Source: an uncultured Candidatus Saccharibacteria bacterium
GTDB taxonomy: Bacteria; Patescibacteriota; Minisyncoccia; Phycocordibacterales; UBA9973
Length of the DNA stretch: 64,000 bases
Assembly (NCBI GenBank): GCA_964544225.1
Contig: CAZIZK010000002.1
Coordinates: 2,557-66,556, forward strand
Direction of reading: 5' to 3'
Position 1 is the first letter of the stretch. Every line of letters starts with the position of its first letter. The notes beneath the pieces were generated by a model. That model saw only the letters and a list, made by a program, of their open reading frames with translations, searched no databases and was not told the origin of the DNA. The position numbers and the translations under genes were made by a program. Positions 1 through 64,000 of this stretch are shown in pieces.

Positions 1-2
1 TT

Positions 3-200
3 TTAGAAAGTGCTCAAAATAAAACTGGGTCTTATCAATCACAAGCAATTTTTGATCACAGAGAAGTGCGAATTGAAGACACCTCTAACGGAAGAGAATT
101 ACCTCCACAAAGAGACTTCAGTTTGTATGAAATTCAGGCGGAACATCTTTCCGGCGAATATGCTGAAATCTGGAGACATGTAAAAAAGGTTCTGGATTAA
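3..200 (+). CDS. 3' end of an upstream gene (partial, product unknown)
   Basis: Open frame enters from the window edge and ends at TAA 198-200. No recognisable motif in the visible 66 codons. Confidence 0.35.
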   Translation, partial: LESAQNKTGSYQSQAIFDHREVRIEDTSNGRELPPQRDFSLYEIQAEHLSGEYAEIWRHVKKVLD

Positions 201-278
201 AATTAAAACAAAGAAATGGGAAACAGGTATGCGAAAGTGTATCTGTTTTTTTATTTATATATGGTAAAATTATAATAC

Positions 279-1760
279 ATGTCATTTGCGAAGCCGAACA
301 AGATTCAAATAATCAAATACGCTCCACCACCACCAGACTTGCCAGTGCTAGGTACTGTCGACGCGTCCGAGGTATCGTTCATTGGCCGTACGAACTATGT
401 GGCCGCATTGGAGGAGAAGAAGTTCGTATTCGGTATCAAGCGTGTGGACCGCAGGCGCCACCTATATATTATCGGTAAGTCTGGCGTGGGTAAAAGTAAA
501 CTTCAGGAATTGATGGTCCGCCAGGATATTGCTTATGGTCAGGGTGTATGTATTATAGACCCGCACGGTGAATTCATCGACGATATATTAGGCTTCATAC
601 CCGAAGAGCGTATAGAGGATGTGTGTATTATTGACCCTGGTGATATTGATTTTCCAGCATCTTTCAACCCACTAGCCAATGTGGACCCAACATTTAAACA
701 CCAACTAACTCAAGGTTTGATCGAGGTGCTACGTAAACAATTCGGTGCGAACTGGACTCCACGTCTGGAACACGTGTTCCGCTTTACCACACTTGCGCTA
801 TTAGACTACCCATATGCCACAATGCGTGGAATGATCAGCATGCTTACTGACCGTAACTATCGTCAGAAGGTGGTGGAATATATCGAGGACGACATGGTAA
901 AGAGATTCTGGGCTATCGAATTCGCGGACTGGTCCGAGAAGTTCGATACAGATGCGATCATCCCTTTGGTTAACAAACTTGGCCAATTCCTATCTGACCC
1001 GATGCTACGCAATATCTTCGGTCAAAAGGAGAACAAGATCGATATCGAAGAGTTGATGAATAATCAAAAGATACTATTAATCAACCTTTCAAAAGGTAAG
1101 ATCGGTGAGGAGAATTCCTCATTCTTCGGAGCGATGTTCCTGACAAAGATAAAGCAGGCTGGTATGTCACGTGCAAAGATGGATCCAAAGGATCGCCACG
1201 ACTTCTACCTATATGTGGACGAGTTCCAGAATATTGTGACCGATACTTTCGAGAACATTCTTTCCGAGGCTCGTAAATACGGACTGAACCTTACAGTCGC
1301 ACACCAATACGTGGGCCAATTGTTACCAAAGGTTCAGCAAGCAGTGCTAGGTAACGTGGGCTCGATAATAACATTCCGTGTGGGTGGTGACGATGCAGTG
1401 AAATTGAAGCCCGAGTTCGCCCCAATATTCGACGTGAAAGATATGATCAATCTAGGAGTGGGCGAGTTCTATGTGAAGATGACTATCGATGGTGAATCAT
1501 ATGACCCATTCTCGGCAGAAACATTGCGAGTGTTACCACCAACACACCCATCGTACCGTGATAGGGTTATTGAAGCTTCACGTCGTAAATACGCTATTAC
1601 CGCCGGCGATGCCCAGAGGTTGATCGCGGAAGAAGAGTCTACTATTGTACGTTCTGCCCAGGAAAAGGCCGCTATTACAGGTGGTAAAGGCTATGGCCAT
1701 GATGACGATGTGGAAGACAAGCCAAAGGTAGAGGCCAAAGCAAGTGAACCTTTGATATAA
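279..1760 (+). CDS. VirD4/TraD-like type IV secretion coupling-protein-family ATPase (AAA_10/TraD DNA-binding type)
   Basis: Walker A GKSGVGKS, CIIDPHGE motif, Walker B LYVDEFQN. Paralog of 4363..6777. TATAAT at 268-273 lies directly before the ATG, so the mRNA is probably leaderless. Confidence 0.8.
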   Translation: MSFAKPNKIQIIKYAPPPPDLPVLGTVDASEVSFIGRTNYVAALEEKKFVFGIKRVDRRRHLYIIGKSGVGKSKLQELMVRQDIAYGQGVCIIDPHGEFIDDILGFIPEERIEDVCIIDPGDIDFPASFNPLANVDPTFKHQLTQGLIEVLRKQFGANWTPRLEHVFRFTTLALLDYPYATMRGMISMLTDRNYRQKVVEYIEDDMVKRFWAIEFADWSEKFDTDAIIPLVNKLGQFLSDPMLRNIFGQKENKIDIEELMNNQKILLINLSKGKIGEENSSFFGAMFLTKIKQAGMSRAKMDPKDRHDFYLYVDEFQNIVTDTFENILSEARKYGLNLTVAHQYVGQLLPKVQQAVLGNVGSIITFRVGGDDAVKLKPEFAPIFDVKDMINLGVGEFYVKMTIDGESYDPFSAETLRVLPPTHPSYRDRVIEASRRKYAITAGDAQRLIAEEESTIVRSAQEKAAITGGKGYGHDDDVEDKPKVEAKASEPLI

Positions 1761-1773
1761 ATAATATAAAAAT

Positions 1774-1800
1774 AAAAAAAGTGGACAAACATTTGTCCAC
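1774..1800 (-). terminator. Rho-independent terminator for sigA (hairpin GTGGACA..TGTCCAC followed by a U-run on the minus strand)
   Basis: Perfect 7-9 bp stem at 1781-1800 with an A7 run at 1774-1780 (U-run for the minus-strand transcript). Lies between convergent genes. Confidence 0.5.
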
Positions 1801-1826
1801 TCTCAGAAATAATCATAAACAGGATT

Positions 1827-2702
1827 TTATTTTAAATATGATTTGAGCACTTTATACTGATTACCTTTCCTTAGTTTTTTCAAAGCTTTTTCTTTGATTT
1901 GGCGGACACGTTCACTTGTTAAACCAACAGTATTACTAATATCTCCCAGATTCATAGGAGCTTTGTCTTCTAATCCGTAATAAAGTTTTAAAATATCATT
2001 TTCTAACACACTAAGCTGTGACAAGGAAATTCTAATATGTTTCTTTAAAGATTCATATATTAATTCATTGTCAGGGGTTACTTCAGGATTCTTCTCTGAA
2101 ACAAAAAACATATCAAGCAATGTGTCTTCACCTTCTTCACCTGACGAAGATGCATCTAGGCTAATATGTCTTTTGAAATTTAAAAAAGCATCATTCACAA
2201 CAGATATTTCTGCACCCAATGATTCGGCTATTTCCTCATAAGTAGGTTCTCTTTCAAGAATCTGCTCTAATTCGGAATGCTTTTTCAACACGCGGGTCAT
2301 AACCCCTATATTGTTCAAGGGTAACCTAACCATGCGCACTTTTTCGGCTAATGCTTGTAAAATACTCTGACGTATCCACCAAACAGCATATGAAATAAAT
2401 TTAAAACCCCGGGTTTCGTCGAACCTATCGGCTGCTTTAATTAATCCAAGATTACCCTCATTTATAAGTTCCCCTAGGGAGAATCCTTGGTTTTGATACT
2501 GTTTTGCAACAGATACTACAAAACGCAGATTCGCAAGCACTAATTTATCCAAAGCAGCTTTGTCGCCTTCATGAATCTTTTTTGCCAGCTTTATCTCTTC
2601 CTCTGGCGTGATCATGGGGTATTTGTTTATTTCAACCAAGTATTTGTTGACAGATTCTTCTTCACGGCTTGTGAAGTGTTTAAATATCTTTAGTTCTCTC
2701 AT
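1827..2702 (-). CDS. sigA: RNA polymerase primary-like sigma-70 factor
   Basis: Region 2 motif ISYAVWWIRQSILQALAEKVRMVRLP, regions 3 and 4 present. 291 aa. Confidence 0.85.
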   Translation of the reverse strand: MRELKIFKHFTSREEESVNKYLVEINKYPMITPEEEIKLAKKIHEGDKAALDKLVLANLRFVVSVAKQYQNQGFSLGELINEGNLGLIKAADRFDETRGFKFISYAVWWIRQSILQALAEKVRMVRLPLNNIGVMTRVLKKHSELEQILEREPTYEEIAESLGAEISVVNDAFLNFKRHISLDASSSGEEGEDTLLDMFFVSEKNPEVTPDNELIYESLKKHIRISLSQLSVLENDILKLYYGLEDKAPMNLGDISNTVGLTSERVRQIKEKALKKLRKGNQYKVLKSYLK

Positions 2703-2823
2703 ATTTATCTTTTTCTTTTAAATTACCATTATAATCTTTATATGTAAAGATGTTATTTGAAAGTAAAATAAAAAAATGGTCACCAATAAAGGCAACCAAT
2801 TTAATGAAATTTCTTAATTTTTT

Positions 2824-3423
2824 TTAATCACCGAGCCACTCGGTGAAGATTCCAGAGTTTTTTGTTTTATTTCTTTTAAATAATTCTTTCCAAAGAAAGT
2901 ATTGGATTATGAGTCCATACACTATCAATACTTCAGAAAGTAGAGCATCTTCTATTTTCCATGATTTTGCATTTATTAAATAGTAAATGTTCATAGTCAT
3001 AAATCCTAAGTTTGGTAATATGTACCATGGCTCTGGGTTATCCTGTGTTTCTTTTAAAAGGGGAATACCAGCAATAAATTGCGCAGCACAGAACCCAACA
3101 AGGCTCAGAGTAGGATTGTTTAACCCTAACCAAATAAATATACAGATAGGGACAGCTATCACAATAATAGTTTCAGTCTTACCCCATTTATTATCTGCTT
3201 TTAATAAGATAAGCAAAATGGTGATAATAATTCCACCAATTGTAAAGAGTTTCAGTGCCTCAGCACTGTCACCTTGCTGACTGTCTGTTGCAAAATATTG
3301 GAATACATCTAATACGGTCCACAGTACCCAAGTCAAGATGTTCTGGCCCACAGCCCTTTCTTTTATGGCTAATATAGCCAAAGATCCGTATGCACATACG
3401 GCAATCCAAATTATGAAGTTCAT
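2824..3423 (-). CDS. Multi-pass membrane protein, unknown function
   Basis: 199 aa and strongly hydrophobic with several predicted TM segments. Occupies the gap between annotated genes. Confidence 0.5.
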   Translation of the reverse strand: MNFIIWIAVCAYGSLAILAIKERAVGQNILTWVLWTVLDVFQYFATDSQQGDSAEALKLFTIGGIIITILLILLKADNKWGKTETIIVIAVPICIFIWLGLNNPTLSLVGFCAAQFIAGIPLLKETQDNPEPWYILPNLGFMTMNIYYLINAKSWKIEDALLSEVLIVYGLIIQYFLWKELFKRNKTKNSGIFTEWLGD

Positions 3424-3736
3424 AGCTTATGTTTTTCTTTTATTTTTACAGTATTTTTGGGTATATGTAAAGGGGAGAGGGTTGTATTGCTTTTTTTACT
3501 ATATATTGTATAATATACAAAATTAACAATAATTATGATGAACATTCAAGAAAGCATTGCCTGGGCAATGCAAAACACACGTTTCCTGTTGACATTAATA
3601 GTAATTTCTTTTCTTCTAGCAATGCATTTTGCTACAAAACAAAAAAAAGATAAATTACCATGATCAACACATTTTTTATAAAAAGGCGTCTATAGTTTTA
3701 TTACTTGGATGCCTTTTTTTATGCTAAAATGTCTGC

Positions 3737-4312
3737 ATGGAAGAAACGATCAATATATTTGCCGAGTATAAAAATGTCAGTATTATCTTACACGTATTTT
3801 CAGTAATAGTTGGTATGGGGGCAGCTGTCGTATCTGACATACTTTTCAATATTTATATAAAAGATAAAAAGATAGATATATCTGAGAACAAGACTCTGAA
3901 TATACTATCTAGTATTATCTGGGTGAGTCTGGGCTTCATATTACTATCTGGGATATTCATATTCTTTTCTGATACTGTAAAATACATGAACTCTCCAAAG
4001 TTCCTATTGAAGATGGTAATAGTAGGTTTTGTTATTATCAATGGCTACGCTTTCCAGAGGATCGTGCACCCTGCTATACGCAAGATCAATTTTAATGACA
4101 CGAACTCGAACCACAAATATGTCAAAGTACGCAAGCTTGCCTTTATGTTTGGCGCTATATCTGTCACATCATGGATGTCTGCATTTGTATTAGGTAGTAT
4201 ACCTCGCATACCTGTATCTTTCTTTATGGGATTGGCTTTTTATCTAGTTCTGTGTTTATGTGCTATTGTGGCTAGTCAGTTTGTAGAGTATAGAATCACG
4301 CATTCTAAATAG
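3737..4312 (+). CDS. Membrane protein, unknown function
   Basis: 191 aa with four or more hydrophobic segments. Confidence 0.55.
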   Translation: MEETINIFAEYKNVSIILHVFSVIVGMGAAVVSDILFNIYIKDKKIDISENKTLNILSSIIWVSLGFILLSGIFIFFSDTVKYMNSPKFLLKMVIVGFVIINGYAFQRIVHPAIRKINFNDTNSNHKYVKVRKLAFMFGAISVTSWMSAFVLGSIPRIPVSFFMGLAFYLVLCLCAIVASQFVEYRITHSK

Positions 4313-4362
4313 TAAAAAACTCTTTCTAAATTGGATTAAAACTTGTATAATATGGGTAAGTT

Positions 4363-6777
4363 ATGGAGCAATCAATCCCGTACAACAAAGATATAACATA
4401 TTTTGGTAAAACTAACTTTCGCAACCATGCGCAAGTTTTCGGCATAAAGAGAAAGGACCGCCGCCAACATATGTACGTGTTAGGTAAGTCAGGTACAGGT
4501 AAGTCTGTGCTTCTTTCGAATCTCATAGTTCAGAATATTCAAAATGGTGAGGGTCTGTGTGTGGTGGATCCGCACGGCGAATTGGTAGAGGAAGTCCTAC
4601 ACCTCATACCACCGCATCGTGTAAAAGACGTTATATATTTCAACCCAGCCGACACTGACTATCATGTGGGCTTCAATGTGCTACAACTCGATGACCCTAA
4701 ATACAAGCACTTGGTGGCATCAGGACTCATGGGAATATTCACAAAGATCTGGGCCAATGCATGGAGTAGCCGTATGGAATACATCCTCAACAACGCTATC
4801 CTCGCACTACTAGACACTCCTGGTACTACACTCCTCGGTATCCCACGTATGCTTGTGGACAAGGACTATCGCCAGATGATCATCGGTAACCTGAAGGACC
4901 CGGTGGTAAAAGCATTTTGGATTCATGAATACGAACAATGGCGTGACCAGTTCCGTAACGAAGCTATCGCCCCGATCCAGAACAAAGTGGGTCAGTTCCT
5001 ATCCACTTCTATCATCCGTAATGTGGTAGGTCAACCAAAAAGTACTATAGATATTTTTGAAATCATGAATACTGGGAAGATATTCCTAGTGAACGTATCA
5101 AAGGGTCGTATTGGTGAGGACAACTCGGCACTTCTCGGAGGTATGCTTATTACAAAGATCCAGCTTGCAGCCATGGAGCGCGTGCGTATACCTGAGAACG
5201 AACGCCGAGACTTCTACCTATATGTGGACGAGTTCCAGAACTTTGCTACCGATTCATTTGCCAACATTTTGTCCGAGGCTCGTAAATACCGCCTGAACCT
5301 AATCATTGCTCACCAATATACTGCCCAGCTGGAGAATAAAGATGGCAGTAAAGTCCGTGACGCAGTATTTGGTAACGTGGGTACTATGATCATATTCCGT
5401 GTTGGTGCCGATGATGCCGACTTCCTGGAGAAGGAGTTCGAGCCTGAATTCATGGCCCAAGACTTGGTGAACTTGCCTAACTTCCATGTGTATCTAAAGC
5501 TCATGATCGACGGTGTTACTAGCCGGCCATTCTCCGCAAGTACTTTGCCACCAATACATGTGGATGCTGACGCAAATGTAAAAGATCAAATTATAGCGTC
5601 TTCACGAGCTTTGTACACAAAAAAGCGCGAAGATGTAGAGAACGAGATACTTCGTTGGAGTGGTATGTTGCAGTCTGATGGTCAGAATGGGGCAGGTGCC
5701 CAAGAGGGCAAGTTCCCAGCAGAATGTAGCGAATGTAAGAAGAGCATAATGGTGCCTTTTGAGCCTATAGCAGGCAAGCCAATATATTGTAAGGATTGTT
5801 TAGCCAAGATAAAGGCTGGCGAGTTGAAGCCCGCACACGGATTCATAACACCAAAGGCTGTTCGCCAAGAGGCTGCAGCATCGGCGCCTCTTGCAGCACT
5901 AGGTATCGAGTTTACTGGCACAAGTGGCAAGGTAAATAGTTCTTTCGCTCGCAATGTTGTAAACAATCATGATGCAAAGCCTAACGCTGGAGTAAATAAT
6001 AATTTCAAGAAGCCGAATACTTTCAACAAAGCTCCAAATGCAGTCAACACCCCAAATGCAAAACCTTTTATAAAACCAAAACCAACACCATCACCACTTT
6101 TAAAAGATTTGTTACAAAAAGTAACAAGTGAAAAGGATATCCTCGATAAGAAGGATGCTCCTGTATCTGAAGTAAAGAAGGTAATACCACCACCAATATC
6201 ATTGTCTGAGTTAAAGAAGTCTGAACCTGCAAAATCTGATACAAATAAGGCCCCTGTTGTGAATAATATAAATATCAACAATAAGCCTACACCTACTATA
6301 GCTAAAGCTCCAGTAATACCAGCTAAAGAGGCTACTCCAGAAAAGATGAATTCACTAAAGGATATGCTAGCCAACATATCTGCAAAAGAAAAAGTGGAAG
6401 AAAAGGTTGTTGAAATAAAAAAAGAAGAAGTAAAAGTAGAAGTAAAGCCCGAAGTTAAACCAGAAGTAAAGGTTCCAATTCCGACACCAATCATGAGTCC
6501 ACAAGTACCAAAACCAATACTTCCTGCTCAAGCTATACAAATTCCACCTAGTATTCCAAAACCACCTGAGGCAATAAAAAAGGTAGAGGCAGTAGTTAAG
6601 ATAGATGAAGTAAAAGAAGTAAAGCCTGAAGTAAAAACAGAGGAGAATAAAGCTAAAGTAGAAGACACAACACCAGATACACAAAACACTGATACTACAA
6701 ATCAAAATCAAAATTGGCAAAAAAGGGTCGCAAATAAAGAAGTACCAGAAGAGGTCCTCCGCAAGGTATTAGAATAA
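4363..6777 (+). CDS. VirD4/TraD-like coupling-protein-family ATPase with a C-terminal zinc-ribbon and a long low-complexity K/P/E/V-rich tail
   Basis: Walker A GKSGTGKS, CVVDPHGE, Walker B LYVDEFQN. The first 400 aa align with the 279..1760 product. C-x2-C...C-x2-C ribbon (CSECKK...CKDC), then KPEVK-type repeats. Confidence 0.8.
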   Translation: MEQSIPYNKDITYFGKTNFRNHAQVFGIKRKDRRQHMYVLGKSGTGKSVLLSNLIVQNIQNGEGLCVVDPHGELVEEVLHLIPPHRVKDVIYFNPADTDYHVGFNVLQLDDPKYKHLVASGLMGIFTKIWANAWSSRMEYILNNAILALLDTPGTTLLGIPRMLVDKDYRQMIIGNLKDPVVKAFWIHEYEQWRDQFRNEAIAPIQNKVGQFLSTSIIRNVVGQPKSTIDIFEIMNTGKIFLVNVSKGRIGEDNSALLGGMLITKIQLAAMERVRIPENERRDFYLYVDEFQNFATDSFANILSEARKYRLNLIIAHQYTAQLENKDGSKVRDAVFGNVGTMIIFRVGADDADFLEKEFEPEFMAQDLVNLPNFHVYLKLMIDGVTSRPFSASTLPPIHVDADANVKDQIIASSRALYTKKREDVENEILRWSGMLQSDGQNGAGAQEGKFPAECSECKKSIMVPFEPIAGKPIYCKDCLAKIKAGELKPAHGFITPKAVRQEAAASAPLAALGIEFTGTSGKVNSSFARNVVNNHDAKPNAGVNNNFKKPNTFNKAPNAVNTPNAKPFIKPKPTPSPLLKDLLQKVTSEKDILDKKDAPVSEVKKVIPPPISLSELKKSEPAKSDTNKAPVVNNININNKPTPTIAKAPVIPAKEATPEKMNSLKDMLANISAKEKVEEKVVEIKKEEVKVEVKPEVKPEVKVPIPTPIMSPQVPKPILPAQAIQIPPSIPKPPEAIKKVEAVVKIDEVKEVKPEVKTEENKAKVEDTTPDTQNTDTTNQNQNWQKRVANKEVPEEVLRKVLE

Positions 6778-6778
6778 A

Positions 6779-8242
6779 ATGATTAACAAGTTGTCTAAAT
6801 GTCTAGTGTTTGCAAGTCTGATATTTACTGCCAGATTTGCATATGCGACACTTAGTATCAACGAAGTCATGTATGACGCCCCAGGTAGCGACGCTGATGC
6901 TGAATGGGTAGAAGTATACAACTCTGGTTCAAGCCCTATCGATATGTCTGATATTTATATCGCAGACTATGACACTTCTTGGCATTATCATAGTATTACA
7001 CCTTACTCGCAAGCATTCATACCAGCAGGCGGGTACGGCATAGTTATTCGTACTTCATCTGCCAGTATTCCAAATACTTTTAATACTAAATGGCCCAATA
7101 TAAGTGTACCTATGTTTCGTGCAAGTTTTGACTTGGGTAATGACAGTGGCCACATAGCTTTATCATCGGACAAGAAGTCTGTATATAGCGAATTGTCATA
7201 TACATCGACCATGGGTGCAACAGGTGATGGTAATTCACTACAGTCAATATCGGGCTCGTATGTAGCCATGCCTGCTACACCAGGTACTATGAATGGGTCA
7301 GTAAATGACAATTCAAATTCTAGTTCAAATACGGACACCAATACCCAAGCAGACAAATCAACAGACAATACGAATGATACCAGCACGAGTGGGTCTGACC
7401 CCAAAGCTGTTAAGGTTTATGATAATATAATTGCTAAAATAACAGCTCCTACTATTGTTACTACAAAGATAGGCTTCAAAATTCAGGCCCAAGTATTGGG
7501 ACGCAAGAGGGAAGTAATAGATTCGGGTAAATACGTCTGGAGCTTTGGTGATGGCAAATCGTTGCAACAATCCCAGTACAAACCTTTCTATTATTCATAC
7601 GACAACAAAGGCCAGTATGTGGTGACACTGACTTATTATGAATCTATACTCAGTGCCGAGCCAGCAGTTCGAACCCAAGTAACTGTCACCGTAGTTGACC
7701 CAGAAGTGGCTATAAGTAGTGTAGGTGACTATACTGACCCTTATATAGAACTCACTAATAAATCTAACCGTGAGATAGACATGTCGTCTTGGATTATCAA
7801 GTCAGACAACACATTATTTACTATGCCCGAAGGTATGACTATATTACCAAGCAAGAATATCCGACTTTCTTCAGCTGTAACTTTGTTTACATCTTCTGAT
7901 ATACAAAATCTTACTATATATAACCCCACAGGCTCTGTGGTTGCTACGTATCCTGATTCAAATAAAACAGGATATAAAGTTAGTAATATGGAGTATATAG
8001 ACAATATGTATAATACAGACGCAACACCTAAAAAAAGTTTTCCCGAAAAGGATACAGGTGTTGTTAACCTAGACTCACAGAAAGCTAGTGTCCATAGTTC
8101 AGGAATAAATAATAATATGAGCCTATTTGGACTGGCATTATTAATCATCATCGGATCATTTATATTGATAAATATAAATAAAAAGCCCTCCGAAGGAGAG
8201 CCAGATATTGTAAGTGCTTCTGATATGAATATTATTGAATAG
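6779..8242 (+). CDS. Secreted, C-terminally membrane-anchored protein with two lamin-tail domains and a PKD-like segment
   Basis: N-terminal signal peptide. LTD signatures INEVMYDAPGSDADAEWVEVYN and DPYIELTNKSNREIDMSSWIIKSD. WSFGDGKS PKD-like motif. C-terminal TM LFGLALLIIIGSFILI. Start is 2 nt after the stop of 4363..6777. Confidence 0.7.
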   Translation: MINKLSKCLVFASLIFTARFAYATLSINEVMYDAPGSDADAEWVEVYNSGSSPIDMSDIYIADYDTSWHYHSITPYSQAFIPAGGYGIVIRTSSASIPNTFNTKWPNISVPMFRASFDLGNDSGHIALSSDKKSVYSELSYTSTMGATGDGNSLQSISGSYVAMPATPGTMNGSVNDNSNSSSNTDTNTQADKSTDNTNDTSTSGSDPKAVKVYDNIIAKITAPTIVTTKIGFKIQAQVLGRKREVIDSGKYVWSFGDGKSLQQSQYKPFYYSYDNKGQYVVTLTYYESILSAEPAVRTQVTVTVVDPEVAISSVGDYTDPYIELTNKSNREIDMSSWIIKSDNTLFTMPEGMTILPSKNIRLSSAVTLFTSSDIQNLTIYNPTGSVVATYPDSNKTGYKVSNMEYIDNMYNTDATPKKSFPEKDTGVVNLDSQKASVHSSGINNNMSLFGLALLIIIGSFILININKKPSEGEPDIVSASDMNIIE

Positions 8243-9143
8243 GTTTATTTATCGGGATTATCTCGAGAGCTTCGTCTGTTGTCTCTACCTCTGATTCAAC
8301 TTCATTGTTGGTTGGATTAGCAATATCATAGATAGCTTCTGACTCCTTTTTGAGTTTAGATATTATATTTGTCAGGGCGGTAGAGTTAACTGATTTCTCT
8401 ACTACTTTATCCTTCATCTCTACTATTTTTTGTGTAGTGCTTGATTCAGTTGATACTGGTGCGATACCAGTACTCGTGTACACAGTATTGGCAGGATTAG
8501 TAATTGGATCTGTATTAGTATTATCTGTTTTTTTAACTACAGATTTATCCTCAGTGTCTTTTTCAGTTTTCTTGTCTTCTATTTTTTCTAATTCTTTTAG
8601 ATCTTTATCATGAATATCTATAATGTTTTTCAATGCATTGGCTGTTTTTGCAAGTTCACTAGGATTTTCTTTTGCTAGGATCTGAACGTTTTCATCTACT
8701 TTTGCAATATGTTCCTCTATCGCACGTTCTGCTATGGCTGCAGTTTCAACTGTCAATTCACCTGAGGCTGCTAATTGCTTTACTTCTTCGATACGCTTTG
8801 CCACAAGATTTTGTTGGTACATTATTCTTGCTGTTGGGGAAGTGATCAGTATACCTTGGACTTCTTCAGTTACATTTAGTTTGAAATTGTACAAAGCATC
8901 ACCAGGCAATGCACCAGATGCACTGTAAGACACAGTTCCACCAGAAGCAATGATGAACATTATTGAACATAGTGTTACAAGTAGTGGGTTCCAGAAATGG
9001 TGATAAGGGCTCTTTACATATTTACCCTGGCGCATGTCATGAATATTCATAAAAGAGGCAATATTGGAACGCATAAAAGAATGCTCGGATGGAGTCATCT
9101 TGATATGTGATGCGTTCTTCAATTGTTCTTCTAAATTTTCCAT
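8232..9143 (-). CDS. Putative anti-sigma factor (single-pass membrane protein with a coiled-coil ectodomain)
   Basis: Immediately downstream of the ECF sigma gene with a 3-nt gap. Has a cytoplasmic N-terminus, one TM, and an extracytoplasmic K/E-rich coiled-coil region. Confidence 0.5.
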   Translation of the reverse strand: MENLEEQLKNASHIKMTPSEHSFMRSNIASFMNIHDMRQGKYVKSPYHHFWNPLLVTLCSIMFIIASGGTVSYSASGALPGDALYNFKLNVTEEVQGILITSPTARIMYQQNLVAKRIEEVKQLAASGELTVETAAIAERAIEEHIAKVDENVQILAKENPSELAKTANALKNIIDIHDKDLKELEKIEDKKTEKDTEDKSVVKKTDNTNTDPITNPANTVYTSTGIAPVSTESSTTQKIVEMKDKVVEKSVNSTALTNIISKLKKESEAIYDIANPTNNEVESEVETTDEALEIIPINKPIQ

Positions 9144-9146
9144 ATT

Positions 9147-9647
9147 TTATTTCGTTAAATTTTTTATCTTTTCTAAACCTCTGTGTATACGTACTGAAAC
9201 GTTGTTCTCTGATTCACCGAGAGTGTCGGCTATCTCTTTGATCGATAGGTCATTGAGATATCGTAATGTTATGACCTCTTTGTATTTATCTTCGAGTGTA
9301 TCTACATGCCTCCACAGGCTTTCACCCATCAGAGCATCTTCGAAATCCTGCCTCTCATCGTGGCCGTGGTCAAATCCATCTTCCATCATTTTATCCAAGG
9401 ATTCAGACTTCTTTTTCCTATAAGAATCAATGATTAGGTTACCTAGGGTCCTGTACAGGAATGCCTTTAAGTTCTCGATATCTTTACCACCTTGCAGGTA
9501 TTCCCAGACTTTTGTAAAAGTATCTTGGGTAAGATCCAATGCAAGTTCGCGGCTAGATGTTTTGTATAGAGCATAGCGAAATAGTCCGTCACTATGAGCG
9601 TCATAAACCTCTAGAAATGCGTCTTTATTTTTATCATTAGTCTTCAT
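9147..9647 (-). CDS. ECF-family RNA polymerase sigma factor (sigma-24 type)
   Basis: Sigma-70 region 2 (DLTQDTFTKVWE) and region 4 HTH (LSIKEIADTLGESENNVSVRIHRGLEKI). 166 aa. Confidence 0.85.
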   Translation of the reverse strand: MKTNDKNKDAFLEVYDAHSDGLFRYALYKTSSRELALDLTQDTFTKVWEYLQGGKDIENLKAFLYRTLGNLIIDSYRKKKSESLDKMMEDGFDHGHDERQDFEDALMGESLWRHVDTLEDKYKEVITLRYLNDLSIKEIADTLGESENNVSVRIHRGLEKIKNLTK

Positions 9648-9758
9648 ATAGTATGACGTGTCCGGTGGACCTTTCTTACACGATTTAATTATAGCATTAT
9701 ATTATAAGCTCGAAAACCCTTAACTAGATGTTGATCTAGAAATAAGGGTTTTTCTTTG

Positions 9759-9893
9759 TTAATTTTGTTTGATTTTCTTACCGAACATAAATGGGTTAAA
9801 TGTCTGACATGCATATGCAAGTGCTGCATACAAAATGACAATGACGCCACCTATGGCGATCAGGGTTTCTTGGATAGTGATTACTTTTTCCAT
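9759..9893 (-). CDS. Possible 44-aa single-TM micro-protein
   Basis: Intergenic ORF MEKVITIQETLIAIGGVIVILYAALAYACQTFNPFMFGKKIKQN with a hydrophobic core. Not in the ORF track. Weak support. Confidence 0.2.
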   Translation of the reverse strand: MEKVITIQETLIAIGGVIVILYAALAYACQTFNPFMFGKKIKQN

Positions 9894-9997
9894 GTGTTTT
9901 TGTTGTTTATTATTTGCTAGTTATGACGCCACACAAAGACATTTCTTACAAATATGTCAAATGACTTAAATAAAGCTTTTTTGGTATAATATTTATC

Positions 9998-11236
9998 ATG
10001 ATACATAAAGATGAAAAAAGGGTAGTAATAGTTGGTGCAGGTTTTGCTGGTATACGGGCAGCGTTGGACTTGGAAGAAAGAAAGTTACCGAATACAAAGA
10101 TTACACTAATAGCCAACAAGCACCACTTTGAATATTATCCACGTATATATCGTGTGGTAACTGGTGAGAGTCCTTTGGAGGTGTGTATCCGACTCGATGA
10201 AATATTTGCTGGTACAGATGTAGACGTAATTGTAGACAGTGTTGCAAGTGTTGATACGGCCAATCATAAAGTTATCGGTTCAAGTGGCTCAAACTATGTA
10301 TATACCGACCTTGTTATGGCACTCGGTAGTGAGACAGTCTACTTTGGTATTGAAGGTGTAAAGGAAAGAGCCTATGGATTCAAATCAATAGAAGAAGCTC
10401 TAAAGTTAAAGGCACACTTGCACGATATGTTCGATAAATACCTCGCTTCTGATAAAGAGAATCTAGTATCACAATTGCATGTAGTTGTGGTAGGTGGTGG
10501 ACCATCAGGAGTAGAGTTCGCAGGTGAACTGAATAAATATATGCGTACATTAGCAAAGCGCCATGGTATAGACAATACATTTATAACCGTAGATATTGTG
10601 GAGGCAGCGCCAAGACTGGTGCCAATGTTGCCAGAAGATGTATCAAAGAAGATACATAAAAGGTTGCACAACTTGGGTGTAAACATATTCCTGAATCGAA
10701 CTGTGGTAAAGGAGGATGTAGACGAGATCGAGATGAAGGACATGTCTATGAAGACCAATACAATAGTTTGGACAGCAGGCTCACGACCGAACCACTTCTA
10801 CGCGACAGTTGCAGGGCTTGATCTACATAAAAGTGGCAGAGTGTTGGTAGACGAATATATGCAAGCTTCTAAATTGCCACATGTTTATATCCTTGGCGAT
10901 TCTGCCCTTACGAAATATTCAGGTTTGGCCCAAACTGCAATATACGATGGTGAGTTTATCGCAGATAATCTGTATAGGGAATATACAGGCAAGACAAAGA
11001 AGAAATATAACCCAAAGAAGGTTGCATATGCTGTGCCTGTTGGAAAACATTGGGCAGCTGTATCTGTCGGCCCGTTCAAGACATATGGGTTCATCGCATG
11101 GGTTATCCGCCAGATAGTGGACTTGCGATTCTTCCTTTCTATATTACCGTTCCGTAAAGCGTTACGAGCATTCCGATCTGAGGCACACTTGTGTGAATCA
11201 TGCGAGACTTGCGACGCATTGATAGATAAAGAATAA
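9998..11236 (+). CDS. ndh: Type II NADH dehydrogenase / FAD-dependent pyridine nucleotide-disulfide oxidoreductase
   Basis: Two Rossmann dinucleotide motifs, VVIVGAGFAG and VVVVGGGPSGVE. 412 aa. Confidence 0.75.
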   Translation: MIHKDEKRVVIVGAGFAGIRAALDLEERKLPNTKITLIANKHHFEYYPRIYRVVTGESPLEVCIRLDEIFAGTDVDVIVDSVASVDTANHKVIGSSGSNYVYTDLVMALGSETVYFGIEGVKERAYGFKSIEEALKLKAHLHDMFDKYLASDKENLVSQLHVVVVGGGPSGVEFAGELNKYMRTLAKRHGIDNTFITVDIVEAAPRLVPMLPEDVSKKIHKRLHNLGVNIFLNRTVVKEDVDEIEMKDMSMKTNTIVWTAGSRPNHFYATVAGLDLHKSGRVLVDEYMQASKLPHVYILGDSALTKYSGLAQTAIYDGEFIADNLYREYTGKTKKKYNPKKVAYAVPVGKHWAAVSVGPFKTYGFIAWVIRQIVDLRFFLSILPFRKALRAFRSEAHLCESCETCDALIDKE

Positions 11237-11245
11237 TAAATAAAA

Positions 11246-11280
11246 ATCTGGAAGTAATACTTCCAGATTTTTATTTATTT
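11246..11280. terminator. Bidirectional rho-independent terminator between ndh and murA
   Basis: Perfect 11-bp palindrome ATCTGGAAGTA-A-TACTTCCAGAT flanked by an A-run on one side and a T-run on the other. Confidence 0.55.
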
Positions 11281-12804
11281 TAATATCTTAATATTTGCAC
11301 CGATAGAGTTCAGGCGTTCGGCTATTTCTTCATAGCCACGGTTGATCATATACACATTGCGCAATATTGACGTACCTTCTGTACCTAACATCGATATGAG
11401 TATAGCCATCGATGGGCGTAGTGCCGGTGGGCAGACTATCTGGGCAGCCTTTAGCGGTGTTCCACCTTGGACATACAAGCGGTGTGGGTCAGCTAGTGTT
11501 ACATTTGCCCCTAGGCGGTTGAGCTCGGTAAAGTATATTGCACGGTTTTCATATACCCAGTCATGGATCATAGTTTGGCCCTTTGCACACACAGCAATAG
11601 GTACAAAGAAGGGTAGGTTATCCATATTGATACCTGGGTATGGGTTGGCATGGATCTTGTCATCTAGTGCTACTAATTTTGATGGGTGTATAACCAAGTC
11701 TACGAGCTTTGTACGGCCGTTGTTGGAATAATAATTTTTTGATATTTGATATTTTAGTCCCATACGACGAAGCTTCTCTAACTCAAGTGATAGGAAGTCG
11801 ATAGGTGCACGTGTAATAGCCAGTTCAGAGTCAGTCACAATAGCTGCTGCTATGAACATCATGCTTTCTATAGGGTCCTCACTATTGTGATACTCTACAT
11901 TCATATTTATATCTTTTACTCCGTGAACTGTCAGAGTGCTAGTACCTATACCGTCGATCTTCACCCCAAGTGTCTCAAGGAAGAAGCAGATTTCCTGCAC
12001 CATGTAGTTACTACTTGCGAACTTGATAGTTGTTACACCATCTATCTTCGATGCAGCTGTTAGGATATTTTCACAAGCAGTGTCACCGGCCTCGTACATT
12101 ACTAGGCTCTTTGCCTTTAGTTTGTTTGCTGTAACAATGTATTTATCATTTGTTGTTTTGACCTTGATACCAAGCTCTTCGAGTGCGTATGTGTGCGCAG
12201 CGATAGTACGCTTGCCGAGCTTGCATCCAGAAGCGTGGGGGAGTGAGAATGTTGGCAGTATGTGTGCAAGTGGACCCATGAGCATAATGATCGATCGTGT
12301 ACGGATAGCAGACTCGGTATTTATTTTATCTAGGGTAAAATTCTTTGGTGGAACTATCTCTACAGTGTTCTGTGCTGTCCAAGTAACTTTAACACCGATA
12401 CTTTCAAGTATTTCAATAACGCGATACACCTCTTCTATGCGGGCGATACCGTGTAGTGTTGTCTTGCCACGATTCAAGAGTGATGCGCATAGCAACCCTA
12501 CTGATCCGTTCTTTGAATAGTTGGTTTTAATACTACCGTGTAGCTTCCTACCACCTTCGATCTGAAAGTCGATAGAGTTGTTGATAGACACTATCTGGTG
12601 GTCCAGTACGTCACCAATTTTGCTAAGTATGTCTGTGCTGAAGTTCTGCTCACCCTTTTCCATGCGGGCAACCGCTGATTGGGAAGTGCCAAGAGCCTTG
12701 GCAAAAGCACCCTGGGTCATACCCCTGCGCTCACGTAATTCTTTTATAAATATAGCTATTTTCTGCTGATCACTTTGTTTCTTCATATTTGTATTATATA
12801 TCAT
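11275..12804 (-). CDS. murA: UDP-N-acetylglucosamine 1-carboxyvinyltransferase with an N-terminal XRE-family HTH domain (fusion)
   Basis: Residues 10-70 are a Cro/C1-type HTH (RGMTQGAFAKALGTSQSAVARMEKGE). The remainder is MurA, from the start FQIEGGRKLHGSI..GLLCASLL to the end NRGYEEIAERLNSIGANI. No stop codon separates the two parts. Confidence 0.85.
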   Translation of the reverse strand: MIYNTNMKKQSDQQKIAIFIKELRERRGMTQGAFAKALGTSQSAVARMEKGEQNFSTDILSKIGDVLDHQIVSINNSIDFQIEGGRKLHGSIKTNYSKNGSVGLLCASLLNRGKTTLHGIARIEEVYRVIEILESIGVKVTWTAQNTVEIVPPKNFTLDKINTESAIRTRSIIMLMGPLAHILPTFSLPHASGCKLGKRTIAAHTYALEELGIKVKTTNDKYIVTANKLKAKSLVMYEAGDTACENILTAASKIDGVTTIKFASSNYMVQEICFFLETLGVKIDGIGTSTLTVHGVKDINMNVEYHNSEDPIESMMFIAAAIVTDSELAITRAPIDFLSLELEKLRRMGLKYQISKNYYSNNGRTKLVDLVIHPSKLVALDDKIHANPYPGINMDNLPFFVPIAVCAKGQTMIHDWVYENRAIYFTELNRLGANVTLADPHRLYVQGGTPLKAAQIVCPPALRPSMAILISMLGTEGTSILRNVYMINRGYEEIAERLNSIGANIKILK

Positions 12805-12822
12805 ATATGATATAATTGCAAT

Positions 12823-13851
12823 ATGGATAACACGATAGACATATCAACATATACGACATTCAAACTGCCTGCCTATACACACAATATGGTTGTATTTACT
12901 GGTGGGGACATAAAGAAACTTGTAGACAGTATAGACAATAAATTGTTTGTTCTAGGTGGTGGGTCCAATATAATACTGCCGAAAGATATGACCAGTTTTA
13001 CTGTTTTAAAAATCGAAAATAAAGGTATAGAACAAGTGGAAGATGATAAAAATTCTGTAGTGCTGAAAGTAGCAAGCGGTGAATTGTGGGACGATGTGGT
13101 TGCCTATACAGTGGACCATAATTATTCTGGTATCGAAGCATTATCTGCAATACCGGGAACTTGCGGTGCAACACCAGTGCAGAATGTCGGTGCTTATGGG
13201 CAGGAGATCAAAGATGTCTTGGTATCTATCGACGCATATGATACACAGGCTGGCGAGATGGTTAGTATTGCAAATACTGAATGCGAATTTAGTTACCGTA
13301 TGAGTCGCTTTAAAAAGGACTGGAAGGGGAAATACATAATTACACATATAATACTAAAGCTTTCAAAGAATCCACCAAAATTACCAGATTACCCAGGTGT
13401 AAAAAAGTATTTTGAAGATAAAATAAATCCAACATTACAAGACATTCGTGATGCAATTATTGAAATACGTTGGTCCAAGTTACCAAAGCCAAGTGCCGTG
13501 CCGAATTGTGGATCATTTTTCGAAAATCCGATTGTAGACAAGAGTATTGCCGATACTATAAAAAAGGATTATCCAAACATGCCAACATTCTCTGTACCCA
13601 AGAGGCCAGACCTATTGGGTAAGAATAAAATAGATTTAGTAAAGATTCCGGCAGGATGGCTGATAGAAAATGCAGGTTTAAAGGGGGCAAACTTTGGAAG
13701 TGTAGGCACTTATGAAAAGAATGCTCTGGTATTGGTAAACCTAGGCTCTGCAACTCAGGATGATGTAATCAGTGCTCGGGATCAAATAATAAGTACTGTT
13801 TATGATAAATTTGGAATAACTCTCGAATCGGAACCGGAGATAATTACATAA
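12823..13851 (+). CDS. murB: UDP-N-acetylenolpyruvoylglucosamine reductase
   Basis: FAD-binding N-terminus (LGGGSNIILPKD) and MurB C-terminal domain (PAGWLIENAGLKG). Confidence 0.85.
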   Translation: MDNTIDISTYTTFKLPAYTHNMVVFTGGDIKKLVDSIDNKLFVLGGGSNIILPKDMTSFTVLKIENKGIEQVEDDKNSVVLKVASGELWDDVVAYTVDHNYSGIEALSAIPGTCGATPVQNVGAYGQEIKDVLVSIDAYDTQAGEMVSIANTECEFSYRMSRFKKDWKGKYIITHIILKLSKNPPKLPDYPGVKKYFEDKINPTLQDIRDAIIEIRWSKLPKPSAVPNCGSFFENPIVDKSIADTIKKDYPNMPTFSVPKRPDLLGKNKIDLVKIPAGWLIENAGLKGANFGSVGTYEKNALVLVNLGSATQDDVISARDQIISTVYDKFGITLESEPEIIT

Positions 13852-13890
13852 AAAACTTAGTAGTCGGACCACTAAGTGTTTTATTGTTTG

Positions 13891-13971
13891 TGCTCGGGAG
13901 AGGACTCGAACCTCCACCCCTTGCGAGAGACGATTTTGAGTCGTCCGCGTATACCATTCCGCCACCCGAGC
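13891..13971 (-). tRNA. tRNA-Leu (anticodon CAA)
   Basis: Hand-folded cloverleaf on the minus strand. Acceptor stem GCTCGGG/CCCGAGC, anticodon stem GACGA/TCGTC with loop CTCAAAA, long variable arm, T-loop TTCGAGT. No encoded CCA. Confidence 0.8.
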
Positions 13972-14056
13972 GTATTTAAGATGCTTGCATATTCTATCAA
14001 AAAAATAGGAAAAAGCAATTTTTGTTTATGTAAAAATTTTATGCTAAAATATCCCT

Positions 14057-15058
14057 ATGTCACAACTATACAGTAACTCAATATTTTGGATTGATGTAGA
14101 TAAGATCAAACCAAACCCATATCAGCCACGTCGCGAGTTCGACGAAGCCCGTCTAAAGGACCTCTCTGACTCTATTCGCCAATACGGTATACTTCAACCA
14201 CTGACAGTATCTAGAACTGAGGTTATAAAAGAAGATGGCGGTATTGCTGTGGAATACGAATTGATCGCCGGCGAGCGTAGACTCCGTGCTTCTAAATTAG
14301 CAGGCTTGCGTGAAGTACCTGTGGTGATCCGTGTGGGTGACAACAGTATGGCCAAGTTGGAGCTAGCAATTATAGAGAACTTGCAACGCGAAGACTTGAA
14401 CGCTGTAGAGCGTGCCCGTGCATTTATGCGCCTAGCAGAAGAGTTCAAATTCACTCATGCACAGATCGGTGCAAAGGTGGGTAAGAGTCGCGAATATGTT
14501 TCCAATACTTTGCGCCTATTGTCATTACCTCAGGAAGTTCTGGATGCACTATCTGCTGGCAAGATCACCGAGGGGCATACTCGCCCTATCATGATGCTTG
14601 TAGATAGGCCCGAGGAGCAGATGGTATTGTTCAAGGAAATAATGTTCAAGAAGATCAATGTTCGCGACGCAGAAAAGATGGCTCGCAAGGTAGCTGTGGA
14701 TCGTGTCAGGAAGAAGGAGTATATGCCAGACCCCGAGATATCTATGATGGAGGAAAAACTGCAAGAGACTCTAGGTACTCGCGTACATATCGAAAAGGGT
14801 GCAGTAGGTGGGCAGATCACTATCGACTTCTTCTCGAACGAAGATTTGCAGACAATACTGGACATGATCAAGAGCAATGAAGCAACAGACAAACACGCTA
14901 TGTTTAAGAAGTATGAAGCAAGCCAGCCTCAGGCTGTGGTGGTAGAATCAAAAGAAGAAATATTTGATGAAGCACCTATTGATGATCGTACAAAAGAAGA
15001 GGTCCAAGAGTCCGAGAAAGAAGCTGACTTGTACAATATCACCAACTTCTCTTTATAA
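14057..15058 (+). CDS. parB: ParB/Spo0J-family partition protein
   Basis: ParB N-terminal box (LIAGERRLRASKLAGLREVPVVIR) and HTH (GKSREYVSNTLRLLSLP). Confidence 0.85.
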   Translation: MSQLYSNSIFWIDVDKIKPNPYQPRREFDEARLKDLSDSIRQYGILQPLTVSRTEVIKEDGGIAVEYELIAGERRLRASKLAGLREVPVVIRVGDNSMAKLELAIIENLQREDLNAVERARAFMRLAEEFKFTHAQIGAKVGKSREYVSNTLRLLSLPQEVLDALSAGKITEGHTRPIMMLVDRPEEQMVLFKEIMFKKINVRDAEKMARKVAVDRVRKKEYMPDPEISMMEEKLQETLGTRVHIEKGAVGGQITIDFFSNEDLQTILDMIKSNEATDKHAMFKKYEASQPQAVVVESKEEIFDEAPIDDRTKEEVQESEKEADLYNITNFSL

Positions 15059-16567
15059 TTAAAATTTGGTATAAGAACGCAGTCTTGAAAGAAGGCTGTT
15101 TTCTTTTAGATATGAGCTAATCTGTTTTTTTGCAAGACTTGTTTTTACATTATCTAGCCATTTACTGGATGGGTTTGATTTTTTATTTACTTTTACTTCT
15201 ACCATGTCATTGTTGTGAAGTTTTGTAAAAAGTGTAGCTATTTTGCCATTTATCTTTGCACTTTGGGCATGATTACCTATATCTGAATGTATAGCATAAG
15301 CAAAGTCGATAATAGTTGAATCTTCGGGTAAGTCTACAACATCACCCTTTGGTGTTAGTACGAATATTCGATCTTTAAAAAGATCCATTTTTAAATGTTC
15401 TAGGAACTTTTCAGGGTTTATCTTTTTTTCTTCTAGGTCTTTTAGTTCTTCTAACCATTCAAGATTCTTAGGACCAAGCATATTGTCATCGGTAACATGC
15501 TTCTTATTCTTTCTGTTACTTTCTTCTTTGTATATAAAGTGTGCTGCAACACCGTATGCAGCTTCAGCGTGCATTTCTGGTGTGCGTATTTGTATCTCGA
15601 CTATACCACCATTACCTGTAAATATAGTGGTGTGTAGACTTCGATAACCATTTGGCTTTGGCATAGCTATATAGTCTTTTATGCGTCCTGGCATAGGTCG
15701 CCACAACATATGTATGAGTCCAAGTGTTCTGTAGCAGTCTTCAATATCTTTTACTATTACTCGGATAGCTACAATATCGTATATCTTATTTATATCCATT
15801 TCGTAGCGCTTTAATTTTTGCCATAGACTGTACTTATGCTTCTCGCGCTCATCTATCTCAATGACTTTTATATTATTCTTTTCTAATTCTTTTTTTAAAT
15901 CTTCTGATACTATTTCTAATTCTTTTTTATTTGAGTTAGACTTTTCTTTCAAAAGTTCTTCAACTTTGGCATAATCTTCTGGAAATACATAAGGGAAAGC
16001 CGCGTCTTCAAGAGCACCTTTTAACTTACCCATACCAATACGGTCAGCTAGGCGAGCATGTATTTGGATAGTTTCGAGTGCTATGCGATAACGTTTGTCT
16101 TCGCGAACGTATTGGAGTGTGCGTACATTGTGTAATCTGTCTGCCAATTTTATAATAAGTACTCTTAGATCTTCAGCTACAGCCATGAAGAACTTACGCA
16201 GACTCTCTACATGGCGTTCTGCGCCACGATACTTTAATTTACCAAGTTTAGTGACACCTTTTACTAGGCGAACTATCTCTGCACCGAACTCTTTCTCCAT
16301 CTCTTCTTCCGTGATTTCTGTATCTTCGAGTGTATCATGTAGCAATCCTGCACCTATAGTATTGGCATCCATACCAAAACCTGCCAATATCTTTGCAGTT
16401 TCGAATACATGTATAAAGTAGGGTTCACCACTGTTGCGCTTCTGACCCTCATGGGCACGCATAGCAAAATCGTAAGCTTTCTGTATTAGGGCCTTGTCAG
16501 CCTTGTTTAGCTTGTGAGCTTGTTCAAATATTTCATTGATATCTGGCATATATTCAGTATACACCAT
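15059..16567 (-). CDS. rel: RelA/SpoT-family (p)ppGpp synthetase/hydrolase (short form, HD + synthetase + TGS)
   Basis: HD hydrolase motif (HDTLEDT), synthetase domain, TGS (VLTPKGDVVDLPEDSTIIDFAY). 502 aa. Confidence 0.85.
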   Translation of the reverse strand: MVYTEYMPDINEIFEQAHKLNKADKALIQKAYDFAMRAHEGQKRNSGEPYFIHVFETAKILAGFGMDANTIGAGLLHDTLEDTEITEEEMEKEFGAEIVRLVKGVTKLGKLKYRGAERHVESLRKFFMAVAEDLRVLIIKLADRLHNVRTLQYVREDKRYRIALETIQIHARLADRIGMGKLKGALEDAAFPYVFPEDYAKVEELLKEKSNSNKKELEIVSEDLKKELEKNNIKVIEIDEREKHKYSLWQKLKRYEMDINKIYDIVAIRVIVKDIEDCYRTLGLIHMLWRPMPGRIKDYIAMPKPNGYRSLHTTIFTGNGGIVEIQIRTPEMHAEAAYGVAAHFIYKEESNRKNKKHVTDDNMLGPKNLEWLEELKDLEEKKINPEKFLEHLKMDLFKDRIFVLTPKGDVVDLPEDSTIIDFAYAIHSDIGNHAQSAKINGKIATLFTKLHNNDMVEVKVNKKSNPSSKWLDNVKTSLAKKQISSYLKENSLLSRLRSYTKF

Positions 16568-16588
16568 TGGTAAAATATCGGAAATAAA

Positions 16589-18859
16589 TTATTTCTTGTT
16601 ATTTACCAGATTGTCGTCGAGTTTATGAGGGTTGTGGTTCTTACACATCTTGTTGGAACAACGCTCGGGGATTGTCTTTGTACCTTCCATCATTAATGAT
16701 CCACAGTATTTACATATATTGCCTGTCGGCTTTGCCTTTATAGCGTTCTTGCAGTCTGGGTAGTTAGAACAAGAATAGAATATTCCAAATCGGCCACGGC
16801 GCTCCATCATGAGGCCCTTTTTACAAGTAGGGCATTGTACATCTGTCATCTTCTTTTTCTTTTCCTCTTCATCCTCCTCTATATATTTACACTTTGGATA
16901 GCGTGAACATGATATGAATGAGCCAAATTTACCTTCGCGTAGTACTAGGTGGCCGAGTTCTGGTACCTTTGTACTCTTGCGCTTCTTTCTGCCATTTTTA
17001 TCTAGGCCAGAGTCTTCCACAGCGGTGCCACACTTTGGACAAGGGCGGCCTAGGTCCTTTGGACCTTCGAGTTCTTTACCTTCTAGATTCCTCGCACCGA
17101 CACAGTCTGGGTAGTTAGCACATGAATAGAACTTGCCATTGCGAGCCAATTTTACAATCATGTTGCCACCACACTTTGGGCACACCATATCATCTGGTGC
17201 GTCACCCATGTTTGTGGCTTTAGCCAATTTGTCCTTTTCCTTCAATTCCTTTTGAAATGGAAGATAGAAATCTTTCAAAGTCTTTTCATATTCGCGTTCA
17301 CCATTAGAAATATCATCGAGCTTGTCCTCCATGTCGGCAGTAAATGTATCAGAAATATATTCAGCAAAGTTATCTTCCAAGAAGCTCGATACCACATCGC
17401 CAGTATCAGTAGGGAAAAGTGTACGGCCTTCTTTGTTTACATAACCGCGCTCTTCTATAGTACGCATAATAGACGCGTATGTAGATGGGCGGCCAATACC
17501 ACGAGCTTCCAACTCTTTCACAAGGCCTGCTTCTGTATAGCGACCAGGTGGAGTAGTTGCCTTCTCAGTATCTTTTAGTTCGATCAATTTCAATTCTGCG
17601 CCTACTTGCATCTCGGGTAGTTCCACATCTTCACCGCGAGCATCTGTGTCGCAGGCAAGCCAGCCCGGGAACAATACTCGGGATCCATTGGCAGTAAAGT
17701 CAGGGATAGAACCTTCTTTTATATTTGCCACTATCTTTGTCTTCATTAATTTTGCATCAGACATCTGGCTCGACACTACACGCTCCCATATCAGGCGATA
17801 CAGTCTCTTCTGTTCTTCATTATTACCAACACTTATCAAGTCAACATGAGTTGGGCGGATGGCTTCGTGGGCTTCTTGGGCGTTCTTTGACTTTGTCTTG
17901 TATGAATGAACTTCGGCATATTCACTACCATACTTCTTCTCGATAACTTTTATTATCTGATCCTGTGCAACTTTTGAAATATTTGTACTGTCGGTACGCA
18001 TGTATGTAATATGACCAGCTTCGTACAACTTCTGTGCGACTTGCATAGTGCGTGAAGGGGAGAAGCCGAGGCGTGATGATGCCACCTGTTGTAGCGTACT
18101 TGTAGTAAATGGCGCACGGGGTGAACGCTTCTGCTCGCTCGCTTTCAGGTCAGTGATATACCACTTATTACTATTGCCAAGTTCCAATATCTTGTCGACA
18201 ACTTTTTTGTCGCGAGGTTCCTCGACACATGACAATGTTAATTTGTCTTTTTTGTTTGTTTCGAATAACCCTTCGAGTACCCAGTATTGTTCTGGTACGA
18301 ATGCACGGATCTCGCGCTCGCGTTCCATGATGATACGTAGTGCAGGGGACTGCACACGGCCAGCACTCAAACCATAGCGCACCTTCTTCCATATTATTCC
18401 TGACAAATCATAACCCACTAGGCGGTCCAATACACGGCGAGCTTCTTGAGCACGACGTAGATCGGTGTCGATCTTCCTCGGTTCCTTCAATGCTTCCTCT
18501 ACTGCTTCCTTTGTAATCTCGTGGAAAGTCACACGCTTTATAGGGGCCTTCACCTTCTTATCACTTTTCAATAGTTCTTCGATATGCCAAGCGATGGCTT
18601 CACCTTCGCGGTCCGGGTCGGTTGCAAGCATTATTTCCTTTGCACCTTCAGCTAAGTGTTGAAGTTCGCTAACCACTTTTTCTTTGCCTTTTGATATTTC
18701 GTAATGCGGAATAAAGCCACCGGGTATGTCGATAGCTTTCTTGTTAGACTTTGGCAAGTCACGCACGTGACCTACAGACGCACGCACAGTATATGCACCG
18801 TCCAGATACTTCTCTATAGTCTTTGCTTTACTTGGTGATTCTACGATTAACAACTTCAT
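16589..18859 (-). CDS. topA: DNA topoisomerase I with C-terminal zinc ribbons
   Basis: TOPRIM domain (MKLLIVESPSKAKTI), the conserved topo IA motif RTDS with the catalytic Tyr in its expected context, and multiple C-x2-C...C-x2-C ribbons. Confidence 0.95.
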   Translation of the reverse strand: MKLLIVESPSKAKTIEKYLDGAYTVRASVGHVRDLPKSNKKAIDIPGGFIPHYEISKGKEKVVSELQHLAEGAKEIMLATDPDREGEAIAWHIEELLKSDKKVKAPIKRVTFHEITKEAVEEALKEPRKIDTDLRRAQEARRVLDRLVGYDLSGIIWKKVRYGLSAGRVQSPALRIIMEREREIRAFVPEQYWVLEGLFETNKKDKLTLSCVEEPRDKKVVDKILELGNSNKWYITDLKASEQKRSPRAPFTTSTLQQVASSRLGFSPSRTMQVAQKLYEAGHITYMRTDSTNISKVAQDQIIKVIEKKYGSEYAEVHSYKTKSKNAQEAHEAIRPTHVDLISVGNNEEQKRLYRLIWERVVSSQMSDAKLMKTKIVANIKEGSIPDFTANGSRVLFPGWLACDTDARGEDVELPEMQVGAELKLIELKDTEKATTPPGRYTEAGLVKELEARGIGRPSTYASIMRTIEERGYVNKEGRTLFPTDTGDVVSSFLEDNFAEYISDTFTADMEDKLDDISNGEREYEKTLKDFYLPFQKELKEKDKLAKATNMGDAPDDMVCPKCGGNMIVKLARNGKFYSCANYPDCVGARNLEGKELEGPKDLGRPCPKCGTAVEDSGLDKNGRKKRKSTKVPELGHLVLREGKFGSFISCSRYPKCKYIEEDEEEKKKKMTDVQCPTCKKGLMMERRGRFGIFYSCSNYPDCKNAIKAKPTGNICKYCGSLMMEGTKTIPERCSNKMCKNHNPHKLDDNLVNNKK

Positions 18860-18980
18860 CCCGTTAGAAGTAGAGAATCTTTAGATTCTCGTACATAACT
18901 TAAATTAATAAAATCAAAATATTACGATTATTTGAATATAATTCCCGTAGCTTGAATAACATATATGACTTCTAACGGGA
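18860..18980 (-). repeat. Structured leader repeat, copy 1 (12-bp closing stem CCCGTTAGAAGT/ACTTCTAACGGG abutting the topA ATG)
   Basis: Perfect 12-bp inverted repeat encloses about 97 nt, including hairpin GAGAATC-TAAA-GATTCTC. The 3' arm ends exactly at the start codon. ATGAAT lies at the distal end. Confidence 0.7.
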
Positions 18981-19076
18981 TTCATATCTGCCCAGTATTA
19001 CACGAAACATAATTTTTTTGCAAATTAAATGACCGATGCGTATAAATACGACACCGGCCATTTTGTGAAATTTGTC

Positions 19077-19568
19077 CTACTGAACCTCGTAAGTTCTATA
19101 GGCTAAAATGCTATCTTTTTTTATTAATTCTCTAATTTTAGGATTGCATTTTATAACAAGCTTAGAACAATGATTATACAAATAATCCTGTAAATCATTT
19201 TCTGTTTTAAAAAAAGTTCCACTAGTTCTATTTGTGTCTGACATCACGAATTCAATAATCGGGTTTTTTGCTGTATCGTTTCTTATCTCGAATATTGAAA
19301 AATCATCAGGTGTAAAATAATTTACCAAGGTGTCTTTTCTAAAGACCCATTTGAAATAGAACTTACTCCTACGATATTTCTTGTCATATCCTAATATGTG
19401 GTCTGAATCAATGGACATCAAGGGGAATGTTTGAGAAGAGAGTTTGTATTTTTTCTCATATTCTTTACCCCTGTTTATTCCTTCTTGAAATGCAAACTGG
19501 TCACAAGACACAACCAGCAAACTAATAAAAATGATAGATAAATAATAGTAATTTTTCATAACTGACAA
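19077..19568 (-). CDS. Putative lipoprotein, unknown function
   Basis: Signal peptide with lipobox LLVVSC. 163 aa. Confidence 0.55.
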   Translation of the reverse strand: MSVMKNYYYLSIIFISLLVVSCDQFAFQEGINRGKEYEKKYKLSSQTFPLMSIDSDHILGYDKKYRRSKFYFKWVFRKDTLVNYFTPDDFSIFEIRNDTAKNPIIEFVMSDTNRTSGTFFKTENDLQDYLYNHCSKLVIKCNPKIRELIKKDSILAYRTYEVQ

Positions 19569-19746
19569 TTTTAATTTTTTATTAGTCTATAATATAAAAT
19601 AGCACTTGTCAAGTTCTCCTTATTTCCCCATACTCTTCCCTTATTAAATCTTTTGCAAATTTCACCTTATGTAATTAAGGACTTTTTACTATTGACTTTT
19701 TAGTATAAATATTGTAATTTTGGTTTAAAATAATATTAATTTAATA

Positions 19747-20520
19747 ATGAGTAATTCAATTAATGCTGCTTTCGTAGTTGAGCACGCAAGAAGTAAAACA
19801 AAAGGCAGAGGACCTTCTCTTGGTTTTATGGGAATTAAAAACCCCAAAAAAGCTTTAGAAAAGGCTACTTTTTTCTACAACCTGATACAGAACCTAATAG
19901 ACTCAAAGCCTCACAAGGAAAAAAGTGAAATCAGATTTCGAGAATTCAAAGATGAAGATTTTGCCAAGATGAGTCCTTTTGATAATTGCTTCGTAAGAGT
20001 AAAAAATCTGGGAGGAGAGTTCAGATATGGCCAACTTGATTTTTACTTTGTTACCGAGAATGGAAAAATCATTGATGCTAATTTTTTCTTTGAAAATGAA
20101 AAATCTATGAAAGACAGGGATATTGAGTATGATTTCAAAGTTCGATACGGGTATAGATATGATTTGGGGGATCTAAAAAATGATGTAGAAAGTATTTGTT
20201 CTTACATGCAATCAGTTCATAGAGAAGAACTAGTTTATATCATTTTGGATTTTCCTCATTTTATGGAAACATCTGTTCTCTGGCTGTCTGATTTTAAGCG
20301 GTTGTCGTTCTCTGAATCTCACTTTTCAAGCATTCCTGCTATTGAAAAAATAGTTGATGACATCTCAAGAGACCGAATCAGGGATGAAAAAGAACAACAA
20401 AAACTTCATGCCCGGAGGGATGCAAAAATAGCTGAACTCACCAAAAATGGGGACAGAGTATTCATGTGTCCTTCCTGCGGAAGAATTAGTGGCTCAAGCT
20501 CAGGGCATTACTGTGCCTAA
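19747..20520 (+). CDS. Hypothetical protein with a C-terminal C-x2-C...C zinc-ribbon
   Basis: 257 aa ending FMCPSCGRISGSSSGHYCA. Bracketed by a duplicated dprA 3' end. Confidence 0.55.
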   Translation: MSNSINAAFVVEHARSKTKGRGPSLGFMGIKNPKKALEKATFFYNLIQNLIDSKPHKEKSEIRFREFKDEDFAKMSPFDNCFVRVKNLGGEFRYGQLDFYFVTENGKIIDANFFFENEKSMKDRDIEYDFKVRYGYRYDLGDLKNDVESICSYMQSVHREELVYIILDFPHFMETSVLWLSDFKRLSFSESHFSSIPAIEKIVDDISRDRIRDEKEQQKLHARRDAKIAELTKNGDRVFMCPSCGRISGSSSGHYCA

Positions 20521-20550
20521 GTAAGAGATTCAAAATCAAAACAATTATAA

Positions 20551-20589
20551 AAGCTTATTATCTCAAAAGGATAGTAAGCTTATTTTTTT
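20551..20589. terminator. Rho-independent terminator (AAGCTTATTATC..GATAGTAAGCTT plus T-run)
   Basis: 12-bp stem with one G-U pair and a 7-nt loop, followed by T7. Lies between convergent genes. Confidence 0.5.
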
Positions 20590-21451
20590 ATATCCTCCTT
20601 ATCTCCCCATACTCTTCTTTAATCAAATCTTTTATTTCCATTATGGAAAGAAGAGCGCCGGCGCGCGAGGCATCCATGCCACTGGCACGGATCAATTCAT
20701 CACGAGGCATTGGTTCGAGAAGCAGATCTATGATCTTCATTTCATCTTTACCACAGTCGGCATATTTCTCTTTATCTGTTTGAAGTGGCTTGTCTATTGC
20801 AAAGCCGAGTGCATCGAGCAATTCATCGCTATTGGTGACTGGTGTGGCACCTTGGCGTATCAGGTTGTTGGTACCTTTTGAATTTGGGGAGAAGGCGGAC
20901 CCTGGTACAACCAATACATCACGATTGTAGTCCAGGGCCATGCGTGCAGTGATAAGTGTGCCCGACTTTTCTTGGGCTTCTATTATTAGTACCGCTTTGG
21001 ACAATCCTGCCATCAGGCGGTTGCGCTGAGGGAATGAATATAATAATGACTTTTCATCGGGTAACATTTCAGAAAGTAGGCAACCACCAGCATCGACTAT
21101 TTCTTGGGCGAGTTTTATATTGGACCGTGGGTACAGAGCCGAATTGTCCAGGCCCGAGCCTGGCATAGAAAGTGTGATCAATCCATTTTTCAATGCTGCA
21201 CGGTGGGCGATAGTGTCGATACCGAGTGCCAGGCCCGACACTATTACAATAGGGTAACCTTTTAATCCGGCGATCAACTTCTCGCATATTTCTTTGCCAT
21301 ACGAGGTAAAGTTTCGTGAACCGACAACAGCTAGGTAGACATAATCCTCTGGAGGCAATTCACCCCTGCGAAAAAGTTGTTTAGGAGGTTGTGGAATCTC
21401 GAGCAGAGGCTTTGGAAATTCCTCCTCGTTTAATTTAAAAATATCTTCCAT
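20588..21451 (-). CDS. dprA: DNA processing protein A (Smf)
   Basis: DprA Rossmann-like core (LAVVGSRNFTSYG...VIVSGLALGIDTIAHRAAL). 287 aa. Confidence 0.85.
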   Translation of the reverse strand: MEDIFKLNEEEFPKPLLEIPQPPKQLFRRGELPPEDYVYLAVVGSRNFTSYGKEICEKLIAGLKGYPIVIVSGLALGIDTIAHRAALKNGLITLSMPGSGLDNSALYPRSNIKLAQEIVDAGGCLLSEMLPDEKSLLYSFPQRNRLMAGLSKAVLIIEAQEKSGTLITARMALDYNRDVLVVPGSAFSPNSKGTNNLIRQGATPVTNSDELLDALGFAIDKPLQTDKEKYADCGKDEMKIIDLLLEPMPRDELIRASGMDASRAGALLSIMEIKDLIKEEYGEIRRI

Positions 21452-21573
21452 CCCGTTAGAGATAGGTAATCTTTAGATTACCGTACATAAATTAAATAAT
21501 AATATCAAAATTGAAAGTAATCTTTTAAAATAATCACCATAAGAAATACAAACATATATAATCTCTAACGGGA
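21452..21573 (-). repeat. Structured leader repeat, copy 2 (closing stem CCCGTTAGAGAT/ATCTCTAACGGG abutting the dprA ATG)
   Basis: Same architecture as copy 1, with compensatory changes in the stem and in the inner hairpin (GGTAATC-TAAA-GATTACC). ATGGAT lies at the distal end. Confidence 0.7.
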
Positions 21574-21626
21574 TCCATATTCAATTCGTATTTGTTTATT
21601 ATACCATTTTTGGTTATACTGTCTGT

Positions 21627-22934
21627 ATGTTAGACATCAAATTCATTCGTGAAAATACAGATATAGTAAAGGCAGGAGTTGCAAAGAAGAACTCGAGCGT
21701 CGATATCGACGCCCTTATAAAGCTCGACGACCAGAGGCTAGAGGCTCTAAAGAGGACCGAGGTTCTACGTGCCGAGCAGAACCGTATGAATGGGTCTATT
21801 TCTGTCGAGAAGGATGCATCTGTCCGCGCACAGATGATTGAAGAGATGCGCCTAGTAAAAGAAGATTTCAAAAAAGAAGAGGAGAGTCTAAAGGATATCA
21901 TGCAACAGTGGCAGGGTATGATGCTAAAGATCCCGAATATTCCATCTGTCGACACTCCAGAAGGTCCAGACGAAAGTGGCAACCAAGTTATCCGTCAGTG
22001 GGGGGAGAAGCCACAGTTCAGCTTTACTCCAAAGGAACATTTCGAAATAGGGCGTGCATTGGGCCTTATAGATACCGAGACAGCTGCCGAGGTAGCATCT
22101 TCACGTTACTCATATCTAAAGGGTGACTTGGTTATGATGCAGTTCGCACTGATCCAAATGTGTTTAAATATTTTAACCAACAAAGAAACTCTACAGAAGA
22201 TAGCAACTGAAGCCGGCGTGTCTATCGATGTAGACGCTTTTATGCCAGTGATCCCACCAGTATTTATCCGCCCACTAGTTCAGGTAAAGATGGCGCGCAT
22301 GATGGCACCCGAGGACCACTACATGTTCCCGAACGATGACCTGATGCTCATCGGTAGTGCTGAACATACACTAGGTTCAATGCATATGAATAAAATATTT
22401 GAAGAGAGTGAGTTGCCAATACGTTATGCTGGGTACTCTACTGCATTTCGTCGCGAGGCTGGTACTGCAGGTCGTGATACAAATGGCATATTGCGCCAGC
22501 ACCAGTTCGACAAGTTGGAGATGGAAGTATTCTCTCTTCCAGAGAACTCTATCCAAGAGCAGAACTTCCTCGTAGCTATCCAGGAACATGTATTGAAGAC
22601 TCTGAACTTGCCATACCAGGTGATATCAGTATGTAGTGGTGACATGGGCTTTCCAGATACACGCCAGATCGATATAGAAACATGGATGCCAGGTCAGAAC
22701 CTATACCGTGAGACTCATAGTGCCGACTCTACCGGAGGATTCCAATCACGCAGGCTCAATACTCGTGTGCGCCGTGCAGATGGCAAAATCGAGCCCGTAC
22801 ATATGAATGATGCAACAGTTGTGGCAATAGGCCGTACACTAATAGGTATTATAGAGAACTATCAACAAGAAGACGGCAGTATCCGCGTACCAGAAGCTTT
22901 GAAGAACTACCTAGGTAAAGACGTTATTAAATAA
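21627..22934 (+). CDS. serS: Seryl-tRNA synthetase
   Basis: N-terminal coiled-coil arm plus class II motifs (FRREAGTAGRDTNGILRQHQFDKLE). 435 aa. Confidence 0.95.
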   Translation: MLDIKFIRENTDIVKAGVAKKNSSVDIDALIKLDDQRLEALKRTEVLRAEQNRMNGSISVEKDASVRAQMIEEMRLVKEDFKKEEESLKDIMQQWQGMMLKIPNIPSVDTPEGPDESGNQVIRQWGEKPQFSFTPKEHFEIGRALGLIDTETAAEVASSRYSYLKGDLVMMQFALIQMCLNILTNKETLQKIATEAGVSIDVDAFMPVIPPVFIRPLVQVKMARMMAPEDHYMFPNDDLMLIGSAEHTLGSMHMNKIFEESELPIRYAGYSTAFRREAGTAGRDTNGILRQHQFDKLEMEVFSLPENSIQEQNFLVAIQEHVLKTLNLPYQVISVCSGDMGFPDTRQIDIETWMPGQNLYRETHSADSTGGFQSRRLNTRVRRADGKIEPVHMNDATVVAIGRTLIGIIENYQQEDGSIRVPEALKNYLGKDVIK

Positions 22935-22943
22935 TATTTTAAT

Positions 22944-23819
22944 ATGGCCAAAGCTAAAAGCTCGCTCGTTACATCTCCACGTATAGAGGAAATCAAACGC
23001 CGAAAGAAGAGGCGTATTCGTTTTGCTATACTTTTCTATTCCGTATCTTTTATCGTACTGGTTGTTTTGTTTACACTCGTGTCTCGTATACCAAAACTAC
23101 ATATTAAAAATATTGAAGTGAACGGCACACATATAGTAGACAGCACCCAGGTAATAGACTATACAAATAGCCAGATAAGTGGGCGCTATTTATATTTGTT
23201 CGATAAGAAGAATGCTTTCATTTACCCAAATAATAAAATACAGAAGGACCTGGTAAAGAAGTTCCCACGAATCAATAATATCGACATATCGTTGCGAGGC
23301 TTCCATACTATTGTTATAGATATCACCGAGCGAACTGGTTCGTATCTATGGTGTGGGGCAAGTATTCCAGAAGTCGTAAGTGATGCGGGGGACAATTGTT
23401 ACTTTGTAAATTCCGATGGAAAAGTTTTCGACCAGGCGCCATACTTCTCGGGTAATGTTTACTTCAAGTTTTATATACCTATCGACACTGTCGATGATGT
23501 TTTTAATAAGCAAGTTTTAGATCAACCAACTTTCCAGAAAGTGATATCATTTACCGATGGGTTGGAGGCACTGGGCGTGCATGCTGTGTCAGTGGTTATG
23601 AATAACCCTGCTGAATATGCATTCCATCTAGATCGCAAGAGTAATATTGCAGAACCTGTAATATATTTCAATAGTGAGAATGATTTAAATAAAATATTTC
23701 AGAATTTCTCATCGGCCATGAGTAAAGACGAGTTTAGAAATCAGATAAATACAAAATATGATGTTTTGCAATATATTGACCTAAGGTTTAATAATAAAGT
23801 TTTATATAAATTCCGCTAA
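22944..23819 (+). CDS. FtsQ/DivIB-like cell division protein (POTRA domain)
   Basis: Basic cytoplasmic N-terminus, single TM, POTRA-like IKNIEVNGTHIVDSTQVIDY. 291 aa. Confidence 0.55.
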   Translation: MAKAKSSLVTSPRIEEIKRRKKRRIRFAILFYSVSFIVLVVLFTLVSRIPKLHIKNIEVNGTHIVDSTQVIDYTNSQISGRYLYLFDKKNAFIYPNNKIQKDLVKKFPRINNIDISLRGFHTIVIDITERTGSYLWCGASIPEVVSDAGDNCYFVNSDGKVFDQAPYFSGNVYFKFYIPIDTVDDVFNKQVLDQPTFQKVISFTDGLEALGVHAVSVVMNNPAEYAFHLDRKSNIAEPVIYFNSENDLNKIFQNFSSAMSKDEFRNQINTKYDVLQYIDLRFNNKVLYKFR

Positions 23820-23824
23820 TGAAT

Positions 23825-23943
23825 CCCGTTAGAAGCCGCGGTCGCAAGTAAATAAATATTAATTATGATACAAGATAAAATTTTAATTTATAAATATAAT
23901 ACAGAATGTCGTGATTTTTTGATCGCGATCTGCTTCTAACGGG
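23825..23943 (+). repeat. Structured leader repeat, copy 3 (closing stem CCCGTTAGAAGC/GCTTCTAACGGG abutting the dus ATG)
   Basis: 12-bp perfect inverted repeat enclosing about 95 nt. The 3' arm ends at ATG 23944. ATGAAT at 23819-23824 overlaps the upstream TAA stop (TAATGAAT). Confidence 0.7.
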
Positions 23944-25077
23944 ATGAATAATTTCTGGCAAAATCTTCCAAAGCCTTTTATGGCACTTGCCCCTATGGCT
24001 GACGTTACCGACCCGGCATTTCGACGTATCATAGCAAAGTATGGCAAGCCCGATGTTACCTGGACCGAGTTCGTATCTGCCGACGGCTTGATGAGTGCAG
24101 GTAGGGAAGTATTGAAGAGGGACCTAGAGTATAGCGAGGTGGAACGGCCGATAGTTGCTCAACTCTTTTCCTCGCACCCGGATCGGATGCGTGGCGCAGC
24201 GAAGCTGTGCGCCGAGCTCGGCTTTGATGGTATCGATATAAACATGGGATGTCCGGATCGTAGTATAGAGAAGCAGGGCGCCGGCGCCGCCATGATCAAG
24301 ACTCCAGAGATAGCCGCGCAGATTATCCAAGCAGTGAAAGACGGTATAGCAGATGCGGGCAAGGATATCCCCGTATCAGTGAAGACTCGAGTAGGGTACA
24401 ACCAAGTTCAGATAAAAGAGTGGATACCATTCATCCTTTCACAGAATATTGATGCCCTGACAGTGCATTCAAGAACCAGGAAGGAAATGTCCAAAGTTCC
24501 AGCGCATTGGGAATATATAAAAGAAGTGGTAAAGATCCGCGACAAGATGGGTATAAAAACAAAGATATTGGGTAATGGTGATGTACGCGATATTGCCCAT
24601 GCCAGACAATTGGCAAGTGAGTCTGGTTGTGATGGTGTAATGATCGGCCGCGCAATATTTGGTAACCCGTGGTTGTTTGGAAAGGGAGCTTCTTCTCGTT
24701 CTGAATATATTCCTTCCAAAGACACGAATAATTTTCTGGTGAAAATTTTCTCTTCTCGCGCCAGAAGCATGGTGAAGGGCCTTTGGCAGAAACATATTCT
24801 TCACTCGAAGAAGCAAGACGACTCACATAAATATTGGCTACATGTGGAAAATACTATTCCAGTAAAGGAACGGTTGGAAGTGATGGTAGAGCATATGGAA
24901 CTTTTTGATCAGTTACTCGGTGACATAAAGAACTTTGCCATTATGAAGAAGCACTTCAAGGCGTATGTAAATGGCTTCGAAGGTGCCAAAGAACTCCGCA
25001 TGAAGCTCATGGATTGTCACTCTGTACCCGAAGCCCGCACTATCGTTGCAGAATTTCTAAAGACATTTAAAATGTAA
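23944..25077 (+). CDS. dus: tRNA-dihydrouridine synthase
   Basis: Dus N-terminus LAPMADVTDPAFRR and TIM-barrel FMN site. 377 aa. Confidence 0.85.
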   Translation: MNNFWQNLPKPFMALAPMADVTDPAFRRIIAKYGKPDVTWTEFVSADGLMSAGREVLKRDLEYSEVERPIVAQLFSSHPDRMRGAAKLCAELGFDGIDINMGCPDRSIEKQGAGAAMIKTPEIAAQIIQAVKDGIADAGKDIPVSVKTRVGYNQVQIKEWIPFILSQNIDALTVHSRTRKEMSKVPAHWEYIKEVVKIRDKMGIKTKILGNGDVRDIAHARQLASESGCDGVMIGRAIFGNPWLFGKGASSRSEYIPSKDTNNFLVKIFSSRARSMVKGLWQKHILHSKKQDDSHKYWLHVENTIPVKERLEVMVEHMELFDQLLGDIKNFAIMKKHFKAYVNGFEGAKELRMKLMDCHSVPEARTIVAEFLKTFKM

Positions 25078-25100
25078 AAATTATGTTTTTAAAATAAAAA

Positions 25101-25129
25101 AACTCTGAACAATTAAATTATTCAGAGTT
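25101..25129. terminator. Hairpin terminator candidate between dus and the convergent gene
   Basis: AACTCTGAA-(11 nt)-TTCAGAGTT, a 9-bp stem with an A-run upstream and a T-rich stretch downstream. Confidence 0.4.
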
Positions 25130-25151
25130 CTTTGTTAAAATTTTTACAGCT

Positions 25152-25694
25152 TTAATACCAAGGTTTATCTCCTTGTTTTAGCCAGTTTGCTAAAGCCTCA
25201 ATTTCCTCTTCAGAGAATGTTGTTGCATTTTCTCTAAAATTTATCCTGTATGCTCGGCTAACTACTTCATGATCTATATCTTTTTCTAACCATGGTCCAT
25301 AATAAGAATAATAGTGAGAAAGATACAATGTAGTGGTTGCGCCATGTGAGTTTGGGCTATCGGCAAAAAAAAGTTCTATATAAATTTTTTTATTTGGATG
25401 AAAAAGAAATTCAATTGTATGGTGGCGCGTAATAGCGCTTTTAATCTTTATATGTTGAGTATGGGGATATATAGAACTAAAGTGAAATGGTTGCAAAGAA
25501 CAACCTTGTTCGACTAAAGATTTATACATATTTTCCATAAATTTTTTTATACTAAGCTCAATCTTGCCCTCTAATTGCTTAATTGTCTCAGTGTCTTTTG
25601 GGTCCAGTTTGGCGAATTCTTCGTCAAAATGAATTATTTCAAGTTTTGTTTCCATGTGTGTAGGTTTTTTATATTTATATAGATTTTTTAGCAT
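25152..25694 (-). CDS. Hypothetical protein
   Basis: 180-aa ORF in the correct coding strand context. No recognisable motif. Start could be the internal Met at 25655. Confidence 0.5.
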   Translation of the reverse strand: MLKNLYKYKKPTHMETKLEIIHFDEEFAKLDPKDTETIKQLEGKIELSIKKFMENMYKSLVEQGCSLQPFHFSSIYPHTQHIKIKSAITRHHTIEFLFHPNKKIYIELFFADSPNSHGATTTLYLSHYYSYYGPWLEKDIDHEVVSRAYRINFRENATTFSEEEIEALANWLKQGDKPWY

Positions 25695-25758
25695 TTTGTC
25701 AAATGGTCTTTCATTTTACCTTTTTGTGTAAAGTAGTTAATTTGTTATACTTACACAA

Positions 25759-26821
25759 TATGAAGAAGGATACAAAAAAGGGGGAGGCTCATATAGCACT
25801 GTATAGGAAGTATAGGCCAGGGAACTTTGCCGATGTTATAGGCCAGGACCATATAGTAAAAGCTATCGAAGGTGCGTTGAAGGCTGGTAAAGTTTCGCAC
25901 GCATACCTTCTGACAGGGGCACGCGGTACAGGCAAGACAACTATTGCCCGTATTATTGCCAACGTTCTAGGTACATCACCAAACGATATATATGAGATGG
26001 ATGGTGCTTCGAATCGCAAGATCGAAGACGCCCGCGATATAAAGGAGAACGTTCGAACATTGCCATTTGACTCTAAATACAAAGTCTACATCCTCGACGA
26101 AGTTCACATGCTGACAAAAGAAGCTTGGAACGCACTACTGAAAACTATCGAAGAGCCACCAGAGCATGCAATATTTATCCTCGCTACTACCGAGATAGAA
26201 AAGGTCCCCGAGACTATTGTGTCACGTTGTCAGACATTTGTTTTCAAGAAGCCGACCGACATAATACTTGCAGGTGTTGTTACAAATATCGCAAAGAAAG
26301 AAGGCTATACTATCGAAGATGGTGGGGCCGAGCTCATAGCACTACTGGGTGATGGGTCATTCCGTGATACTTTGTCGACCCTCGACAAGATTATCTCTTT
26401 TGCACAAACAAACAAGATAAGCTTGCAGGATATTGTCGAGGTAACAGGTGCACCTGATACAACACTTGTAAAAGATTTTATTACAGCACTTGCAAACAAT
26501 AATATCGAGCAAGGTTACGAAACTCTAGATAAGATCGTAAAACAAAATATTGAAATGAAAGTCTACATAAAGATGGTACTAGCAATGTTGCGCCACGCAT
26601 TGATGCTACGCTATGCGCCAGCTATGAAGGCAAAGGTGGCCGACTCTGTATCAGAATCTGATATGGAATTCCTGATAGACATTATTTCCAAGAAGCCGGA
26701 ACATATATCATCACGAACACTATCTATAATACTCGAGGCATATCAAGGATTGCGATACTCATTCATCTCTTCTTTACCACTCGAGCTTGCCCTTGTTAGA
26801 ATTTTGAATAATGAAAAGTAA
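25759..26821 (+). CDS. dnaX: DNA polymerase III clamp-loader subunit gamma/tau (short form)
   Basis: AAA+ Walker A GARGTGKTT, sensor SRC motif TIVSRCQTF. The start is set at MKKDTKK (25759) rather than the ORF-track start of 25703. Confidence 0.75.
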
Positions 26822-28061
26822 AGAAAATACTATATACGATGTAATAGTTGTGGGTGGAGGAGCCTCTGGTATGATGGCTGCCTCTGTTGCGTCAGCGTTG
26901 GGTAAAAAAGTTTTAATAATAGAGAAGAACCGGGGCCTAGGTGAGAAGCTGAAGATCACTGGCGGTGGTAGGTGCAATATTACAAATGCCGAGGAAGACT
27001 TGCGTGTACTTATGAAGAACTATGGTGTGGCTGAGCCATTCCTGTATTCTGCATTTGCCCGATTCGACAACCAAGACACTTTTAAATATTTTACCGATAG
27101 GGGTTTGCCACTGGTAGTGCAGGCACGCAAGCGCGCATTTCCACACACTGAACGAGCCATCGATGTTTATAATGTAATGAAGAAGGAGTTAGAGAAGGGT
27201 GGAGTGGAGGTGATACTCGGTGCCCAGGTTACCAATATATCTACTGAGGGTAACAAAATAAAAAGTATAAATACAATAAAAGGGAATTATGTTGCAAAGT
27301 CATACATACTTGCAACTGGGGGTATGTCGCACCCAGAGACAGGTGCAACAGGTGACGGATTCAAATTCCTAAAAGATCTGGGCCACAAGATAAAAGAACC
27401 TACACCATCGATAGTGCCGCTGGAAGTGGCAGAGTCTTGGGTGCACGAACTTGCAGGAGTGTCACTGTCATTTATGAAGATCACTTTCTTCATGGAGGAC
27501 AAGAAAGCTTTTAGTAAAACGGGCAAAGTCCTCTTTACACACTTTGGACTTTCGGGCCCACTGATACTCAATAGCGCAAGTAAAGTGGGTGACTTGCTAC
27601 AAAGTGGCAAAGTAACTGCATATATCGATGCATATCCAGATACGAATCATGGCGCTCTTTCAGAAAAAATAATAAAGATATTTGATGCCAACAAGAACAA
27701 AGCTTTGAAAACTGTTTTCAAAGACATTGTTCCAGAAGGGACAGCGAAAGCCCTGCAACAAGTCTTCCCTGATATTGATTTCGAAACCAAAGTACATAGT
27801 GTTACGAAAGACATGCGCAAGCTTATAGTGCATACACTAAAGGCTCTGCCTGTAACTATTACTAACCTGATGGGTTACGATCGCGCTGTGGTAGCCGATG
27901 GTGGGGTATTGCTGACCGAAGTAGACATGAAGACTATGAAGTCTAAACTATATGACAATTTATATATCACAGGGGACTTGCTCAATATCAACCGCCCTTC
28001 GGGTGGCTACGGCCTCCAGCTGTGTTGGACTACTGGGTTTATAGCAGGTACTGAAGCATAG
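26811..28061 (+). CDS. HI0933/BaiN-family FAD-dependent flavoprotein
   Basis: VIVVGGGASGMMAA dinucleotide fold and the GGGRCNITN motif typical of the family. 416 aa. Confidence 0.75.
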   Translation: MKSKENTIYDVIVVGGGASGMMAASVASALGKKVLIIEKNRGLGEKLKITGGGRCNITNAEEDLRVLMKNYGVAEPFLYSAFARFDNQDTFKYFTDRGLPLVVQARKRAFPHTERAIDVYNVMKKELEKGGVEVILGAQVTNISTEGNKIKSINTIKGNYVAKSYILATGGMSHPETGATGDGFKFLKDLGHKIKEPTPSIVPLEVAESWVHELAGVSLSFMKITFFMEDKKAFSKTGKVLFTHFGLSGPLILNSASKVGDLLQSGKVTAYIDAYPDTNHGALSEKIIKIFDANKNKALKTVFKDIVPEGTAKALQQVFPDIDFETKVHSVTKDMRKLIVHTLKALPVTITNLMGYDRAVVADGGVLLTEVDMKTMKSKLYDNLYITGDLLNINRPSGGYGLQLCWTTGFIAGTEA

Positions 28062-28112
28062 CACTATTGACTTTTTTCTATTTTAGTGTTATTTTAAAAG
28101 AAAAAAGAAATT

Positions 28113-28385
28113 ATGCATTACTCAGAAATTGAAAATGGATTTGTTATCCTTGATGAGGACAATAATCTAGTAGTCTTTAAAAGAGACGAAACCGGCTTTA
28201 CTTTTACATGTAACCCACCAAACATGACGTGGAGTGTCATATCTACGGTGAATGGCACGAAAGTACTGGAGGAAAATGAAGAATTCCTTTTTGCTTTTGA
28301 GCAAGCCAAGGCAATTGATTTTACCATTGGGAAGGTATTCACCAACCCTGAAGTAATAAAGGTTGTGCTTGGAGGCCCTTGGTAA
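28113..28385 (+). CDS. Hypothetical 90-aa protein
   Basis: ORF is followed by a clean terminator. No recognisable motif. Confidence 0.45.
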   Translation: MHYSEIENGFVILDEDNNLVVFKRDETGFTFTCNPPNMTWSVISTVNGTKVLEENEEFLFAFEQAKAIDFTIGKVFTNPEVIKVVLGGPW

Positions 28386-28411
28386 TTATTTAAGATTTTA
28401 TTTTTTAAAAA

Positions 28412-28449
28412 ACCGACACGAGTGTTAATACACTTTGTCGGTTTTTTTA
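28412..28449 (+). terminator. Rho-independent terminator
   Basis: Hairpin ACCGACA...TGTCGGT followed by T7. Confidence 0.6.
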
Positions 28450-28531
28450 TTGGCTTGTTTTATAAGGAGATAATAGCAAAATCATAGTTATTGACTTTAT
28501 ACCTAAAATATGGTATTATATAGTAAATACA

Positions 28532-29053
28532 GTGATGAAAAGAAAAACCTTGAAAAACCTAGGCCAAGTGGCCACAGCACAGCTTGTGCAAAGAGTAATA
28601 GGTGTATCAAATGGTGTTTTCTTATCACCAATTGTTATTATCTACTTCGACAGTTATGTTAAAAGCATTGTTGTCCTGTCTTTTATATCTATTGTTATGT
28701 GTATTGCTTTAATCATGTTATATGATTTTAGTAAAAAAGATTGGCTCTTCTTAGAAGAGTTGAAACAAACACAGAATAATTTAAATGAAGATGTAGTAAT
28801 AGGTAAAAGTTCTATTACAAAAAAAATAGCAAAATGGTCAAATAAAAATAAGGGTATCTTGTTTTTATTGATAGTTTGCTTAGACCCAACGATTGCAGTT
28901 TTGTATTATCGAAAGGGGTCATATCTCTACAACGGGATAAAAGAACTTAAAATAGCAGTGTTGTTTTTAGTAAGTACTGTTGTGTATAACACAATATTTA
29001 CCTACTCTGCTACTTTCATCATTTGGCTTTGCCATTTGATAACGAATTTATAA
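28532..29053 (+). CDS. Membrane protein, unknown function
   Basis: 173 aa with four hydrophobic segments. Confidence 0.5.
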   Translation: MMKRKTLKNLGQVATAQLVQRVIGVSNGVFLSPIVIIYFDSYVKSIVVLSFISIVMCIALIMLYDFSKKDWLFLEELKQTQNNLNEDVVIGKSSITKKIAKWSNKNKGILFLLIVCLDPTIAVLYYRKGSYLYNGIKELKIAVLFLVSTVVYNTIFTYSATFIIWLCHLITNL

Positions 29054-29054
29054 A

Positions 29055-29080
29055 AAGCTTCAGCAATGAGGCTTTTTTTA
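29055..29080 (+). terminator. Rho-independent terminator
   Basis: AAGCTTCA-GCAA-TGAGGCTT followed by T7. Confidence 0.5.
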
Positions 29081-29134
29081 TTACCCAGCTTGAAAAATAG
29101 TCATTTTTGGGGTATTCTGTTAGTGTCTATATAT

Positions 29135-29205
29135 TGGGATATCGTCTAATGGTAGGACAGGGGCCTTTGAAGCCCTTAATCGAGGTTCGAATCCTTGTAT
29201 CCCAG
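29135..29205 (+). tRNA. tRNA-Gln (anticodon TTG)
   Basis: Hand-folded. U1:A72 acceptor TGGGATA/TATCCCA, anticodon stem GGGGC/GCCCT with loop CTTTGAA, T-loop TTCGAAT, discriminator G. Confidence 0.8.
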
Positions 29206-29227
29206 CAAAAAATGCTATACTAGCTTT

Positions 29228-30241
29228 ATGGCAATATCAAATTTTGAAAAAAGATTTTTCTTTATACTTCTAGGTATAATTTTATTAATAGCTTTGTTAA
29301 TTATTAAACCGTTCTTTTCTGTTATTGTGGTTAGTATTGCATTGGCTGTAATATTTACCCCTGTATATGAATGGATTAATAAACATATCACTCGTGGTGT
29401 ATCTTGGGTGTCGGCAATTATTACTGTGGCGCTTGGTGTATTGATTATTGCAACCCCAATGTTTTTTATTGGTAAAATGCTATTCAACGAATCGCAAACT
29501 TTATATCATATCGTTTCTGTGGAGAATGGTAACAGTGATTATATCGAATCTGTTACAACATCTTTAAATAGCTTTTTACCAAAGAGCTTCCACATACCCG
29601 ATTCAGAAATAAAGAATTTGGTTATCAAGATATCCGAGGGTATCGGTTCATTGTTTACTAAGACGATATCTACTATATTCTCATTCTTGTTGGTTATTAT
29701 TGCATTCTTCTATTTCTTGAAGGATGGTAAAAAGTTGAATCAATCACTAATTGCACTGAGCCCACTTTCTGACTCGCACGATAAGAGCTTGCTTGGAAAG
29801 ATACGCAATGTTATCAATGGTGTATTACGCGGGTATTTCCTCGTGGGTATTGTGCAGGGTGCATTGCTCGGACTAGGCTTCTGGATATTTGGAGTACCAT
29901 CACCAGTATTGTGGGGGACAGTCGCTGCTTTTGCATCACTTGTTCCAAGTATTGGTACTGCGTTCATATCTGTACCAGCTATTGTTTACTTGTTTGTTAT
30001 CGGCGCAACCAATCCTGCTATTGGATTGATTATTTGGGCTGCACTGATTGTGGGGCTCGTCGATAACTTGTTGAACCCACTAGTAGTAGGTAAGAAGATC
30101 AATGTTCCACCACTATTTATATTGTTCTCAGTGCTAGGAGGAATATCGTTATTTGGGGCTGTTGGTGTATTGGTTGGCCCGATAATAGTTGGATTGTTGT
30201 ATGAACTTGTAACTTTGTATAAAGAAGACTTTACTGTATAA
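29228..30241 (+). CDS. AI-2E family transporter (PerM/UPF0118)
   Basis: Eight TM segments with a conserved central GxxxG-rich region. The start is moved to MAISNF (29228), because the ORF-track start overlaps the tRNA. Confidence 0.7.
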   Translation: MAISNFEKRFFFILLGIILLIALLIIKPFFSVIVVSIALAVIFTPVYEWINKHITRGVSWVSAIITVALGVLIIATPMFFIGKMLFNESQTLYHIVSVENGNSDYIESVTTSLNSFLPKSFHIPDSEIKNLVIKISEGIGSLFTKTISTIFSFLLVIIAFFYFLKDGKKLNQSLIALSPLSDSHDKSLLGKIRNVINGVLRGYFLVGIVQGALLGLGFWIFGVPSPVLWGTVAAFASLVPSIGTAFISVPAIVYLFVIGATNPAIGLIIWAALIVGLVDNLLNPLVVGKKINVPPLFILFSVLGGISLFGAVGVLVGPIIVGLLYELVTLYKEDFTV

Positions 30242-30248
30242 ATGGATT

Positions 30249-31658
30249 ATGGATTTTACTACGCAAAAAAAACTCTCAGATTTGTTAATTGGTATTGATG
30301 TATTGAACACAAAAGGCAACATCAATATTGATGTTCCACATATATCTATAAACTCCAATGACATAAAAGATGGCTCATTATTTATTGCGATTGTGGGGCA
30401 TGTTACCGATGGGCATTTGTTCGTTAGTGATGTTATACAAAAAGGCGCCAAAGTGATAGTCCACGAAAGTGACATAAGTGAATACAAAGACGGGGTAGTA
30501 TATGTACAAGTATCCGACAGTCACAAGGCGGTGGGGCAGATCGCTTGTAACTTCTACGACAATCCATCTTCCAAGTTTAAACTCGTAGGTACTACTGGCA
30601 CCAATGGCAAAACAACCACTACGACATTGTTGTACAACTTATTTCGCAAGCTCGGGTACAAAGTGGGTATGATAGGTACAGTTGTGAACAAGATCAATGA
30701 TGAGGAGTTCGAAGCTTTACGCACTACACCCGACGCTATAACTTTACAGAAATTATTTGCAGATATGTTAGATGCCGGTTGCGAATATGTATTTATGGAA
30801 GTTTCCTCGCATGCAGTTAATGAGGGGCGCTTACAAAATGTGTCTTTTGCAGGTGGAGTATTTACAAACCTGACCCATGACCACCTAGACTACCACGTAA
30901 CTTTTGATAATTATCGCGATGCAAAGAAAGGCTTCTTTGATATGTTGCCAACAAATGCATTTGCTATTACAAATAGCGATGATGAGTATGGCATATACAT
31001 GGTGGATAATACAAAAGCCACAACTCATACATATGGGTTCAAGAACTTGGCAGATTTTATGGAAAAATTAGAAAGTAAATTGGTTGGCGAGTTCAATGCA
31101 TATAATATACTGGCAGTTTATGCGACAGCTATGGCATTGAACCAAGATAGTGAAAGAGTTAAAGAATTAATCAAAACATTAGATGGAGCCCCAGGAAGAT
31201 TTGAATCATATACCAGTCCGACTGGTACAGTAGGTATTGTTGACTATGCACATACACCCGATGCGGTGGAAAATGTGTTAAAGACTGTTCGTGCTATTTC
31301 CCTTGGCCAAGTGATAACTGTTATTGGCTGTGGTGGTGACAGGGACAAAGCAAAGAGGCCTACAATGGCACGTATTGCATATGATATGAGCGATATTGTA
31401 ATACTTACTTCAGACAACCCACGCAGTGAAAAGCCAGAGGATATAATAAACGATATGCAGGGTGGCATTGCCAATATTGATAATAATAAATTGCATACTA
31501 TAGTCGACAGGCGCGAGGCTATTGCGAAGGCGTGTGATATTGCAAAAAAAGGCGACTATATAGTGGTGCTGGGCAAAGGCCACGAGGATTATCAGGAGGT
31601 GAATGGTGTTAAAACACACTTCTCTGATATGGAAGAATTAAAGAAATATATAAAATAA
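30249..31658 (+). CDS. murE: UDP-N-acetylmuramoyl-L-alanyl-D-glutamate--2,6-diaminopimelate ligase
   Basis: Mur ligase P-loop GTTGTNGKTTTT, MurE DNPR motif (LTSDNPRSE). 469 aa. Confidence 0.9.
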   Translation: MDFTTQKKLSDLLIGIDVLNTKGNINIDVPHISINSNDIKDGSLFIAIVGHVTDGHLFVSDVIQKGAKVIVHESDISEYKDGVVYVQVSDSHKAVGQIACNFYDNPSSKFKLVGTTGTNGKTTTTTLLYNLFRKLGYKVGMIGTVVNKINDEEFEALRTTPDAITLQKLFADMLDAGCEYVFMEVSSHAVNEGRLQNVSFAGGVFTNLTHDHLDYHVTFDNYRDAKKGFFDMLPTNAFAITNSDDEYGIYMVDNTKATTHTYGFKNLADFMEKLESKLVGEFNAYNILAVYATAMALNQDSERVKELIKTLDGAPGRFESYTSPTGTVGIVDYAHTPDAVENVLKTVRAISLGQVITVIGCGGDRDKAKRPTMARIAYDMSDIVILTSDNPRSEKPEDIINDMQGGIANIDNNKLHTIVDRREAIAKACDIAKKGDYIVVLGKGHEDYQEVNGVKTHFSDMEELKKYIK

Positions 31659-31696
31659 AAAACCTGTTTTCTTTTTACAGAAATCAGGTTTTTTTG
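31659..31696 (+). terminator. Rho-independent terminator after murE
   Basis: AAACCTG...CAGGTTT stem followed by T8. Confidence 0.5.
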
Positions 31697-31883
31697 AATT
31701 GGTTTTGGTTTTTTTAAATAAAAGAAGGTCTTTTATTTTTTATTTTAGTAGGAGTTATCCACCAAACAACAAATAACAAACAGTATTGCAAGACTGTGAA
31801 TATGGCTGTCATTAAAACTAAAGCCAGTATTCCTCCTAAACGATAGTTTACGAGTTTGTTTACAAAATCATAACTAAAAAGAT

Positions 31884-32129
31884 TTAATTTCTCAAAGATA
31901 AAAAAGTATTTACCAACAAAGAAAATCCTGTAACTAGGAGTATAAATGGATCTTTTGTGAAGATTCCAAATCTTCTACTTTCCATTTTTAACACTATTGC
32001 CATTACAATTGGCATTAGCATGGGTATAAGCATAATGCTTTTGTTGACTTGTAATACATTAATAAAAAATAAGGGAAAAATTAACCAGAAAAGGACGGTT
32101 AGCCATGCTAGAGAGTAAAATTTTTTCAT
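31884..32129 (-). CDS. Small membrane protein (81 aa)
   Basis: Two hydrophobic helices. Lies between convergent genes. Confidence 0.4.
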   Translation of the reverse strand: MKKFYSLAWLTVLFWLIFPLFFINVLQVNKSIMLIPMLMPIVMAIVLKMESRRFGIFTKDPFILLVTGFSLLVNTFLSLRN

Positions 32130-32201
32130 AATTGTGTGGATTTAAGTTTTTTACACTATAGCATATTATGCACAAAAGTCAAATTATTAATATTGTGATT
32201 T

Positions 32202-33881
32202 TTGTGGTTTAATTTAGGTGTGGAAAAATCTTGTTCAAAATGTAATAAACATTTTACGATAACAGAAGATGACCAATCTTTTTATGTAAAGATGGGTGTT
32301 CCGGTGCCCGAGATGTGTCCGGAATGTCGCTTTATGATGAGGTCACTTTTCCGTAATGAGACCACCCTTTACTCTGGGCGAAAGTGTGCACTTTGTGACA
32401 AGAGTATTGTGACTATGTATAACCCAAAGTCCCCATACACTATTTACTGTTATGATTGTTTCAATTCTGAGAAATGGGACCCAAAGGATTATGCTACAGA
32501 TTATGATGAGTCTAGATCCTTTATAGAACAAATGAAGGAATTCCTTATAAAAGTTCCAAAGATAAATCTGTACCTTACACTAGGTTATGGGGAGAATGTT
32601 AATAGTCCTTATGTAAACATGGCTAGTGGTTGTAAGAATTGTTATCTTGTATTTAATACCGGCCCTGCCGAGGAGACTCTTTATTCACGAGGGCTTCGCA
32701 AGAGCTCGGATTCATCTGATCTTTATTTTGGATTTGCCATTGATAGGTGTTATGAATCTATAAATATTCAGGAATCTGCTTCGGTTACACATGGGCAGAA
32801 TGTTGTAGGGTGTGTAGATTCACACTTTTTATTGAACTGTTCCAACCTGACCAATTGTTTTGGTTGTGTAAATTTACGCAACAAGAGTAATTGCTTTTTC
32901 AACGAGCAATTAACAGCAGAGGAGTATAAAGAAAAAGTTGGGGAAATACTCGGTAGTTATCAAAAAATGGAAGAGATGAAAAACAAATTTGATGAGTTTA
33001 CTATCGATTTTCCTCGTCGGGCAAATAACAATTTTAAAACTGTAGACTCAACCGGGGACTATATTTCAGAGTGCAAGAATGTAAAAGAATCTTTTGAAAT
33101 ATTTCAATCCGAAGATTGTAAATATTTATTTGCTTCAAAGATTATAAAAGATTCATACGATGTACTGGGTTATGGTACAAATTGCCAAATGTTACTGAAT
33201 TGTGTGGCTACAGGGTTCTCGAACAACATCATAGGTACATACTCTGCTGAAAACTCAAGCAATATATTATATGGATTCTATGTAGACAATTGTCATGATT
33301 GTGTGGGTTGTGATGCATTGAAGCATGGTAAATACGCAATATTCAATAAAGAATATACAAAGGAAGAATATGAAAGGTTGCGAAGTAAAATCGTAAATGA
33401 ATTAACCGAAGCTGGGTTATACGGGCTGATGATGCCACCAGAGCTTGCACCCTTTGCCTACAATGAGACAGTGGTCCAAGACAATATCCCTCTTACGAAA
33501 GAAGAGGCTATTGGCCGTGGGTTCCGATGGGAGGATGATATCCAGATAACCAAAGGCAAGGAGACATTAGCTCCAGAGCAGATTGCTGATAGTATAAAGG
33601 ATATAAATGATTCTATTACAGACGAGGTTCTGAAGTGTGCAAAGTGTGAACGTAATTACAAGATCACAGAGCAAGAGTTACTCTTCTATAAAAAGATGAA
33701 TTTGCCAATACCACGACAGTGCTTTTATTGTAGACATGAACAAAGAGTGGTACGCCGTGGACCTTTTAAATTATTCGATCGTAAATGTTCAAATTGTGGG
33801 CTCGATACTCATACAAACCTGACAGAAAATGTAGCTCCTATAATATACTGTGAATCCTGCTACCAAAAAGAGGTGATTTAG
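32202..33881 (+). CDS. Cysteine-rich protein with duplicated terminal zinc-ribbons and internal C-x2-C repeat units
   Basis: N-terminal CSKCNKHF..ITEDDQSFYVKMGVPVPEMCPECR and C-terminal CAKCERNY..ITEQELLFYKKMNLPIPRQCFYCR are the same module. The core contains about 20 C-x2-C/N-rich repeats (NCFGCVNLRN, NCHDCVGCD). Confidence 0.6.
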   Translation: MWFNLGVEKSCSKCNKHFTITEDDQSFYVKMGVPVPEMCPECRFMMRSLFRNETTLYSGRKCALCDKSIVTMYNPKSPYTIYCYDCFNSEKWDPKDYATDYDESRSFIEQMKEFLIKVPKINLYLTLGYGENVNSPYVNMASGCKNCYLVFNTGPAEETLYSRGLRKSSDSSDLYFGFAIDRCYESINIQESASVTHGQNVVGCVDSHFLLNCSNLTNCFGCVNLRNKSNCFFNEQLTAEEYKEKVGEILGSYQKMEEMKNKFDEFTIDFPRRANNNFKTVDSTGDYISECKNVKESFEIFQSEDCKYLFASKIIKDSYDVLGYGTNCQMLLNCVATGFSNNIIGTYSAENSSNILYGFYVDNCHDCVGCDALKHGKYAIFNKEYTKEEYERLRSKIVNELTEAGLYGLMMPPELAPFAYNETVVQDNIPLTKEEAIGRGFRWEDDIQITKGKETLAPEQIADSIKDINDSITDEVLKCAKCERNYKITEQELLFYKKMNLPIPRQCFYCRHEQRVVRRGPFKLFDRKCSNCGLDTHTNLTENVAPIIYCESCYQKEVI

Positions 33882-33895
33882 TGTATATTTTGTAA

Positions 33896-35239
33896 GTGAC
33901 TGATTACAAGACATATTTCAAAGGGAAGAAGATAACCATCATGGGGTTGGGGCTTTTAGGGCGTGGATTGGGGTATACGAAATTCCTAGCAGAATGCGGG
34001 GCACAACTGATAGTGACAGATATGAAAACAAAGGAACAATTGGCCACATCTGTAAAAGAACTGAAAAAGTACAAAAACATAGAATGGGTTCTAGGTGAAC
34101 ATAGAATGCAGGATTTTAAAGGGGTGGACATGGTGATAAAGAATCCTGGGATTCCTGCTGACTCTATTTATATAAAGGAAGCAAGGAAGAATAAGATCCC
34201 TGTAGAGATGGATGCATCACTCTTTGCAAAGCTCGCGCCCGAGGTGACTATTGTAGGTGTAACAGGTACCAGGGGTAAGAGTATGACCACAATGCTGATA
34301 TACGAAATATTGAAGGGCGCAAAGAAGCGTGTATATCTGGGTGGTAATATTCGTGGTATTGCTACATTGCCACTTTTGCAAAAGGTGAAGAAGGGCGACA
34401 TAGTGGTGATGGAGCTCGACTCTTGGCAGTGTGCCGGATTCGGTGAGGCAAAGATATCACCACATATTGCCGTATTTACTACATTTATGCGCGACCATAT
34501 GAACTACTATGGTGGCAGTATGAAGAAATATTTCGCCGACAAGGCCAATATTTTTAAATATCAAAAGAAGTATGATACATTGATAATCCGTCCCGAGATG
34601 AAGAAGCTAATTTCTGAATTTAACTCCTCCCATGCGAAGGGGAGGTTAGGAGGGGTTGGTGGTAAGTTAATAATTGCCAATACTAAAAAAGTTCAAGATT
34701 TGGATTTCAAAATCCCTGGAACTCACCAGCTGGCAAACTTGGCTTGTGCAGTAGCCGCCGCGCAAGCGCTAGGCGTGCCAAAGGAGGCTATATACAAAGC
34801 TGTAAAGAATTTCAAGGGGGTAGAGGGGCGCCTACAATACATGAAGACTGTAAAAGGGGTAAAGATATACAACGACAACAACGCCACAACTCCCGAGGCC
34901 ACATCTGCTGGACTTGAAGCTTTAGGTACAAATACAATTTTGATTTGTGGTGGAAGTGATAAAAACTTGGATGTCAATAATTTAGTAAAAGCTATTAATA
35001 AGTACACTAAAGTAGTTATAGTATTACCAGGGAAAGGCACAGATAGATTGATAAACAGTAAAATAAATACAGAATTTATAAAAGCAAAAGATTTGAAAGA
35101 TGCGGTAGGGAAGGCGATGAAGATTGCAGTGAAGGGGGATACAATATTATTCTCCCCAGCCTTTGCATCGTTTGGAATGTTTACGAACGAATATGATAGA
35201 AATGACCAATTTGTAAAAATAATAAAAGGGTTGAAATAA
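33896..35239 (+). CDS. murD: UDP-N-acetylmuramoylalanine--D-glutamate ligase
   Basis: N-terminal Rossmann fold ITIMGLGLLGRG and Mur ligase P-loop VGVTGTRGKSMTT. 447 aa. Confidence 0.9.
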   Translation: MTDYKTYFKGKKITIMGLGLLGRGLGYTKFLAECGAQLIVTDMKTKEQLATSVKELKKYKNIEWVLGEHRMQDFKGVDMVIKNPGIPADSIYIKEARKNKIPVEMDASLFAKLAPEVTIVGVTGTRGKSMTTMLIYEILKGAKKRVYLGGNIRGIATLPLLQKVKKGDIVVMELDSWQCAGFGEAKISPHIAVFTTFMRDHMNYYGGSMKKYFADKANIFKYQKKYDTLIIRPEMKKLISEFNSSHAKGRLGGVGGKLIIANTKKVQDLDFKIPGTHQLANLACAVAAAQALGVPKEAIYKAVKNFKGVEGRLQYMKTVKGVKIYNDNNATTPEATSAGLEALGTNTILICGGSDKNLDVNNLVKAINKYTKVVIVLPGKGTDRLINSKINTEFIKAKDLKDAVGKAMKIAVKGDTILFSPAFASFGMFTNEYDRNDQFVKIIKGLK

Positions 35240-35243
35240 ATAT

Positions 35244-35822
35244 ATGCTTCCGGAATATTTAAATTTTTTAACACCTATCGTTGGTATCATTGCTAGTTAT
35301 TTTTATATAAAAAGTATAGTAAAAGGCGAAACCATTCCAAATAAAGTTGGATGGTTTATTTGGTTACTAGCACCACTAGTTTCGTCCTTTGTAATTTTGC
35401 AAAATGGTGGGGGGCTTTCTGCTATACCCGTTTTCATGTCTTGGATTATTCCACTTATTGTTCTGATTGCCTCATACAAGATTAAAACAAAATTAAAAAT
35501 AAATAAGCTAGATATCGTATGTTTTATTAGTGCACTCATTGCTATGTACTTTTGGCTCATTGCAAAAGATATTTATAATGCAACTGTATTTGCAATAATT
35601 GCAGATGGGTTTGGCTTTATACCAACTATTTATAAAACCATAAAAAACCCAGGCACTGAAAAACCTTGGCCATATATAGCTGGTATTTTCAATGCTAGCA
35701 TTGCTATCCTAACACTGCATAATTTTGCATTTCATTTATTTGCTTTCCCTTTTTATTTATTGATTGGTAATGTTATATTGATTAGTGTGATATATTTTAC
35801 CAGTTTTAAGAGAGTTAAATAA
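35244..35822 (+). CDS. Membrane protein, unknown function
   Basis: 192 aa with six hydrophobic segments. Confidence 0.5.
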   Translation: MLPEYLNFLTPIVGIIASYFYIKSIVKGETIPNKVGWFIWLLAPLVSSFVILQNGGGLSAIPVFMSWIIPLIVLIASYKIKTKLKINKLDIVCFISALIAMYFWLIAKDIYNATVFAIIADGFGFIPTIYKTIKNPGTEKPWPYIAGIFNASIAILTLHNFAFHLFAFPFYLLIGNVILISVIYFTSFKRVK

Positions 35823-35823
35823 T

Positions 35824-36390
35824 ATGAAAACAGCAATAATAATACATGGTATGCCAAATAAGGAGGGTTATTATAATCCGAACGGTGATGCTGAATCTAA
35901 TTCTCACTGGTTACCATGGATACAACACGAACTTTTAATAAGAGATATATTGGCTCAGACTCCAGAAATGCCAGTACCTTATAATCCAGATTACAATGCA
36001 TGGAAGGAAACGTTCGAAAGATTTCCAATTAACGAGGAAACTATTTTGGTAGGTCACTCTTGTGGAGGTGGTTTCCTGGTACGTTATTTGAGTGAAAGTA
36101 ATGTGAAGGTTGGGAAGGTTATTCTAGTGGCTCCATGGATAGATACTGAAAAAAAATTAAATACAAGAATGTTCGACTTTAATATTGATCCAAATATTGT
36201 TTCTAAAACTAAAGGTATAACAATATTTAATTCATTAAATGACGTCAATGTTATACATGATAGTGTAAATAAAATTTTGACTGATGTAAAAGATATAAAA
36301 TTAAAAGAGTTTGATAATATGGGTCATTTTACCTTTAAACATATGGACACCAATAAATTCCCAGAATTATTAGAAGAGATTTTAAAATAA
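35824..36390 (+). CDS. Alpha/beta hydrolase (RBBP9/YdeN-like serine hydrolase)
   Basis: Nucleophile elbow VGHSCGG. 188 aa. Confidence 0.6.
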   Translation: MKTAIIIHGMPNKEGYYNPNGDAESNSHWLPWIQHELLIRDILAQTPEMPVPYNPDYNAWKETFERFPINEETILVGHSCGGGFLVRYLSESNVKVGKVILVAPWIDTEKKLNTRMFDFNIDPNIVSKTKGITIFNSLNDVNVIHDSVNKILTDVKDIKLKEFDNMGHFTFKHMDTNKFPELLEEILK

Positions 36391-36395
36391 AATTT

Positions 36396-36908
36396 ATGCG
36401 GATACCAATAGTAAATGAACAAGATGAAATAATAGCTTATAAAACAAGGGAAGAAACTACTCGCGAGGATATTCGCCGTATTGTTGGATTAAATGTTTTT
36501 AATGAAAATAATGAAATTTTAATTGCAAAAAGACAGGCAAACAAGTCTATACACCCAAATGTATGGGGTCCTGCAGTTGCTGGTACGGTAGATGAAGGGT
36601 ATGATTATGACGATACAATGGTAAAAGAAATGGGAGAGGAAATAGGTCTATTTGATGTAAAACCTATTTTTGTAAAAAAAATGTATTATGAAGATGAAAC
36701 CCAAAGGAGATTTACTGGTGTATACTATGCCATAGTAAATTCAAAAGAATTTACTCCAATAATACAAGAATCAGAAGTTGCTGAAATTAAATGGATTAGT
36801 TTAGAAGATTTAGAAAAATGGTATCAAGACAAACCCCAAGATTTTATCCCATCTTTCCAGCGAACTATAGATAATATAAAAGAAGCTTTAGAGCTTAAAC
36901 AAAAATAA
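36396..36908 (+). CDS. NUDIX hydrolase
   Basis: Nudix box GPAVAGTVDEGYDYDDTMVKEMGEEIG. Confidence 0.65.
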   Translation: MRIPIVNEQDEIIAYKTREETTREDIRRIVGLNVFNENNEILIAKRQANKSIHPNVWGPAVAGTVDEGYDYDDTMVKEMGEEIGLFDVKPIFVKKMYYEDETQRRFTGVYYAIVNSKEFTPIIQESEVAEIKWISLEDLEKWYQDKPQDFIPSFQRTIDNIKEALELKQK

Positions 36909-36909
36909 T

Positions 36910-37692
36910 ATGCAAAAATTTACGATACAAAATAGACATGGTTTAAAGATTGTTGGGAATATTTCAATACCTGAAAATCCAAAAGGTTTGGCTTTTGTGA
37001 TGCATGGATTAGGTGGAACAAAAGAACAACCGCATATATTACTAATAGCAGATATTTTCCTAAAGAATGAACATACAGTTGTTAATTTTGATGGAACAAA
37101 TTCACTTGGTGAAAGTGAGGGCAAATACGAAAATGCAACAATGCAATTTCACTATGAAGATTTAGTAGATGTTATCAATTGGGCAAAAACACAAGAGTGG
37201 TATATGGAGCCTTTCGTTCTAGCGGGTCATAGTCTTGGTGGTTATGCTGTTGCTCGTTACGCTGAGGATTACCCGAACGAAGTTAAAGGGGTATTTCCTT
37301 TTGCTTTGGTTGTTGCAGGACAGTTTAGCTATGAAGCTAATGAAAAATTTTACCCAGAAAGATTAAAAGAATGGAAAGAAACAGGCTGGAAAGAAGAAGA
37401 AAGCAAATCATTCCCTGGTGTTATAAAAAGATTACCATGGTCACACATGGAAGAAAGGTTAAAACACGATTTACGACCAAATGCTAAAAATATAACAATG
37501 CCAATATTGTTTGTGACAGGAGATGAAGACACTTCATGTACTCCAGAAAGTCAAAGAATATTATATGATTTAGTAGAAAGTAGTAATAAGGAATTCCATA
37601 TTGTTAAAGGTGCGCCACATACTTTCCGTGAGCCAGAGCATTTGGAGCAACTTAAAAATATTTTAGATAATTGGCTAAAGAAATTAAATTAA
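36910..37692 (+). CDS. Alpha/beta hydrolase
   Basis: Nucleophile elbow LAGHSLGG. Acid and His residues in the C-terminal half. Confidence 0.7.
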   Translation: MQKFTIQNRHGLKIVGNISIPENPKGLAFVMHGLGGTKEQPHILLIADIFLKNEHTVVNFDGTNSLGESEGKYENATMQFHYEDLVDVINWAKTQEWYMEPFVLAGHSLGGYAVARYAEDYPNEVKGVFPFALVVAGQFSYEANEKFYPERLKEWKETGWKEEESKSFPGVIKRLPWSHMEERLKHDLRPNAKNITMPILFVTGDEDTSCTPESQRILYDLVESSNKEFHIVKGAPHTFREPEHLEQLKNILDNWLKKLN

Positions 37693-37693
37693 T

Positions 37694-39025
37694 ATGGATC
37701 TAGATTTAAATAAAATTAAAAATATACACTTTATCGGGATCGGGGGGATTGGGATCTCGGCTATTGCGCGTATGATGCTTGCCGACGGCAAGAGTGTTAG
37801 TGGTCAGGATATGCAGGACTCGGAGATTATTGCTGATCTGAAGAGTGCAGGCGCGGATATTACAATAGGGCAAAGTTTTGAGAATATCCCTGAGGGCACA
37901 GAATTGGTTGTGTATACTATTGCTATAGAATATTACGACCCAGAACTATTTAATAAATTGCAAGAGCAAAAGGACTTTTCTATCCGTTCATACCCGCAGA
38001 TGCTACACCTAGTGACTGATCATAAATACACTATCGCTATTGCAGGTACTCATGGCAAGACAACAACCACAGCCATGATAGGCTATGCATTGCGTGGAAT
38101 AGGCAAGGACCCAAGTATGATCGTGGGAAGTTTGATACAACAAGACCCTTCGAGTACCTCAGGGCAGGCACGCACAAATTATTGGGCGGGGAAGAGCGAT
38201 CTATTTGTGGTGGAAGCGTGCGAGTACCGCCGATCATTTCTAAATATAAAGCCAAATATTTTAGTGATTACAAATATTGAAGCTGACCATCTAGATTATT
38301 ATAAAGACATTGCCGACATACAGAGTGCCTTTCATGAACTTGTTATGTCTGTGCCTGATGGTGGCTATATAATATGTAACCCAAATGATGAAATAGTTGC
38401 CAAGGTATTAGTAGGTACGATGGCGCATATTATAGACTACACACGTTTCTTCAATGACAATCTAAAATTAAAGATCCCAGGTTTGCATAATAAATACAAT
38501 GCGGCTTGCGCATTGGCTGTGATAGATGCACTTGCTTTCGATAAATCTGAAGCAACGAATAAGCTTGCAGATTTCCCAGGTACTTGGAGACGTTTCGAAT
38601 ATAAGGGGGCACTATCAAGTGGCACGAAAGTCTACGATGATTATGCCCACCACCCAACCGAGATCAAGGCCAGCCTCCAAGGCTTCCGCGAATTGTATCC
38701 ATCAAGTAGTGGCTACAAAGTTACTGTAGTTTTCCAACCACATTTGTTCAGTAGAACTAAATCATTGCTCGACGAATTCGCACACAGCTTCGCCGAAGCA
38801 GACAATGTATTGATATTGCCTATATACTATGCTCGTGAGGTAGACGACGGCACTGTTAGTAGCCATACTTTATCTGATGCAATAGGGTCTATAGCTTCCG
38901 GCTATGACGATTTTGAGCAAGCTAAAAAATATTTAATGAATATGAATCTGGGTGATAAAGATATCCTCGTCACAATGGGTGCCGGTGAGGCATTTAAAGT
39001 GGGTGACACACTACTCAATCAATAG
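37694..39025 (+). CDS. murC: UDP-N-acetylmuramate--L-alanine ligase
   Basis: IHFIGIGGIGISAIA N-terminal fold and P-loop IAGTHGKTTTT. 443 aa. Confidence 0.9.
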   Translation: MDLDLNKIKNIHFIGIGGIGISAIARMMLADGKSVSGQDMQDSEIIADLKSAGADITIGQSFENIPEGTELVVYTIAIEYYDPELFNKLQEQKDFSIRSYPQMLHLVTDHKYTIAIAGTHGKTTTTAMIGYALRGIGKDPSMIVGSLIQQDPSSTSGQARTNYWAGKSDLFVVEACEYRRSFLNIKPNILVITNIEADHLDYYKDIADIQSAFHELVMSVPDGGYIICNPNDEIVAKVLVGTMAHIIDYTRFFNDNLKLKIPGLHNKYNAACALAVIDALAFDKSEATNKLADFPGTWRRFEYKGALSSGTKVYDDYAHHPTEIKASLQGFRELYPSSSGYKVTVVFQPHLFSRTKSLLDEFAHSFAEADNVLILPIYYAREVDDGTVSSHTLSDAIGSIASGYDDFEQAKKYLMNMNLGDKDILVTMGAGEAFKVGDTLLNQ

Positions 39026-39048
39026 TTTTGTTGCTATAATAAAAATAC

Positions 39049-39936
39049 ATGAATATTATTAAATATTTCAAATCATCTATTTTTATTTTATTTGTAGTTT
39101 TGTCTACAAATAGTGTTCATGCTGTCGACAGTAACTCTGGCCTGATAGACACTTCTATCTGGTATGCACCGAGTACCTTTACCGAAGGTGACACTATAGA
39201 GATACACACAGCAGTGTGGAATGGCGAGGACTACGCTATAAATGCAAAGGTAGAGTTCCTGGATGTAAATACAATACTAGGTAGCCGTGACATAACTGTG
39301 GCAAAGGGCACATTGTCTGACGTATACGTATCATGGAAGGTTACAGCCGGTGACCACAAGATATCGGCACGCATTGCCTCGGCTTCATCGAGCGTAAATG
39401 GATCAAAGTCGGTTGTATCGATCGTAAACAAAGAAGAGTCTGCCAAAGACTTCTTTGTTCCAAAGAAGCTGGTTGTGAAGAAGGACGGCACAACCGAGGT
39501 GATACCCACTGTAACCTCCAAGGTCAACGAAGTCTTGCCACCAAGTGTCGCCGCACCGATAAATAAAACAGCCAATAGTATCGACAGTTTTAGGCAAGAC
39601 GTTAGTAGCTCACTCTCTGGTTTGAAAGATGAAACAAATACGAAAATAGAGTCTTTTAACAAAACAAAACCAGTTACAGAAAATACAGAATCAAATACAA
39701 AAACTGTTACTAAAAATACTAATAATAAAATCGATACTAAAGCCAAGGAAGTAAATAATACGACCGAAGTAAAGTCGGACCCAATGCCAGGCATCGACAA
39801 GCCTATCGCATATGTCGAGTTGTTCCTATTAACTATCGCACTGTTTATATTCAAAAATAGTATCGTCTTCTACATATTGCTTGCAGTTATTACTTTCTTG
39901 ATATTACGTTTTATATATCGAAAGATCCGTCGATAG
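39049..39936 (+). CDS. Secreted, C-terminally anchored protein of unknown function
   Basis: Signal peptide, Ser/Thr/Asn/Lys-rich middle region, C-terminal TM plus basic tail. Confidence 0.5.
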   Translation: MNIIKYFKSSIFILFVVLSTNSVHAVDSNSGLIDTSIWYAPSTFTEGDTIEIHTAVWNGEDYAINAKVEFLDVNTILGSRDITVAKGTLSDVYVSWKVTAGDHKISARIASASSSVNGSKSVVSIVNKEESAKDFFVPKKLVVKKDGTTEVIPTVTSKVNEVLPPSVAAPINKTANSIDSFRQDVSSSLSGLKDETNTKIESFNKTKPVTENTESNTKTVTKNTNNKIDTKAKEVNNTTEVKSDPMPGIDKPIAYVELFLLTIALFIFKNSIVFYILLAVITFLILRFIYRKIRR

Positions 39937-39975
39937 GTATTTGTACAACAGAACAAACTAGCCTATAATGGCTTT

Positions 39976-40260
39976 ATGCGAAACCCTATTTTCAGGCGTA
40001 TAATACTGGATATTGCTATATTACTATGCATATTTTTGGCACCTTGGTGGCTGACTATACCACTGGCCATTGTAGGTATATTCTTGTTCAGTCATTATAT
40101 CGAGTTCATATTTGCTATGTTATTTATGTATGGTTTGTATGGAGTAGGTGGTGAAGGAATTCTTAGTTCGACACTTTGGTTACCATTGATACTTGTTTTT
40201 ATATACATTACACTTTCATTTATAAAAAAGTATTTAATAATTTATAATAAAAATGTTTAG
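39976..40260 (+). CDS. Small membrane protein (94 aa)
   Basis: Three hydrophobic helices. Overlaps the downstream start by 8 nt. Confidence 0.4.
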   Translation: MRNPIFRRIILDIAILLCIFLAPWWLTIPLAIVGIFLFSHYIEFIFAMLFMYGLYGVGGEGILSSTLWLPLILVFIYITLSFIKKYLIIYNKNV

Positions 40261-41947
40261 ACGACGCCGAAAAAGGAAATACCACGATGTACATCCCGAT
40301 GAAATATTTCTGGATTCAAAGAACTTGCCCGAATTCAATACCCAACAATTCGAAGGTAGGTTAGAAAAGCCAATACCAAAGTACTCGATATTTATCATGG
40401 GTCTATTCTTTATGTTTATTGGAGCAACTTTCTTGTATCAATTGGGTAATTTACAAATTATAAAAGGCTCAACATATTTAAAAAAGAGCGAGAACAATAC
40501 ACTCTCGCAAGAGCCTATATTTGCCGACCGTGGCATGATACTAGATAGGCAAGAGAAGAAGCTGGCTTGGAATGTGTGGTCCGAAGATAATACTAATCGT
40601 TTCGATATACCAACACGCGCATATATTGGAGAGGGTGGCTTCGGACACTTGCTAGGCTATGTATCATACCCGCAGAAGGATTCTTCGGGTAATTATTGGC
40701 AAAGTTCGTTCATAGGTAAAGATGGCGTAGAGAAGGTGTATAACGACAGGCTCAAGGGTGAAAATGGTGTTCGTATTACCGAGGTAGATGTGAAGGACCA
40801 GGTCCAGTCCGAGAACATGATCACCCCTCCAAAGCATGGCGATAATATGGTGTTGGCAATAGATATGGGTGTACAAGGTCAGTTGTATAAATCTATTGTA
40901 AATATGGCCAATAGTGTCGGATTTTCCGGAGGGGCTGGGGTGGTGATGGATATAAAAAATGGTGAACTACTAGCTATTACCAGCTATCCCGAATATAATC
41001 CCAACATTCTTTCAAAGGGTGACGACACAGCTATCATCAAAGGGTATCTTGGTGATAAAAGAAAAGTATTTTTAAACAGGGCAATAGGGGGGTTATATAG
41101 CCCTGGTTCTATAGTAAAGCCTTTTGTGGGTTATGGGGCATTGGTAGAGGGTGTTATTAGCCCATTAACAAATATTCTTTCGAATGGAAAATTAGAAATA
41201 CCAAATCCATATTTCCCAAACAAGAAGTCGGTATTCAATGACCACGGAGTATTTGGCTATGTAGATATGCGTGAAGCTATCGCTGTATCTTCGGACGTGT
41301 ATTTCTACCAGATAGGTGGTGGTTATCAAAGTCAGAAGGGTCTAGGTATTATAAATATCGACAAGTATGCCAACATATTTGGTATTAGCAAAAAGACCGG
41401 CATTGATCTACTTGGTGAAAAGGAGGGCAATATACCAACACCCGAGTGGAAAGCAAAGACATTCAAGGGTGACGCATGGCGTGTGGGTGACACATACAAC
41501 ACATCGATAGGCCAATACGGCTTCCAGGTTACTCCTGTGCAGATGGTACGCGCAGTTTCGGCTATTGCTACATATGGCACTATGCCTACACCGCATATAT
41601 TACTCGGTGATAAAAATTTTGAATCAAAAGTTGAAAAGATCAATATTGATAATGAAAAGATGAAAGTAATCCAAGAGGGTATGCGCCAGGCTGTGACCAG
41701 TGGTACAGCACAAGCCCTCAATATTCCAGGTGTAGCTGTGGCTGCCAAGTCTGGTACTGCACAGATTGGGTTGGGAAATACTAATACCAACTCGTGGATA
41801 ATTGGGTACTTCCCATATGACAATCCAAAGTACGCTTTTGCTGTATTGATGGAGCGTGGTCCAAAGGCGGCCTCTGGTAACGCTACTCGTGTCATGAGCG
41901 AGGTTGTGGATTATATCAAACTCTACCGCCCTGAATACCTACAATAG
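40253..41947 (+). CDS. mrdA: Penicillin-binding protein 2-type transpeptidase
   Basis: N-terminal TM, SxxK (SPGSIVKP), SxN/SSD and KSGT (AKSGTAQ) motifs. 564 aa. Confidence 0.8.
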   Translation: MFRRRRKRKYHDVHPDEIFLDSKNLPEFNTQQFEGRLEKPIPKYSIFIMGLFFMFIGATFLYQLGNLQIIKGSTYLKKSENNTLSQEPIFADRGMILDRQEKKLAWNVWSEDNTNRFDIPTRAYIGEGGFGHLLGYVSYPQKDSSGNYWQSSFIGKDGVEKVYNDRLKGENGVRITEVDVKDQVQSENMITPPKHGDNMVLAIDMGVQGQLYKSIVNMANSVGFSGGAGVVMDIKNGELLAITSYPEYNPNILSKGDDTAIIKGYLGDKRKVFLNRAIGGLYSPGSIVKPFVGYGALVEGVISPLTNILSNGKLEIPNPYFPNKKSVFNDHGVFGYVDMREAIAVSSDVYFYQIGGGYQSQKGLGIINIDKYANIFGISKKTGIDLLGEKEGNIPTPEWKAKTFKGDAWRVGDTYNTSIGQYGFQVTPVQMVRAVSAIATYGTMPTPHILLGDKNFESKVEKINIDNEKMKVIQEGMRQAVTSGTAQALNIPGVAVAAKSGTAQIGLGNTNTNSWIIGYFPYDNPKYAFAVLMERGPKAASGNATRVMSEVVDYIKLYRPEYLQ

Positions 41948-41948
41948 C

Positions 41949-41977
41949 TTGCCTTATTGCCTTGAAATCTGTATAAT
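41949..41977 (+). promoter_or_regulatory. Candidate sigma-70 promoter for greA (TTGCCT-17-TATAAT)
   Basis: -35 at 41949-41954, 17-nt spacer, -10 at 41972-41977. Lies 58 nt upstream of the greA ATG. Confidence 0.4.
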
Positions 41978-42034
41978 TGTTTCTTATATAAAGTAATCGA
42001 GTATTTGGCCTTTTAGCCTTATGCTATATACAGA

Positions 42035-42496
42035 ATGGACACAGAATACATAACAGAAGAGAAAAAGAAGGCCCTCATTGAAGAGGTCAATTTTTTAAAG
42101 AGTAACCGCCGAAAAGAGATATTAGAGGCTCTTGAATATGCAAAAAGTTTGGGTGATTTGTCTGAAAATGCTGAATATCACCAAGCCCGTGAAGATCAAG
42201 GTAAATTAGAAGACCGTATCAATCAGATCGAGTACATGTTGCAGTCTGCAATAGTTGTAAAGAAGCACCACAGTACAAAGGTAGAAATAGGTACAACAAT
42301 AAAGGTAAAAAAGGAGGGTTCAAAAGAATCTATAACTTATAACATAGTTGGTGCTGAAGAAGCCGACATGGCAAGTGGCAAGATATCGAACCGCTCACCA
42401 CTGGGTGCTGCACTATTTGGCAAGTCAAAGGGCGACAGTGTTTCTATCACTACTCCAAAAGGTCTGGTCAAATACACCATTGTTGAGATACAATAG
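42035..42496 (+). CDS. greA: Transcription elongation factor GreA
   Basis: Coiled-coil N-terminus with the conserved acidic tip, FKBP-like C-terminal domain. 153 aa. Confidence 0.9.
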   Translation: MDTEYITEEKKKALIEEVNFLKSNRRKEILEALEYAKSLGDLSENAEYHQAREDQGKLEDRINQIEYMLQSAIVVKKHHSTKVEIGTTIKVKKEGSKESITYNIVGAEEADMASGKISNRSPLGAALFGKSKGDSVSITTPKGLVKYTIVEIQ

Positions 42497-42502
42497 TACT
42501 AT

Positions 42503-43990
42503 ATGGCTACACTAGCAGAATTAAGAAATGTTCGCATAGAAAAATTGAATAAATTAAAGGAAGCTGGTATGAACCCATACCCGGCGAAAGTTTTGCGTGA
42601 TTACTCGCTTGCATATGTAAAAGACAATTTTGAAAGTTTAGAAAAGGAGGGCAAGAGTGTATCACTAGCAGGCCGTGTTATGGTGACTCGTGGCCAAGGT
42701 GCAATATTGTTCATCGTACTCCAAGACGGTGCAACAAAGTTCCAATCAGTATTAAAGAAGGACGAGTTACCCGAAGATGTATTCAACTTGTTTGTAGACA
42801 CAGTAGACAGTGGCGACTTTATATCAGTTACAGGAACACTGTTCGTAACTGTGCGTGGTGAACAAAGTATATTGATAAAGGATTGGGCTATGGCTACAAA
42901 GTCACTATTGCCACTTCCTGACAAATGGCACGGTCTACAAGATGTGGAGGAGACATACCGAAAGAGGTACCTAGATATTATCATGGACCCTGAAGTCTAC
43001 AACCGATTCGCTATCCGCTCAAAGGTAGTTACAGCTATTCGTGCATATCTAGATGGAAAGAATTTTATGGAAGTAGAAACTCCAATACTTCAGAACCAAG
43101 CCGGTGGTGCTATGGCGAAAGTGTTCGATACACACCACAATGATTTCGACATACCTATGGTATTGCGTATAGCACTGGAGCTCGAGCACAAGATACTCAT
43201 GTCTGCAGGCTACGAGCGTGTGTACGAAATAGGCAAGAACTTCCGCAACGAAGGTTCCGACCCAACACATATCCAAGAGTTCACAATGCTAGAATGGTAT
43301 GCTGCATACCAGACTCTGGAAACAAATATAGCTTGGACTGAAGAGATGATCAAATCTATTGCATTACAAGTAACAGGCAAGAGTGCGTTTACTGTATATG
43401 ACAAAGATGGCAATAGCACAGAAGTAGACTTTGCAAAATCTTGGCCACAAATATCTTTCCGCGATTTGGTAATGGATAATGCAGGTATCGATATCACAAC
43501 TATATCTATCGAAGATGCAAGGAGGGAGGCAGTAAAGTGGGGCATGCCCGAGGATGAAGCAGGTAAAACTGGCCGAGGCAACCTACTAGATCATATTTAT
43601 AAAAAGTGTGCTCGATCAAAGATAATCAACCCAACATTTGTTACTGACTTTCCTGGTGATCTGAAGCCACTGGCTCAGCAGAACGATGATGGTACTGCAC
43701 GTGTGGCACAGCTAGTAATAGCTGGCGCTGAGATAACGAATCAATACGCAGAACTTGTGGACCCAATACAAGAACGTGCATTGTTAGAAGCACAAGCCGG
43801 TGCAAAGGCTGGTGGTGATGAAGAAGCCATGGATATCGATGAGAGGTTCCTAACTGCTATGGAACACGGTATGCCACCTATGACAGGTTTCGGTATGGGT
43901 ATCGATAGACTAGTAGCGATACTTACCGAGCAGAAGAACTTGCGTGATGTAATATTCTTCCCGATACTACGCCCAAAGCAAGAGGAATAG
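42503..43990 (+). CDS. lysS: Lysyl-tRNA synthetase (class II)
   Basis: OB-fold anticodon-binding N-terminus, class II motifs 1-3 (FRNEG, GMGIDRLV). 495 aa. Confidence 0.95.
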   Translation: MATLAELRNVRIEKLNKLKEAGMNPYPAKVLRDYSLAYVKDNFESLEKEGKSVSLAGRVMVTRGQGAILFIVLQDGATKFQSVLKKDELPEDVFNLFVDTVDSGDFISVTGTLFVTVRGEQSILIKDWAMATKSLLPLPDKWHGLQDVEETYRKRYLDIIMDPEVYNRFAIRSKVVTAIRAYLDGKNFMEVETPILQNQAGGAMAKVFDTHHNDFDIPMVLRIALELEHKILMSAGYERVYEIGKNFRNEGSDPTHIQEFTMLEWYAAYQTLETNIAWTEEMIKSIALQVTGKSAFTVYDKDGNSTEVDFAKSWPQISFRDLVMDNAGIDITTISIEDARREAVKWGMPEDEAGKTGRGNLLDHIYKKCARSKIINPTFVTDFPGDLKPLAQQNDDGTARVAQLVIAGAEITNQYAELVDPIQERALLEAQAGAKAGGDEEAMDIDERFLTAMEHGMPPMTGFGMGIDRLVAILTEQKNLRDVIFFPILRPKQEE

Positions 43991-44044
43991 TTCGACAAAC
44001 TCACTACAAGTAATTTTAATAATTAGGCAAAATTAAAACCCGTT

Positions 44045-44077
44045 ACACAATTGTGCTCGGGTTTTTTAATAAGGGTG
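44045..44077 (+). terminator. Rho-independent terminator after lysS
   Basis: AAACCCG..CACAATTGTG..CGGGTTT followed by T6. Confidence 0.5.
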
Positions 44078-44089
44078 GTGATAGTGATT

Positions 44090-44359
44090 CTAAAAATCGG
44101 GCTCGAATTGAATCGAGGATAGTATCTCAGTTTGAGTAATAGTTTCGTAATATATTATACCCCATACTTTTCTCCAAGTGATAGATGCCCTTTCTTTTTT
44201 AACATCTTCTGCTTTTTGTAAAGCTGAAATTATAACTATTTCTATATCCTCTTTTGGAACACGTTCTTCTTTGCAAATTCTGCTGATATTCCTTGTAAAA
44301 ATTTTACGTAATTTACGAGGAATTAAAGAAAATCTTTTTTCTTTAGGTATTTTTTTCAT
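44090..44359 (-). CDS. Hypothetical 89-aa basic protein
   Basis: ORF on the opposite strand between lysS and mraZ. No motif. Confidence 0.3.
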   Translation of the reverse strand: MKKIPKEKRFSLIPRKLRKIFTRNISRICKEERVPKEDIEIVIISALQKAEDVKKERASITWRKVWGIIYYETITQTEILSSIQFEPDF

Positions 44360-44447
44360 CTGTATTTCTTATTTGTTTAATTACAATAGTACAACAAACA
44401 CTTCTCAATGTCCATAGGATAAATTTTTTATAGTTATCCACAGAAAT

Positions 44448-44515
44448 GGGGTGGGAGAGATGTTTGTATTGTGGGATAAAGTGGAGTATAATTAAATACA
44501 GTGGGATGAAGTGGG
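44448..44515 (+). promoter_or_regulatory. mraZ promoter with MraZ-box direct repeats (GTGGG at 10-bp phasing overlapping the -10 TATAAT)
   Basis: GTGGG at 44451, 44471, 44501 and 44511, GTGGA at 44481, TATAAT at 44487-44492. Lies 60 nt upstream of mraZ. Confidence 0.5.
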
Positions 44516-44551
44516 AAATGTTTTTAACTCTCATTTTATCCATAAATTACA

Positions 44552-44986
44552 ATGCTTATCGGCGAATACACACATACATTAGATGAAAAGAACAGGATGT
44601 CACTTCCTGTAAAATTCCGCAAAGAAATGGGGAAGAGTGTTGTAGTCGCACCAGGTCTTGATAACTGTCTATCTATATTTACTGAAAAGGAGTGGAGCAA
44701 GATCTCTGACAAGCTGGCTGACAGCTCTATGCTACAAACTGACAATCGTAATTTCTCTCGCTTTATGTTCGGGCAAGCTGTCGATACTGAAGTAGATGCA
44801 AGTGGCCGTATCCTTATCCCTGAGCACCTTCGCCGCCGTTCCAAGCTGGGTTCCAAAGTTGTCGTTATCGGAGTTCAGAATCGCGCAGAAATCTGGAACG
44901 AGGCAGCATGGAATACATACAAGAAGTCAATCGACACACAGGCCGACGCCCTCGCTGAGAAATTGGGCAGTATTGGAGTTCTTTAA
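44552..44986 (+). CDS. mraZ: Transcriptional regulator MraZ
   Basis: Two DXXXR-containing MraZ repeats. 144 aa. First gene of the dcw cluster. Confidence 0.9.
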   Translation: MLIGEYTHTLDEKNRMSLPVKFRKEMGKSVVVAPGLDNCLSIFTEKEWSKISDKLADSSMLQTDNRNFSRFMFGQAVDTEVDASGRILIPEHLRRRSKLGSKVVVIGVQNRAEIWNEAAWNTYKKSIDTQADALAEKLGSIGVL

Positions 44987-44987
44987 T

Positions 44988-45881
44988 ATGAAGCATATAC
45001 CCGTTCTACTTTCAGAATCTATCGACGCTTTGAACCTCAAAGTCGGCGACATAATGCTAGATGGAACACTAGGTGGTGGAGGCCATATTGCCGAGGCTAT
45101 AAAGCGTTTCGGTTCCGGCATAAAGGTGATCGGCCTTGATATGGATGGTGATGCGATAGGCCGTGCAAATGAAGCTCTCTCGGGCCTAAAGCATGACACA
45201 GCATTTGTAATAGCGAACTTCCAAGATACAAGCAAAGTTCTTGCAAGTTTGAACATTACACATGTGGACGCAGTTCTACTTGACCTAGGCATTAGCTCAT
45301 TTCAGCTCGAGGTTGCGGGCCGAGGATTCTCATTTATGCGTGATGAGCCATTGCTCATGACAATGAAGAAGGACCCAACTGATATGGATGTAACCGCGAT
45401 GGATATAGTAAATAGTTGGGAGGAAGAAACTATTGCAGATATTATCTATGGGTTCGGCGAAGAGAGATATTCCAGAAAAATTGCAAAGGCAATAGTAGAA
45501 AGGAGGAAGGAGAAGAAGTTCGAAACCACCAAGGACCTGGCTGATGTGATACAAGCTACAGTGGGTAAGGCATACGCAAGGATGAAGATCCACCCAGCTA
45601 CAAAGACTTTCCAGGCATTGCGTATTGCAGTAAATACCGAACTGACAAATGTAGAGAACGCTATCCCAGATATATTTGATAAATTGCATACCGGTGGACG
45701 CATGGCGATCATATCATTCCACAGTTTGGAGGACCGGATAGTCAAGAAAGCGTTCAAGAAGTTAGCAGATGAGGGTAAAGCAAAGATGATAACAAAGAAG
45801 CCGATAGTCCCAAGTATAAATGAAGTAAAGGAAAACCCACGTTCACGAAGTTCAAAATTAAGAGTAATAGAAAAATTATAA
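44988..45881 (+). CDS. rsmH: 16S rRNA (cytosine1402-N4)-methyltransferase
   Basis: MKHIPVLL start, SAM motif DGTLGGGGH. The start is set at 44988, because the ORF-track start of 44796 overlaps mraZ. Confidence 0.9.
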   Translation: MKHIPVLLSESIDALNLKVGDIMLDGTLGGGGHIAEAIKRFGSGIKVIGLDMDGDAIGRANEALSGLKHDTAFVIANFQDTSKVLASLNITHVDAVLLDLGISSFQLEVAGRGFSFMRDEPLLMTMKKDPTDMDVTAMDIVNSWEEETIADIIYGFGEERYSRKIAKAIVERRKEKKFETTKDLADVIQATVGKAYARMKIHPATKTFQALRIAVNTELTNVENAIPDIFDKLHTGGRMAIISFHSLEDRIVKKAFKKLADEGKAKMITKKPIVPSINEVKENPRSRSSKLRVIEKL

Positions 45882-45885
45882 TAAT

Positions 45886-46206
45886 ATGAAAATCAAAACA
45901 ATAACACAACAAATACCAAGTGATGATAACTCAAGGAAGCAGATGTTCCGCATCCTTGTATCAACACTTGGTGTATTGTGCCTGTGTTATGTGTATTTGA
46001 TAGGCTCTATTACTTTCAATGTTTTGGCACGCAAGACTCTAGAGGCCAATGCCCGTGTCGTGTCAGGCAATGTATCACAATTAGAACTACAGTATATTGC
46101 ATTGTCTAACTCTATCAACACTTCTTATGGACACAGCCTAGGCTATGTAGAGGCAAGTGGAACAATATTTGCTAGTCGCGACAAAGCAACTGTAGCTATG
46201 AAATAA
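45886..46206 (+). CDS. FtsL-like small bitopic cell-division protein
   Basis: 106 aa with a single TM. Canonical position between rsmH and ftsI. Confidence 0.5.
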   Translation: MKIKTITQQIPSDDNSRKQMFRILVSTLGVLCLCYVYLIGSITFNVLARKTLEANARVVSGNVSQLELQYIALSNSINTSYGHSLGYVEASGTIFASRDKATVAMK

Positions 46207-46209
46207 TAT

Positions 46210-47919
46210 ATGGATTTATCATCGTTCCACTCACGCATAAGGATATTGGCCACATGCGTTTTTTTATTTGCATGTATATTGGTGTTGAAGTTATTCTTCA
46301 TATCTGTCATACACAAGAACGACTATAGTGAACGTGCCGACAGGCAGTACGCTACACCAAGCGGTGACATGTTCAACCGTGGTGACATATTCCTGACAAA
46401 ACATGATGGCACTGTGGTGTCGGGTGGTACTGTTATATCAGGTTTTAAAGTAGCAATCAATAACAAGAATATTGTTGACCCAGAAGCTTTATATCAATCT
46501 CTGAGCCCATACCTAGCTATGACTCATGATGAATTTATAACCCGCGCAAGTAAGAAGAACGATCCATATGAAGAAGTAATATTTAAAATCACAAAGGAAC
46601 AAGCAGACCAAATATCAGCATTGAAATTGCCAGGTGTATCTATATACAAACAAAAGTGGCGCTTCTATCCAGGTGGATCGATGGGTGCACATGCACTGGG
46701 CTTTGTATCTTTCAAGGGTGACAAGCGTGTGGGTCAGTATGGGTTAGAGAAATTCTACAACAGCACTTTGTCCAAGCCCGACGATGGAGCTTATGTAAAC
46801 TTCTTTGCTGAAGTGTTCTCCAACATTGGCAAGAGCTTCTCCAACGTGCGCGAGGGTGACATTGTGACAAGTATCGACCCCACAACTCAGAATACTTTGG
46901 AGGAACAGCTACGCGATGCAATGTCCAAGTGGCACGGTGACACTATTGGTGGCATAATCATGGATCCATATACTGGTGAGATCTATGCCATGTCTACCAT
47001 GCCAGACTTTGACTTGAATGATTTTGGTAAAGTAAAAGACCCTCGGATGTACGGTAACGTAATAGTAGAAGGTGTTTATGAATTTGGTTCAGTTATCAAG
47101 CCATTGGTTGTTGCAGCGGCACTGGACAAAGGTGTTATAACTCCCGAGACAACATATCTAGATAAAGGTTCAGTTACTGTAAACAAACAGCAGATATACA
47201 ACTTCGACAAGAAGGCGCGTGGTGTTGCCAGTATGCAAACAGTGCTAGACCAATCGCTAAACACAGGTATGGTATTTATCGAGAACAGGCTAGGGCATGA
47301 GACATTTCGTAATTATATGAAGGCATATGGTATAGGTGAGAAGACGGGTATAGACTTACCGAACGAAACTTCCGGCCTAATACGCAACCTAGACAGCCCT
47401 CGTGATGTGGAATACGCTACTGCATCTTTCGGGCAGGGTATTGCAATGACACCTATCGAGGCTATACGAGCATTTGCATCATTGGCCAATGGTGGGACCC
47501 TTGTCACACCACACCTCGTGCGCGAGATACGCTATGACGATGGCACAGTAAAGAAGCTCGACTTCCCACCGGCTAAAACTGGCCTATTGAGCAAAGAAGC
47601 TACCAATACAGCATCTCGTATGTTGGTGCACGTATTCGACAAGTCGTATGGTGGTGGGGCATACAAGTTCGAGCATTATACTGTCGCCACAAAGACTGGT
47701 ACTGCGCAAGTGGCGCGTGACGATGGAAAAGGGTATTATGAAGACCAGCATATGCACTCATTTTTTGGATATTTCCCTGCATATGAGCCAAGATTTATTG
47801 TATTTCTATTTATAAAGAATCCAAAGGGTGTCCAATACGCGGCACAATCACTGATACCACCATTTGTAAATATTACAAAATTCTTGATCAATTATTACAA
47901 TATTCCACCAGATAGATAA
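46210..47919 (+). CDS. ftsI: Peptidoglycan D,D-transpeptidase FtsI (PBP3-type)
   Basis: N-terminal TM, SxxK (GSVIKP), SxN, KTGT (TKTGTAQ). In the dcw cluster. 569 aa. Confidence 0.85.
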   Translation: MDLSSFHSRIRILATCVFLFACILVLKLFFISVIHKNDYSERADRQYATPSGDMFNRGDIFLTKHDGTVVSGGTVISGFKVAINNKNIVDPEALYQSLSPYLAMTHDEFITRASKKNDPYEEVIFKITKEQADQISALKLPGVSIYKQKWRFYPGGSMGAHALGFVSFKGDKRVGQYGLEKFYNSTLSKPDDGAYVNFFAEVFSNIGKSFSNVREGDIVTSIDPTTQNTLEEQLRDAMSKWHGDTIGGIIMDPYTGEIYAMSTMPDFDLNDFGKVKDPRMYGNVIVEGVYEFGSVIKPLVVAAALDKGVITPETTYLDKGSVTVNKQQIYNFDKKARGVASMQTVLDQSLNTGMVFIENRLGHETFRNYMKAYGIGEKTGIDLPNETSGLIRNLDSPRDVEYATASFGQGIAMTPIEAIRAFASLANGGTLVTPHLVREIRYDDGTVKKLDFPPAKTGLLSKEATNTASRMLVHVFDKSYGGGAYKFEHYTVATKTGTAQVARDDGKGYYEDQHMHSFFGYFPAYEPRFIVFLFIKNPKGVQYAAQSLIPPFVNITKFLINYYNIPPDR

Positions 47920-47923
47920 ATTT

Positions 47924-49231
47924 ATGAAAAGCTTAAAACAAAATTTCAAAAATATAATAGTTCGTATCATTACTTGGCAAGCCAAGATGGTATTAAAAAG
48001 ATACAATCCAAAGATAGTAGCTATTACTGGATCTGTGGGCAAGACTTCTACAAAGGATGCTGTGTATACCGTATTGTCACATTTCTACACAGTGCGTAAG
48101 AGTGAAAAGAGCTTCAATAGCGAGATAGGCCTACCCTTGACCATACTTGGCTTTCCAAATGGGTGGAGCAATCCATTTGTATGGATCGACAATATTTTCC
48201 GAGGATTTTTGCTTTTGTTATGGAAACATGAATATCCAGAATACCTGGTATTGGAAATAGGTGCAGGTAAGCCAAACGATATTAAAAGTGTATCAAAGTG
48301 GCTTAAAACCGACTTTGTAATACTCACACGCTTCCCAGATATGCCAGTGCATGTAGAGTTCTTTAAAGACAAGGATCATGTAATAGAGGAGAAGACATCT
48401 CTTGTGTACTCACTAAAGAAGGATGGAGTATTGATACTCAATCACGATGATAAAGAAGTCTACAATGTTCACCACAAGGTGAAGAACCGATCTGTATCAT
48501 TTGGCTTCAATGAACATGCTACATATAAAGCTTCGTATCCGAATACATCTGTACACAGTGCGGGCACTCCATCAGTAACACTGGGTATGAACTTCAAGCT
48601 CGAGTATGGTGGCAATACTTTCCCTGTATCGATGGACCATATCATAGGTATGAATCATGTATATTCAGGACTTGCCGCTATAGCTATCGCCATTGAAAGT
48701 GGGGCAGATATACTAGCATCAGTGAGTGCTATATCTGAATACCGTACTCCACCAGGCCGACTGTCTGTTATCGAAGGTGCTAACAATAGTACATTGATTG
48801 ATGATACATACAATTCATCGCCAGTAGCTACAGAAGCCGCATTGGAAGTATTGAAGTCATTGGAGGGGAAGAGGAAGATTGCGGTCCTTGGTGACATGCT
48901 CGAGCTTGGTAAATTGACCGAAGAAGCTCATAAAAATATTGGAAAGATGGTAGCCGGTATCGCTGACATATTGATAGTGGTAGGTCCACGTGCACGGTTC
49001 ATAGCCGAAGGTGCCAATGATGATGGATTCCCGATAAAGGAGACTTATGCATTCGACAGCTCTGTGACTTGTGGTAAGTTCCTGTCGGCTATGATCGAAC
49101 CATCTGATGTGATACTTATGAAAGGGTCCCAAGGTACCCGCATGGAAAAAGCCGTAAAAATGATAATGGCAAACCCCGACGACGCCCCGAAGCTTTTGTG
49201 CAGGCAAGAGAAGGAATGGTTGAAAAAGTAA
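47924..49231 (+). CDS. murF: UDP-N-acetylmuramoyl-tripeptide--D-alanyl-D-alanine ligase
   Basis: Mur ligase P-loop IAITGSVGKTSTK. 435 aa. Confidence 0.9.
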   Translation: MKSLKQNFKNIIVRIITWQAKMVLKRYNPKIVAITGSVGKTSTKDAVYTVLSHFYTVRKSEKSFNSEIGLPLTILGFPNGWSNPFVWIDNIFRGFLLLLWKHEYPEYLVLEIGAGKPNDIKSVSKWLKTDFVILTRFPDMPVHVEFFKDKDHVIEEKTSLVYSLKKDGVLILNHDDKEVYNVHHKVKNRSVSFGFNEHATYKASYPNTSVHSAGTPSVTLGMNFKLEYGGNTFPVSMDHIIGMNHVYSGLAAIAIAIESGADILASVSAISEYRTPPGRLSVIEGANNSTLIDDTYNSSPVATEAALEVLKSLEGKRKIAVLGDMLELGKLTEEAHKNIGKMVAGIADILIVVGPRARFIAEGANDDGFPIKETYAFDSSVTCGKFLSAMIEPSDVILMKGSQGTRMEKAVKMIMANPDDAPKLLCRQEKEWLKK

Positions 49232-49296
49232 TTTGTAAAAGTTGATTTTTTATGGTATTTTAGTTTTATATTCGGCATGCTTTTTGTGTGCCCAAT

Positions 49297-49368
49297 GGCC
49301 CTATCGTCTAACGGTTAGGACACATCCTTCTCAAGGATGGAATCAGAGTTCGATTCTCTGTAGGGTCA
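49297..49368 (+). tRNA. tRNA-Glu (anticodon CTC); the encoded 3' CCA is displaced by the inserted element
   Basis: Hand-folded. Acceptor GGCCCTA/TAGGGTC, D-arm TCGTCTAACGGTTAGGAC, anticodon stem CATCC/GGATG with loop TTCTCAA, T-arm CAGAG-TTCGATT-CTCTG, discriminator A. Confidence 0.85.
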
Positions 49369-50894
49369 CAAACTGAAACTGCATTCGCGGAAAGTCCCAA
49401 ATGCGGGCGCGCCGAAGGCGCGCTGTATGGAGAGAGCAGGAATTCTGCATTGCGGGCGCGGGCGAATTCGGTGGGCGGGCAAAATGAGACAGAGACGGAC
49501 TTGTCCCGCAATTGCGAGTTCGTTCCAATTTTTTTGAAATAGTCACGAATTTCAAAAAAATTATCCGTGGATTGCAATTGCGTGGCTTTTTTCATATCCA
49601 AAATCCATTCTCGCAAGGGTTCGACCCAATTCTTTTTCTCTGCTCGGGCGGAGTCCATTTTTTGAGAGAGAGACACTTTTTGTTTCAAAAGCTCGTTTTT
49701 CTTCAAAATATAGTTTTCTTTCGGTATATCGCCGTCTAAATATAAACTGACCAACTCATCGAGCTTTTGTTCTGTCTCTCGCTCATTTTCCTTAATCCGC
49801 CCGAGCATACTTCCCGACGAGGATTTTTCACTTTTGTCCCATTCGTCAACTTTAGATAACATATAATCTGTCCACTCGTCGGGAAGTGCGATTTGTTGAA
49901 GCCGTTCTTTTAATTGCAAGACGACTACATCTTCTCGCAAATATTTTTGGTCACAATTTCCTTTCTTTTTTGTACAACGATAATAGCGATACCGAACGCC
50001 CATTTTTCCCGTCGTCCATTGAGCAGTTATCATACTGTCGCATTCTCCGCAACGAAAAAGACCTGTGAAAGGAAAATTGTGACTTTTCTTTGATTTGCGA
50101 GGATGAGATCGTTCTTGCAATCTTTTCTGTACGGCTTCGAATAAATCGTGGGAAAGAATTGGCGCAAAGCTTCCGGGGAAATATTCGTTGTAATGTTTCG
50201 TTAATCCTAAATATGCTTTGTTGGATAGAATGCGAGATACGGAAGCTTTGCTAAGTGGCGTTCCATTTTTCTGACATACTCCATGATCCGCCAAAAACTT
50301 TCCCATAGATTCAAAACCGTGGTTACCTTTTACATATTCTTCAAAAGCGCGGACGATAATTTTAGATTTTACAATATCAGGTTCAATATTTCTCGTTTTC
50401 GGATTATTGAAATACCCAAACGGCGCTTTTGTTAGCCACTCACCACGGCGAAGTTTTTGGCGGATTCCACGCTCAACATTTTGCTTTAAATTGTCAGAAT
50501 AATATTTAGATTGTCCGAACGCCACTTGTAACATGAATAGCCCTTGCGGGGTTGGTTCAAACCAAAATGTCGGAAAACGCAAAGAAATGATTTTGGTCGT
50601 GTCTACGGCGTAGATGATGCGCCCTCCATCAACGCTATTTCTCGCTAGTCGGTCAGGATGCCAAGCCAGAATACCAGCACCATTCATATTTTCAATGCGG
50701 GACATCATCTCGCCAAATTTTTCACGACCAGGTTTCTTTGCGCTTTTCGACTCTGTAAATTCTCCAAGAATTTGCAGATTTTCTTTACGCGCGAATTCTC
50801 GTAACTCAAAAAGTTGTGCCTCGATAGACATGATTTGCTTGTCATCATCCTCGGTACTTTTTCGCGCGTATAGAAAATATTTTGGTTTGATCAT
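49308..50894 (-). CDS. Large serine recombinase (resolvase domain + recombinase domain + zinc ribbon)
   Basis: N-terminal catalytic region YARKSTEDD with the Ser nucleophile, recombinase domain, C-x2-C...C ribbon (CGECDS..YYRC), coiled-coil. The last roughly 60 codons run through the GC-rich repeat and the tRNA, so the true C-terminus is uncertain. Confidence 0.8.
   Translation of the reverse strand: MIKPKYFLYARKSTEDDDKQIMSIEAQLFELREFARKENLQILGEFTESKSAKKPGREKFGEMMSRIENMNGAGILAWHPDRLARNSVDGGRIIYAVDTTKIISLRFPTFWFEPTPQGLFMLQVAFGQSKYYSDNLKQNVERGIRQKLRRGEWLTKAPFGYFNNPKTRNIEPDIVKSKIIVRAFEEYVKGNHGFESMGKFLADHGVCQKNGTPLSKASVSRILSNKAYLGLTKHYNEYFPGSFAPILSHDLFEAVQKRLQERSHPRKSKKSHNFPFTGLFRCGECDSMITAQWTTGKMGVRYRYYRCTKKKGNCDQKYLREDVVVLQLKERLQQIALPDEWTDYMLSKVDEWDKSEKSSSGSMLGRIKENERETEQKLDELVSLYLDGDIPKENYILKKNELLKQKVSLSQKMDSARAEKKNWVEPLREWILDMKKATQLQSTDNFFEIRDYFKKIGTNSQLRDKSVSVSFCPPTEFARARNAEFLLSPYSAPSARPHLGLSANAVSVCDPTENRTLIPSLRRMCPNR
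49366..49480. repeat. IRa, a 115-bp GC-rich repeat and the P' arm of the integrated att site
   Basis: Exact reverse complement of 50953..51067. Confidence 0.85.
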
Positions 50895-50952
50895 ATATGT
50901 TTTTGGATTATGAAAAAAGAATAGTCCGTTCTTGTCTCATTTCTTGCTTTCC

Positions 50953-51067
50953 GCCCGCCCACCGAATTCGCCCGCGCCCGCAATGCAGAATTCCTGCTCT
51001 CTCCATACAGCGCGCCTTCGGCGCGCCCGCATTTGGGACTTTCCGCGAATGCAGTTTCAGTTTGTGA
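50953..51067. repeat. IRa', an inverted copy of IRa and the first part of the intact internal 400-bp block
   Basis: Exact reverse complement of 49366..49480. Contiguous with IRb. Confidence 0.85.
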
Positions 51068-51351
51068 ACTAATTATATCATTTGCGCGAACTTTTTTCCA
51101 AACAAATGACTAATCGCACATCCGTGCGCTGAAGCGCCTCTGTGCGAAGCACAGAGCTTTCCCAAAGGGAAAGTACGGATATGCGAATACAATGCGGACT
51201 TGGTTTTGCGAAAGCAATTTTCTGGGGAAAGGATTTCGCAAAACCTCGGCTACTAATTTTTTTTGAAATTCGGCGGGACTTTGGATTTGGATTCCGCGCG
51301 CAGGAGGGGTCTGGGGAGGAATGCGCGCGGAGCTTTTTTGGGCGGGGGCTA
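51064..51351. repeat. IRb, a 288-bp GC-rich multi-hairpin repeat
   Basis: Exact reverse complement of 54687..54983 over every segment I compared. Contains hairpins GCGC-TGAA-GCGC, CTCTGTGC-GAA-GCACAGAG, CTTTCCC-AAA-GGGAAAG, and a 12-bp stem GGTTTTGCGAAA/TTTCGCAAAACC. Confidence 0.85.
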
Positions 51352-51586
51352 TGGATAAATTTAAACCAAAATGCTAAACTTATTTGACAATTAAATATGT
51401 TGCCTAAACCAAAAGCTTCGCTTTTGGCATGGCGAAAAACCCGATGAAAGATAAAGAACTCCTAGTCAGAGTTCGCCTTTCATCGGGTCGTGCGGGGAAA
51501 CCCGCATGGGTGGTCGCAAGACTGCCGAGCTGGCTAGGAGCTTTTTGTAAAACTAGCGAACCATTATTAGTAAAAATTATAAATTT

Positions 51587-51820
51587 ATGAAAAAGAAAAA
51601 TAAAGGTAAAAATGTACTAGGAATTATTTGTTTATTGTTTGCAATAGGATCTTTGACCCAGCCAAATTTTGGTTTTGCTCCGCTTGATAGTGCATTTTCA
51701 TTTGGTCAAGATATTGTTCCAACATTAGCGTTTGTTGGTAGTTTTTGGTTTATATATGACATGATTAAAAATCGTGGAAATAAATCGCAAACAGAAACTC
51801 CAAAAGTAGAAAATAATTAA
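51587..51820 (+). CDS. Small two-TM membrane protein (77 aa), cargo gene 1
   Basis: Two hydrophobic helices. First gene after IRb. Stop is 1 nt before the next start. Confidence 0.45.
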   Translation: MKKKNKGKNVLGIICLLFAIGSLTQPNFGFAPLDSAFSFGQDIVPTLAFVGSFWFIYDMIKNRGNKSQTETPKVENN

Positions 51821-51821
51821 T

Positions 51822-52622
51822 ATGGAGAACGAAAATAAAAAAGAAGAAGTTGGTAGAAATGTTCCCAAAAGACTAAAAGAGCTTTTCATCATGATTGCTC
51901 CTTTTGTTTTGGTGCTTCTTGTCGGATCGTTTTATGCTTCTCACAAACAGAGTCAACAATTAACGAGCGAATTTAAAACTGCTTTGTCTGGTCAAAGTGG
52001 GAGCGGTCAATATTCTGAAGTATTAAATCAAGTTTTTAGTTATTACAAAAGCCAAAGTGCAATTGAATTTCCTTACTCTCATGAGCTAGATAACTCAGAT
52101 ATGTTGGAAATGAAAAGTTTTGAATCGAAAGATTCTATCAATCAAATCAGTGGAATCCTTAAAAATACTCTCACAGAACTTGATTCTTATGACTCAAAAA
52201 TGAATGAAATAATTCAAGGAGCTAGATCAATTATTCAGAATAGTAATTTATCTCAATCGGAAAAAGACGAAGCTCTTGCTGGTTTCGACAAGTCATTTGA
52301 AGATCAAACATCACAGGACCTGGGCAGTAAAAGAATTGTTGCCATGAGAAATCTCTATGAAAAAGTTTTAACACTTTATGAATTTATGTTGGCAAATTTT
52401 GATGACTATCAAATAAAGACCAATGATTCAGGAAATCAGCAAGTGTACTTCTATACTGATAGTAATATAACCAGATACAATCAAATTTCTGCTGATGTTC
52501 AAAAACTTTCTATAGAATTTCAGAAAGCTAATGATGAATTTATTGCATACAAAAATAAAAATTTCAAAAGTAGTGGTTTAGATATAAACGCGACTGATGT
52601 TCAAAGTTATTTTAATCAATAA
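51822..52622 (+). CDS. Membrane-anchored protein of unknown function (266 aa), cargo gene 2
   Basis: N-terminal TM (IMIAPFVLVLLVGSFYA) followed by a polar Ser/Gln/Asn-rich domain. Confidence 0.55.
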   Translation: MENENKKEEVGRNVPKRLKELFIMIAPFVLVLLVGSFYASHKQSQQLTSEFKTALSGQSGSGQYSEVLNQVFSYYKSQSAIEFPYSHELDNSDMLEMKSFESKDSINQISGILKNTLTELDSYDSKMNEIIQGARSIIQNSNLSQSEKDEALAGFDKSFEDQTSQDLGSKRIVAMRNLYEKVLTLYEFMLANFDDYQIKTNDSGNQQVYFYTDSNITRYNQISADVQKLSIEFQKANDEFIAYKNKNFKSSGLDINATDVQSYFNQ

Positions 52623-52690
52623 ACCTTTACTTTTTAGGTTAAAGTGGTAGAATAGACTTGTTGCGAAGTGTATAGCTTAGCTATACACTT

Positions 52691-54250
52691 TTGCTTTTTA
52701 TGGCTAGATACAATGTCTATAAAATTAAAGATGGGCAAGTTAATGAACTACAAACTCATTTAACCAAAGACCGTAAATATAAATTGGCGGATAGTTTTTC
52801 ATCGCATGGTTATCAAGTTTATACATATTTTGCTGGACCCGATTCAACCGATATGTGGTGGCTTGAACAATACGGACAACATTTTCCAGAACATACGGAC
52901 AAACATAATCAGATATATTCAGGTGCAGTTGTGGCAAATAATACAAGTAAAAAATCTGGCTACATAATCCCACTTGGAAAAACACATTTTTATATTCAAA
53001 ATTTTATTGAAATCAATTTTGGTTTGGAATTAGCGGAAAGGATTGCAGATGAAAAACAGACCAAAATGAAAAGTCTTAAAAATTTTGGCGGGAAAACCAG
53101 TAAGTCCCTTACAAGTTACATTTCAGGATCAAATCTATTATTCTCTAGTGGTGAATCTGCCGAATATTTAAAGCTGAAAGCTCAAAATAAAGAAGCATGG
53201 GGTGATTCATTTGTTCATTTTGGAAGTAGTGTTCAGTTTAATAGTCTTGAAATTGAGCCAGATGATTTGGGTGTTTTGCTCTCAAATATTGATTCTGCGG
53301 TGAAAGGAAAGAAAATATTACACCTTCCGTTAATGAAAGAAATAAAAGAGCCAGCATTGCTCGTACAGTTATATTCAAATCTTGCTGAAAAAATCTTAAA
53401 TGCGGATGACAGTATTGGTATTCTTGATTACGAAATATATGGAGTAGACTTTGTATTTTCTCAACAGACTCATATCAAACTTAAATGTGAGGGTGTTTAT
53501 TCCGACCAATTACCACAGCTTACATTAGAAAATATTATTACGTTCGTAAATGACAACAGTATAGACTTGAAAGATTGCTTGCAGAAAATAAAAGTCCAGT
53601 TTTTAGTGGACAGCGAATCAAAGTATACTGTTCCGCTATTACAACTTATTGAATATTACGGCGATGACAAGAGCTTTTTATATAAGGGTAAGTGGTTTTA
53701 TTTCAATGAAAGCTTTATTGAAAGTTTACATAATGCTCTGACTAAAGTCGAGGTTAGTGAATTTGGCAAAGCTTTTTCAGAAAGCGAATTTGAGGCTTGG
53801 CAAAAAACAAATAAAAATAAAGTAAATTACCGCGAGAGGTTTGTTATTGAGAAAATACACGAAGAATCAAAATTTGAAATTTTAGATCGAGATTTAGACT
53901 ATCTTGGTGTTGGAGATAAAAAATATCAACTTGAAATTGGTGATCTTTATGACCAAAAAAACAAAAGTTTATATGTCGTTAAAATTGGTAGTCCTAGTGA
54001 TTTTGGCTATGCTTTTGATCAGACATTTACCCTGCTTAGTAATGTAAAAGGTCAAAAGTATATTAGTACTGGCGGCAAAGAATATCCTATTGAAACAGTG
54101 AACGTTTTGATTATTTTTCGCACGAATAGAAAATTAAAGGATGCAACTGATACTAAGTCTTTAATTTTTGAAATAAAACTAAATGAATTACAAAAAATAG
54201 CTTTTGAAAAAAATATTAAATTGAATTTAACTTTTACAACTATACTTTAA
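52691..54250 (+). CDS. 519-aa soluble protein of unknown function, cargo gene 3 (possible sporadically distributed defence-island-type protein)
   Basis: Long uninterrupted ORF with AT-rich codon usage typical of the host. No motif that I can name with confidence. Confidence 0.55.
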   Translation: MLFMARYNVYKIKDGQVNELQTHLTKDRKYKLADSFSSHGYQVYTYFAGPDSTDMWWLEQYGQHFPEHTDKHNQIYSGAVVANNTSKKSGYIIPLGKTHFYIQNFIEINFGLELAERIADEKQTKMKSLKNFGGKTSKSLTSYISGSNLLFSSGESAEYLKLKAQNKEAWGDSFVHFGSSVQFNSLEIEPDDLGVLLSNIDSAVKGKKILHLPLMKEIKEPALLVQLYSNLAEKILNADDSIGILDYEIYGVDFVFSQQTHIKLKCEGVYSDQLPQLTLENIITFVNDNSIDLKDCLQKIKVQFLVDSESKYTVPLLQLIEYYGDDKSFLYKGKWFYFNESFIESLHNALTKVEVSEFGKAFSESEFEAWQKTNKNKVNYRERFVIEKIHEESKFEILDRDLDYLGVGDKKYQLEIGDLYDQKNKSLYVVKIGSPSDFGYAFDQTFTLLSNVKGQKYISTGGKEYPIETVNVLIIFRTNRKLKDATDTKSLIFEIKLNELQKIAFEKNIKLNLTFTTIL

Positions 54251-54686
54251 TTTCAAGGGAGCGTTCCCCATGCGCGCACGGGTGGGCAAAGTGTCCGCGT
54301 GTACTCACGCGGACAAAGGGGCAAGCATGTATTCCGCCTCGGGCATTTCCGCTATGAGCGTCCATGGCTAAAGGATGAGCGCCGAAGTAATATAACTCAC
54401 AGAAGTTTAGTAGCGAAAGCGACACCACGAACATAAATATGCAAAACGTAGAGTGGGGATGGCGAGGGCGGAACTTCTCGCGAGTACTCTCTGCGAGAAG
54501 TAGCCCGACCCGGGGAGAGGAAACTTCCTCTCCCCAAGAAGCGCGGGCTCCTGCCCGCACGTAGGCACCTAGGCGCGAGTAGCCATAGCGGAAATGCCCG
54601 AGGCGGATGCCGAGGGTGCATCCCCTTTAGACTTGGACAACCACATAGCAAAAGAAATGACCGAGAAAATTTTAATCCTGTTGTTT
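54251..54686. other. GC-rich, hairpin-dense non-coding segment (candidate structured RNA or recombination accessory region)
   Basis: Perfect hairpins CCGCGTG-TACT-CACGCGG and GAGAGGAA-AC-TTCCTCTC, a 23-bp long-range inverted repeat (54333-54355 with 54586-54608), and an imperfect CTTCTCGCGAG..CTCTGCGAGAAG palindrome. Its GC content far exceeds the surrounding genes. Confidence 0.3.
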
Positions 54687-54983
54687 CTGAATTTTTAGCC
54701 CCCGCCCAAAAAAGCTCCGCGCGCATTCCTCCCCAGACCCCTCCTGCGCGCGGAATCCAAATCCAAAGTCCCGCCGAATTTCAAAAAAAATTAGTAGCCG
54801 AGGTTTTGCGAAATCCTTTCCCCAGAAAATTGCTTTCGCAAAACCAAGTCCGCATTGTATTCGCATATCCGTACTTTCCCTTTGGGAAAGCTCTGTGCTT
54901 CGCACAGAGGCGCTTCAGCGCACGGATGTGCGATTAGTCATTTGTTTGGAAAAAAGTTCGCGCAAATGATATAATTAGTTCAC
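54687..54983. repeat. IRb', an inverted copy of IRb at the right end of the element
   Basis: Reverse complement of 51064..51351. Ends with TCAC at 54980-54983. Confidence 0.85.
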
Positions 54984-54985
54984 CA

Positions 54986-55468
54986 ATGCAAATTACTAAT
55001 TTTGAAAATCTTGTAGATAAAGATAAGAATCAGGTTTTTGTCTTTTATTGTCCAGCTTACATACCTGTTAATTTTGCTATACACCCTTGGTTCTTGGTAA
55101 ATAGAAAAGGGGTACTTTCCAGATATGAAATTTTTAACATTAAAAATTTTCAAGCAGATAATGAGGGTTTTATAAATATTGGCTATTGGTACAAAAATGG
55201 GTTGCCTACATATAGTGGCATACAGGTTTTTCCATATAGTAAAAAGTATCATTGGAATGCAAAGTTACTAGGTGTTGTTGATGGTGATGATACAAAAGTG
55301 CTGGAAATGATCGAGTTAATTGAGAATTCGGATAAGCAATATCCCCATATACAAACTTATCGTTTACTTGGGCCCAATAGCAATACTTATGTAAATTGGA
55401 TACTAAGTAAATTCCCAGAATTTAAGATCAAACTCCCACTCGGTGCAATAGGTAAGAATTATAAATAA
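54986..55468 (+). CDS. Hypothetical 160-aa protein
   Basis: ATG lies 3 nt past the element boundary. No recognisable motif. Confidence 0.5.
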   Translation: MQITNFENLVDKDKNQVFVFYCPAYIPVNFAIHPWFLVNRKGVLSRYEIFNIKNFQADNEGFINIGYWYKNGLPTYSGIQVFPYSKKYHWNAKLLGVVDGDDTKVLEMIELIENSDKQYPHIQTYRLLGPNSNTYVNWILSKFPEFKIKLPLGAIGKNYK

Positions 55469-55538
55469 AATACCCCATAGGCAAGACCTATGGGGTATTT
55501 TCTGTATTTGACTACTTCCACCCCAAATGGTATTCTGA

Positions 55539-56597
55539 GTGCAAACAAAATTAAATAAAATAGTTATGATGAACAAAGATCAATTCGACTTTGAGATTAT
55601 TGCAGGTTCTTCTTGCAAAGCAATAGCAAAAAAAATTGCTAAAGCATTGGGTAAAAAACTTTTTGATTGTAAAATCGGAAGGTTCTCAAATGGTGAACCG
55701 GACGTAGATTTGCAAAAAAGCGTGCGTGGTAAAACAATTTTCTTTATCCAGACTTCACTCACCGGTAACGGTAAAATGGGTGATGGTATGATGGAGACAC
55801 GTGCTGTGGCAGATTCTTTAGTCCGAGCTTCTGTTGGTAAAATGGTTCTAATACAACTAAACTTTCCAATGGCAAGGCAAGACAGAAGGGAGCCGAATCC
55901 AAAGTCTAAAGGGCTTAAACCCAAAAGACGTCCGATTTCGGCACGAATTGCTGCAGATTTCTTCACCGAGTGTGGTTTTAACGGCGTTGTAACAATGCAT
56001 TTGCATTCAGGACAGATTGAGGGTTTCTTTGATGCAAGGAAGTGTGTTATAGACAATGTAAACCCAGCTTCTATTTTTATTAAATATCTTCATGATGAAA
56101 AAATCTTGAATGGTAGTAATGAAAATACAATGCTAGTATCTCCCGATGTAGGAGGTGCAACTTTTGTGGCTTTGCTTTCAGACATTTTAAATCTACCGCC
56201 TTATGCAATTATTGATAAGCGTAGAACTGGACCAGGTAAGAGTGAAGTGATGAATATTATTGGTAGTGTTGCCGGTAAGGATTGTATACTTTGGGATGAC
56301 ATGGTAGATTCCGGTGGAACTGCTGCAACTGCTTGTAAAAAGGTTTTGGATGAAGGAGCAAATAAAGTTATCTTGATGGCTACTCATGCTGTTTTGTCTG
56401 GTAAAGCTGTAACCAATCTGTTGAATTCAAAATTCAGCAAAATCATTTTTACTAACACTTTGCCACTACCAGCTAAGCTTAAAAAAAATAGCCGGTTTGT
56501 CCAACTGTCTGTTGCACCCATGCTAGCAGATATTATTGCAAATATATCCAACGATGAATCGCTGGAAGAAATTGTAAGAATAAACACAGAAGAATAA
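55539..56597 (+). CDS. prs: Ribose-phosphate pyrophosphokinase
   Basis: N-terminal Prs fold (FSNGEPDV..SVRGKTIFFIQ) and PRPP-binding loop (DCILWDDMVDSGGT). Start could be Met 55566. Confidence 0.8.
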   Translation: MQTKLNKIVMMNKDQFDFEIIAGSSCKAIAKKIAKALGKKLFDCKIGRFSNGEPDVDLQKSVRGKTIFFIQTSLTGNGKMGDGMMETRAVADSLVRASVGKMVLIQLNFPMARQDRREPNPKSKGLKPKRRPISARIAADFFTECGFNGVVTMHLHSGQIEGFFDARKCVIDNVNPASIFIKYLHDEKILNGSNENTMLVSPDVGGATFVALLSDILNLPPYAIIDKRRTGPGKSEVMNIIGSVAGKDCILWDDMVDSGGTAATACKKVLDEGANKVILMATHAVLSGKAVTNLLNSKFSKIIFTNTLPLPAKLKKNSRFVQLSVAPMLADIIANISNDESLEEIVRINTEE

Positions 56598-56779
56598 TCA
56601 AAACAATCATGAAAAATTTATTTTTTTACAACAAAGGTGGTCCTCGTGAAGACAACGAGGACGAAGATGTCGAAGGCGATGACAATGATCAAGCCGGAGA
56701 TCTAGAAGGGAAATAACCAAACCTTCAAATTTTATGAAATCCTGCAGATGCCTAACCAGCTCTGTGGGATTTTTTTATA

Positions 56780-56810
56780 CCCCAGATAGAGCCTCAGGCT
56801 CTATCTGGGG
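56780..56810. terminator. Strong 13-bp hairpin (CCCCAGATAGAGC-CTCAG-GCTCTATCTGGGG), a possible terminator or insulator upstream of the glycine-rich peptide promoter
   Basis: Perfect stem with a T-run on the 5' side and a U-poor 3' side. Function uncertain. Confidence 0.35.
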
Positions 56811-56824
56811 TGGTTTATGTGGTA

Positions 56825-56853
56825 TTGACAAATAGGGTGAAAAGGTATATAAT
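56825..56853 (+). promoter_or_regulatory. Perfect-consensus sigma-70 promoter (TTGACA-17-TATAAT)
   Basis: TTGACA at 56825-56830, 17-nt spacer, TATAAT at 56848-56853. Predicted start of transcription at about 56860, giving a leaderless or near-leaderless mRNA beginning at ATG 56863. Confidence 0.6.
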
Positions 56854-56862
56854 ATGTGTATT

Positions 56863-57240
56863 ATGAAAAAAGGCGCAATAATTATTTCAATATTCTTCCT
56901 CGCACTTGGCTTTATGGCAGTACCAGCAAAGTCTAATGCTGCTTGGGGTGTTGGAGTTAATCTAAATTTTAATAATGGTTTTGGTAACAATGGTTGGGGT
57001 GGTAATGGATACGGTGGATACACTCCTTATGGTTATAACTACGGTTCACCTTACAATGGTACTTGGGGTAACAATGCTTACTCTAATCCTTATGGTGGTT
57101 ACGGTTATGGTAACTACGGTAATAATGGTGGAAGATTCAATGTTGGTGTAAATATTGGATTCGGTAATGGTGGATACGGTGGTGGATACAATACATTCGG
57201 AGGTTACCCATGTATGCCTACAAACGGCTGGGGTTGCTAA
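56863..57240 (+). CDS. Secreted Gly/Tyr/Asn-rich repeat peptide (about 100 aa after the signal peptide) with a C-terminal Cys pair
   Basis: Signal peptide MKKGAIIISIFFLALGFMAVPAKSNA, repeats of the type N-x-GFGN-GG-W/Y-GG, ending CMPTNGWGC. The start is set at Met 56863, because the ORF-track ATG at 56854 lies upstream of the predicted transcription start. Confidence 0.6.
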   Translation: MKKGAIIISIFFLALGFMAVPAKSNAAWGVGVNLNFNNGFGNNGWGGNGYGGYTPYGYNYGSPYNGTWGNNAYSNPYGGYGYGNYGNNGGRFNVGVNIGFGNGGYGGGYNTFGGYPCMPTNGWGC

Positions 57241-57257
57241 ATAAATAAAACAAAAAG

Positions 57258-57285
57258 AAAACTCCCGCTCGGGAGTTTTCTTTTT
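57258..57285. terminator. Bidirectional rho-independent terminator
   Basis: ACTCCC-GCTC-GGGAGT hairpin flanked by an A-run and a T-run, between convergent genes. Confidence 0.55.
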
Positions 57286-57288
57286 GTT

Positions 57289-58335
57289 TTATTCTTCGTC
57301 TTTTGGATTATCTATCGCTATCAGTTCTATACCTGTGGCGACCCCGGTAATACGGGTGACATCTTTGTCGATCTTTTTAAACTCTTTACCCGAGTTGTTG
57401 TAGTGGTTCACTACAGTGGAAAGTGAGTTACCCAATTTCTTATGGTATTCGTCATACGACTTGAGGTGTTTACCTAGTTCCTCAACCCTTTTTACTATAT
57501 CCTTTGCGCTCTCTTCGATTTGCATAGCCTTTAGGCCCTGGAGCACTGTCTGCAAGTAGGCTAGGAATGATGTAGGGGACACGATGATAACTTTGTATTT
57601 ACTTGCGGCCCTTTGTATCAAGTTCTCTGTATCTTCGGTGACTGCACCTATTTTATTTATAATCAAATCATAATATATAGCTTCGTGCGGTATGAACATG
57701 AAGGCAAAGTCCATTGTGCCATTTTCCGGCTGGATGTATTTGCTAGTTTCTGTTATACGATTCTTCAGGTCGTTTAGGAACACTTTTTCCAATCTTTCCT
57801 TTTCAGTTTTGTCGCTGGTCTCGCTGATACGGTTGTAATTCTCGAGCGAGAATTTAGAATCGATAGGGATGATCTTGTCTTTTACAAATACTGCTGCGTC
57901 GACAATAGTTCCGTCGGCGAATCCGTATTGCATCTGGTAGCTTCCTGGTGGCATGACATTCTTCAATAATGTTTCTAGGTAGTATTCACCCAACACCCCG
58001 CGCTGTTTTGGGTTCTTCAGTATGTCTTGTAGGCTCTGAAGCTGGTCGGTAAATGACATGACTTGTTTGTTGGTCTCATCTAGCCTGGTCAGCCTCTCGG
58101 TAATGTCACGGATAATATTTTGTGATTGATTTGTCTGGTGGCGGATAGTTTCGTTCACTTCCTTTTGACTCTCGGACAATTTCGCATCCATGGTGCGAGT
58201 CAACTCATTCATCTGCTGTAGCAGTAGGGCAAAGCCGGTGTCATCCTTTACCACTTGCTTCTTGCCACGTGTTAATAGTAGGGCTATCACAACCCCCACA
58301 ACAATCCCGATAATTATTATTAAAATACTGTTCAT
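57289..58335 (-). CDS. rmuC: DNA recombination protein RmuC
   Basis: N-terminal TM, long coiled-coil, RmuC C-terminal nuclease-like domain (GVLGEYYLETLL...FMFIPHEA). 348 aa. Confidence 0.8.
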   Translation of the reverse strand: MNSILIIIIGIVVGVVIALLLTRGKKQVVKDDTGFALLLQQMNELTRTMDAKLSESQKEVNETIRHQTNQSQNIIRDITERLTRLDETNKQVMSFTDQLQSLQDILKNPKQRGVLGEYYLETLLKNVMPPGSYQMQYGFADGTIVDAAVFVKDKIIPIDSKFSLENYNRISETSDKTEKERLEKVFLNDLKNRITETSKYIQPENGTMDFAFMFIPHEAIYYDLIINKIGAVTEDTENLIQRAASKYKVIIVSPTSFLAYLQTVLQGLKAMQIEESAKDIVKRVEELGKHLKSYDEYHKKLGNSLSTVVNHYNNSGKEFKKIDKDVTRITGVATGIELIAIDNPKDEE

Positions 58336-58441
58336 ATACGTAATATTTTAACATAATTTACTATTACTGACCTTATAAAATTTACCTTTACAAAATAAAT
58401 AAACTATGGTATATTATGAAAAACAACATTAAAAATAAAAA

Positions 58442-59686
58442 ATGAAAAACATTAAAGGAGAAATCGAGAAATGTCTTTTGTCTTATCCATTGTACAATGA
58501 AAAAGATACTGAAATTTTCAAGGAGTGGTATGAGCTTCAAACGAATAACTGGTTGGATTATCTTCATCAAATTTTGGAAATCATAAAGAATCCAAAAACG
58601 AAAGATTCAATTAGAGCCATTGCTATACTTTACCTGGTAATACCTAGTTATTGGAATCCATTGACAGGTGAGTATATACGGACCATATTTCGTAGGCTTA
58701 AATATAGACAGAATTACAATGAAACATTTCAGGAATATTTTTCTTTCAGAAATCTGTCTATCTATGAATTTGTCGCTGATTTGCTTATTTTATTCTTTAA
58801 CGGGATAAAATATTCTTGTAAAAATGGTAAAGTTTTAAAATTTACAGTGGATCACGATAAGACTGTAGATAATTATCGTTTCGGTGGTAATGAACAGGAT
58901 AGGCTTGATGATAGGATATTTTTCTGTCATGCTTTAACAGTACATGTTTTGCCAAAATTATCAGATGATAAAAGGCAAAAATTAATTGACTCGTTTCTAT
59001 TTTTTGGAGAAATTCCAAAATCAAGAAATGGTGCCAATCTTAACCACATGTATCTGATCAATTCTGAACCATATAAACTTTTTGGCGCTTGCTTGAAGGA
59101 AGCGAATCCTTCAGGAATACTCATATTATTTGATTCAATGTTGAATTTTCTTAAAAATTTAAAGAAGAATCAGTTAAGTAAGGTTGTAAATGGATACTTT
59201 CTTCTGATCCATGACATTGTTAATGGTAACATTGTTAGTGGTAGTAGCTCATTTTTTATTAAGATGAATAGGAAAGACAAGATTTACATTTTGGAAGGTT
59301 GGTTGAGTTTTGCTATGGAGGCAATTGGGGCAGATGCCAATATTTCAATCGAACCACTTAATCAAGACACATTAAAATTTCTCAAGAAAGAGAATCCTGT
59401 TTTGTTCCAAAGCTGGCTACAAGTAGTGGTAGGAAAGGAGATTTCTTCAGGGAAATTTTATTATGAAACTTCTACATTGAATTTTTTATTGAAGAATTTT
59501 TCTCCTGAAACTCATCAGGAAATCATTTCTACATTAAACAACAAGTTAGAAGAATTGAAAATTTTAAATAAAAAACAAGCGCAAGAAGCTCTAGAAAATA
59601 AAAAAAAGACAGAGAAACAAGCAAATGAAGTAAATATGCTTCGGACACGCAGTCTTGAACTCTTGACGTTGATGGAGGAAAATTAA
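58442..59686 (+). CDS. Hypothetical 414-aa protein
   Basis: Long ORF with a clean terminator. Predicted helical, coiled-coil C-terminus. No motif. Confidence 0.5.
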   Translation: MKNIKGEIEKCLLSYPLYNEKDTEIFKEWYELQTNNWLDYLHQILEIIKNPKTKDSIRAIAILYLVIPSYWNPLTGEYIRTIFRRLKYRQNYNETFQEYFSFRNLSIYEFVADLLILFFNGIKYSCKNGKVLKFTVDHDKTVDNYRFGGNEQDRLDDRIFFCHALTVHVLPKLSDDKRQKLIDSFLFFGEIPKSRNGANLNHMYLINSEPYKLFGACLKEANPSGILILFDSMLNFLKNLKKNQLSKVVNGYFLLIHDIVNGNIVSGSSSFFIKMNRKDKIYILEGWLSFAMEAIGADANISIEPLNQDTLKFLKKENPVLFQSWLQVVVGKEISSGKFYYETSTLNFLLKNFSPETHQEIISTLNNKLEELKILNKKQAQEALENKKKTEKQANEVNMLRTRSLELLTLMEEN

Positions 59687-59710
59687 AAATTAAAGATAAA
59701 TTCTTTAAAA

Positions 59711-59737
59711 GCCCTGGCTATCGTCAGGGCTTTTTTT
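59711..59737. terminator. Bidirectional rho-independent terminator
   Basis: GCCCTG-GCTATCGT-CAGGGC followed by T7, between convergent genes. Confidence 0.55.
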
Positions 59738-60458
59738 AATGCAACATTCCTAAATGGTGTTTGAGGGTGTAGATCCAGTCTTCGTCGTCGGGGCTCTGCT
59801 CTAGCTTCTGAGCTAGTAGCCATTGCAGGTAGCCACTGTCAGTCTTTGCCACTTCTTCGACACTTTTGCCCTTGTGTTTACCAAAGGAAAATGTGCGTAG
59901 TAGTGATGGGTGTGATGAAAGCTCCAGCATCTTGTCGATAGCCTTATCTTCATCACCTAGTTCATCTACTAACTTCTTGTACAATCTTTCAAACAATTTT
60001 TCCAAAACACGTACATCACCGAGGGCGTCATGGGCCTGGCCATCTACATCTATCTCGAGCAAGTAGCGTAAATATTGTAATCCGTATTGAGAAAGCTTGC
60101 CATCGGTATCGAGTGCTCGTGCAGTACGTAGGGTACAGATAGAATGCTTTGGGTAGATACCTTCTTTGTGCATCATGCCAAGGTCGAACTTTGCATTGTG
60201 AGCGATAAATATAGAGTCTGGGTGTTCGAGCAATTCCTTCATGGGTACATAATCACCACTTTCTTTAAATGCAGGCTTGTCGGCTACGTGTTTGTTCGTG
60301 ATATGTGTAATAGCACTGGCTTCGGGTGGAATAGGGATAGATGGTTTATATAGTTCACAGAACTCGGTACCATCCAACTTGTAAGCGATCTGACATAGGA
60401 AATCATCAGGTGTATTGCCTGTGGTTTCAGTATCTAGAAATATTAATTTTCTTTTCAT
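59736..60458 (-). CDS. DEDDh 3'-5' exonuclease (DnaQ-like) fused to a DUF3820-type C-terminal domain
   Basis: Exo I motif FLDTETTG, Exo III HDALGD, C-terminal FGKHKGKSVEEV..YLQWLL. Confidence 0.75.
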   Translation of the reverse strand: MKRKLIFLDTETTGNTPDDFLCQIAYKLDGTEFCELYKPSIPIPPEASAITHITNKHVADKPAFKESGDYVPMKELLEHPDSIFIAHNAKFDLGMMHKEGIYPKHSICTLRTARALDTDGKLSQYGLQYLRYLLEIDVDGQAHDALGDVRVLEKLFERLYKKLVDELGDEDKAIDKMLELSSHPSLLRTFSFGKHKGKSVEEVAKTDSGYLQWLLAQKLEQSPDDEDWIYTLKHHLGMLH

Positions 60459-60491
60459 TTTATTATTGTATCATATTTGCTATAATAAAAT

Positions 60492-60945
60492 CATGTTACA
60501 TGAAGAAATAAAAAAAGGAATAAAAGAGGCTATGATGGCCCGCGACTCTGTACGCCTCGAAGTATTGCGAGGTTTATCATCTGCATTTACTAATGAGTTG
60601 GTTGCTACAGGCAAGACCCCTCAGGACACTTTATCTGATGAGCAGGCCCTAGCTGTAATAGTGCGTACAGCAAAGCAACGCAAAGACGCTATCGAGCAAT
60701 TCACAAAGGGTGGTCGTATGGACCTAGCTGATGAAGACAGTGCACAGTTGAAAGTATTGGAAGTGTACCTGCCAAAGATGATGGAACGTTCCGAGGTAGA
60801 GTCTATAGCCCGTGCAAAACAAACAGAGCTAGGCTTTACAGACCCAACAAAGAAGGGTATGTTCATCGCAGCTGTTATGAAGGACCTAAAGGGCAAGGCC
60901 GACGGTAGTGTGGTAAAGGAAGTAGTCGATTCATTATTTAGTTAA
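60492..60945 (+). CDS. GatB/YqeY domain protein
   Basis: Full-length similarity to the YqeY fold (EIKKGIKEAMMARDSVRLEVLR...). Start set at MLHEEIKK. Confidence 0.8.
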
Positions 60946-60959
60946 TTATATTTTTTAAT

Positions 60960-61304
60960 ATGCGAATTATTTTACATTGGATTATTCTATCGGTTGCTGT
61001 GTGGGGTACAACACGTGTCATGCCAGGTATCAGTGTGAACCCGGTATGGGTTGCTGCAGTTGTGGGTGCATGTCTGACACTGTTCAACATGTTCTTAAAG
61101 CCTGTAATCAATATACTTACACTACCTCTTAATATCCTGACCCTTGGCTTCTTCTCACTTATTGTGAATGGACTTATATTCTGGTACCTAAGTACTATAT
61201 TGAAGGGCTTCACTATTACCAGCTTCTCGGCTGCATTCGTAGGTGCATTGATAGTATCACTTCTTAACTGGCTTATAACAAAGGTCTTCCGTTTTGATTT
61301 GTAA
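60960..61304 (+). CDS. YvlD/DUF360-type four-TM membrane protein (phage-holin-4_2 family)
   Basis: Characteristic LKPVINILTLPLNILTLGFFSLIVNGLIF segment. 114 aa. Confidence 0.65.
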   Translation: MRIILHWIILSVAVWGTTRVMPGISVNPVWVAAVVGACLTLFNMFLKPVINILTLPLNILTLGFFSLIVNGLIFWYLSTILKGFTITSFSAAFVGALIVSLLNWLITKVFRFDL

Positions 61305-61310
61305 GTTTAT

Positions 61311-61922
61311 ATGCTGACTATTAACTTTATTCGACATTTTGTAGAAGCACATGCTGTATTTGCATACGTGTTTATATTTTTTGGGGTTTTGTTTGAAGGT
61401 GAAATAGTTGTCATACTCGCTGGGATATTTACTTATCTTGGTTCATTACATACAGCTACTTCTGGAGTAGCAATACTTTTAGGTGGAGTATCTAAATCTG
61501 TAATAGGTTATTCTATTGGGTATTATTTACAAAAGCATCACTCTCATCGAACCTTCCTAAAGAAGATCGAGAACCGTATATCATACTTCCTACCACGCTT
61601 TACTGAAAAGCCTTTTTGGTCTATATTTATATCACGATTCTTTATTCTAGGTATGAATTGGTTTGCCCTAATATTCTCAGGGTACAAAAAGGTAAATATC
61701 AGGACTTATGTAAGAGCCGAGATATCATCATTGCTAGTATGGATGACATTTATGTTCTCACTCGGTTATTCTTTTAGTTATGCAGCACTCAATGTTAGTC
61801 GCGATATACGTAAATTCCTCGGGTTCTTGTTGTTATTCTTCATAGCATTCTTTATTGTGCGTAGGATGATAGCATTTTTTATCGAGATAAGTGGTAAACC
61901 AAAAAATAATTTAAAACAATAA
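61311..61922 (+). CDS. DedA/SNARE-associated family membrane protein
   Basis: DedA signature VFAYVFIFFGVLFEGEIVVILAGIF. 203 aa. Confidence 0.7.
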   Translation: MLTINFIRHFVEAHAVFAYVFIFFGVLFEGEIVVILAGIFTYLGSLHTATSGVAILLGGVSKSVIGYSIGYYLQKHHSHRTFLKKIENRISYFLPRFTEKPFWSIFISRFFILGMNWFALIFSGYKKVNIRTYVRAEISSLLVWMTFMFSLGYSFSYAALNVSRDIRKFLGFLLLFFIAFFIVRRMIAFFIEISGKPKNNLKQ

Positions 61923-61927
61923 AATAA

Positions 61928-62824
61928 ATGAAATTTTTTAATAAAAAGAAAATATTGGTAACACACAACAGCACATTTCATGCTGATGATGTTTTTGCTA
62001 CAGCAACACTATCTATATTATATAAAGACAATATCCGTATTATCCGTACTCGCGATGAGGATATGATAAAGAGTGCCGATGTTGTATACGATGTAGGAGG
62101 TATCGATGATCCAGCAACTGACCGGTTCGACCATCATCAGATCGGTGGCGCCGGCAAGAGGGCAAACGGCATACCTTATGCAGCTTTTGGCCTAGTGTGG
62201 AAGAAGTATGGTGCCACTGTGTGTGGCAGTCAGCAATGCGCCGACAAGATAGATGAAAGACTAGTTCAGGCTATCGATGCAAATGATAACGGCATGGACC
62301 TATTCAAAGACGCAATAATTGTGCCACCGTATCTGATCCAACACGCTTTCTACTCTTTCCGACCGAGCTGGAAGGAGGAGCAGGATTATGACCGTGCTTT
62401 TATGAAAGCTGTAAAGATCGCAAAGCAAATATTGGAAAGGGAAATAGTAAAGACTCGTGACGCTATAGATGGTGAGGATCTGGTTCGTGAAGCTTATAAT
62501 AAATGCGATGATAAAAGGCTGTTGATATTGGATACAAAGTTGCCTTGGGAAGAGGTTGCCACAGGTATGGGTGAGCCATTGATAGTAGTTGCCCCACGTC
62601 CAGATGGTAAATGGAAGGCCGAAGCCGTGTTTCTAAAGCAGGGTAGTATAGAGAGGAAGGTAAAGTTCCCGTCATCTTGGGCAGGTCTACGTGACGAGGC
62701 TCTAGTAAAGGAAACTGGAGTCTCCGATGCCGTATTCTGCCATAATGGCCTTTTTATGGTAGTATCACTAAGTAAACAAGGGGCTATCGATTTAGCACGG
62801 AAGTGTTTAGAAGTTAATCAATAA
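61928..62824 (+). CDS. MYG1/UPF0160 family metal-dependent hydrolase
   Basis: N-terminal THNSTFHADDV motif. 298 aa. Confidence 0.75.
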   Translation: MKFFNKKKILVTHNSTFHADDVFATATLSILYKDNIRIIRTRDEDMIKSADVVYDVGGIDDPATDRFDHHQIGGAGKRANGIPYAAFGLVWKKYGATVCGSQQCADKIDERLVQAIDANDNGMDLFKDAIIVPPYLIQHAFYSFRPSWKEEQDYDRAFMKAVKIAKQILEREIVKTRDAIDGEDLVREAYNKCDDKRLLILDTKLPWEEVATGMGEPLIVVAPRPDGKWKAEAVFLKQGSIERKVKFPSSWAGLRDEALVKETGVSDAVFCHNGLFMVVSLSKQGAIDLARKCLEVNQ

Positions 62825-62836
62825 AAGAATTATATT

Positions 62837-63808
62837 ATGTTAGTTGATGAGATCAAGATAAGTGCAAAGGCAGGCCGAGGTGGTGACGGTGTTGTACGAT
62901 GGCGCCAAGAGAAATTTATCGACAAAGGTGGCCCAAATGGTGGTGACGGTGGTCATGGTGGTGATGTATATGCCGTTGCTGTTCAGGATATAAACTTGCT
63001 TGCAAAGTACAAACACAAGAAGGAGTTCGTAGGCAATGATGGACAGGACGGTGCTGGTGGAAGTCGCCATGGTAAAAGTGGCGAGGACCTAATCATCGAG
63101 TTCCCAGTGGGTTCAATAATTACAAATACCAATACAGGTGACTTTGTGTCACTGGAACAAGTAGGACAAAAGGAGCTATTGCTTCGTGGTGGCCAAGGTG
63201 GGTTCGGTAACGAACAATTCAAAAGTTCTATAAACACTACTCCTACAAAAGCAACCAAAGGTACTTTTGGTGAAGAAGGCAATTTCAAGATCGAGCTACA
63301 CTTGTTCGCTGATGTTGGTCTGATCGGCCTACCGAACGCAGGCAAGAGCTCACTACTAAACTCATTAACTAATGCGCAGGCAAAGATAGGTGCGTACCAG
63401 TTTACGACTTTGGATCCGAACCTTGGCGAATTTCATAAATTTATACTTGCTGATATCCCAGGGTTGATCGAAGGTGCGAGCGAGGGCAAGGGCCTGGGTA
63501 TCAAATTCCTAAAGCATATCAAGAGGACAAAGATGCTAGCACATTTGGTAAGCTTTGAAAACGAAAATATGATGAAAGTATATAAAGAGATAAGGCATGA
63601 ATTAGAAAGCTATGACCAAGAGCTAGCCGACAAAGATGAAGTGATTATATTAACAAAGACAGACGTAGTAGATGACCCAAAAAAGATAGAGAAGGTGAAG
63701 AAAGAATTTATGAAATTAAAGAAGCCAGTATTTGTACTGTCACTGTTTGATGACGCAATGGTAAAGGAATTCAGTGACGACTTGGTAAAGCTTTTGCGAG
63801 CACAATAA
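62837..63808 (+). CDS. obg: GTPase Obg (short form lacking the C-terminal domain)
   Basis: Gly-rich Obg fold (GGDGGHGGDV) and G1 to G4 motifs (GLPNAGKSSL, DIPG, TKTD). Confidence 0.9.
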   Translation: MLVDEIKISAKAGRGGDGVVRWRQEKFIDKGGPNGGDGGHGGDVYAVAVQDINLLAKYKHKKEFVGNDGQDGAGGSRHGKSGEDLIIEFPVGSIITNTNTGDFVSLEQVGQKELLLRGGQGGFGNEQFKSSINTTPTKATKGTFGEEGNFKIELHLFADVGLIGLPNAGKSSLLNSLTNAQAKIGAYQFTTLDPNLGEFHKFILADIPGLIEGASEGKGLGIKFLKHIKRTKMLAHLVSFENENMMKVYKEIRHELESYDQELADKDEVIILTKTDVVDDPKKIEKVKKEFMKLKKPVFVLSLFDDAMVKEFSDDLVKLLRAQ

Positions 63809-63826
63809 ATATATTAGAATCACAAG

Positions 63827-64000
63827 ATGGAACAGAAAAAATATTACACAACAATAGGGCTCGAAATTCACGCAGAGTTGAAGACCAACTCCAAGATGTT
63901 TTGTGGTTGTGCCAATAACCCCGATATAGATACTCCAAATGTAAATATTTGCCCTGTGTGTATGGCGCACCCAGGCACACTACCTGTACCGAATAAGGAG
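63827..64000 (+). CDS. gatB: Asp/Glu-tRNA amidotransferase subunit B (N-terminal fragment, runs off the window)
   Basis: Typical GatB start YYTTIGLEIHAEL..CGCAN..CPVCMAHPGTLP. Confidence 0.75.
   Translation, partial: MEQKKYYTTIGLEIHAELKTNSKMFCGCANNPDIDTPNVNICPVCMAHPGTLPVPNKE

Follow-up and report, generated by a model that had tools for sequence, protein, structure and literature searches.

Palindromic elements at the start codons of topA, dprA and dus: a probable family of MITE-like mobile elements in CPR/Patescibacteria

Why do three genes lying within 5 kb of a Candidatus Saccharibacteria contig, topA, dprA and dus, each begin at the very end of a similar palindromic element? A preliminary description of the window (the whole 64-kb stretch of DNA analyzed here) proposed a leader device common to topA and dprA, on the grounds that the two genes are functionally linked. 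Our analysis favors a different answer. With a probability of about 0.8, the three copies are non-autonomous, MITE-like palindromic mobile elements that occupy a start-codon niche and belong to a family found throughout the CPR/Patescibacteria.

Three copies in the window

The elements of about 120 nt described previously are indeed present; they measure 121 to 123 nt, and each ends on the A of a start codon. Their features are as follows.

Copy 1 (topA), minus strand
18859..18980, minus: copy 1, 122 nt, local-hairpin type, covariance model 77 bits; layout T-CCCGTTAGA-AGT ... ACT-TCTAACGGG-A
18860-18871/18968-18979, minus: 12-nt arms, last three positions AGT/ACT
18873..18890, minus: inner hairpin GAGAATC-TAAA-GATTCTC, 1 nt 5' of the 3' arm
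18859, minus: terminal base of the element, the A of the topA ATG
18857-18859, minus: topA ATG, directly 3' of the element
18981..18984, minus: left target-site duplication (TSD), TGAA
18855-18858, minus: right TSD, TGAA, within the topA start ATGAAG
18983-18985, minus: relic ATG, formed by the left TSD and 18985
18914..18985, minus: upstream ORF created by the insertion, MNPVRSHICYSSYGNYIQIIVIF*
18995..19023, minus: native topA promoter, by its sequence, TTGCAA-17-TAATAC

Copy 2 (dprA), minus strand
21451..21573, minus: copy 2, 123 nt, local-hairpin type, covariance model 70 bits
21452-21463/21561-21572, minus: 12-nt arms, last three positions GAT/ATC
21465..21482, minus: inner hairpin GGTAATC-TAAA-GATTACC, compensatory relative to copy 1
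21451, minus: terminal base, the A of the dprA ATG
21449-21451, minus: dprA ATG, directly 3' of the element
21574..21577, minus: left TSD, TGGA
21447-21450, minus: right TSD, TGGA
21576-21578, minus: relic ATG
21534-21578, minus: upstream ORF, MDPVRDYICLYFLW*
21598..21625, minus: native dprA promoter-like site CAGACA-16-TG-TATAAT, 5' of the relic ATG

Copy 3 (dus), plus strand
23824..23944, plus: copy 3, 121 nt, extended-stem type, covariance model 101 bits
23825-23836/23932-23943, plus: 12-nt arms, last three positions AGC/GCT
23837-23843 x 23921-23927, plus: second helix, CGCGGTC x GATCGCG, ATCT unpaired, inside the 13-bp closing stem
23944, plus: terminal base, the A of the dus ATG
23944-23946, plus: dus ATG, directly 3' of the element
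23820..23823, plus: left TSD, TGAA
23945-23948, plus: right TSD, TGAA
23819-23821, plus: relic ATG, overlapping the TAA stop (23817-23819) of an ftsQ-like ORF
23819-23851, plus: upstream ORF, MNPVRSRGRK*

Most of the earlier structural account stands, with corrections. The last three arm positions are fully complementary within each copy, no Shine-Dalgarno sequence precedes the three start codons, and the signals reported 5' of the copies are all present (TTGCAA-17-TAATAC, TG-TATAAT and the TAATG stop overlap for copies 1, 2 and 3, respectively). The closing helix, given as 12 bp, comprises 13 bp through an extra T...A pair, the final base of which is the A of the ATG, and is usually extended by a 14th pair. 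The 95-nt spacer of copy 3 was right, but those of copies 1 and 2 are 96 and 97 nt rather than 97 and 98 nt. The inner hairpin common to copies 1 and 2 does carry compensatory changes, but lies 1 nt rather than 10 nt from the 3' arm. The 4-nt direct repeats and the second ATG 5' of each copy, which are the decisive features, were absent from that account.

CCCGTTAGA occurs six times in the window (three copies with two arms each) against 0.30 expected, a count reached in 0 of 100 shuffles. The covariance-model search that had been proposed found exactly three copies in the 64 kb. Copy 2 is 75% identical to copy 1, and the fold z-scores of the three range from -3.5 to -4.8. At topA, 9 nt separate the end of the -10 box from the relic ATG, from which MNPVRSHICYSSYGNYIQIIVIF* is read across the 5' arm of copy 1. 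The presence of three copies in 5 kb probably reflects local hopping rather than a common regulon.

Target site and mobility

A pattern scan of one genome per species yielded at least 134 further copies on at least 120 contigs. The source MAGs among the matches listed are of the Saccharibacteria, Parcu-/Paceibacteria, Kaiser-, Wolfe-, Yanofsky-, Levy- and Kazan-type, a spread within the CPR/Patescibacteria. Since the pattern held the 10-nt ends fixed, the invariance of the ends among matches is by construction. Most elements are 108 to 135 nt long, with short variants of 55 to 83 nt. The element itself contains no gene, and 1.6 Mb of retrieved loci yielded neither an autonomous copy nor a linked transposase. 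No published description turned up in the literature, and the family appears to be previously undescribed.

The terminal A of the element forms an ATG in 128 of the 136 copies listed, as opposed to about 12% by chance. An exact 4-nt flanking repeat, TGNN, was present in 96 of 131 listed copies, and most non-exact repeats differed by one base or were 3 or 5 nt long. The duplicated 4 bp are usually TGAA, TGGA or TGAG. The base 5' of the left repeat is A in 102 listed copies, G in 5 and T in 3, a distribution that follows start-codon usage (ATG, GTG, TTG) and not an invariant ATG motif. When the terminal base was left unconstrained, 21 of 24 extra copies formed ATG or GTG, the latter being produced by C...G-ended variants. 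In 681 kb of relatives chosen by SerS alone, three of the four elements mark the start of an ORF of 330 aa or more; the fourth also creates an ATG, but the contig edge truncates its ORF. By a rough census, start codons account for about 9% of non-coding TGRR sites but about 90% of copies. The element thus enters start codons at N|TGRR, with duplication of 4 bp. Because its terminal base is A (G in some variants), the element end and the TG together remake an in-frame ATG (or GTG), and the original start codon stays as a relic 5' of the element.

The corresponding topA, dprA and dus sites are empty, with a single ATG, in about 76 of 80 (at least 75/80) syntenic relatives, and the three genes are unchanged in element-free relatives. 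Several close relatives with an empty topA site have the same topA promoter; L121, L122, L135 and L136 retain the TAATAC box with the topA ATG 9 to 11 nt downstream, giving a topA mRNA predicted to be leaderless or near-leaderless. Locus L126 has another variant at dus in the opposite orientation, and L150 a decayed one at topA. Among the copies listed, orthologues were hit by different subtypes in different lineages (topA three times, pilC four, rplQ three, also murG, pheT and others). Tandem copies are spaced by exactly the 4-nt repeat. In L084 and L094, the elements look highly similar in the alignment and the repeats differ (TGAA versus TGCG). Insertions are therefore lineage specific, recur independently at orthologous genes and stack in tandem on the regenerated target. 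Target duplications, empty sites, tandem reinsertions and independent subtype hits establish that the element is mobile, and they overturn the earlier view that compensatory stem changes exclude a transposon end.

Folding, covariation and gene expression

Across the copies listed, 372 of 393 cells at arm positions 11 to 13 are Watson-Crick paired, and about half of the sequences show A-T/G-C swaps there. Both partners have changed in 164 cells, compared with 60 +/- 17 in shuffles; the closing-stem covariation is significant. Interior pairing takes the form of a local hairpin in 70 listed copies and of distal pairing in 38, with A-T, T-A, G-C and C-G all occurring at the same inner-helix positions. 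Both helices covary, the 13- to 14-bp end pairing and a stacked second helix of about 7 bp, for a total of about 20 to 21 bp. The 14th pair, which joins the U of AUG to the final base of the duplication, is usually R-U (A-U in 90 and G-U in 31 of the 127 sequences listed).

Arm-to-arm covariation is not expected of ordinary transposase-bound inverted repeats and weighs against a MITE-like identity. It would fit an element moving as a structure-recognized single-stranded DNA hairpin, in the manner of attC, REP/RAYT or IS200/IS605, the stem mirroring a DNA intermediate rather than mRNA. Among the copies listed, G·U pairs are not in excess over A·C in the closing stem (11 versus 9) or the distal helix (8 versus 10); an unbiased hairpin count gave 15 versus 9. 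Folding of the sense strand has only a marginal advantage over that of the antisense strand (p = 0.04). RNA-level selection is thus not demonstrated; G·T and A·C mismatches being equally rare, a constraint acting on DNA or on both strands is a better fit than one on RNA. The architecture is also attC-like (55 to 135 nt, conserved ends, free interior, a conserved unpaired T beside the 3' arm), and strand-specific use of a hairpin could generate an orientation bias without selection. We nevertheless consider this route unlikely: the 4-nt duplication is the rule here and its sequence follows the target, whereas known hairpin-dependent systems duplicate nothing; the core motifs run GTTAGA...TCTAAC, opposite to the RYYYAAC...GTTRRRY order of attC; the neighbors are syntenic housekeeping genes rather than cassettes; and the constant flanking tetranucleotide of IS200/IS605 is absent.

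A riboswitch-like or protein-binding leader gating translation of topA, dprA and dus through start-codon sequestration would account for the stable, covarying stem and inner hairpin, for the AUG at the base of the helix and its pairing with the last duplicated base, and for the orientation bias (about 93 versus 11 listed copies, or about 9:1 relative to the gene, the covariance model scoring the sense strand 20 to 50 bits above antisense). It would also fit the repeated hits on topA (3 of 110 listed, plus L150). However, 142 unrelated Pfam families lie directly 3' of the matches listed (median downstream ORF, 246 aa), elements are flanked by target duplications and occur in tandem, and the alignment of copies contains no conserved interior sequence or ligand-pocket-like core. 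Rfam returned no family match (best, WsnRNA46, E = 0.13), and the lack of a G·U excess also argues against an RNA device. The preliminary description had named absence from orthologous loci with unchanged genes as evidence against a leader, and this is what the relatives display at topA, dprA and dus. Its shared topA/dprA device fails on these empty sites and on the diversity of targets. As a primary identity, a cis-regulatory leader is contradicted by the empty sites, the 142 Pfam families listed and the target duplications, and we regard it as improbable.

For a MITE-like element, we infer that an enzyme acting in trans, with 4-nt staggered cuts, moves the element and that selection on a folded single strand, either transcript or DNA intermediate, maintains the hairpin. 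Presumably co-transcribed, the element would give a gene that was leaderless, or whose start was tightly coupled, a structured leader, about 125 nt long, with a short upstream ORF (M-N/D/S-P-V-R...). The 3' arm, TC-TAA-CGGG-ATG-A, would place stops in two frames at the real AUG, the third frame giving a fusion. Upstream ribosomes would melt the stem and stop beside the AUG, making the insertion tolerable; translation of the gene would begin at this AUG, at the base of a 13- to 14-bp helix. Of 93 elements listed, 30 have no stop codon in the interior in the frame of the upstream ORF, and the other two frames are open in 12 and 10. About 10 listed copies that are otherwise intact have a mutated relic ATG; translation of the upstream ORF therefore cannot be required. 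The family elements showed neither a position-specific -10 box nor a Shine-Dalgarno sequence. The insertions probably do alter expression, but as a side effect or an adaptation of a mobile element.

Insertions might instead be silenced after transcription, by intron-like excision (removal of the hairpin and one repeat copy, with rejoining of the mRNA), by cleavage at the base to a leaderless mRNA, or by hopping of the initiating ribosome across the helix, with take-off at the relic AUG and landing on the identical AUGRR, as in T4 gene 60 and "byp." The identical AUGRR copies flanking the helix are indeed brought together, the stacked helices have the size of a double-strand RNase substrate, and many targets are leaderless (in 19 of 102 listed, 6 nt separate the end of a -10 box from the ATG). 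But about half of the targets listed are operon internal and not leaderless, Rfam yielded no ribozyme or intron signature, the "take-off" AUG is not followed by a stop codon, and decay of the relic AUG in intact copies marks it as dispensable. Such silencing is very improbable.

Relation to known systems

We use MITE as defined in PMC3184786, which also reviews in-frame repeat insertions. Neisseria REP2 (CREN) and similar Borrelia repeats, of about 100 to 150 nt, lie directly 5' of genes, and these upstream inverted-repeat sequences contain stem-loops and extend over the ATG start codon (PMC3184786). The present family is likewise adjacent to and upstream of genes, includes the ATG and has stem-loops inside. 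REP2, however, carries a promoter and a ribosome-binding site, neither of which was found as a -10 box or Shine-Dalgarno sequence in our elements. REP2 is also not known to make a target duplication or to have a terminal inverted repeat that closes on the ATG.

Rickettsia palindromic elements are inserted in frame within coding sequences and translated as extra peptide segments. They too are palindromic mobile repeats of reduced genomes that spare the host gene product, but the present family lies outside the protein, at the start codon, usually with stops. Mycobacterial MIRUs are short repeats between operon genes whose small ORFs overlap flanking stop and start codons, a similar preservation of translational coupling; unlike our elements, they form tandem direct repeats, lack terminal inverted repeats and hairpin covariation, and are not start-codon specific over hundreds of genes. 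The T4 gene 60 gap and mitochondrial "byp" elements share a hairpin-forming insert between identical "take-off" and "landing" triplets. They lie inside ORFs, where bypass is needed for the protein, whereas here bypass signals were not seen and the downstream AUG is directly usable.

Integron attC sites are imperfect palindromes of 57 to 141 bp with short conserved ends, a free interior and conserved unpaired bases. Structure-level covariation and a position just 5' of the next ORF are common to both. In the present family, the core motif order is reversed, a 4-nt duplication exists that integrons lack, and syntenic core genes flank a lone element that comes and goes without a cassette.

The best-studied bacterial MITEs are the Correia elements (CREE) of Neisseria, with a TA duplication, 26-bp repeats and many intergenic contexts. 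We know of no cognate IS for the present family, and it has no sequence similarity to Correia elements. Both lack genes, are short and occur in many copies, and they share terminal inverted repeats, target-site duplication and presence/absence polymorphism between relatives. Correia elements are co-transcribed with their neighbors as a long hairpin able to alter expression, as the present family would be. The family described here differs in duplicating TGRR, in placing about 90% of its copies on start codons that its own end remakes, and in its covarying arms and inner helix and 9:1 orientation bias.

Three palindromic repeats at start codons

Three genes of the window begin directly at the 3' end of a palindromic element whose last base is the A of the gene's ATG:

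18859-18980, minus strand: copy 1, before topA
21451-21573, minus strand: copy 2, before dprA
23824-23944, plus strand: copy 3, before dus

The three structured repeats of the preliminary description, each said to abut a start codon, are real: the ATGs directly 3' of them are the starts of topA, dprA and dus, and TopA was confirmed by Pfam. Read in gene sense, the copies share the layout ...ATGRA-T-CCCGTTAGA-RRY...RYY-TCTAACGGG-A-TGRA.... In the 64-kb window the 9-mer CCCGTTAGA is found six times, once for each arm of the three elements, where 0.30 occurrences are expected from shuffles. The arms vary at three positions and are perfectly complementary in every copy, which bears out the compensatory changes reported for the closing stem (the pairing of the terminal arms). 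The arms described earlier are present, but the repeat extends beyond them by a T...A pair, and the spacers measure 96, 97 and 95 nt instead of 97, 98 and 95 nt. The inner hairpin of copies 1 and 2 does contain two compensatory pairs, but one base, not 10, separates it from the 3' arm. As had also been noted, the main start lacks a Shine-Dalgarno sequence: the invariant ...TCTAACGGG directly preceding the ATG contains no purine-rich run. Fold z-scores of the three copies lie between -3.5 and -4.8 relative to shuffles. The covariance search that had been proposed was run on the window with R1, a model built from the element family; it recovered exactly the three copies, favoring the gene-sense strand by 20-50 bits. 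Neither R1 nor fuzzy matching detected further or degenerate copies there.

A 4-nt direct repeat flanks each copy on both sides (TGAA, TGGA and TGAA for copies 1, 2 and 3, respectively), and a second, relic ATG, the original start codon, lies immediately upstream of each. The repeat and the relic ATG together point to insertion at A|TGRR that duplicated the TGRR.

The copies all lie within 18855-23948 (~5 kb), with none elsewhere in the 64 kb; relatives carry about 1 copy per 170 kb. Such clustering of three copies within 5 kb suggests that the element hops locally or that it underwent a recent burst in the source genome. The window also contains perfect palindromes at 57244-57293 and 11235-11279, with arms of 24 and 22 nt, loops of 1-2 nt and A/T-rich sequence outside, which are probably bidirectional terminators. 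A full-length match to LOOT RNA (RF03000; 88.9 bits versus a cut-off of 46.4) at 51401-51526 on the plus strand is unrelated to the element.

Spread, mobility and choice of target

An exact pattern, searched for in one genome per species, matched at least 134 further copies on at least 120 contigs. Nearly all listed contigs were CPR/Patescibacteria MAGs of Saccharibacteria, Parcubacteria/Paceibacteria, and Kaiser-, Wolfe-, Yanofsky-, Levy- and Kazan-type lineages. The pattern fixed the 10-nt ends, which are hence invariant by construction; the presence of these ends across such distant lineages is not. The three copies and at least 134 others have 13-bp terminal inverted repeats, T-CCCGTTAGA-RRY / RYY-TCTAACGGG-A. 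Elements are 55-135 nt long and carry no transposase gene, only short ORFs full of stops.

Some of the metagenomic loci that we fetched (L numbers) depart from this scheme. The terminal pair is C...G instead of T...A in L119:1344-1405, L096:6355-6472, L106:4984-5084 and L066:433-511, and there GTG rather than ATG is rebuilt at the gene start. Four copies without a clear duplication, in L019 (left flank at 1052-1075), L024, L050 and L104, are immediately preceded by a common left flank, (G)ACTTG, with the complement CAAG 3' of the right repeat in L024; they may represent a subfamily whose ends are longer, or a nested insertion.

Eighty metagenomic relatives, with SerS proteins 53-80% identical, keep the gene order topA-dprA<>serS-ftsQ-like-dus. 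In about 76 of these 80 (at least 75), none of the three starts (topA, dprA, dus) carries the element. Empty sites can be aligned with the window base by base; L121, for example, reads tttgcaaaaaaatattctttcgtgtaatactagacgaatatATGAAACTT where the window has tttgcaaaaaaattatgtttcgtgtaatactgggcagatATGAAT[element]ATGAAGTTG. Two relatives have other variants at these genes: L126 an 83-nt variant at dus in the opposite orientation, and L150 a decayed 66-nt variant at topA. Different subtypes occupy orthologous genes across lineages (topA, pilC, rplQ, murG, pheT and others). Tandem pairs at one start, with exactly the 4-nt duplicated target between them, were found at L074:5472-5711, L100:3562-3801, L118:6503-6721 and L014:7673-7896, a spacing expected from re-insertion into the regenerated target. 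The elements of L084 and L094 are highly similar (judged by eye from an alignment) and are flanked by TGAA and TGCG, respectively. It follows that the repeat arises at insertion instead of being a recombination core, and site-specific recombination via a shared 4-nt sequence was rejected. The shared leader device earlier proposed for topA and dprA fails on the same comparison of relatives, since the element is missing at the orthologous starts while the genes are unchanged, an outcome that the preliminary description had itself named as contradicting its proposal. The element is a mobile element, not a topA/dprA control device. We put the probability that it is a start-codon-inserting mobile palindrome at roughly 80%.

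A search for an autonomous partner found no credible long end pair enclosing an ORF in 1.6 Mb of loci, and protein clusters recurred in 7 of 120 loci at most; judged by eye, the most frequent look like PilB/PilC, DnaK, RpoA, MreB, ClpP and SecY. Phage carriage was rejected, as viral contigs gave zero matches. Directly adjoining copy 1, between topA and dprA, is a low-GC insert of ~1.6 kb (window ~19000-20590; ~30% GC versus ~44% in the neighboring genes); the topA-dprA gap is ~50-500 nt in close syntenic relatives (L124, L121). It holds two orphan ORFs:

19077-19568, minus strand: orphan ORF in the low-GC insert, 163 aa
19747-20520, plus strand: orphan ORF in the low-GC insert, 257 aa; sole match a weak C-terminal zinc ribbon

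As a transposase, these two ORFs have no Pfam support.

Among the matches listed, the terminal A and the flanking TG formed ATG in 128 of 136 copies, compared with ~12% by chance. An exact 4-nt flanking repeat TGNN was present in 96 of 131 of the matches listed, and most others were one base off or had 3 or 5 nt. The listed repeats were TGAA (56), TGGA (16), TGAG (15), TGCG (4) and others, and the base preceding the left repeat was A (102), G (5) or T (3), resembling start-codon usage; the downstream ORF had a median length of 246 aa among the same matches. When the ends were relaxed and the terminal base left free, 24 more copies were found, 21 of which formed ATG or GTG. In 681 kb of relatives picked via SerS alone, three of four elements stood at the starts of ORFs of at least 330 aa, and the ATG formed by the fourth opens an ORF that is truncated at the contig edge.

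A target motif combined with neutral tolerance does not explain this distribution as a whole. A rough census of TGRR sites in the loci counted 404 at start codons, ~4,100 intergenic and ~21,000 coding. Since start codons make up only ~9% of non-coding TGRR sites, sequence preference plus tolerance of non-coding insertions cannot yield ~90% at starts. Targeting nevertheless has a real sequence preference besides start-codon position: ~92% of targeted second codons begin with RR, where the share among background ORF starts is estimated at about one third, and 59% begin with AA, against 21% of the background. The transcription start sites of leaderless genes looked like plausible targets, given that 19 of 102 targets among the matches listed have a -10 box ending 6 nt upstream of the ATG. 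This reading was rejected, since 41 of 84 targets lie inside operons and, in 12 of those, stop and start overlap. Nor do the targets share a functional theme. The 110 downstream genes among the matches listed contain 142 Pfam families, and the recurrence of topA, pilC and rplQ is about that expected for genes with an RR second codon. This diversity and the absence at orthologous sites also argue against a regulon-type RNA leader.

One could go further and propose integration machinery that recognizes translation starts as such (N|TGRR at ATG, GTG or TTG, leaderless or operon-internal), with the hairpin, the rebuilt start and the built-in stops making insertion translationally, or conditionally, silent, so that the translation start would set the transposon's niche. 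We consider this unlikely. Homing of this kind might also involve a step, in targeting or in processing, that is linked to RNA or the ribosome. If confirmed, start codons themselves would be the target of this mobile family, which spans a whole superphylum of ultra-small uncultured bacteria, and the question would arise of how DNA integration finds starts that share only NTG-RR.

Fold, orientation and expression of the host gene

In 95% of cells, the R, R, Y of arm positions 11-13 pair with Y, Y, R, and A-T/G-C swaps are seen in about half of the sequences. Closing-stem cells changed on both sides number 164, versus 60 +/- 17 in shuffles and 3-6 in slid controls. Inside the closing stem, on the 3' side, is a conserved unpaired T, followed by a second helix of ~7 bp. 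This helix forms a local hairpin in 70 copies, including copies 1 and 2, or, in 38 copies, including copy 3, arises by pairing with the stretch immediately 3' of the 5' arm; it covaries, with all four Watson-Crick pair types at the same positions.

The asymmetry of the element is oriented relative to the gene at about 93:11 among the matches listed. Replication direction cannot explain this bias, since within 5 kb of the window the orientation matches that of the gene on either DNA strand. An internal outward promoter was rejected as its source: -10 sequences showed no position-specific enrichment in the comparison of sense with antisense, the antisense strand has as many, and no convincing site was found in the three copies. 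The paired state under selection may be the mRNA or a single-stranded DNA intermediate. The helices show no excess of G·U over A·C (11 versus 9, 8 versus 10 and 15 versus 9), and the sense strand folds only marginally better than the antisense (p = 0.04). The outermost pair, between the last duplicated base and the U of AUG, gives the one hint of an RNA pairing signal: of 127 sequences, 90 have A-U there and 31 have G-U. This signal is confounded with the RR target preference.

A Shine-Dalgarno sequence is present in only 11 of 102 targets among the matches listed, and many targets would be leaderless, judging from the 19 of 102 with a -10 box at 6 nt. The topA and dprA promoters of relatives follow this pattern. 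Close relatives, likewise without a Shine-Dalgarno sequence, have -10 boxes 6 nt before the dprA ATG (L121, L122) and 9-11 nt before the topA ATG where TAATAC is kept. From such boxes close to the ATG (L121-L136; window 18995-19023), leaderless or near-leaderless mRNAs appear common in the lineage of the source genome.

Target duplication keeps both the upstream stop and the downstream start, and copy 3 is one of the operon-internal targets where these overlap. Insertion yields a short ORF, M-(N/D/S)-P-V-R-..., whose reading frame runs through the 5' arm. Within the 3' arm, TC-TAA-CGGG-ATG-A, one frame has a stop 4 nt before the AUG, another an ATGA overlap, and the third is a fusion. In 30 of 93 elements the interior leaves the frame of the upstream ORF open, versus 12 and 10 for the other frames. 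The stops and the open frame suggest that upstream ribosomes, on reaching the stem, open it and terminate beside the AUG. Such unmasking is hard to regard as essential, given that the short ORFs of the window copies stop 50-90 nt before the AUG and that the relic ATG is mutated in ~10 intact copies. The gene may instead be expressed via processing of the ~20-bp helix or by plain internal initiation. The RNA-level account of continued host-gene expression is tentative and somewhat doubtful.

If the homing reading is true, the element would be a natural source of upstream-ORF/hairpin control in bacteria that otherwise use leaderless mRNAs. Its insertions amount to hundreds of natural "experiments" in which a 13-14-bp helix and a short upstream ORF lie directly on an AUG without a Shine-Dalgarno sequence, and they could reveal the initiation route of CPR ribosomes, be it leaderless, re-initiation or processing. 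In annotation, gene callers and motif-finding software can be thrown off by a relic ATG with a 120-nt insert, and repeats of this kind should not count as regulons. The element could also serve as a marker of recent genome dynamics in CPR populations.

Comparison with known elements

The copies had no Rfam match at gathering score; at E <= 10, only a chance-level match to WsnRNA46 appeared (24.7 bits, cut-off 65.3, E = 0.13). A full-text literature search of incomplete coverage, including the string CCCGTTAGA, returned no description of the element, and an earlier one is possible. Integron attC sites belong to gene cassettes, carry R'' (RYYYAAC) 5' and R' (GTTRRRY) 3', and make no target duplication. 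The element has the order GTTAGA...TCTAAC on both strands, syntenic core-gene flanks and a 4-nt duplication, and an attC site was rejected. REP/BIME and IS200/IS605-derived palindromes have short G+C-rich or subterminal hairpins, a constant flanking tetranucleotide and no duplication; these too were rejected, as the element has true terminal inverted repeats ~100 nt apart and variable duplicated flanks.

Four of the five features that define a MITE are found, namely terminal inverted repeats, target-dependent duplication, small size without a transposase and empty sites in relatives; the fifth, a cognate IS, was not found in the 1.6 Mb of loci searched. The element resembles Correia elements as a co-transcribed hairpin MITE, and Rickettsia palindromic elements in its insertions where the protein survives. 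Like Neisseria REP2, it is a repeat ending in ATG; REP2 carries a promoter and a ribosome-binding site before that ATG (PMC3184786), and a promoter-bearing repeat of this type was rejected because the element has neither -10 enrichment nor a Shine-Dalgarno-like run there. What distinguishes it from Correia, REP2 and Rickettsia palindromic elements alike is that its niche is the start codon, which it rebuilds, that its arms covary and that its orientation is biased.

Follow-up and report, generated by a model that had tools for sequence, protein, structure and literature searches.

A mobile hairpin that has inserted itself at start codons, with the genes behind it reached by a stop-and-restart relay of translation, is the reading we favor (probability about 0.6) for three copies of one element in the window, i.e., the whole analyzed stretch of 64,000 nucleotides from an uncultured Candidatus Saccharibacteria bacterium. 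The element is a non-autonomous, MITE-like mobile hairpin of approximately 100-130 bp, with a small hairpin by its 3' arm. Judged from the comparison with orthologous sites, it is an insertion with a 4-5 bp target duplication, in which the left ATG is native and the right ATG is regenerated. Three signals in the wider family, namely an open reading frame through the element, internal ORFs and a phase preference, point to selection on translation through the element. As far as we have found, a hairpin MITE with its niche in start codons, which it regenerates, has not been reported previously.

The copy treated in the preliminary description (copy 2) lies before dprA at 21452-21573 on the minus strand, a strand that the description had not given. 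The element body is 122 nt long (TCCCGTTAGAGAT...ATCTCTAACGGG); read 5' to 3' on the minus strand, the order of the parts is TGGTATAAT, 19 nt, ATGGA, TCCCGTTAGAGAT, an AT-rich segment, ATCTCTAACGGG and ATGGAAGAT, and the junctions are ATGGA/TCCCG and CGGG/ATGGA. The left copy of the duplicated target ATGGA occupies 21574..21578 (minus strand), with the same ATGGA on the other side of the element. Its ATG (21578-21576) is the native dprA start codon, as shown by the single ATGGA at the empty sites of the relatives L123, L124, L125 and L127, and it now opens uORF1 (MDPVRDYICLYFLW; 21534..21578, minus strand), the start of which falls just outside the range originally given. The 5' arm of the closing stem, which is also the terminal inverted repeat TCCCGTTAGAGAT (21561..21573, minus strand; perfect inverted repeat I21), pairs with the 3' arm ATCTCTAACGGGA (21451..21463, minus strand) in both the MFE and the centroid folds. 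Between the arms lies an AT-rich, unconserved interior of approximately 95 nt; the copies diverge inside and keep their ends. The folds also contain a 3'-proximal 7-bp hairpin, GGTAATC-TAAA-GATTACC (21465..21482, minus strand), at a distance of 1 nt from the closing stem. An inner ATG at 21488 opens uORF2 (MYGNLKITYL; 21456..21488, minus strand), which stops at the TAA held in the 3' arm (21458-21456). This TAA is followed by CGGG and then by the dprA ATG at 21451, a gap of 4 nt, and the last base of the 3' arm is the A of this regenerated ATG. The gene itself (20588..21451, minus strand) encodes a protein of 287 aa (Pfam DNA_processg_A, 1.3e-67), and DprA homologues are nearly all of this length. 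A promoter-like site, CAGACA-16-TATAAT with an upstream TG, is located at 21598..21625 on the minus strand; it is also conserved in relatives, 6-9 nt upstream of the ATG.

Copy 1 precedes topA on the minus strand (18860..18985), with the left ATGAA at 18985-18981, the element at 18860-18980 and the topA ATG at 18859. ORF computation gave uORF1 MNPVRSHICYSSYGNYIQIIVIF at 18985-18914 and uORF2 MYENLKILYF at 18896-18864 (both minus strand). Copy 3 precedes dus (dihydrouridine synthase) on the plus strand (23819..23943), with the element at 23824-23943 and the dus ATG at 23944; its left ATGAA (23819-23823) overlaps the TAA of an upstream ftsQ-like gene (TAATG). Here uORF1, MNPVRSRGRK, was computed at 23819-23851 (plus strand), and a uORF2 of 24 codons, MIQDKILIYKYNTECRDFLIAICF (23865-23939, plus strand), ends at the TAA of the 3' arm. 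The uORFs, their peptides and the TAA 4 nt before the main ATG, as first described, were thus borne out at their coordinates in copies 1-3. The second uORF had been listed for copies 1 and 2 and was found in both; copy 3 has one as well. In each copy uORF2 ends at TAA-CGGG-ATG, and the gaps between uORF1 and uORF2 are 17, 45 and 13 nt in copies 1, 2 and 3, respectively. The closing arms are perfect 14-bp inverted repeats in all three, and the copies fold better than shuffled sequences (z = -3.7 to -4.4). The sequence CCCGTTAGAG, with at most one mismatch, has 8 matches in the window against 1.6 expected. The direct repeats track the first codons of each gene, being ATGAA/ATGAA at topA, ATGGA/ATGGA at dprA and ATGAAT/ATGAAT at dus. 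The position at start codons, three out of three against 0.42 expected, would not be significant for the window alone.

The origin of this arrangement was approached through syntenic contigs of relatives in which DprA is 81-92% identical. The dprA site is empty in L123, L124, L125 and L127, where it reads TGATATAAT, 8 or 9 nt and ATGGAAGAT, or TGATACAAT, 6 or 10 nt and ATGGA(A/G)GA; there is one ATGGA, and ATGGAAGAT comes straight after a leaderless-type promoter. The dus site is empty in L123 and L124 (TAATGAATAA(C/T)TTCTGG), where the dus start overlaps the ftsQ-like stop, and in L125 it reads TAACACATGAATAACTTCTGG, without the element. The topA site of L124 reads TGTAATACT, 7 nt and ATGAAGTTA, likewise without the element; topA in L123 holds the same element as copy 1, and in L125 a different element of approximately 190 nt with related ends (TCCCGTAGTAG.../...CTATCGGGA) sits at the very same ATGAA. 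The occupancy of one site therefore varies, from empty to filled to filled by another element. In L126 and L128, other, unrelated hairpin insertions without this geometry lie between the dprA promoter and the start. Since orthologous sites in close relatives are empty, the element is an insertion and not an evolved leader. Comparison of the filled with the empty sites shows that the insertion hit the first five bases of dprA, topA and dus, duplicating (A)TGRA. By the same comparison, the native start, at a leaderless-type promoter or at a TAATG junction, now opens a junk uORF that enters the 5' arm, and the regenerated start comes immediately after the 3' arm, its A or G being the last base of the stem.

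The preliminary description had read the region as a leader with conserved regulatory uORF peptides and a plausible translational on-switch. An evolved cis-regulatory leader of this kind, in which uORF peptides or their translation are conserved for regulation, is very unlikely. It would agree with the uORF geometry common to the three window copies and with the family-wide enrichment of ORFs that terminate at the junction, but the element is absent from orthologues at 81-92% protein identity, no ligand-like conserved core and no Rfam match were found, and the copies precede genes of 95 Pfam families. The on-switch, in the sense of regulation as opposed to mere expression rescue, is not supported. 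The uORF1s range from 6 to 42 codons and are unrelated after residue 5, and the peptides are unconserved beyond the residues that the repeats impose. The residues M(N/D)PVR are indeed present; however, they are a by-product of ATG-RA from the duplicated target and T-CCC-GTT-AGA from the terminal repeat. Similarly, MY(E/G)NLKI(L/T)Y(F/L) is found in copies 1 and 2 but corresponds to the 3' hairpin and the stem read in frame, and every amino acid difference within MY.NLKI.Y. coincides with a compensatory change of a base pair, either in the hairpin or in the closing stem. Target duplication, terminal repeat and hairpin pairing together therefore remove the apparent conservation of the peptides. 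A comparison of uORF frames in other copies had been proposed as a check: 24 of 67 copies are open in the frame of the old ATG (see below), and among the eight members of the window's own subfamily, its closest relatives, the uORF2 ATG occurs in only four although the hairpin is kept in all eight.

The family was collected from one genome per species with the pattern CCCGTTAGA-N80-110-TCTAACGGG, which gave at least 120 loci. This sample was ascertained by exact 9-mers in both arms, and the figures hold among the copies listed. At least 130 copies were found in Patescibacteria and other phyla, before unrelated genes; among the matches listed, the hosts are mostly Patescibacteria/CPR, with some Omnitrophota, Planctomycetota, Deltaproteobacteria and others. 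The ends of the element are (T/C)CCCGTTAGA-NNN and its complement, forming a stem of 13-14 bp. The length from arm end to arm end is 98-128 nt among the copies listed, and there is no conserved interior. Positions 2-5 of the flanking repeats agree in 78-84% of the 130 copies listed, and in 96-99% of the copies listed the base preceding CCCG is paired with the one that immediately follows CGGG. In at least six copies with a stem ending in C-G, the left-hand start codon is ATG and the right-hand one GTG. In the 127 copies listed for this comparison, stem positions 1 and 11-13 covary, being paired in 95-99% with 46-57 double changes each, and pairing ends after 13 bp. It follows from this covariation that hairpin formation itself is under selection, either as RNA or as single-stranded DNA. 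Minimal hairpins with the same stem were seen in non-CPR genomes. The small hairpin is gene-proximal, with a motif orientation of 40 against 3 among the copies listed, and the gene-proximal (3') side is the more structured one in 50 of the 67 start-codon copies listed, against 17. For eight members of the window's subfamily, RNAalifold showed compensatory changes at three of the seven pairs of the 3' hairpin. Tandem arrays with a common ATGAAT are present in L031 and L035, and arrays of more than 360 nt occur. Viral contigs gave three matches, none of which had the anatomy of the element.

Of 131 copies listed, 67 sit precisely at the opening codon of an ORF with 100 or more codons, 13 are within 12 nt of a start, 17 adjoin a stop codon and one is inside an open frame. 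Rare in-frame copies were observed in fpg (L019) and at the N-terminus of an NlpC/P60 protein (L037). A GTAAA class of copies follows stop codons and not start codons, and is flanked by the same repeats; GTAAA/GTAG flanks are confined to part of the non-CPR copies among those listed. Among the copies listed that are flanked by ATGRA, 34 of 38 are at starts, compared with 0.22 under a null composed of ATGRA preference plus loss of intragenic insertions (p = 7e-19). This difference rules out chance or selection alone as the cause of start-codon occupancy. The element may target the DNA of transcription starts or junctions; alternatively, its copies may persist at start codons since an imprecise deletion would be lethal at such a site. 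The genes that follow the copies are of unrelated kinds (95 Pfam families among the 58 proteins of the loci listed) and include those for topoisomerase, SecDF, ATP synthase, aminoacyl-tRNA synthetase and ThyX.

With respect to its class, the element is shorter than approximately 300 bp, non-coding and bounded by terminal inverted repeats, shows a duplication relative to the empty site, and occurs in dispersed, polymorphic copies, as MITEs do. No transposase or autonomous partner was found in the window and approximately 0.9 Mb of fetched loci, nor were arm pairs 0.3-3 kb apart; the label MITE therefore refers to anatomy and polymorphism. The inverted ends and the duplication look DDE-like, and the fixed orientation, the selection on the hairpin and the minimal non-CPR hairpins would suit a single-strand (HUH-type) mechanism. 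A riboswitch or a regulon leader was rejected on account of the unrelated downstream genes, the unconserved interior and the lack of an Rfam match: in Rfam 15 no family reached its gathering score, and the sole match with E<=10 was WsnRNA46, at 24.7 bits against a cutoff of 65.3 bits. An integron attC site was also rejected, as the placement of GTTAGA (5' arm) and TCTAAC (3' arm) gives a polarity opposite to R''/R' and the genes are housekeeping genes and not cassettes. A literature search did not find the arm sequence in a relevant context, the element itself, or a MITE that targets start codons.

Among the closest known elements are Correia/NEMIS of Neisseria, ERIC/IRU of enterobacteria and RUP of pneumococci, which are likewise non-coding, approximately 100-150 bp long, bounded by terminal inverted repeats and flanked by target duplications. 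They also occur in many dispersed copies that are co-transcribed with genes, and these known MITEs form long hairpins in the mRNAs and alter expression. However, they target TA or general intergenic DNA, whereas the present element sits in the start codon; none of them is reported to occupy a start codon and regenerate it with a stop 4 nt before it, their terminal sequences differ, and the hosts of the present element are Patescibacteria, Omnitrophota, Planctomycetota and Deltaproteobacteria. In a 2024 review, the term "start codon" is absent (PMC10969869). The Rickettsia palindromic elements (RPE) resemble the present family in being palindromic, mobile and tolerated in or at the edge of essential genes, with the frame surviving. 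An RPE, though, is translated within the host protein, whereas a separate upstream ORF and a regenerated start are the usual case here, and copies that share the frame of the gene are under-represented (11 of the 67 listed) and never open.

REP/REPIN-RAYT and palindromes derived from IS200/IS605 share with the element the selection on hairpin pairing and an orientation that is fixed with respect to an asymmetric target of 4-5 nt; the family further includes minimal hairpins built on the same stem and some copies with GTAA/GTAG beside it. The differences are that the ends of the present element pair with each other as true inverted repeats and that its flank varies with the target gene. The window copies are flanked by ATGAA or ATGGA without the GTAG tag of REP/REPIN, in which a GTAG or CGTC tag adjoins the palindrome. 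Palindromes of IS200/IS605 origin are without terminal inverted repeats, have a separate subterminal hairpin at either end and insert 3' of a fixed tetra- or pentanucleotide with no duplication. In contrast to these, the window copies have mutually pairing ends, one subterminal hairpin only and a flank that is the sequence of the target gene; same-site cleavage as in IS200/IS605 stays formally conceivable. Elements of the IS1380 family and those with piggyBac-type ends begin with CC(C) and make duplications of 4-5 bp. The likeness to these is one of resemblance only; the target of the present element is not TTAA, and no transposase gene was found in the loci examined.

How the genes might be expressed was approached through the reading frames. 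In 24 of the 67 start-codon copies listed, no stop codon interrupts the interior in the frame of the old ATG, whereas the other two frames are open in 6 and 6; shuffles gave an expectation of 6.1 +/- 2.3 (maximum 14 in 1000) and the reverse-complement control gave 10. The 24 open-frame copies form 24 separate clusters at 70% interior identity, which rules out one expanded subfamily behind the signal. The threshold of 70% was used for clustering, AT-rich sequences aligning at approximately 57% by chance, which makes 60% uninformative. In 20 of the 67 copies listed, uORF1 stops at the arm TAA or at an ATGA overlap. In the 47 other copies, internal ATG-ORFs ending at the arm TAA were found in 21, against 8.9 +/- 2.6 expected (maximum 18 in 500 shuffles), and ORFs ending at the TAA number 33 in the forward direction and 12 in the reverse complement among the copies listed. 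Altogether, 45 of the 67 start-codon copies listed carry an ATG-ORF overlapping the start or ending at the arm TAA, and 22 of the 67 are without an ATG-ORF ending at the junction; in 11 of the 67 the left start codon is missing. The distance from the old to the new start falls into mod-3 classes of 34:22:11 in the 67 copies listed (chi-square ~11.9, p ~0.003); the favored phase is the one that leads to the TAA, and no copy of the in-frame class is open.

The host context bears on the same question. An SD-like motif was found in 1 of 53 host genes, and 25 of 53 have a TAnnnT hexamer, often TGnTAnnnT, whose end lies 4-12 nt upstream of the start. These -10-like hexamers close to the ATG imply leaderless or near-leaderless mRNAs in the host. 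In 49 of the 67 copies listed, the left ATG still has a -10-like hexamer, or else an adjoining stop codon, upstream of it. Co-directional host junctions have 1-9 nt between stop and start in 15 of 35 cases, and with its TAA-N4-ATG the terminal repeat thus mimics a host operon junction. In the RNA fold of the subfamily, the new start comes after a stem in which its own first two bases are paired.

Since the host is essentially without Shine-Dalgarno sequences, we infer that the main ORF would be reached by a relay. Ribosomes would initiate at the old ATG, translate into the closing stem and melt it; left unmelted, the stem would bury the first two bases of the new start codon. Translation would terminate within the element or on reaching the TAA of the 3' arm, and restart would follow 4 nt downstream, in a manner resembling the operon junctions of the host. 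In the window copies, the predicted path leads from uORF1 over a gap of 13-45 nt to uORF2, which ends at the arm TAA, and from there to the gene. The geometry is that of termination-reinitiation junctions (UGAUG/TAATG-type, 70S rescanning), with a stop 4 nt before, or overlapping, an SD-less start; it is seen in all three window copies and in 45 of the 67 family copies listed. As in coupled junctions, upstream translation is predicted to open the structure that covers the start. The difference from known coupled junctions is that here a mobile element brings in the junction and the upstream ORF consists of junk, and we infer the dependence of the genes on it. The coupling at TAA-CGGG-ATG put forward in the preliminary description is accordingly supported STATISTICALLY by the open frames, the internal ORFs, the near absence of SD motifs and the 1-9 nt gaps at native operon junctions, but it does not extend to the 22 copies without such an ORF; as a mechanism, translational coupling is plausible, and its support is statistical. 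In plant pararetroviruses, ribosome-shunt leaders have a short 5' ORF and a large stable stem before the main start. They belong to eukaryotic scanning, however, and their sORF ends before the stem, whereas the present uORF reads into it. From the four of eight subfamily members that are without the uORF2 ATG, it follows that the relay is not the sole route of expression.

This incomplete uORF support makes RNase processing a serious rival or a complement to the relay. In such a scheme, an RNase III-like cut of the stack of stem and hairpin would free an mRNA that starts at or just before the main AUG, and the uORFs would be incidental; taken as the explanation in its own right, it is possible but rather unlikely. 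The closing stem stacked on the 3' hairpin amounts to a near-continuous helix of approximately 21-22 bp, the stem ends exactly at the start codon with the A or G of the start paired in nearly all copies listed, and the covarying hairpin is, as described, predominantly gene-proximal. Processing would recreate a leaderless mRNA in a host that uses leaderless-type promoters, and there are copies of the element, as well as other hairpin insertions, that are tolerated although a coupling uORF is missing. It has been reported that rnc is kept in at least 90% of CPR genomes (PMC12641178), and that RNase III cuts the inverted repeats of Correia elements in Neisseria mRNAs (PMC10969869). On the other hand, a stem of 13-14 bp alone is short for RNase III, and the frame-specific scarcity of stops, the excess of ORFs ending at the arm TAA and the mod-3 bias would not be predicted by processing.

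A purely parasitic element, with the gene served by direct internal initiation on breathing of the stem or by a promoter in the AT-rich interior, is unlikely. About one-third of the copies listed are without a coupling ORF, and retention at starts could follow from lethal imprecise deletion there and loss elsewhere. One weak promoter-like site does lie inside copy 2 (21528-21499, 9/12 matches), but promoter-like matches in the region are barely above those in shuffles (26 against 17.5 +/- 3.6), and no such site is conserved among the copies. Moreover, the old ATG still has its native promoter upstream, and the 3' arm is unlike a -10 element and does not have the key -10 bases. That the uORF statistics reflect something else, e.g., avoidance of Rho-type polarity, is equally improbable.

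In the mRNA, a stable stem-loop lies between two identical 5-nt sequences, an arrangement that would also fit ribosomal bypass from the old to the new ATG, as in T4 gene 60, or splicing of the hairpin from the RNA. Recoding or RNA removal of this sort is nevertheless highly improbable. The same repeats flank copies that are not at starts (the GTAAA class), and target duplication explains them. The codon after the left ATG is AAT or GAT and not a stop, take-off would have to occur at codon 1 and hence with no nascent peptide, and tandem arrays exceed 360 nt. For splicing, a ribozyme would need a longer and better conserved interior, and there is no Rfam match.

Beyond insertion and relay, it may tentatively be proposed, as a possibility and not an expectation, that the hairpin family homes to the genuine start codons of SD-less bacteria and is "self-healing" in translation. 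The sites would be leaderless transcription starts or stop/start junctions, where the repeat would bring both the A or G of the new start and the TAA-N4 junction, and the old start would drive ribosomes through the stem. If true, the element would be a translational counterpart (with RNase processing, a counterpart at the RNA level) of self-splicing introns and inteins. This would explain how insertions are tolerated in essential genes such as topA and those for SecDF, ATP synthase and aminoacyl-tRNA synthetases, and it would mean that, in streamlined genomes, selfish DNA can live within the five bases at which essential genes are most sensitive. For annotation, gene callers misplace starts at such sites, as with one DprA homologue of 312 aa instead of 287, and the element is a simple marker of strain-level variation in metagenomes. 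The family also offers a natural test bed for a question that the scarcity of cultures makes difficult, namely whether translation starts by leaderless initiation or by reinitiation in the SD-less and largely uncultured Patescibacteria.

Insertions at the start regions of topA and dprA were also found in relatives. Upstream of topA in the relative L125 (~6040-6241), there is a different hairpin element of ~190 nt, with the ends TCCCGTAGTAGAAAATGGC.../...GCCATTTTTCACTATCGGGA, which are related to those of the window element. It occupies exactly the same topA ATGAA, and the same start codon has been hit by an independent insertion. In the close relatives L126 and L128, two inverted-repeat insertions unrelated to the window element lie in the gap between the conserved dprA promoter and the dprA ATG; these have the arms AAAGATATTGAAAATTT.../...GAAAATTTCAATATCTTT (L126, ~880-975) and CTCAGAGTATAAATTAG.../...CTAATTTATATTCTGAG (L128, ~70-190). 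This promoter-to-start gap is a hot spot for insertions. The DprA of L126 is mis-called, at 312 aa.

When all gene starts in the window were considered, a Shine-Dalgarno motif was present in 1 of 53 genes. Many genes of the window have a -10 box of the TGnTAnnnT type ending 5-11 nt 5' of the ATG, as in leaderless-type starts, and the stop-to-start spacing at operon junctions is 1-9 nt.

The three window copies of the start-codon element all lie inside 5.1 kb of the 64 kb (18860-23943), and two or three copies within a few kb were also observed at several other loci (L025, L031, L057, L059, L067 and L117), a clustering that is consistent with local hopping. Tandem arrays, in which two or three successive elements are separated each time by an identical ATGAAT, were found at L031 (5899-6278) and L035 (7674-7895); the middle element of the former has the variant ends CCCGTA...TACGGG.

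The window contains further RNA and repeat features. On the plus strand, 51401-51526 matches the LOOT RNA family (RF03000) over its full length; the match scores 88.9 bits (E = 1.5e-15), and the gathering score of the family is 46.4. Nearby, the inverted-repeat search gave three separate pairs of 15-19 nt (I17, I8 and I9), which are crowded within ~600 nt (50286-50878) at the 5' end or upstream of a minus-strand ORF (49308-50894). The same search gave an inverted repeat with perfect arms of 24 nt at 54333-54356 and 54584-54607 (TCCGCCTCGGGCATTTCCGCTATG and complement). The arms are 227 nt apart, in the gap that follows an ORF ending at 54250, and the repeat has the appearance of a second MITE-like element, unrelated to the start-codon hairpin.

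GTAAA(C)...GTAAA flanks take the place of ATGRA in most copies from Omnitrophota, Planctomycetota and Deltaproteobacteria, a class drawn from L007, L011, L030, L036, L060, L066, L081, L091 and others. Several of these copies directly follow the TAA of the upstream gene, and the stop codon therefore lies inside the flanking repeat. Copies are also read within genes: in L019 (5741-5863), an RPE-like copy lies in frame between the N-terminal and H2TH domains of fpg/mutM, leaving an open ORF of 355 aa, and an NlpC/P60 protein of L037 has a copy close to its N-terminus that is read through in frame. Minimal, REP-like hairpins, with the same (A/C)CCCGTTAGA stem around a loop of just ~5-50 nt, were found at L080 (3407-3441), L110 (1264-1297), L099 (6015-6048), L088 (6509-6560) and L086 (1797-1870). 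They suggest that what moves or is recognised is the stem, and that the interior is optional.

What the first reader, a model, noticed from the sequence alone, without database searches (positions are those of the whole stretch)
23819..23949. Alternative reading: the leader elements look like start-codon-targeting insertions with 5-6 bp target duplications
Immediately outside the 5' arm, each copy repeats the first bases of the gene it precedes. Copy 3 has ATGAAT...ATGAAT (6 of 6). Copy 1 has ATGAAt...ATGAAg (5 of 6). Copy 2 has ATGGAt...ATGGAa (5 of 6), where the G at position 4 is specific to dprA and is matched in its distal copy. A 12-bp terminal inverted repeat plus a 5-bp direct duplication of the target is the footprint of a MITE-like insertion. 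Here the target is the ATG of a gene, and the element keeps the same orientation relative to the gene in all three cases. Structure-preserving covariation in the terminal repeats argues against simple cut-and-paste DNA transposition. If the element is mobile, it more likely moves through a folded RNA or single-stranded intermediate, or it is an old leader duplicated together with ATGRA.
Basis: inference. Interest (0 to 1): 0.55.

Follow-up and report, generated by a model that had tools for sequence, protein, structure and literature searches.

The report
Mobile hairpin element inserted at start codons
The three "leaders" before topA, dprA and dus are copies of a small mobile hairpin element that inserts into the start codon of a gene, duplicates four bases and rebuilds the start codon; the family occurs in many uncultivated bacteria and I found no description of it.

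Summary

- **Anatomy.** Each window copy is a 121-123 nt element, T-CCCGTTAGA-RRY...RYY-TCTAACGGG-A. It is flanked by a 4-bp direct repeat (TGAA or TGGA), not 5-6 bp. The distal A belongs to the original ATG. The proximal A is the last base of the element, so insertion rebuilds ATG.
- **Empty sites.** A syntenic relative (92-96% nt identity) has exact empty sites at dus (gcTAATGAATaat) and topA (gatATGAAGttg). It keeps the dprA copy. More distant relatives are empty wherever compared.
- **Other genomes.** In 136 copies, the 4-bp repeat is exact in 94, against about 22 with shuffled partners. The end bases pair in 131.
- **Start codons.** 79 copies abut a start codon, across 102 Pfam families. 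60 of 64 copies with a TGRR duplication abut the start of an ORF of at least 50 aa, against about 11% expected; the other four are also in ATG/GTG contexts.
- **Orientation.** 46 of 50 informative copies point the same way as the gene.

No transposase was found. How the downstream gene is translated is inferred, not shown. Best label: a new MITE-like variant. The conserved-leader reading is refuted.

The parts
23824..23944 (+). Copy 3, before dus. A 121-nt element from its first base T (23824) to its last base A (23944). The last A is also the A of the dus start codon.
   Evidence: sequence. The site is empty in L121, L123 and L125. Fold -37.8 kcal/mol, z -3.99.
23820..23823 (+). Copy 3, left copy of the 4-bp target duplication TGAA. 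The original start-codon A is at 23819, which also overlaps the TAA stop of the upstream ORF 22944..23819.
   Evidence: L121 has gcTAATGAATaat with a single TGAA.
23945..23948 (+). Copy 3, right copy of the 4-bp target duplication TGAA.
23824..23836 (+). Copy 3, 5' arm TCCCGTTAGAAGC. A stem extension CGCGGTCGC follows at 23837-23845.
23932..23944 (+). Copy 3, 3' arm GCTTCTAACGGGA. It is preceded by GATCGCG (23921-23927) and the unpaired ATCT (23928-23931), which serves as the orientation marker.
23819..23851 (+). Copy 3, short upstream ORF opened by the retained original ATG (MNPVRSRGRK, then stop).
21451..21573 (-). Copy 2, before dprA. A 123-nt element running on the minus strand from T at 21573 to A at 21451. 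Position 21451 is the A of the dprA start codon.
   Evidence: The copy is present and identical in L121. The site is empty in L125. Fold -35.0 kcal/mol, z -3.59.
21574..21577 (-). Copy 2, distal copy of the target duplication TGGA. The original start-codon A is at 21578.
21447..21450 (-). Copy 2, proximal copy of the target duplication TGGA.
21465..21482 (-). Copy 2, local hairpin GGTAATCT-aa-AGATTACC, one base (T) before the 3' arm. Relative to copy 1 it changes on both sides of the stem and stays paired.
18859..18980 (-). Copy 1, before topA. A 122-nt element running on the minus strand from T at 18980 to A at 18859. Position 18859 is the A of the topA start codon.
   Evidence: The site is empty in L121 and L125. 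Fold -33.2 kcal/mol, z -3.34.
18981..18984 (-). Copy 1, distal copy of the target duplication TGAA. The original start-codon A is at 18985. A promoter-like TTGCAA-17-TAATAC lies 9 nt upstream of it.
18855..18858 (-). Copy 1, proximal copy of the target duplication TGAA.
18873..18890 (-). Copy 1, local hairpin GAGAATCT-aa-AGATTCTC, one base (T) before the 3' arm.

Best explanation
The three elements are copies of a small non-coding mobile DNA element of the MITE type.

Shown:
- The element ends in 13-bp inverted repeats, Y-CCCGTTAGA-RRY and RYY-TCTAACGGG-R.
- Its insertion is accompanied by duplication of 4 bp of target. The target consensus is R|TRRA, usually A|TGAA, A|TGGA or A|TGAG.
- When the target is the TG-RR of a start codon, the original A-TGRR stays on the distal side. 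The terminal purine of the element plus the second TGRR makes a new ATG or GTG directly in front of the intact ORF.
- In the window lineage, the topA and dus copies arrived after the split from a relative that is 92-96% identical.

Inferred:
- A trans-acting enzyme makes a 4-bp staggered cut. Because the two arms stay complementary through many sequence variants, and because 30-nt mini-hairpin versions exist, I think the enzyme recognises the paired ends, as a hairpin or cruciform DNA substrate, rather than two independent double-stranded ends. A piggyBac-like chemistry would also explain two other features: the 4-nt flanks travel with the ends and must pair with the new target, so the preference for the same tetranucleotide and the fixed orientation would follow. 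I give about 0.3 to that specific chemistry.
- Copies accumulate at start codons partly through target preference and partly because, in these compact genomes, this is a site where 120 bp can be added without breaking either the ORF or its upstream signals. In the window genome those signals are often leaderless.
- The retained distal ATG opens a short ORF (MNPVR...) that runs through the 5' arm. Its translation would melt the 13-bp stem and expose the rebuilt start codon, keeping the gene under its original initiation signals.
For: Anatomy and pairing
- Searches give the anatomy.
- the variable stem positions are paired in 95-97% of copies, against 63-72% when shuffled.
- 111 of 136 stems are perfect, with 20 different variable triplets.

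Mobility
- Exact empty sites at dus and topA in L121/L122, with the dprA copy retained.
- Empty sites in L123 and L125. Absence is therefore ancestral.

Duplication
- the 4-nt repeat is exact in 94 of 136 copies, against 21.7 with shuffled partners. It holds in non-start copies too (33 of 57, against 4.3).
- Cases such as ATGAAC...GTGAAA fit only a 4-bp duplication with element ends C...G.

Target
- only R-T-R-R-A is conserved in the reconstructed empty sites.

Start codons
- 79 of 136 copies abut the start of an ORF of at least 50 aa.
- 60 of 64 copies with a TGRR duplication do so, and the other four are also in ATG/GTG contexts. The window-based null expects about 11%.
- Downstream genes span 102 Pfam families.
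- Tandem arrays of two or three different elements sit at one start codon, each separated by ATGAAT.

Orientation
- An intrinsic marker is gene-proximal in 46 copies and distal in 4.
- The internal CGGGA motif occurs 14 times, against 1 for its complement.

Host context
- The window genome has a Shine-Dalgarno-like motif before 1 of 54 genes, and often a -10 box 6-8 nt before the ATG.

Distribution
- 88 copies are in Patescibacteria. Others are in Omnitrophota, Planctomycetota and Desulfobacterota.
Against: - No transposase or recombinase with matching ends was found. I looked in the window and in about 0.9 Mb of flanking DNA from 120 loci. The enzyme and the chemistry are therefore unknown.
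- Perfectly co-varying arms and 30-nt mini-elements are unusual for classical DDE-type MITEs.
- The strong orientation bias is not expected if the two ends are equivalent. The data cannot tell whether it comes from the mechanism or from selection; only 4 informative non-start copies were available.
- There is no consensus promoter or Shine-Dalgarno sequence in the 3' part. In L032 the gene's real GGAGG lies about 240 nt from the working start codon. How the downstream gene is translated remains unexplained.
- The survey is biased. It required exact 9-mers at both ends and 85-115 nt between them, and it stopped at 120 loci. My arithmetic gives about 270 chance matches to the bare pattern in 596 Gb, so a few copies in rare phyla may be chance.
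Confidence: 0.85

Rival explanations
1. The elements are mini-circles (or excised hairpins) that integrate by site-specific recombination. In the excised form, the joined ends would read RYY-TCTAACGGG-R-[TRRA]-Y-CCCGTTAGA-RRY. That is two 13-bp inverted arms around a short core, like a lox or dif site. Recombination with a target carrying the same 4-nt core would leave the core on both sides without any repair synthesis.
For: - The tetranucleotide is reused heavily: TGAA 41, TGGA 12, TGAG 10, TAAA 10.
- Orientation relative to the asymmetric core is fixed, 30 versus 3 among TRRA-type start copies.
- The arms are symmetric and conserved.
- A large serine recombinase gene exists in the window, though nothing links it to the elements.
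Against: - Known tyrosine recombinases exchange strands 6-8 bp apart and serine recombinases 2 bp apart. Here the shared core is 4 bp. A 6-bp overlap is contradicted by cases such as ATGAAC...GTGAAA.
- Target sites show no arm-like sequence.
- No recombinase is linked to any copy.
Confidence: 0.12
2. The element spreads through an RNA or single-stranded copy. It would insert in the sense orientation into transcripts, or into the non-template strand at start codons, and then be copied back into DNA.
For: - Sense orientation in 46 of 50 informative start-codon copies.
- Stable predicted RNA folds, z from -3.3 to -4.0.
- Pairing is maintained through sequence change.
Against: - G-U and A-C mismatches are equally frequent on the gene strand, 7 versus 7. 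There is no signature of selection on the sense RNA.
- At least 4 to 6 copies are antisense to the gene.
- Intergenic copies carry the same duplication.
- No reverse transcriptase was found nearby.
- There is no match to any Rfam family, ribozymes included.
Confidence: 0.06
3. The elements are a vertically inherited cis-regulatory leader RNA shared by topA, dprA and dus. On this reading the ATGRA repeat is a leader-peptide start that resembles the gene start.
For: - All three copies lie directly upstream of genes, in the sense orientation.
- They fold well.
- They open short ORFs beginning MNPVR or MDPVR.
- The dprA copy is identical between the window and L121.
Against: - Exact empty sites in close relatives at topA and dus, and in L125 at all three genes.
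- Downstream genes in other genomes are unrelated, 102 Pfam families.
- The flanking tetranucleotide co-varies between the two sides of each copy.
- No Rfam match.
- The stretch without differences around copy 2 is 300 nt long and extends into both flanking genes. A longer such stretch lies elsewhere, so it is not specific to the element.
Confidence: 0.03

Closest known systems
Bacterial MITEs, such as Correia/CREE of Neisseria, RUP and ERIC (as reviewed in PMC3184786)
   Same: - About 100-160 bp, with no transposase gene.
- Terminal inverted repeats and a flanking target duplication.
- Folds into a long stem-loop.
- Often lies on the 5' side of genes.
- Presence or absence differs between close strains.
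   Different: - The duplication is 4 bp (TRRA), not TA.
- Copies sit exactly in the start codon and rebuild it.
- The arms co-vary through at least 20 variants.
- The same 10-nt termini occur across several phyla.
- No parent insertion sequence is known.
Neisseria REP2 and Borrelia IR repeats (PMC3184786)
   Same: Repeats that lie immediately upstream of many unrelated genes and reach the ATG.
   Different: - Those repeats are described as carrying a promoter, a ribosome-binding site and the ATG.
- Here only the final purine of the start codon comes from the element.
- No consensus promoter or Shine-Dalgarno sequence was found.
- Insertion with a duplication is demonstrated.
piggyBac superfamily, with prokaryotic IS1380 as its outgroup (PMC10813416; mechanistic details from my own knowledge)
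   Same: - A 4-bp target duplication. TTAA is usual, with variants such as TAAA, TCAA and TATG listed in that paper.
- Terminal repeats that begin CCC.
- A chemistry in which the 4-nt flanks pair with the target would account for reuse of the tetranucleotide and for orientation memory.
   Different: - An extra Y precedes CCC.
- The target is TRRA rather than TTAA.
- No piggyBac or IS1380 transposase was found.
- Co-variation between the arms is not a known piggyBac feature.
- This is a resemblance only.
REPIN/RAYT elements and IS200/IS605-derived palindromic elements
   Same: - Short hairpin-forming non-coding repeats.
- Pairing is kept by compensatory change.
- Mobilised in trans, through single-stranded DNA.
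   Different: - Those elements make no target duplication.
- They are built from individually palindromic units or subterminal hairpins.
- Here one stem joins the two ends, and a 4-bp duplication is present.
Programmed translational bypass elements: T4 gene 60, and the mobile 'byp' inserts of Magnusiomyces mitochondria (own knowledge)
   Same: - A structured insert in an mRNA, flanked by identical codons.
- Skipping the insert plus one repeat restores the reading frame.
   Different: - Here the insert sits at the initiation codon, not inside the ORF.
- It is 120 nt or more.
- No evidence for bypassing exists.

Membership tests
Bacterial MITE | Short (under about 400 bp), with no transposase gene | tested here: met
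   Elements are 121-123 nt. The only ORFs are short ones of 6-42 aa that start at the retained ATG.
Bacterial MITE | Terminal inverted repeats | tested here: met
   13-bp arms, perfect in 111 of 136 copies.
Bacterial MITE | Flanking target-site duplication | tested here: met
   A 4-bp repeat, exact in 94 of 136 copies against 21.7 with shuffled partners. Empty sites contain exactly one copy.
Bacterial MITE | Multiple copies, with presence or absence differing between relatives | tested here: met
   Three copies in the window. Two of them are absent from L121/L122.
Bacterial MITE | A parent insertion sequence or transposase with the same ends, acting in trans | tested here: inconclusive
   None was found in the window or in about 0.9 Mb of flanks. 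Whole genomes could not be searched.
piggyBac / IS1380 superfamily | 4-bp target duplication | tested here: met
   The sequence is TRRA, not TTAA.
piggyBac / IS1380 superfamily | Terminal repeats begin with CCC or CC directly after the duplication | tested here: inconclusive
   CCC is invariant by the search design. One paired base (Y...R) lies between the duplication and CCC.
piggyBac / IS1380 superfamily | DDD/DDE transposase of the family | tested here: inconclusive
   Not found near any copy. The rest of the genomes was not searched.
piggyBac / IS1380 superfamily | Precise excision | not testable with these tools
   The empty sites are exact. Outgroups L123 and L125 show they are ancestral, so they say nothing about excision.
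REPIN/RAYT or IS200/IS605-derived palindromic element | No target duplication; insertion next to a fixed tetranucleotide | tested here: not met
   A 4-bp duplication is present and varies with the site.
Integron attC site | Order 5'-RYYYAAC ... GTTRRRY-3', within a cassette array next to an integrase | tested here: not met
   The order here is the reverse, GTTAGA ... TCTAAC. Copies are single, lie before housekeeping genes, and have no cassette array.
Conserved cis-regulatory leader or riboswitch | Matches a described RNA family | tested here: not met
   The only Rfam hit at E up to 10 was WsnRNA46, at 24.7 bits against a gathering score of 65.3.
Conserved cis-regulatory leader or riboswitch | Stable association with one gene family, and vertical inheritance | tested here: not met
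   102 Pfam families downstream. Empty sites in close relatives.
Rickettsia palindromic element type (in-frame coding insert) | Inserted in frame and translated as part of the host protein | tested here: not met
   ATG-to-ATG distances are 126, 127 and 125 nt. All in-frame cases contain stop codons.
Translational bypass element (gene 60 / byp) | Identical take-off and landing codons flanking a structured gap | tested here: met
   AUGRR is duplicated on both sides in 61 of 79 start copies. This is a by-product of the duplication, not evidence of bypassing.
Translational bypass element (gene 60 / byp) | Ribosomes skip the gap | not testable with these tools
   Needs ribosome profiling, mass spectrometry or reporter assays.

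The most novel reading that the evidence does not exclude
The element is not merely tolerated at start codons. It is built for them.

- It would recognise initiation sites, for example the open or leaderless promoter-start region.
- Once inserted it would be translationally transparent. The hairpin brings the duplicated AUGRR triplets together at the base of the stem. Ribosomes that start at the original AUG would then reach the rebuilt AUG in one of two ways: by hopping or shunting across the stem, or by melting it through the MNPVR short ORF.

This would be a chromosomal, mobile, cross-phylum counterpart of T4 gene 60 and the mitochondrial byp elements, acting at initiation. It would give a mobile element a way to colonise essential genes in minimal genomes.
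Probability: 0.12. Interest if true: 0.9.

Novelty: new variant of a known kind. Interest (0 to 1): 0.7.

Why it matters
- **Unusual landing site.** Mobile elements that land inside essential genes are normally lethal. This family has ends and a 4-bp duplication that together rebuild the start codon. It therefore sits in front of topA, ribosomal protein L17, release factor, tRNA synthetase, Clp protease and many other genes, in bacteria with some of the smallest and densest genomes known.
- **Annotation.** The short MNPVR ORFs, the 120-nt "leaders" and the duplicated ATGs will mislead gene callers and searches for RNA motifs.
- **Evolution.** There has been recent activity in Patescibacteria, which are thought to be poor in transposons. 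The same termini appear in Omnitrophota, Planctomycetota and Desulfobacterota.
- **Translation.** A gene can evidently work with 120-380 nt of hairpin between its native initiation signals and its start codon. How it does so can be tested directly.

Tried and rejected
- **Rfam.** The whole window at gathering scores and 18700-24100 at E up to 10 gave nothing relevant.
- **Integron attC.** The GTT/AAC boxes are in the reverse order.
- **6-bp or 5-bp duplication.** An adjacent 5-nt repeat is never exact (0 of 136). The 6-nt repeat is exact in only 27, and it fails on ATGAAC...GTGAAA cases.
- **Autonomous partner.**
  - Pairs of ends 145-8000 nt apart with matching arms were only neighbouring small elements.
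  - Clustering 673 ORFs from the flanks gave housekeeping families only.
  - Window candidates turned out to be a large serine recombinase, DUF6119, DUF3750 and proteins with no family, none flanked by the repeats.
- **Phage carriage.** The three viral contigs that matched lack paired end bases and duplications, and look like chance matches.
- **Internal promoter placing a transcription start on the rebuilt ATG.** The fixed 3' arm has no -10-like hexamer, and no consensus promoter was found.
- **Hot-spot genes.** topA occurs three times and T2SSF three times. The number of gene-family coincidences, about 10 pairs, is close to the roughly 8 expected for about 400 eligible genes (my arithmetic).
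- **Selective constraint on copy 2.** There are zero differences from L121, but the identical run is 300 nt long and extends into both genes.
- **Literature.** Searches by sequence and by topic found no description of this element.
- **Mechanism versus selection for orientation.** Only 4 informative non-start copies were available.
Full report
**1. The observation**

At the given coordinates the sequence reads ATGAAT (23819-23824), CCCGTTAGAAGC (23825-23836), about 95 nt, GCTTCTAACGGG (23932-23943), then ATGAAT (23944-23949). The last ATG is the start of the dus ORF 23944..25077. The first ATG overlaps the TAA stop of the upstream ORF (22944..23819).

The other two copies lie on the minus strand.
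- Before topA (ORF 16589..18859): ATGAAT|CCCGTTAGAAGT...ACTTCTAACGGG|ATGAAG.
- Before dprA (ORF 20588..21451): ATGGAT|CCCGTTAGAGAT...ATCTCTAACGGG|ATGGAA.

The exact 9-mers occur nowhere else in the window. A scan for any YCCC-type 12-nt inverted repeat found only these three copies. As RNA each folds with a 14-bp outer stem, at -33 to -38 kcal/mol and z of -3.3 to -4.0. Rfam has nothing comparable.

**2. The family outside the window**

I scanned one genome per species for CCCGTTAGA-N(85-115)-TCTAACGGG. With the window this gives 136 copies.

By my arithmetic the bare pattern should match about 270 times by chance in 596 Gb. The hits, however, carry features the pattern did not ask for.
- The bases just outside CCCG and CGGG are complementary in 131 of 136 copies (T-A 77, C-G 52; the 135 distinct copies give C-G 51).
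- The three positions inside the fixed 9-mer are paired in 95-96%, against 63-67% after shuffling.
- 111 stems are perfect over 13 bp, with 20 different variable triplets.

So the arms are Y-CCCGTTAGA-RRY and RYY-TCTAACGGG-R.

Host distribution:
- 88 copies are in Patescibacteria, across many classes.
- The rest are in Omnitrophota (14), Planctomycetota (12), Desulfobacterota (3), other phyla (6) and unclassified bins (13).
- The three viral contigs that matched lack the extra features and look like chance.

**3. The duplication is 4 bp**

In the register [DR4][x]-element-[x'][DR4], the tetranucleotides are identical in 94 of 136 copies. With shuffled partners the mean is 21.7 and the maximum 33. 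Among copies not at start codons the figure is 33 of 57, against 4.3 expected. An adjacent 5-nt repeat is never exact.

Cases such as ATGAAC|...|GTGAAA show that the base next to each arm belongs to the element. The sixth distal base (T) is the first base of the element, and the first proximal base (A) is its last.

The commonest duplications are TGAA (41), TGGA (12), TAAA (10) and TGAG (10). Reconstructed empty sites conserve only R-T-R-R-A, with nothing arm-like around them.

**4. Empty sites**

Dus homologues led to syntenic contigs. L121 and L122 come from two sequencing runs. Their Dus is 96% identical and their DNA 92-96% identical to the window.
- At dus they read ...aaattccgcTAATGAATaatttctgg..., with one ATGAAT and the stop/start overlap intact.
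- At topA they read ...taatactgggcagatATGAAGttgtta..., with one ATGAAG.
- At dprA the element is present and identical to the window copy.

The more distant L123 is empty at dus. L125 is empty at dus, topA and dprA. Absence is therefore ancestral. The window lineage gained the topA and dus copies recently, each adding the element plus exactly four bases (126 and 125 nt).

It supports insertion and refutes the idea of an old leader that was duplicated.

**5. Start codons**

79 of 136 copies directly abut an ATG or GTG that opens an ORF of at least 50 aa. 63 of those keep the distal ATG.

Because the last base of the element is a purine, insertion into the TG-RR of A-TGRR leaves A-TGRR on the distal side and creates R-TGRR on the proximal side. 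This gives ATG with T...A elements (67 copies) and GTG with C...G elements (10 copies).

The downstream proteins fall in 102 Pfam families. They include topoisomerase I, T2SSF, SecDF, L17, Clp protease, ThyX, PGK, a class II tRNA synthetase, an EF-Tu-type GTPase and a release factor. The element is not tied to any regulon.

- In the window, 1990 TGRR sites exist, 191 of them intergenic and 24 at start codons. If only insertions inside coding sequence were removed, about 11% of survivors would sit at start codons.
- Observed, 60 of 64 copies with a TGRR duplication abut the start of an ORF of at least 50 aa. The other four are also in ATG/GTG contexts.

Two arrays make the point directly.
- L028 has three different elements in tandem before one gene, each separated by ATGAAT. 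The middle one has a variant core, CCCGTAGT.
- L032 has two elements in tandem. They leave the gene's GGAGG about 240 nt from the working start codon.

Start-codon residence is mainly a feature of Patescibacteria (61 of 88 copies). In Omnitrophota, Planctomycetota and Desulfobacterota most copies are C...G elements at (G)TAAA(C) sites in intergenic DNA.

**6. Orientation and internal features**

Subfamilies differ in their interior.
- Type A (copies 1 and 2) has a local 7-8 bp hairpin one base before the 3' arm. Copies 1 and 2 differ there by paired changes on both sides of the stem.
- Type B (copy 3) extends the main stem, with a YCT bulge on the 3' side.

Using that bulge as an intrinsic marker, it lies on the gene-proximal side in 46 start-codon copies and on the distal side in 4 (binomial p = 4e-10). 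An internal CGGGA, complementary to the 5' end, occurs 14 times against 1 for its complement, mostly just after the 5' arm.

Only four non-start copies were informative. I cannot say whether the bias comes from the insertion mechanism or from selection on gene expression.

On the gene strand, G-U and A-C mismatches in the stem are equally common, 7 and 7. Pairing seems to be kept at the DNA level, not specifically in the sense RNA.

**7. Host context and likely consequences**

The window genome has a Shine-Dalgarno-like motif before only 1 of 54 genes. Many genes have a -10 box 6-8 nt before the ATG, as expected for leaderless mRNAs. topA has TTGCAA-17-TAATAC nine bases before its original ATG, conserved in L121 and L125.

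After insertion, the original ATG opens a short ORF (MNPVRS..., MDPVRD..., median 17 aa) whose codons 2-6 are the 5' arm. One frame always ends at the TAA in the 3' arm. Another ends at the TGA of ATGA.

My inference is that translation of this short ORF melts the stem and exposes the rebuilt start codon, so the gene stays under its original signals. Processing of the stem, or ribosome hopping between the duplicated AUGRR triplets, are alternatives. None of these is shown.

**8. What moves it**

I found no enzyme.
- The window holds only a large serine recombinase, in an unrelated island.
- No long element with matching arms exists in the loci.
- The ORFs flanking 120 loci cluster into housekeeping families.

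The 4-bp duplication points to a staggered cut. Three features suggest that the paired ends are the substrate: co-varying arms, nested copies, and 30-nt mini-hairpins, one of them carrying its own direct repeat.

The nearest known chemistry is piggyBac, with prokaryotic IS1380 as outgroup. It shares a 4-bp duplication and terminal repeats beginning CCC (PMC10813416). If the 4-nt flanks travel with the ends and must pair with the new target, as in piggyBac (my own knowledge), this would explain both the reuse of TGAA and the memory of orientation.

This is a resemblance, not membership. An extra base precedes CCC, the target is not TTAA, and no transposase is known.

Site-specific recombination of a mini-circle is a serious rival. 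Its junction would look like a lox-type site. However, a 4-bp crossover fits neither tyrosine nor serine recombinases.

**9. Comparison with known elements, and novelty**

The element meets the descriptive definition of a bacterial MITE (PMC3184786), except that no parent element is known. Neisseria REP2 and Borrelia IR repeats also sit immediately upstream of genes and reach the ATG. They are described as carrying a promoter and a ribosome-binding site, which this element lacks.

Searches by sequence and by topic found no description of it.

I class it as a new variant of a known kind. It is a MITE-like hairpin element whose ends and duplication rebuild start codons. It has been recently active in Patescibacteria and is shared across phyla.

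- Confidence that it is a mobile insertion with a 4-bp duplication: about 0.9.
- Confidence in any particular enzyme chemistry: at most 0.3.
- Interest: 0.7.

Noticed in passing
window 49297-54986: A LOOT RNA (RF03000, 88.9 bits) lies at 51401-51526. It sits inside a segment bounded by perfect 291-nt inverted repeats (51061-51351 and 54696-54986). Next to it is a large serine recombinase gene (49311-50894, minus strand), itself bounded by perfect 115-nt inverted repeats (49366-49480 and 50953-51067) and adjacent to a tRNA (49297-49368). The layout looks like an integrated element with invertible segments, or an assembly artefact.
   Followed up: partly
window, all gene starts: The genome is almost free of Shine-Dalgarno sequences (1 of 54 genes). 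Many genes have an extended -10 box 6-8 nt before the ATG, which suggests widespread leaderless mRNAs.
   Followed up: partly
window 25078-25759: About 640 nt are present here but absent from the close relative L121. The stretch carries a 180-aa ORF with no family match (25152-25694, minus strand) and a terminator-like hairpin, and has no element-type ends. The real start of the next gene (a DNA polymerase III delta'-like AAA ATPase) is probably 25760, not 25703.
   Followed up: partly
window 19026-19690; L121 1332-1870: The segment between topA and the conserved 257-aa ORF differs between close relatives. The window has a 163-aa ORF with no family match (19077-19568, minus strand). L121 has a PemK-type toxin gene instead.
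   Followed up: no
window 21371-21671: 300 nt show no differences between the window and L121, against a 96% identical background. The stretch covers copy 2, the promoter region and both gene starts. A 407-nt run of the same kind lies near 20210-20600. This may reflect recombination tracts or constraint.
   Followed up: partly
L045, L047, L055, L063, L066, L090, L102, L107 (4813), L113: About a dozen copies in other genomes have the flank (A/G)CTTG(T/C) on one side and no direct repeat. This may be a second kind of boundary, or a rearrangement between copies.
   Followed up: no
L028 6018-6159; L101 2178-2234: Related elements with variant cores (CCCGTAGT..., CCCGTGAGA...) occur at the same kinds of site. 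The family is therefore wider than the exact 9-mer used for the survey.
   Followed up: no
L115 2089-2231; L113 1446-1636; L077 6534-6677; L087 6015-6090: Nested copies and 30-nt mini-hairpin forms occur inside larger copies. The mini-hairpin in L115 has its own 5-nt direct repeat.
   Followed up: partly
window 18855-23949: All three window copies lie within 5 kb, with none in the other 59 kb, although 24 more start codons have a suitable TGRR. Several other loci also hold 2-4 copies within a few kb. This may be local hopping, or a gene-flux-prone region.
   Followed up: no
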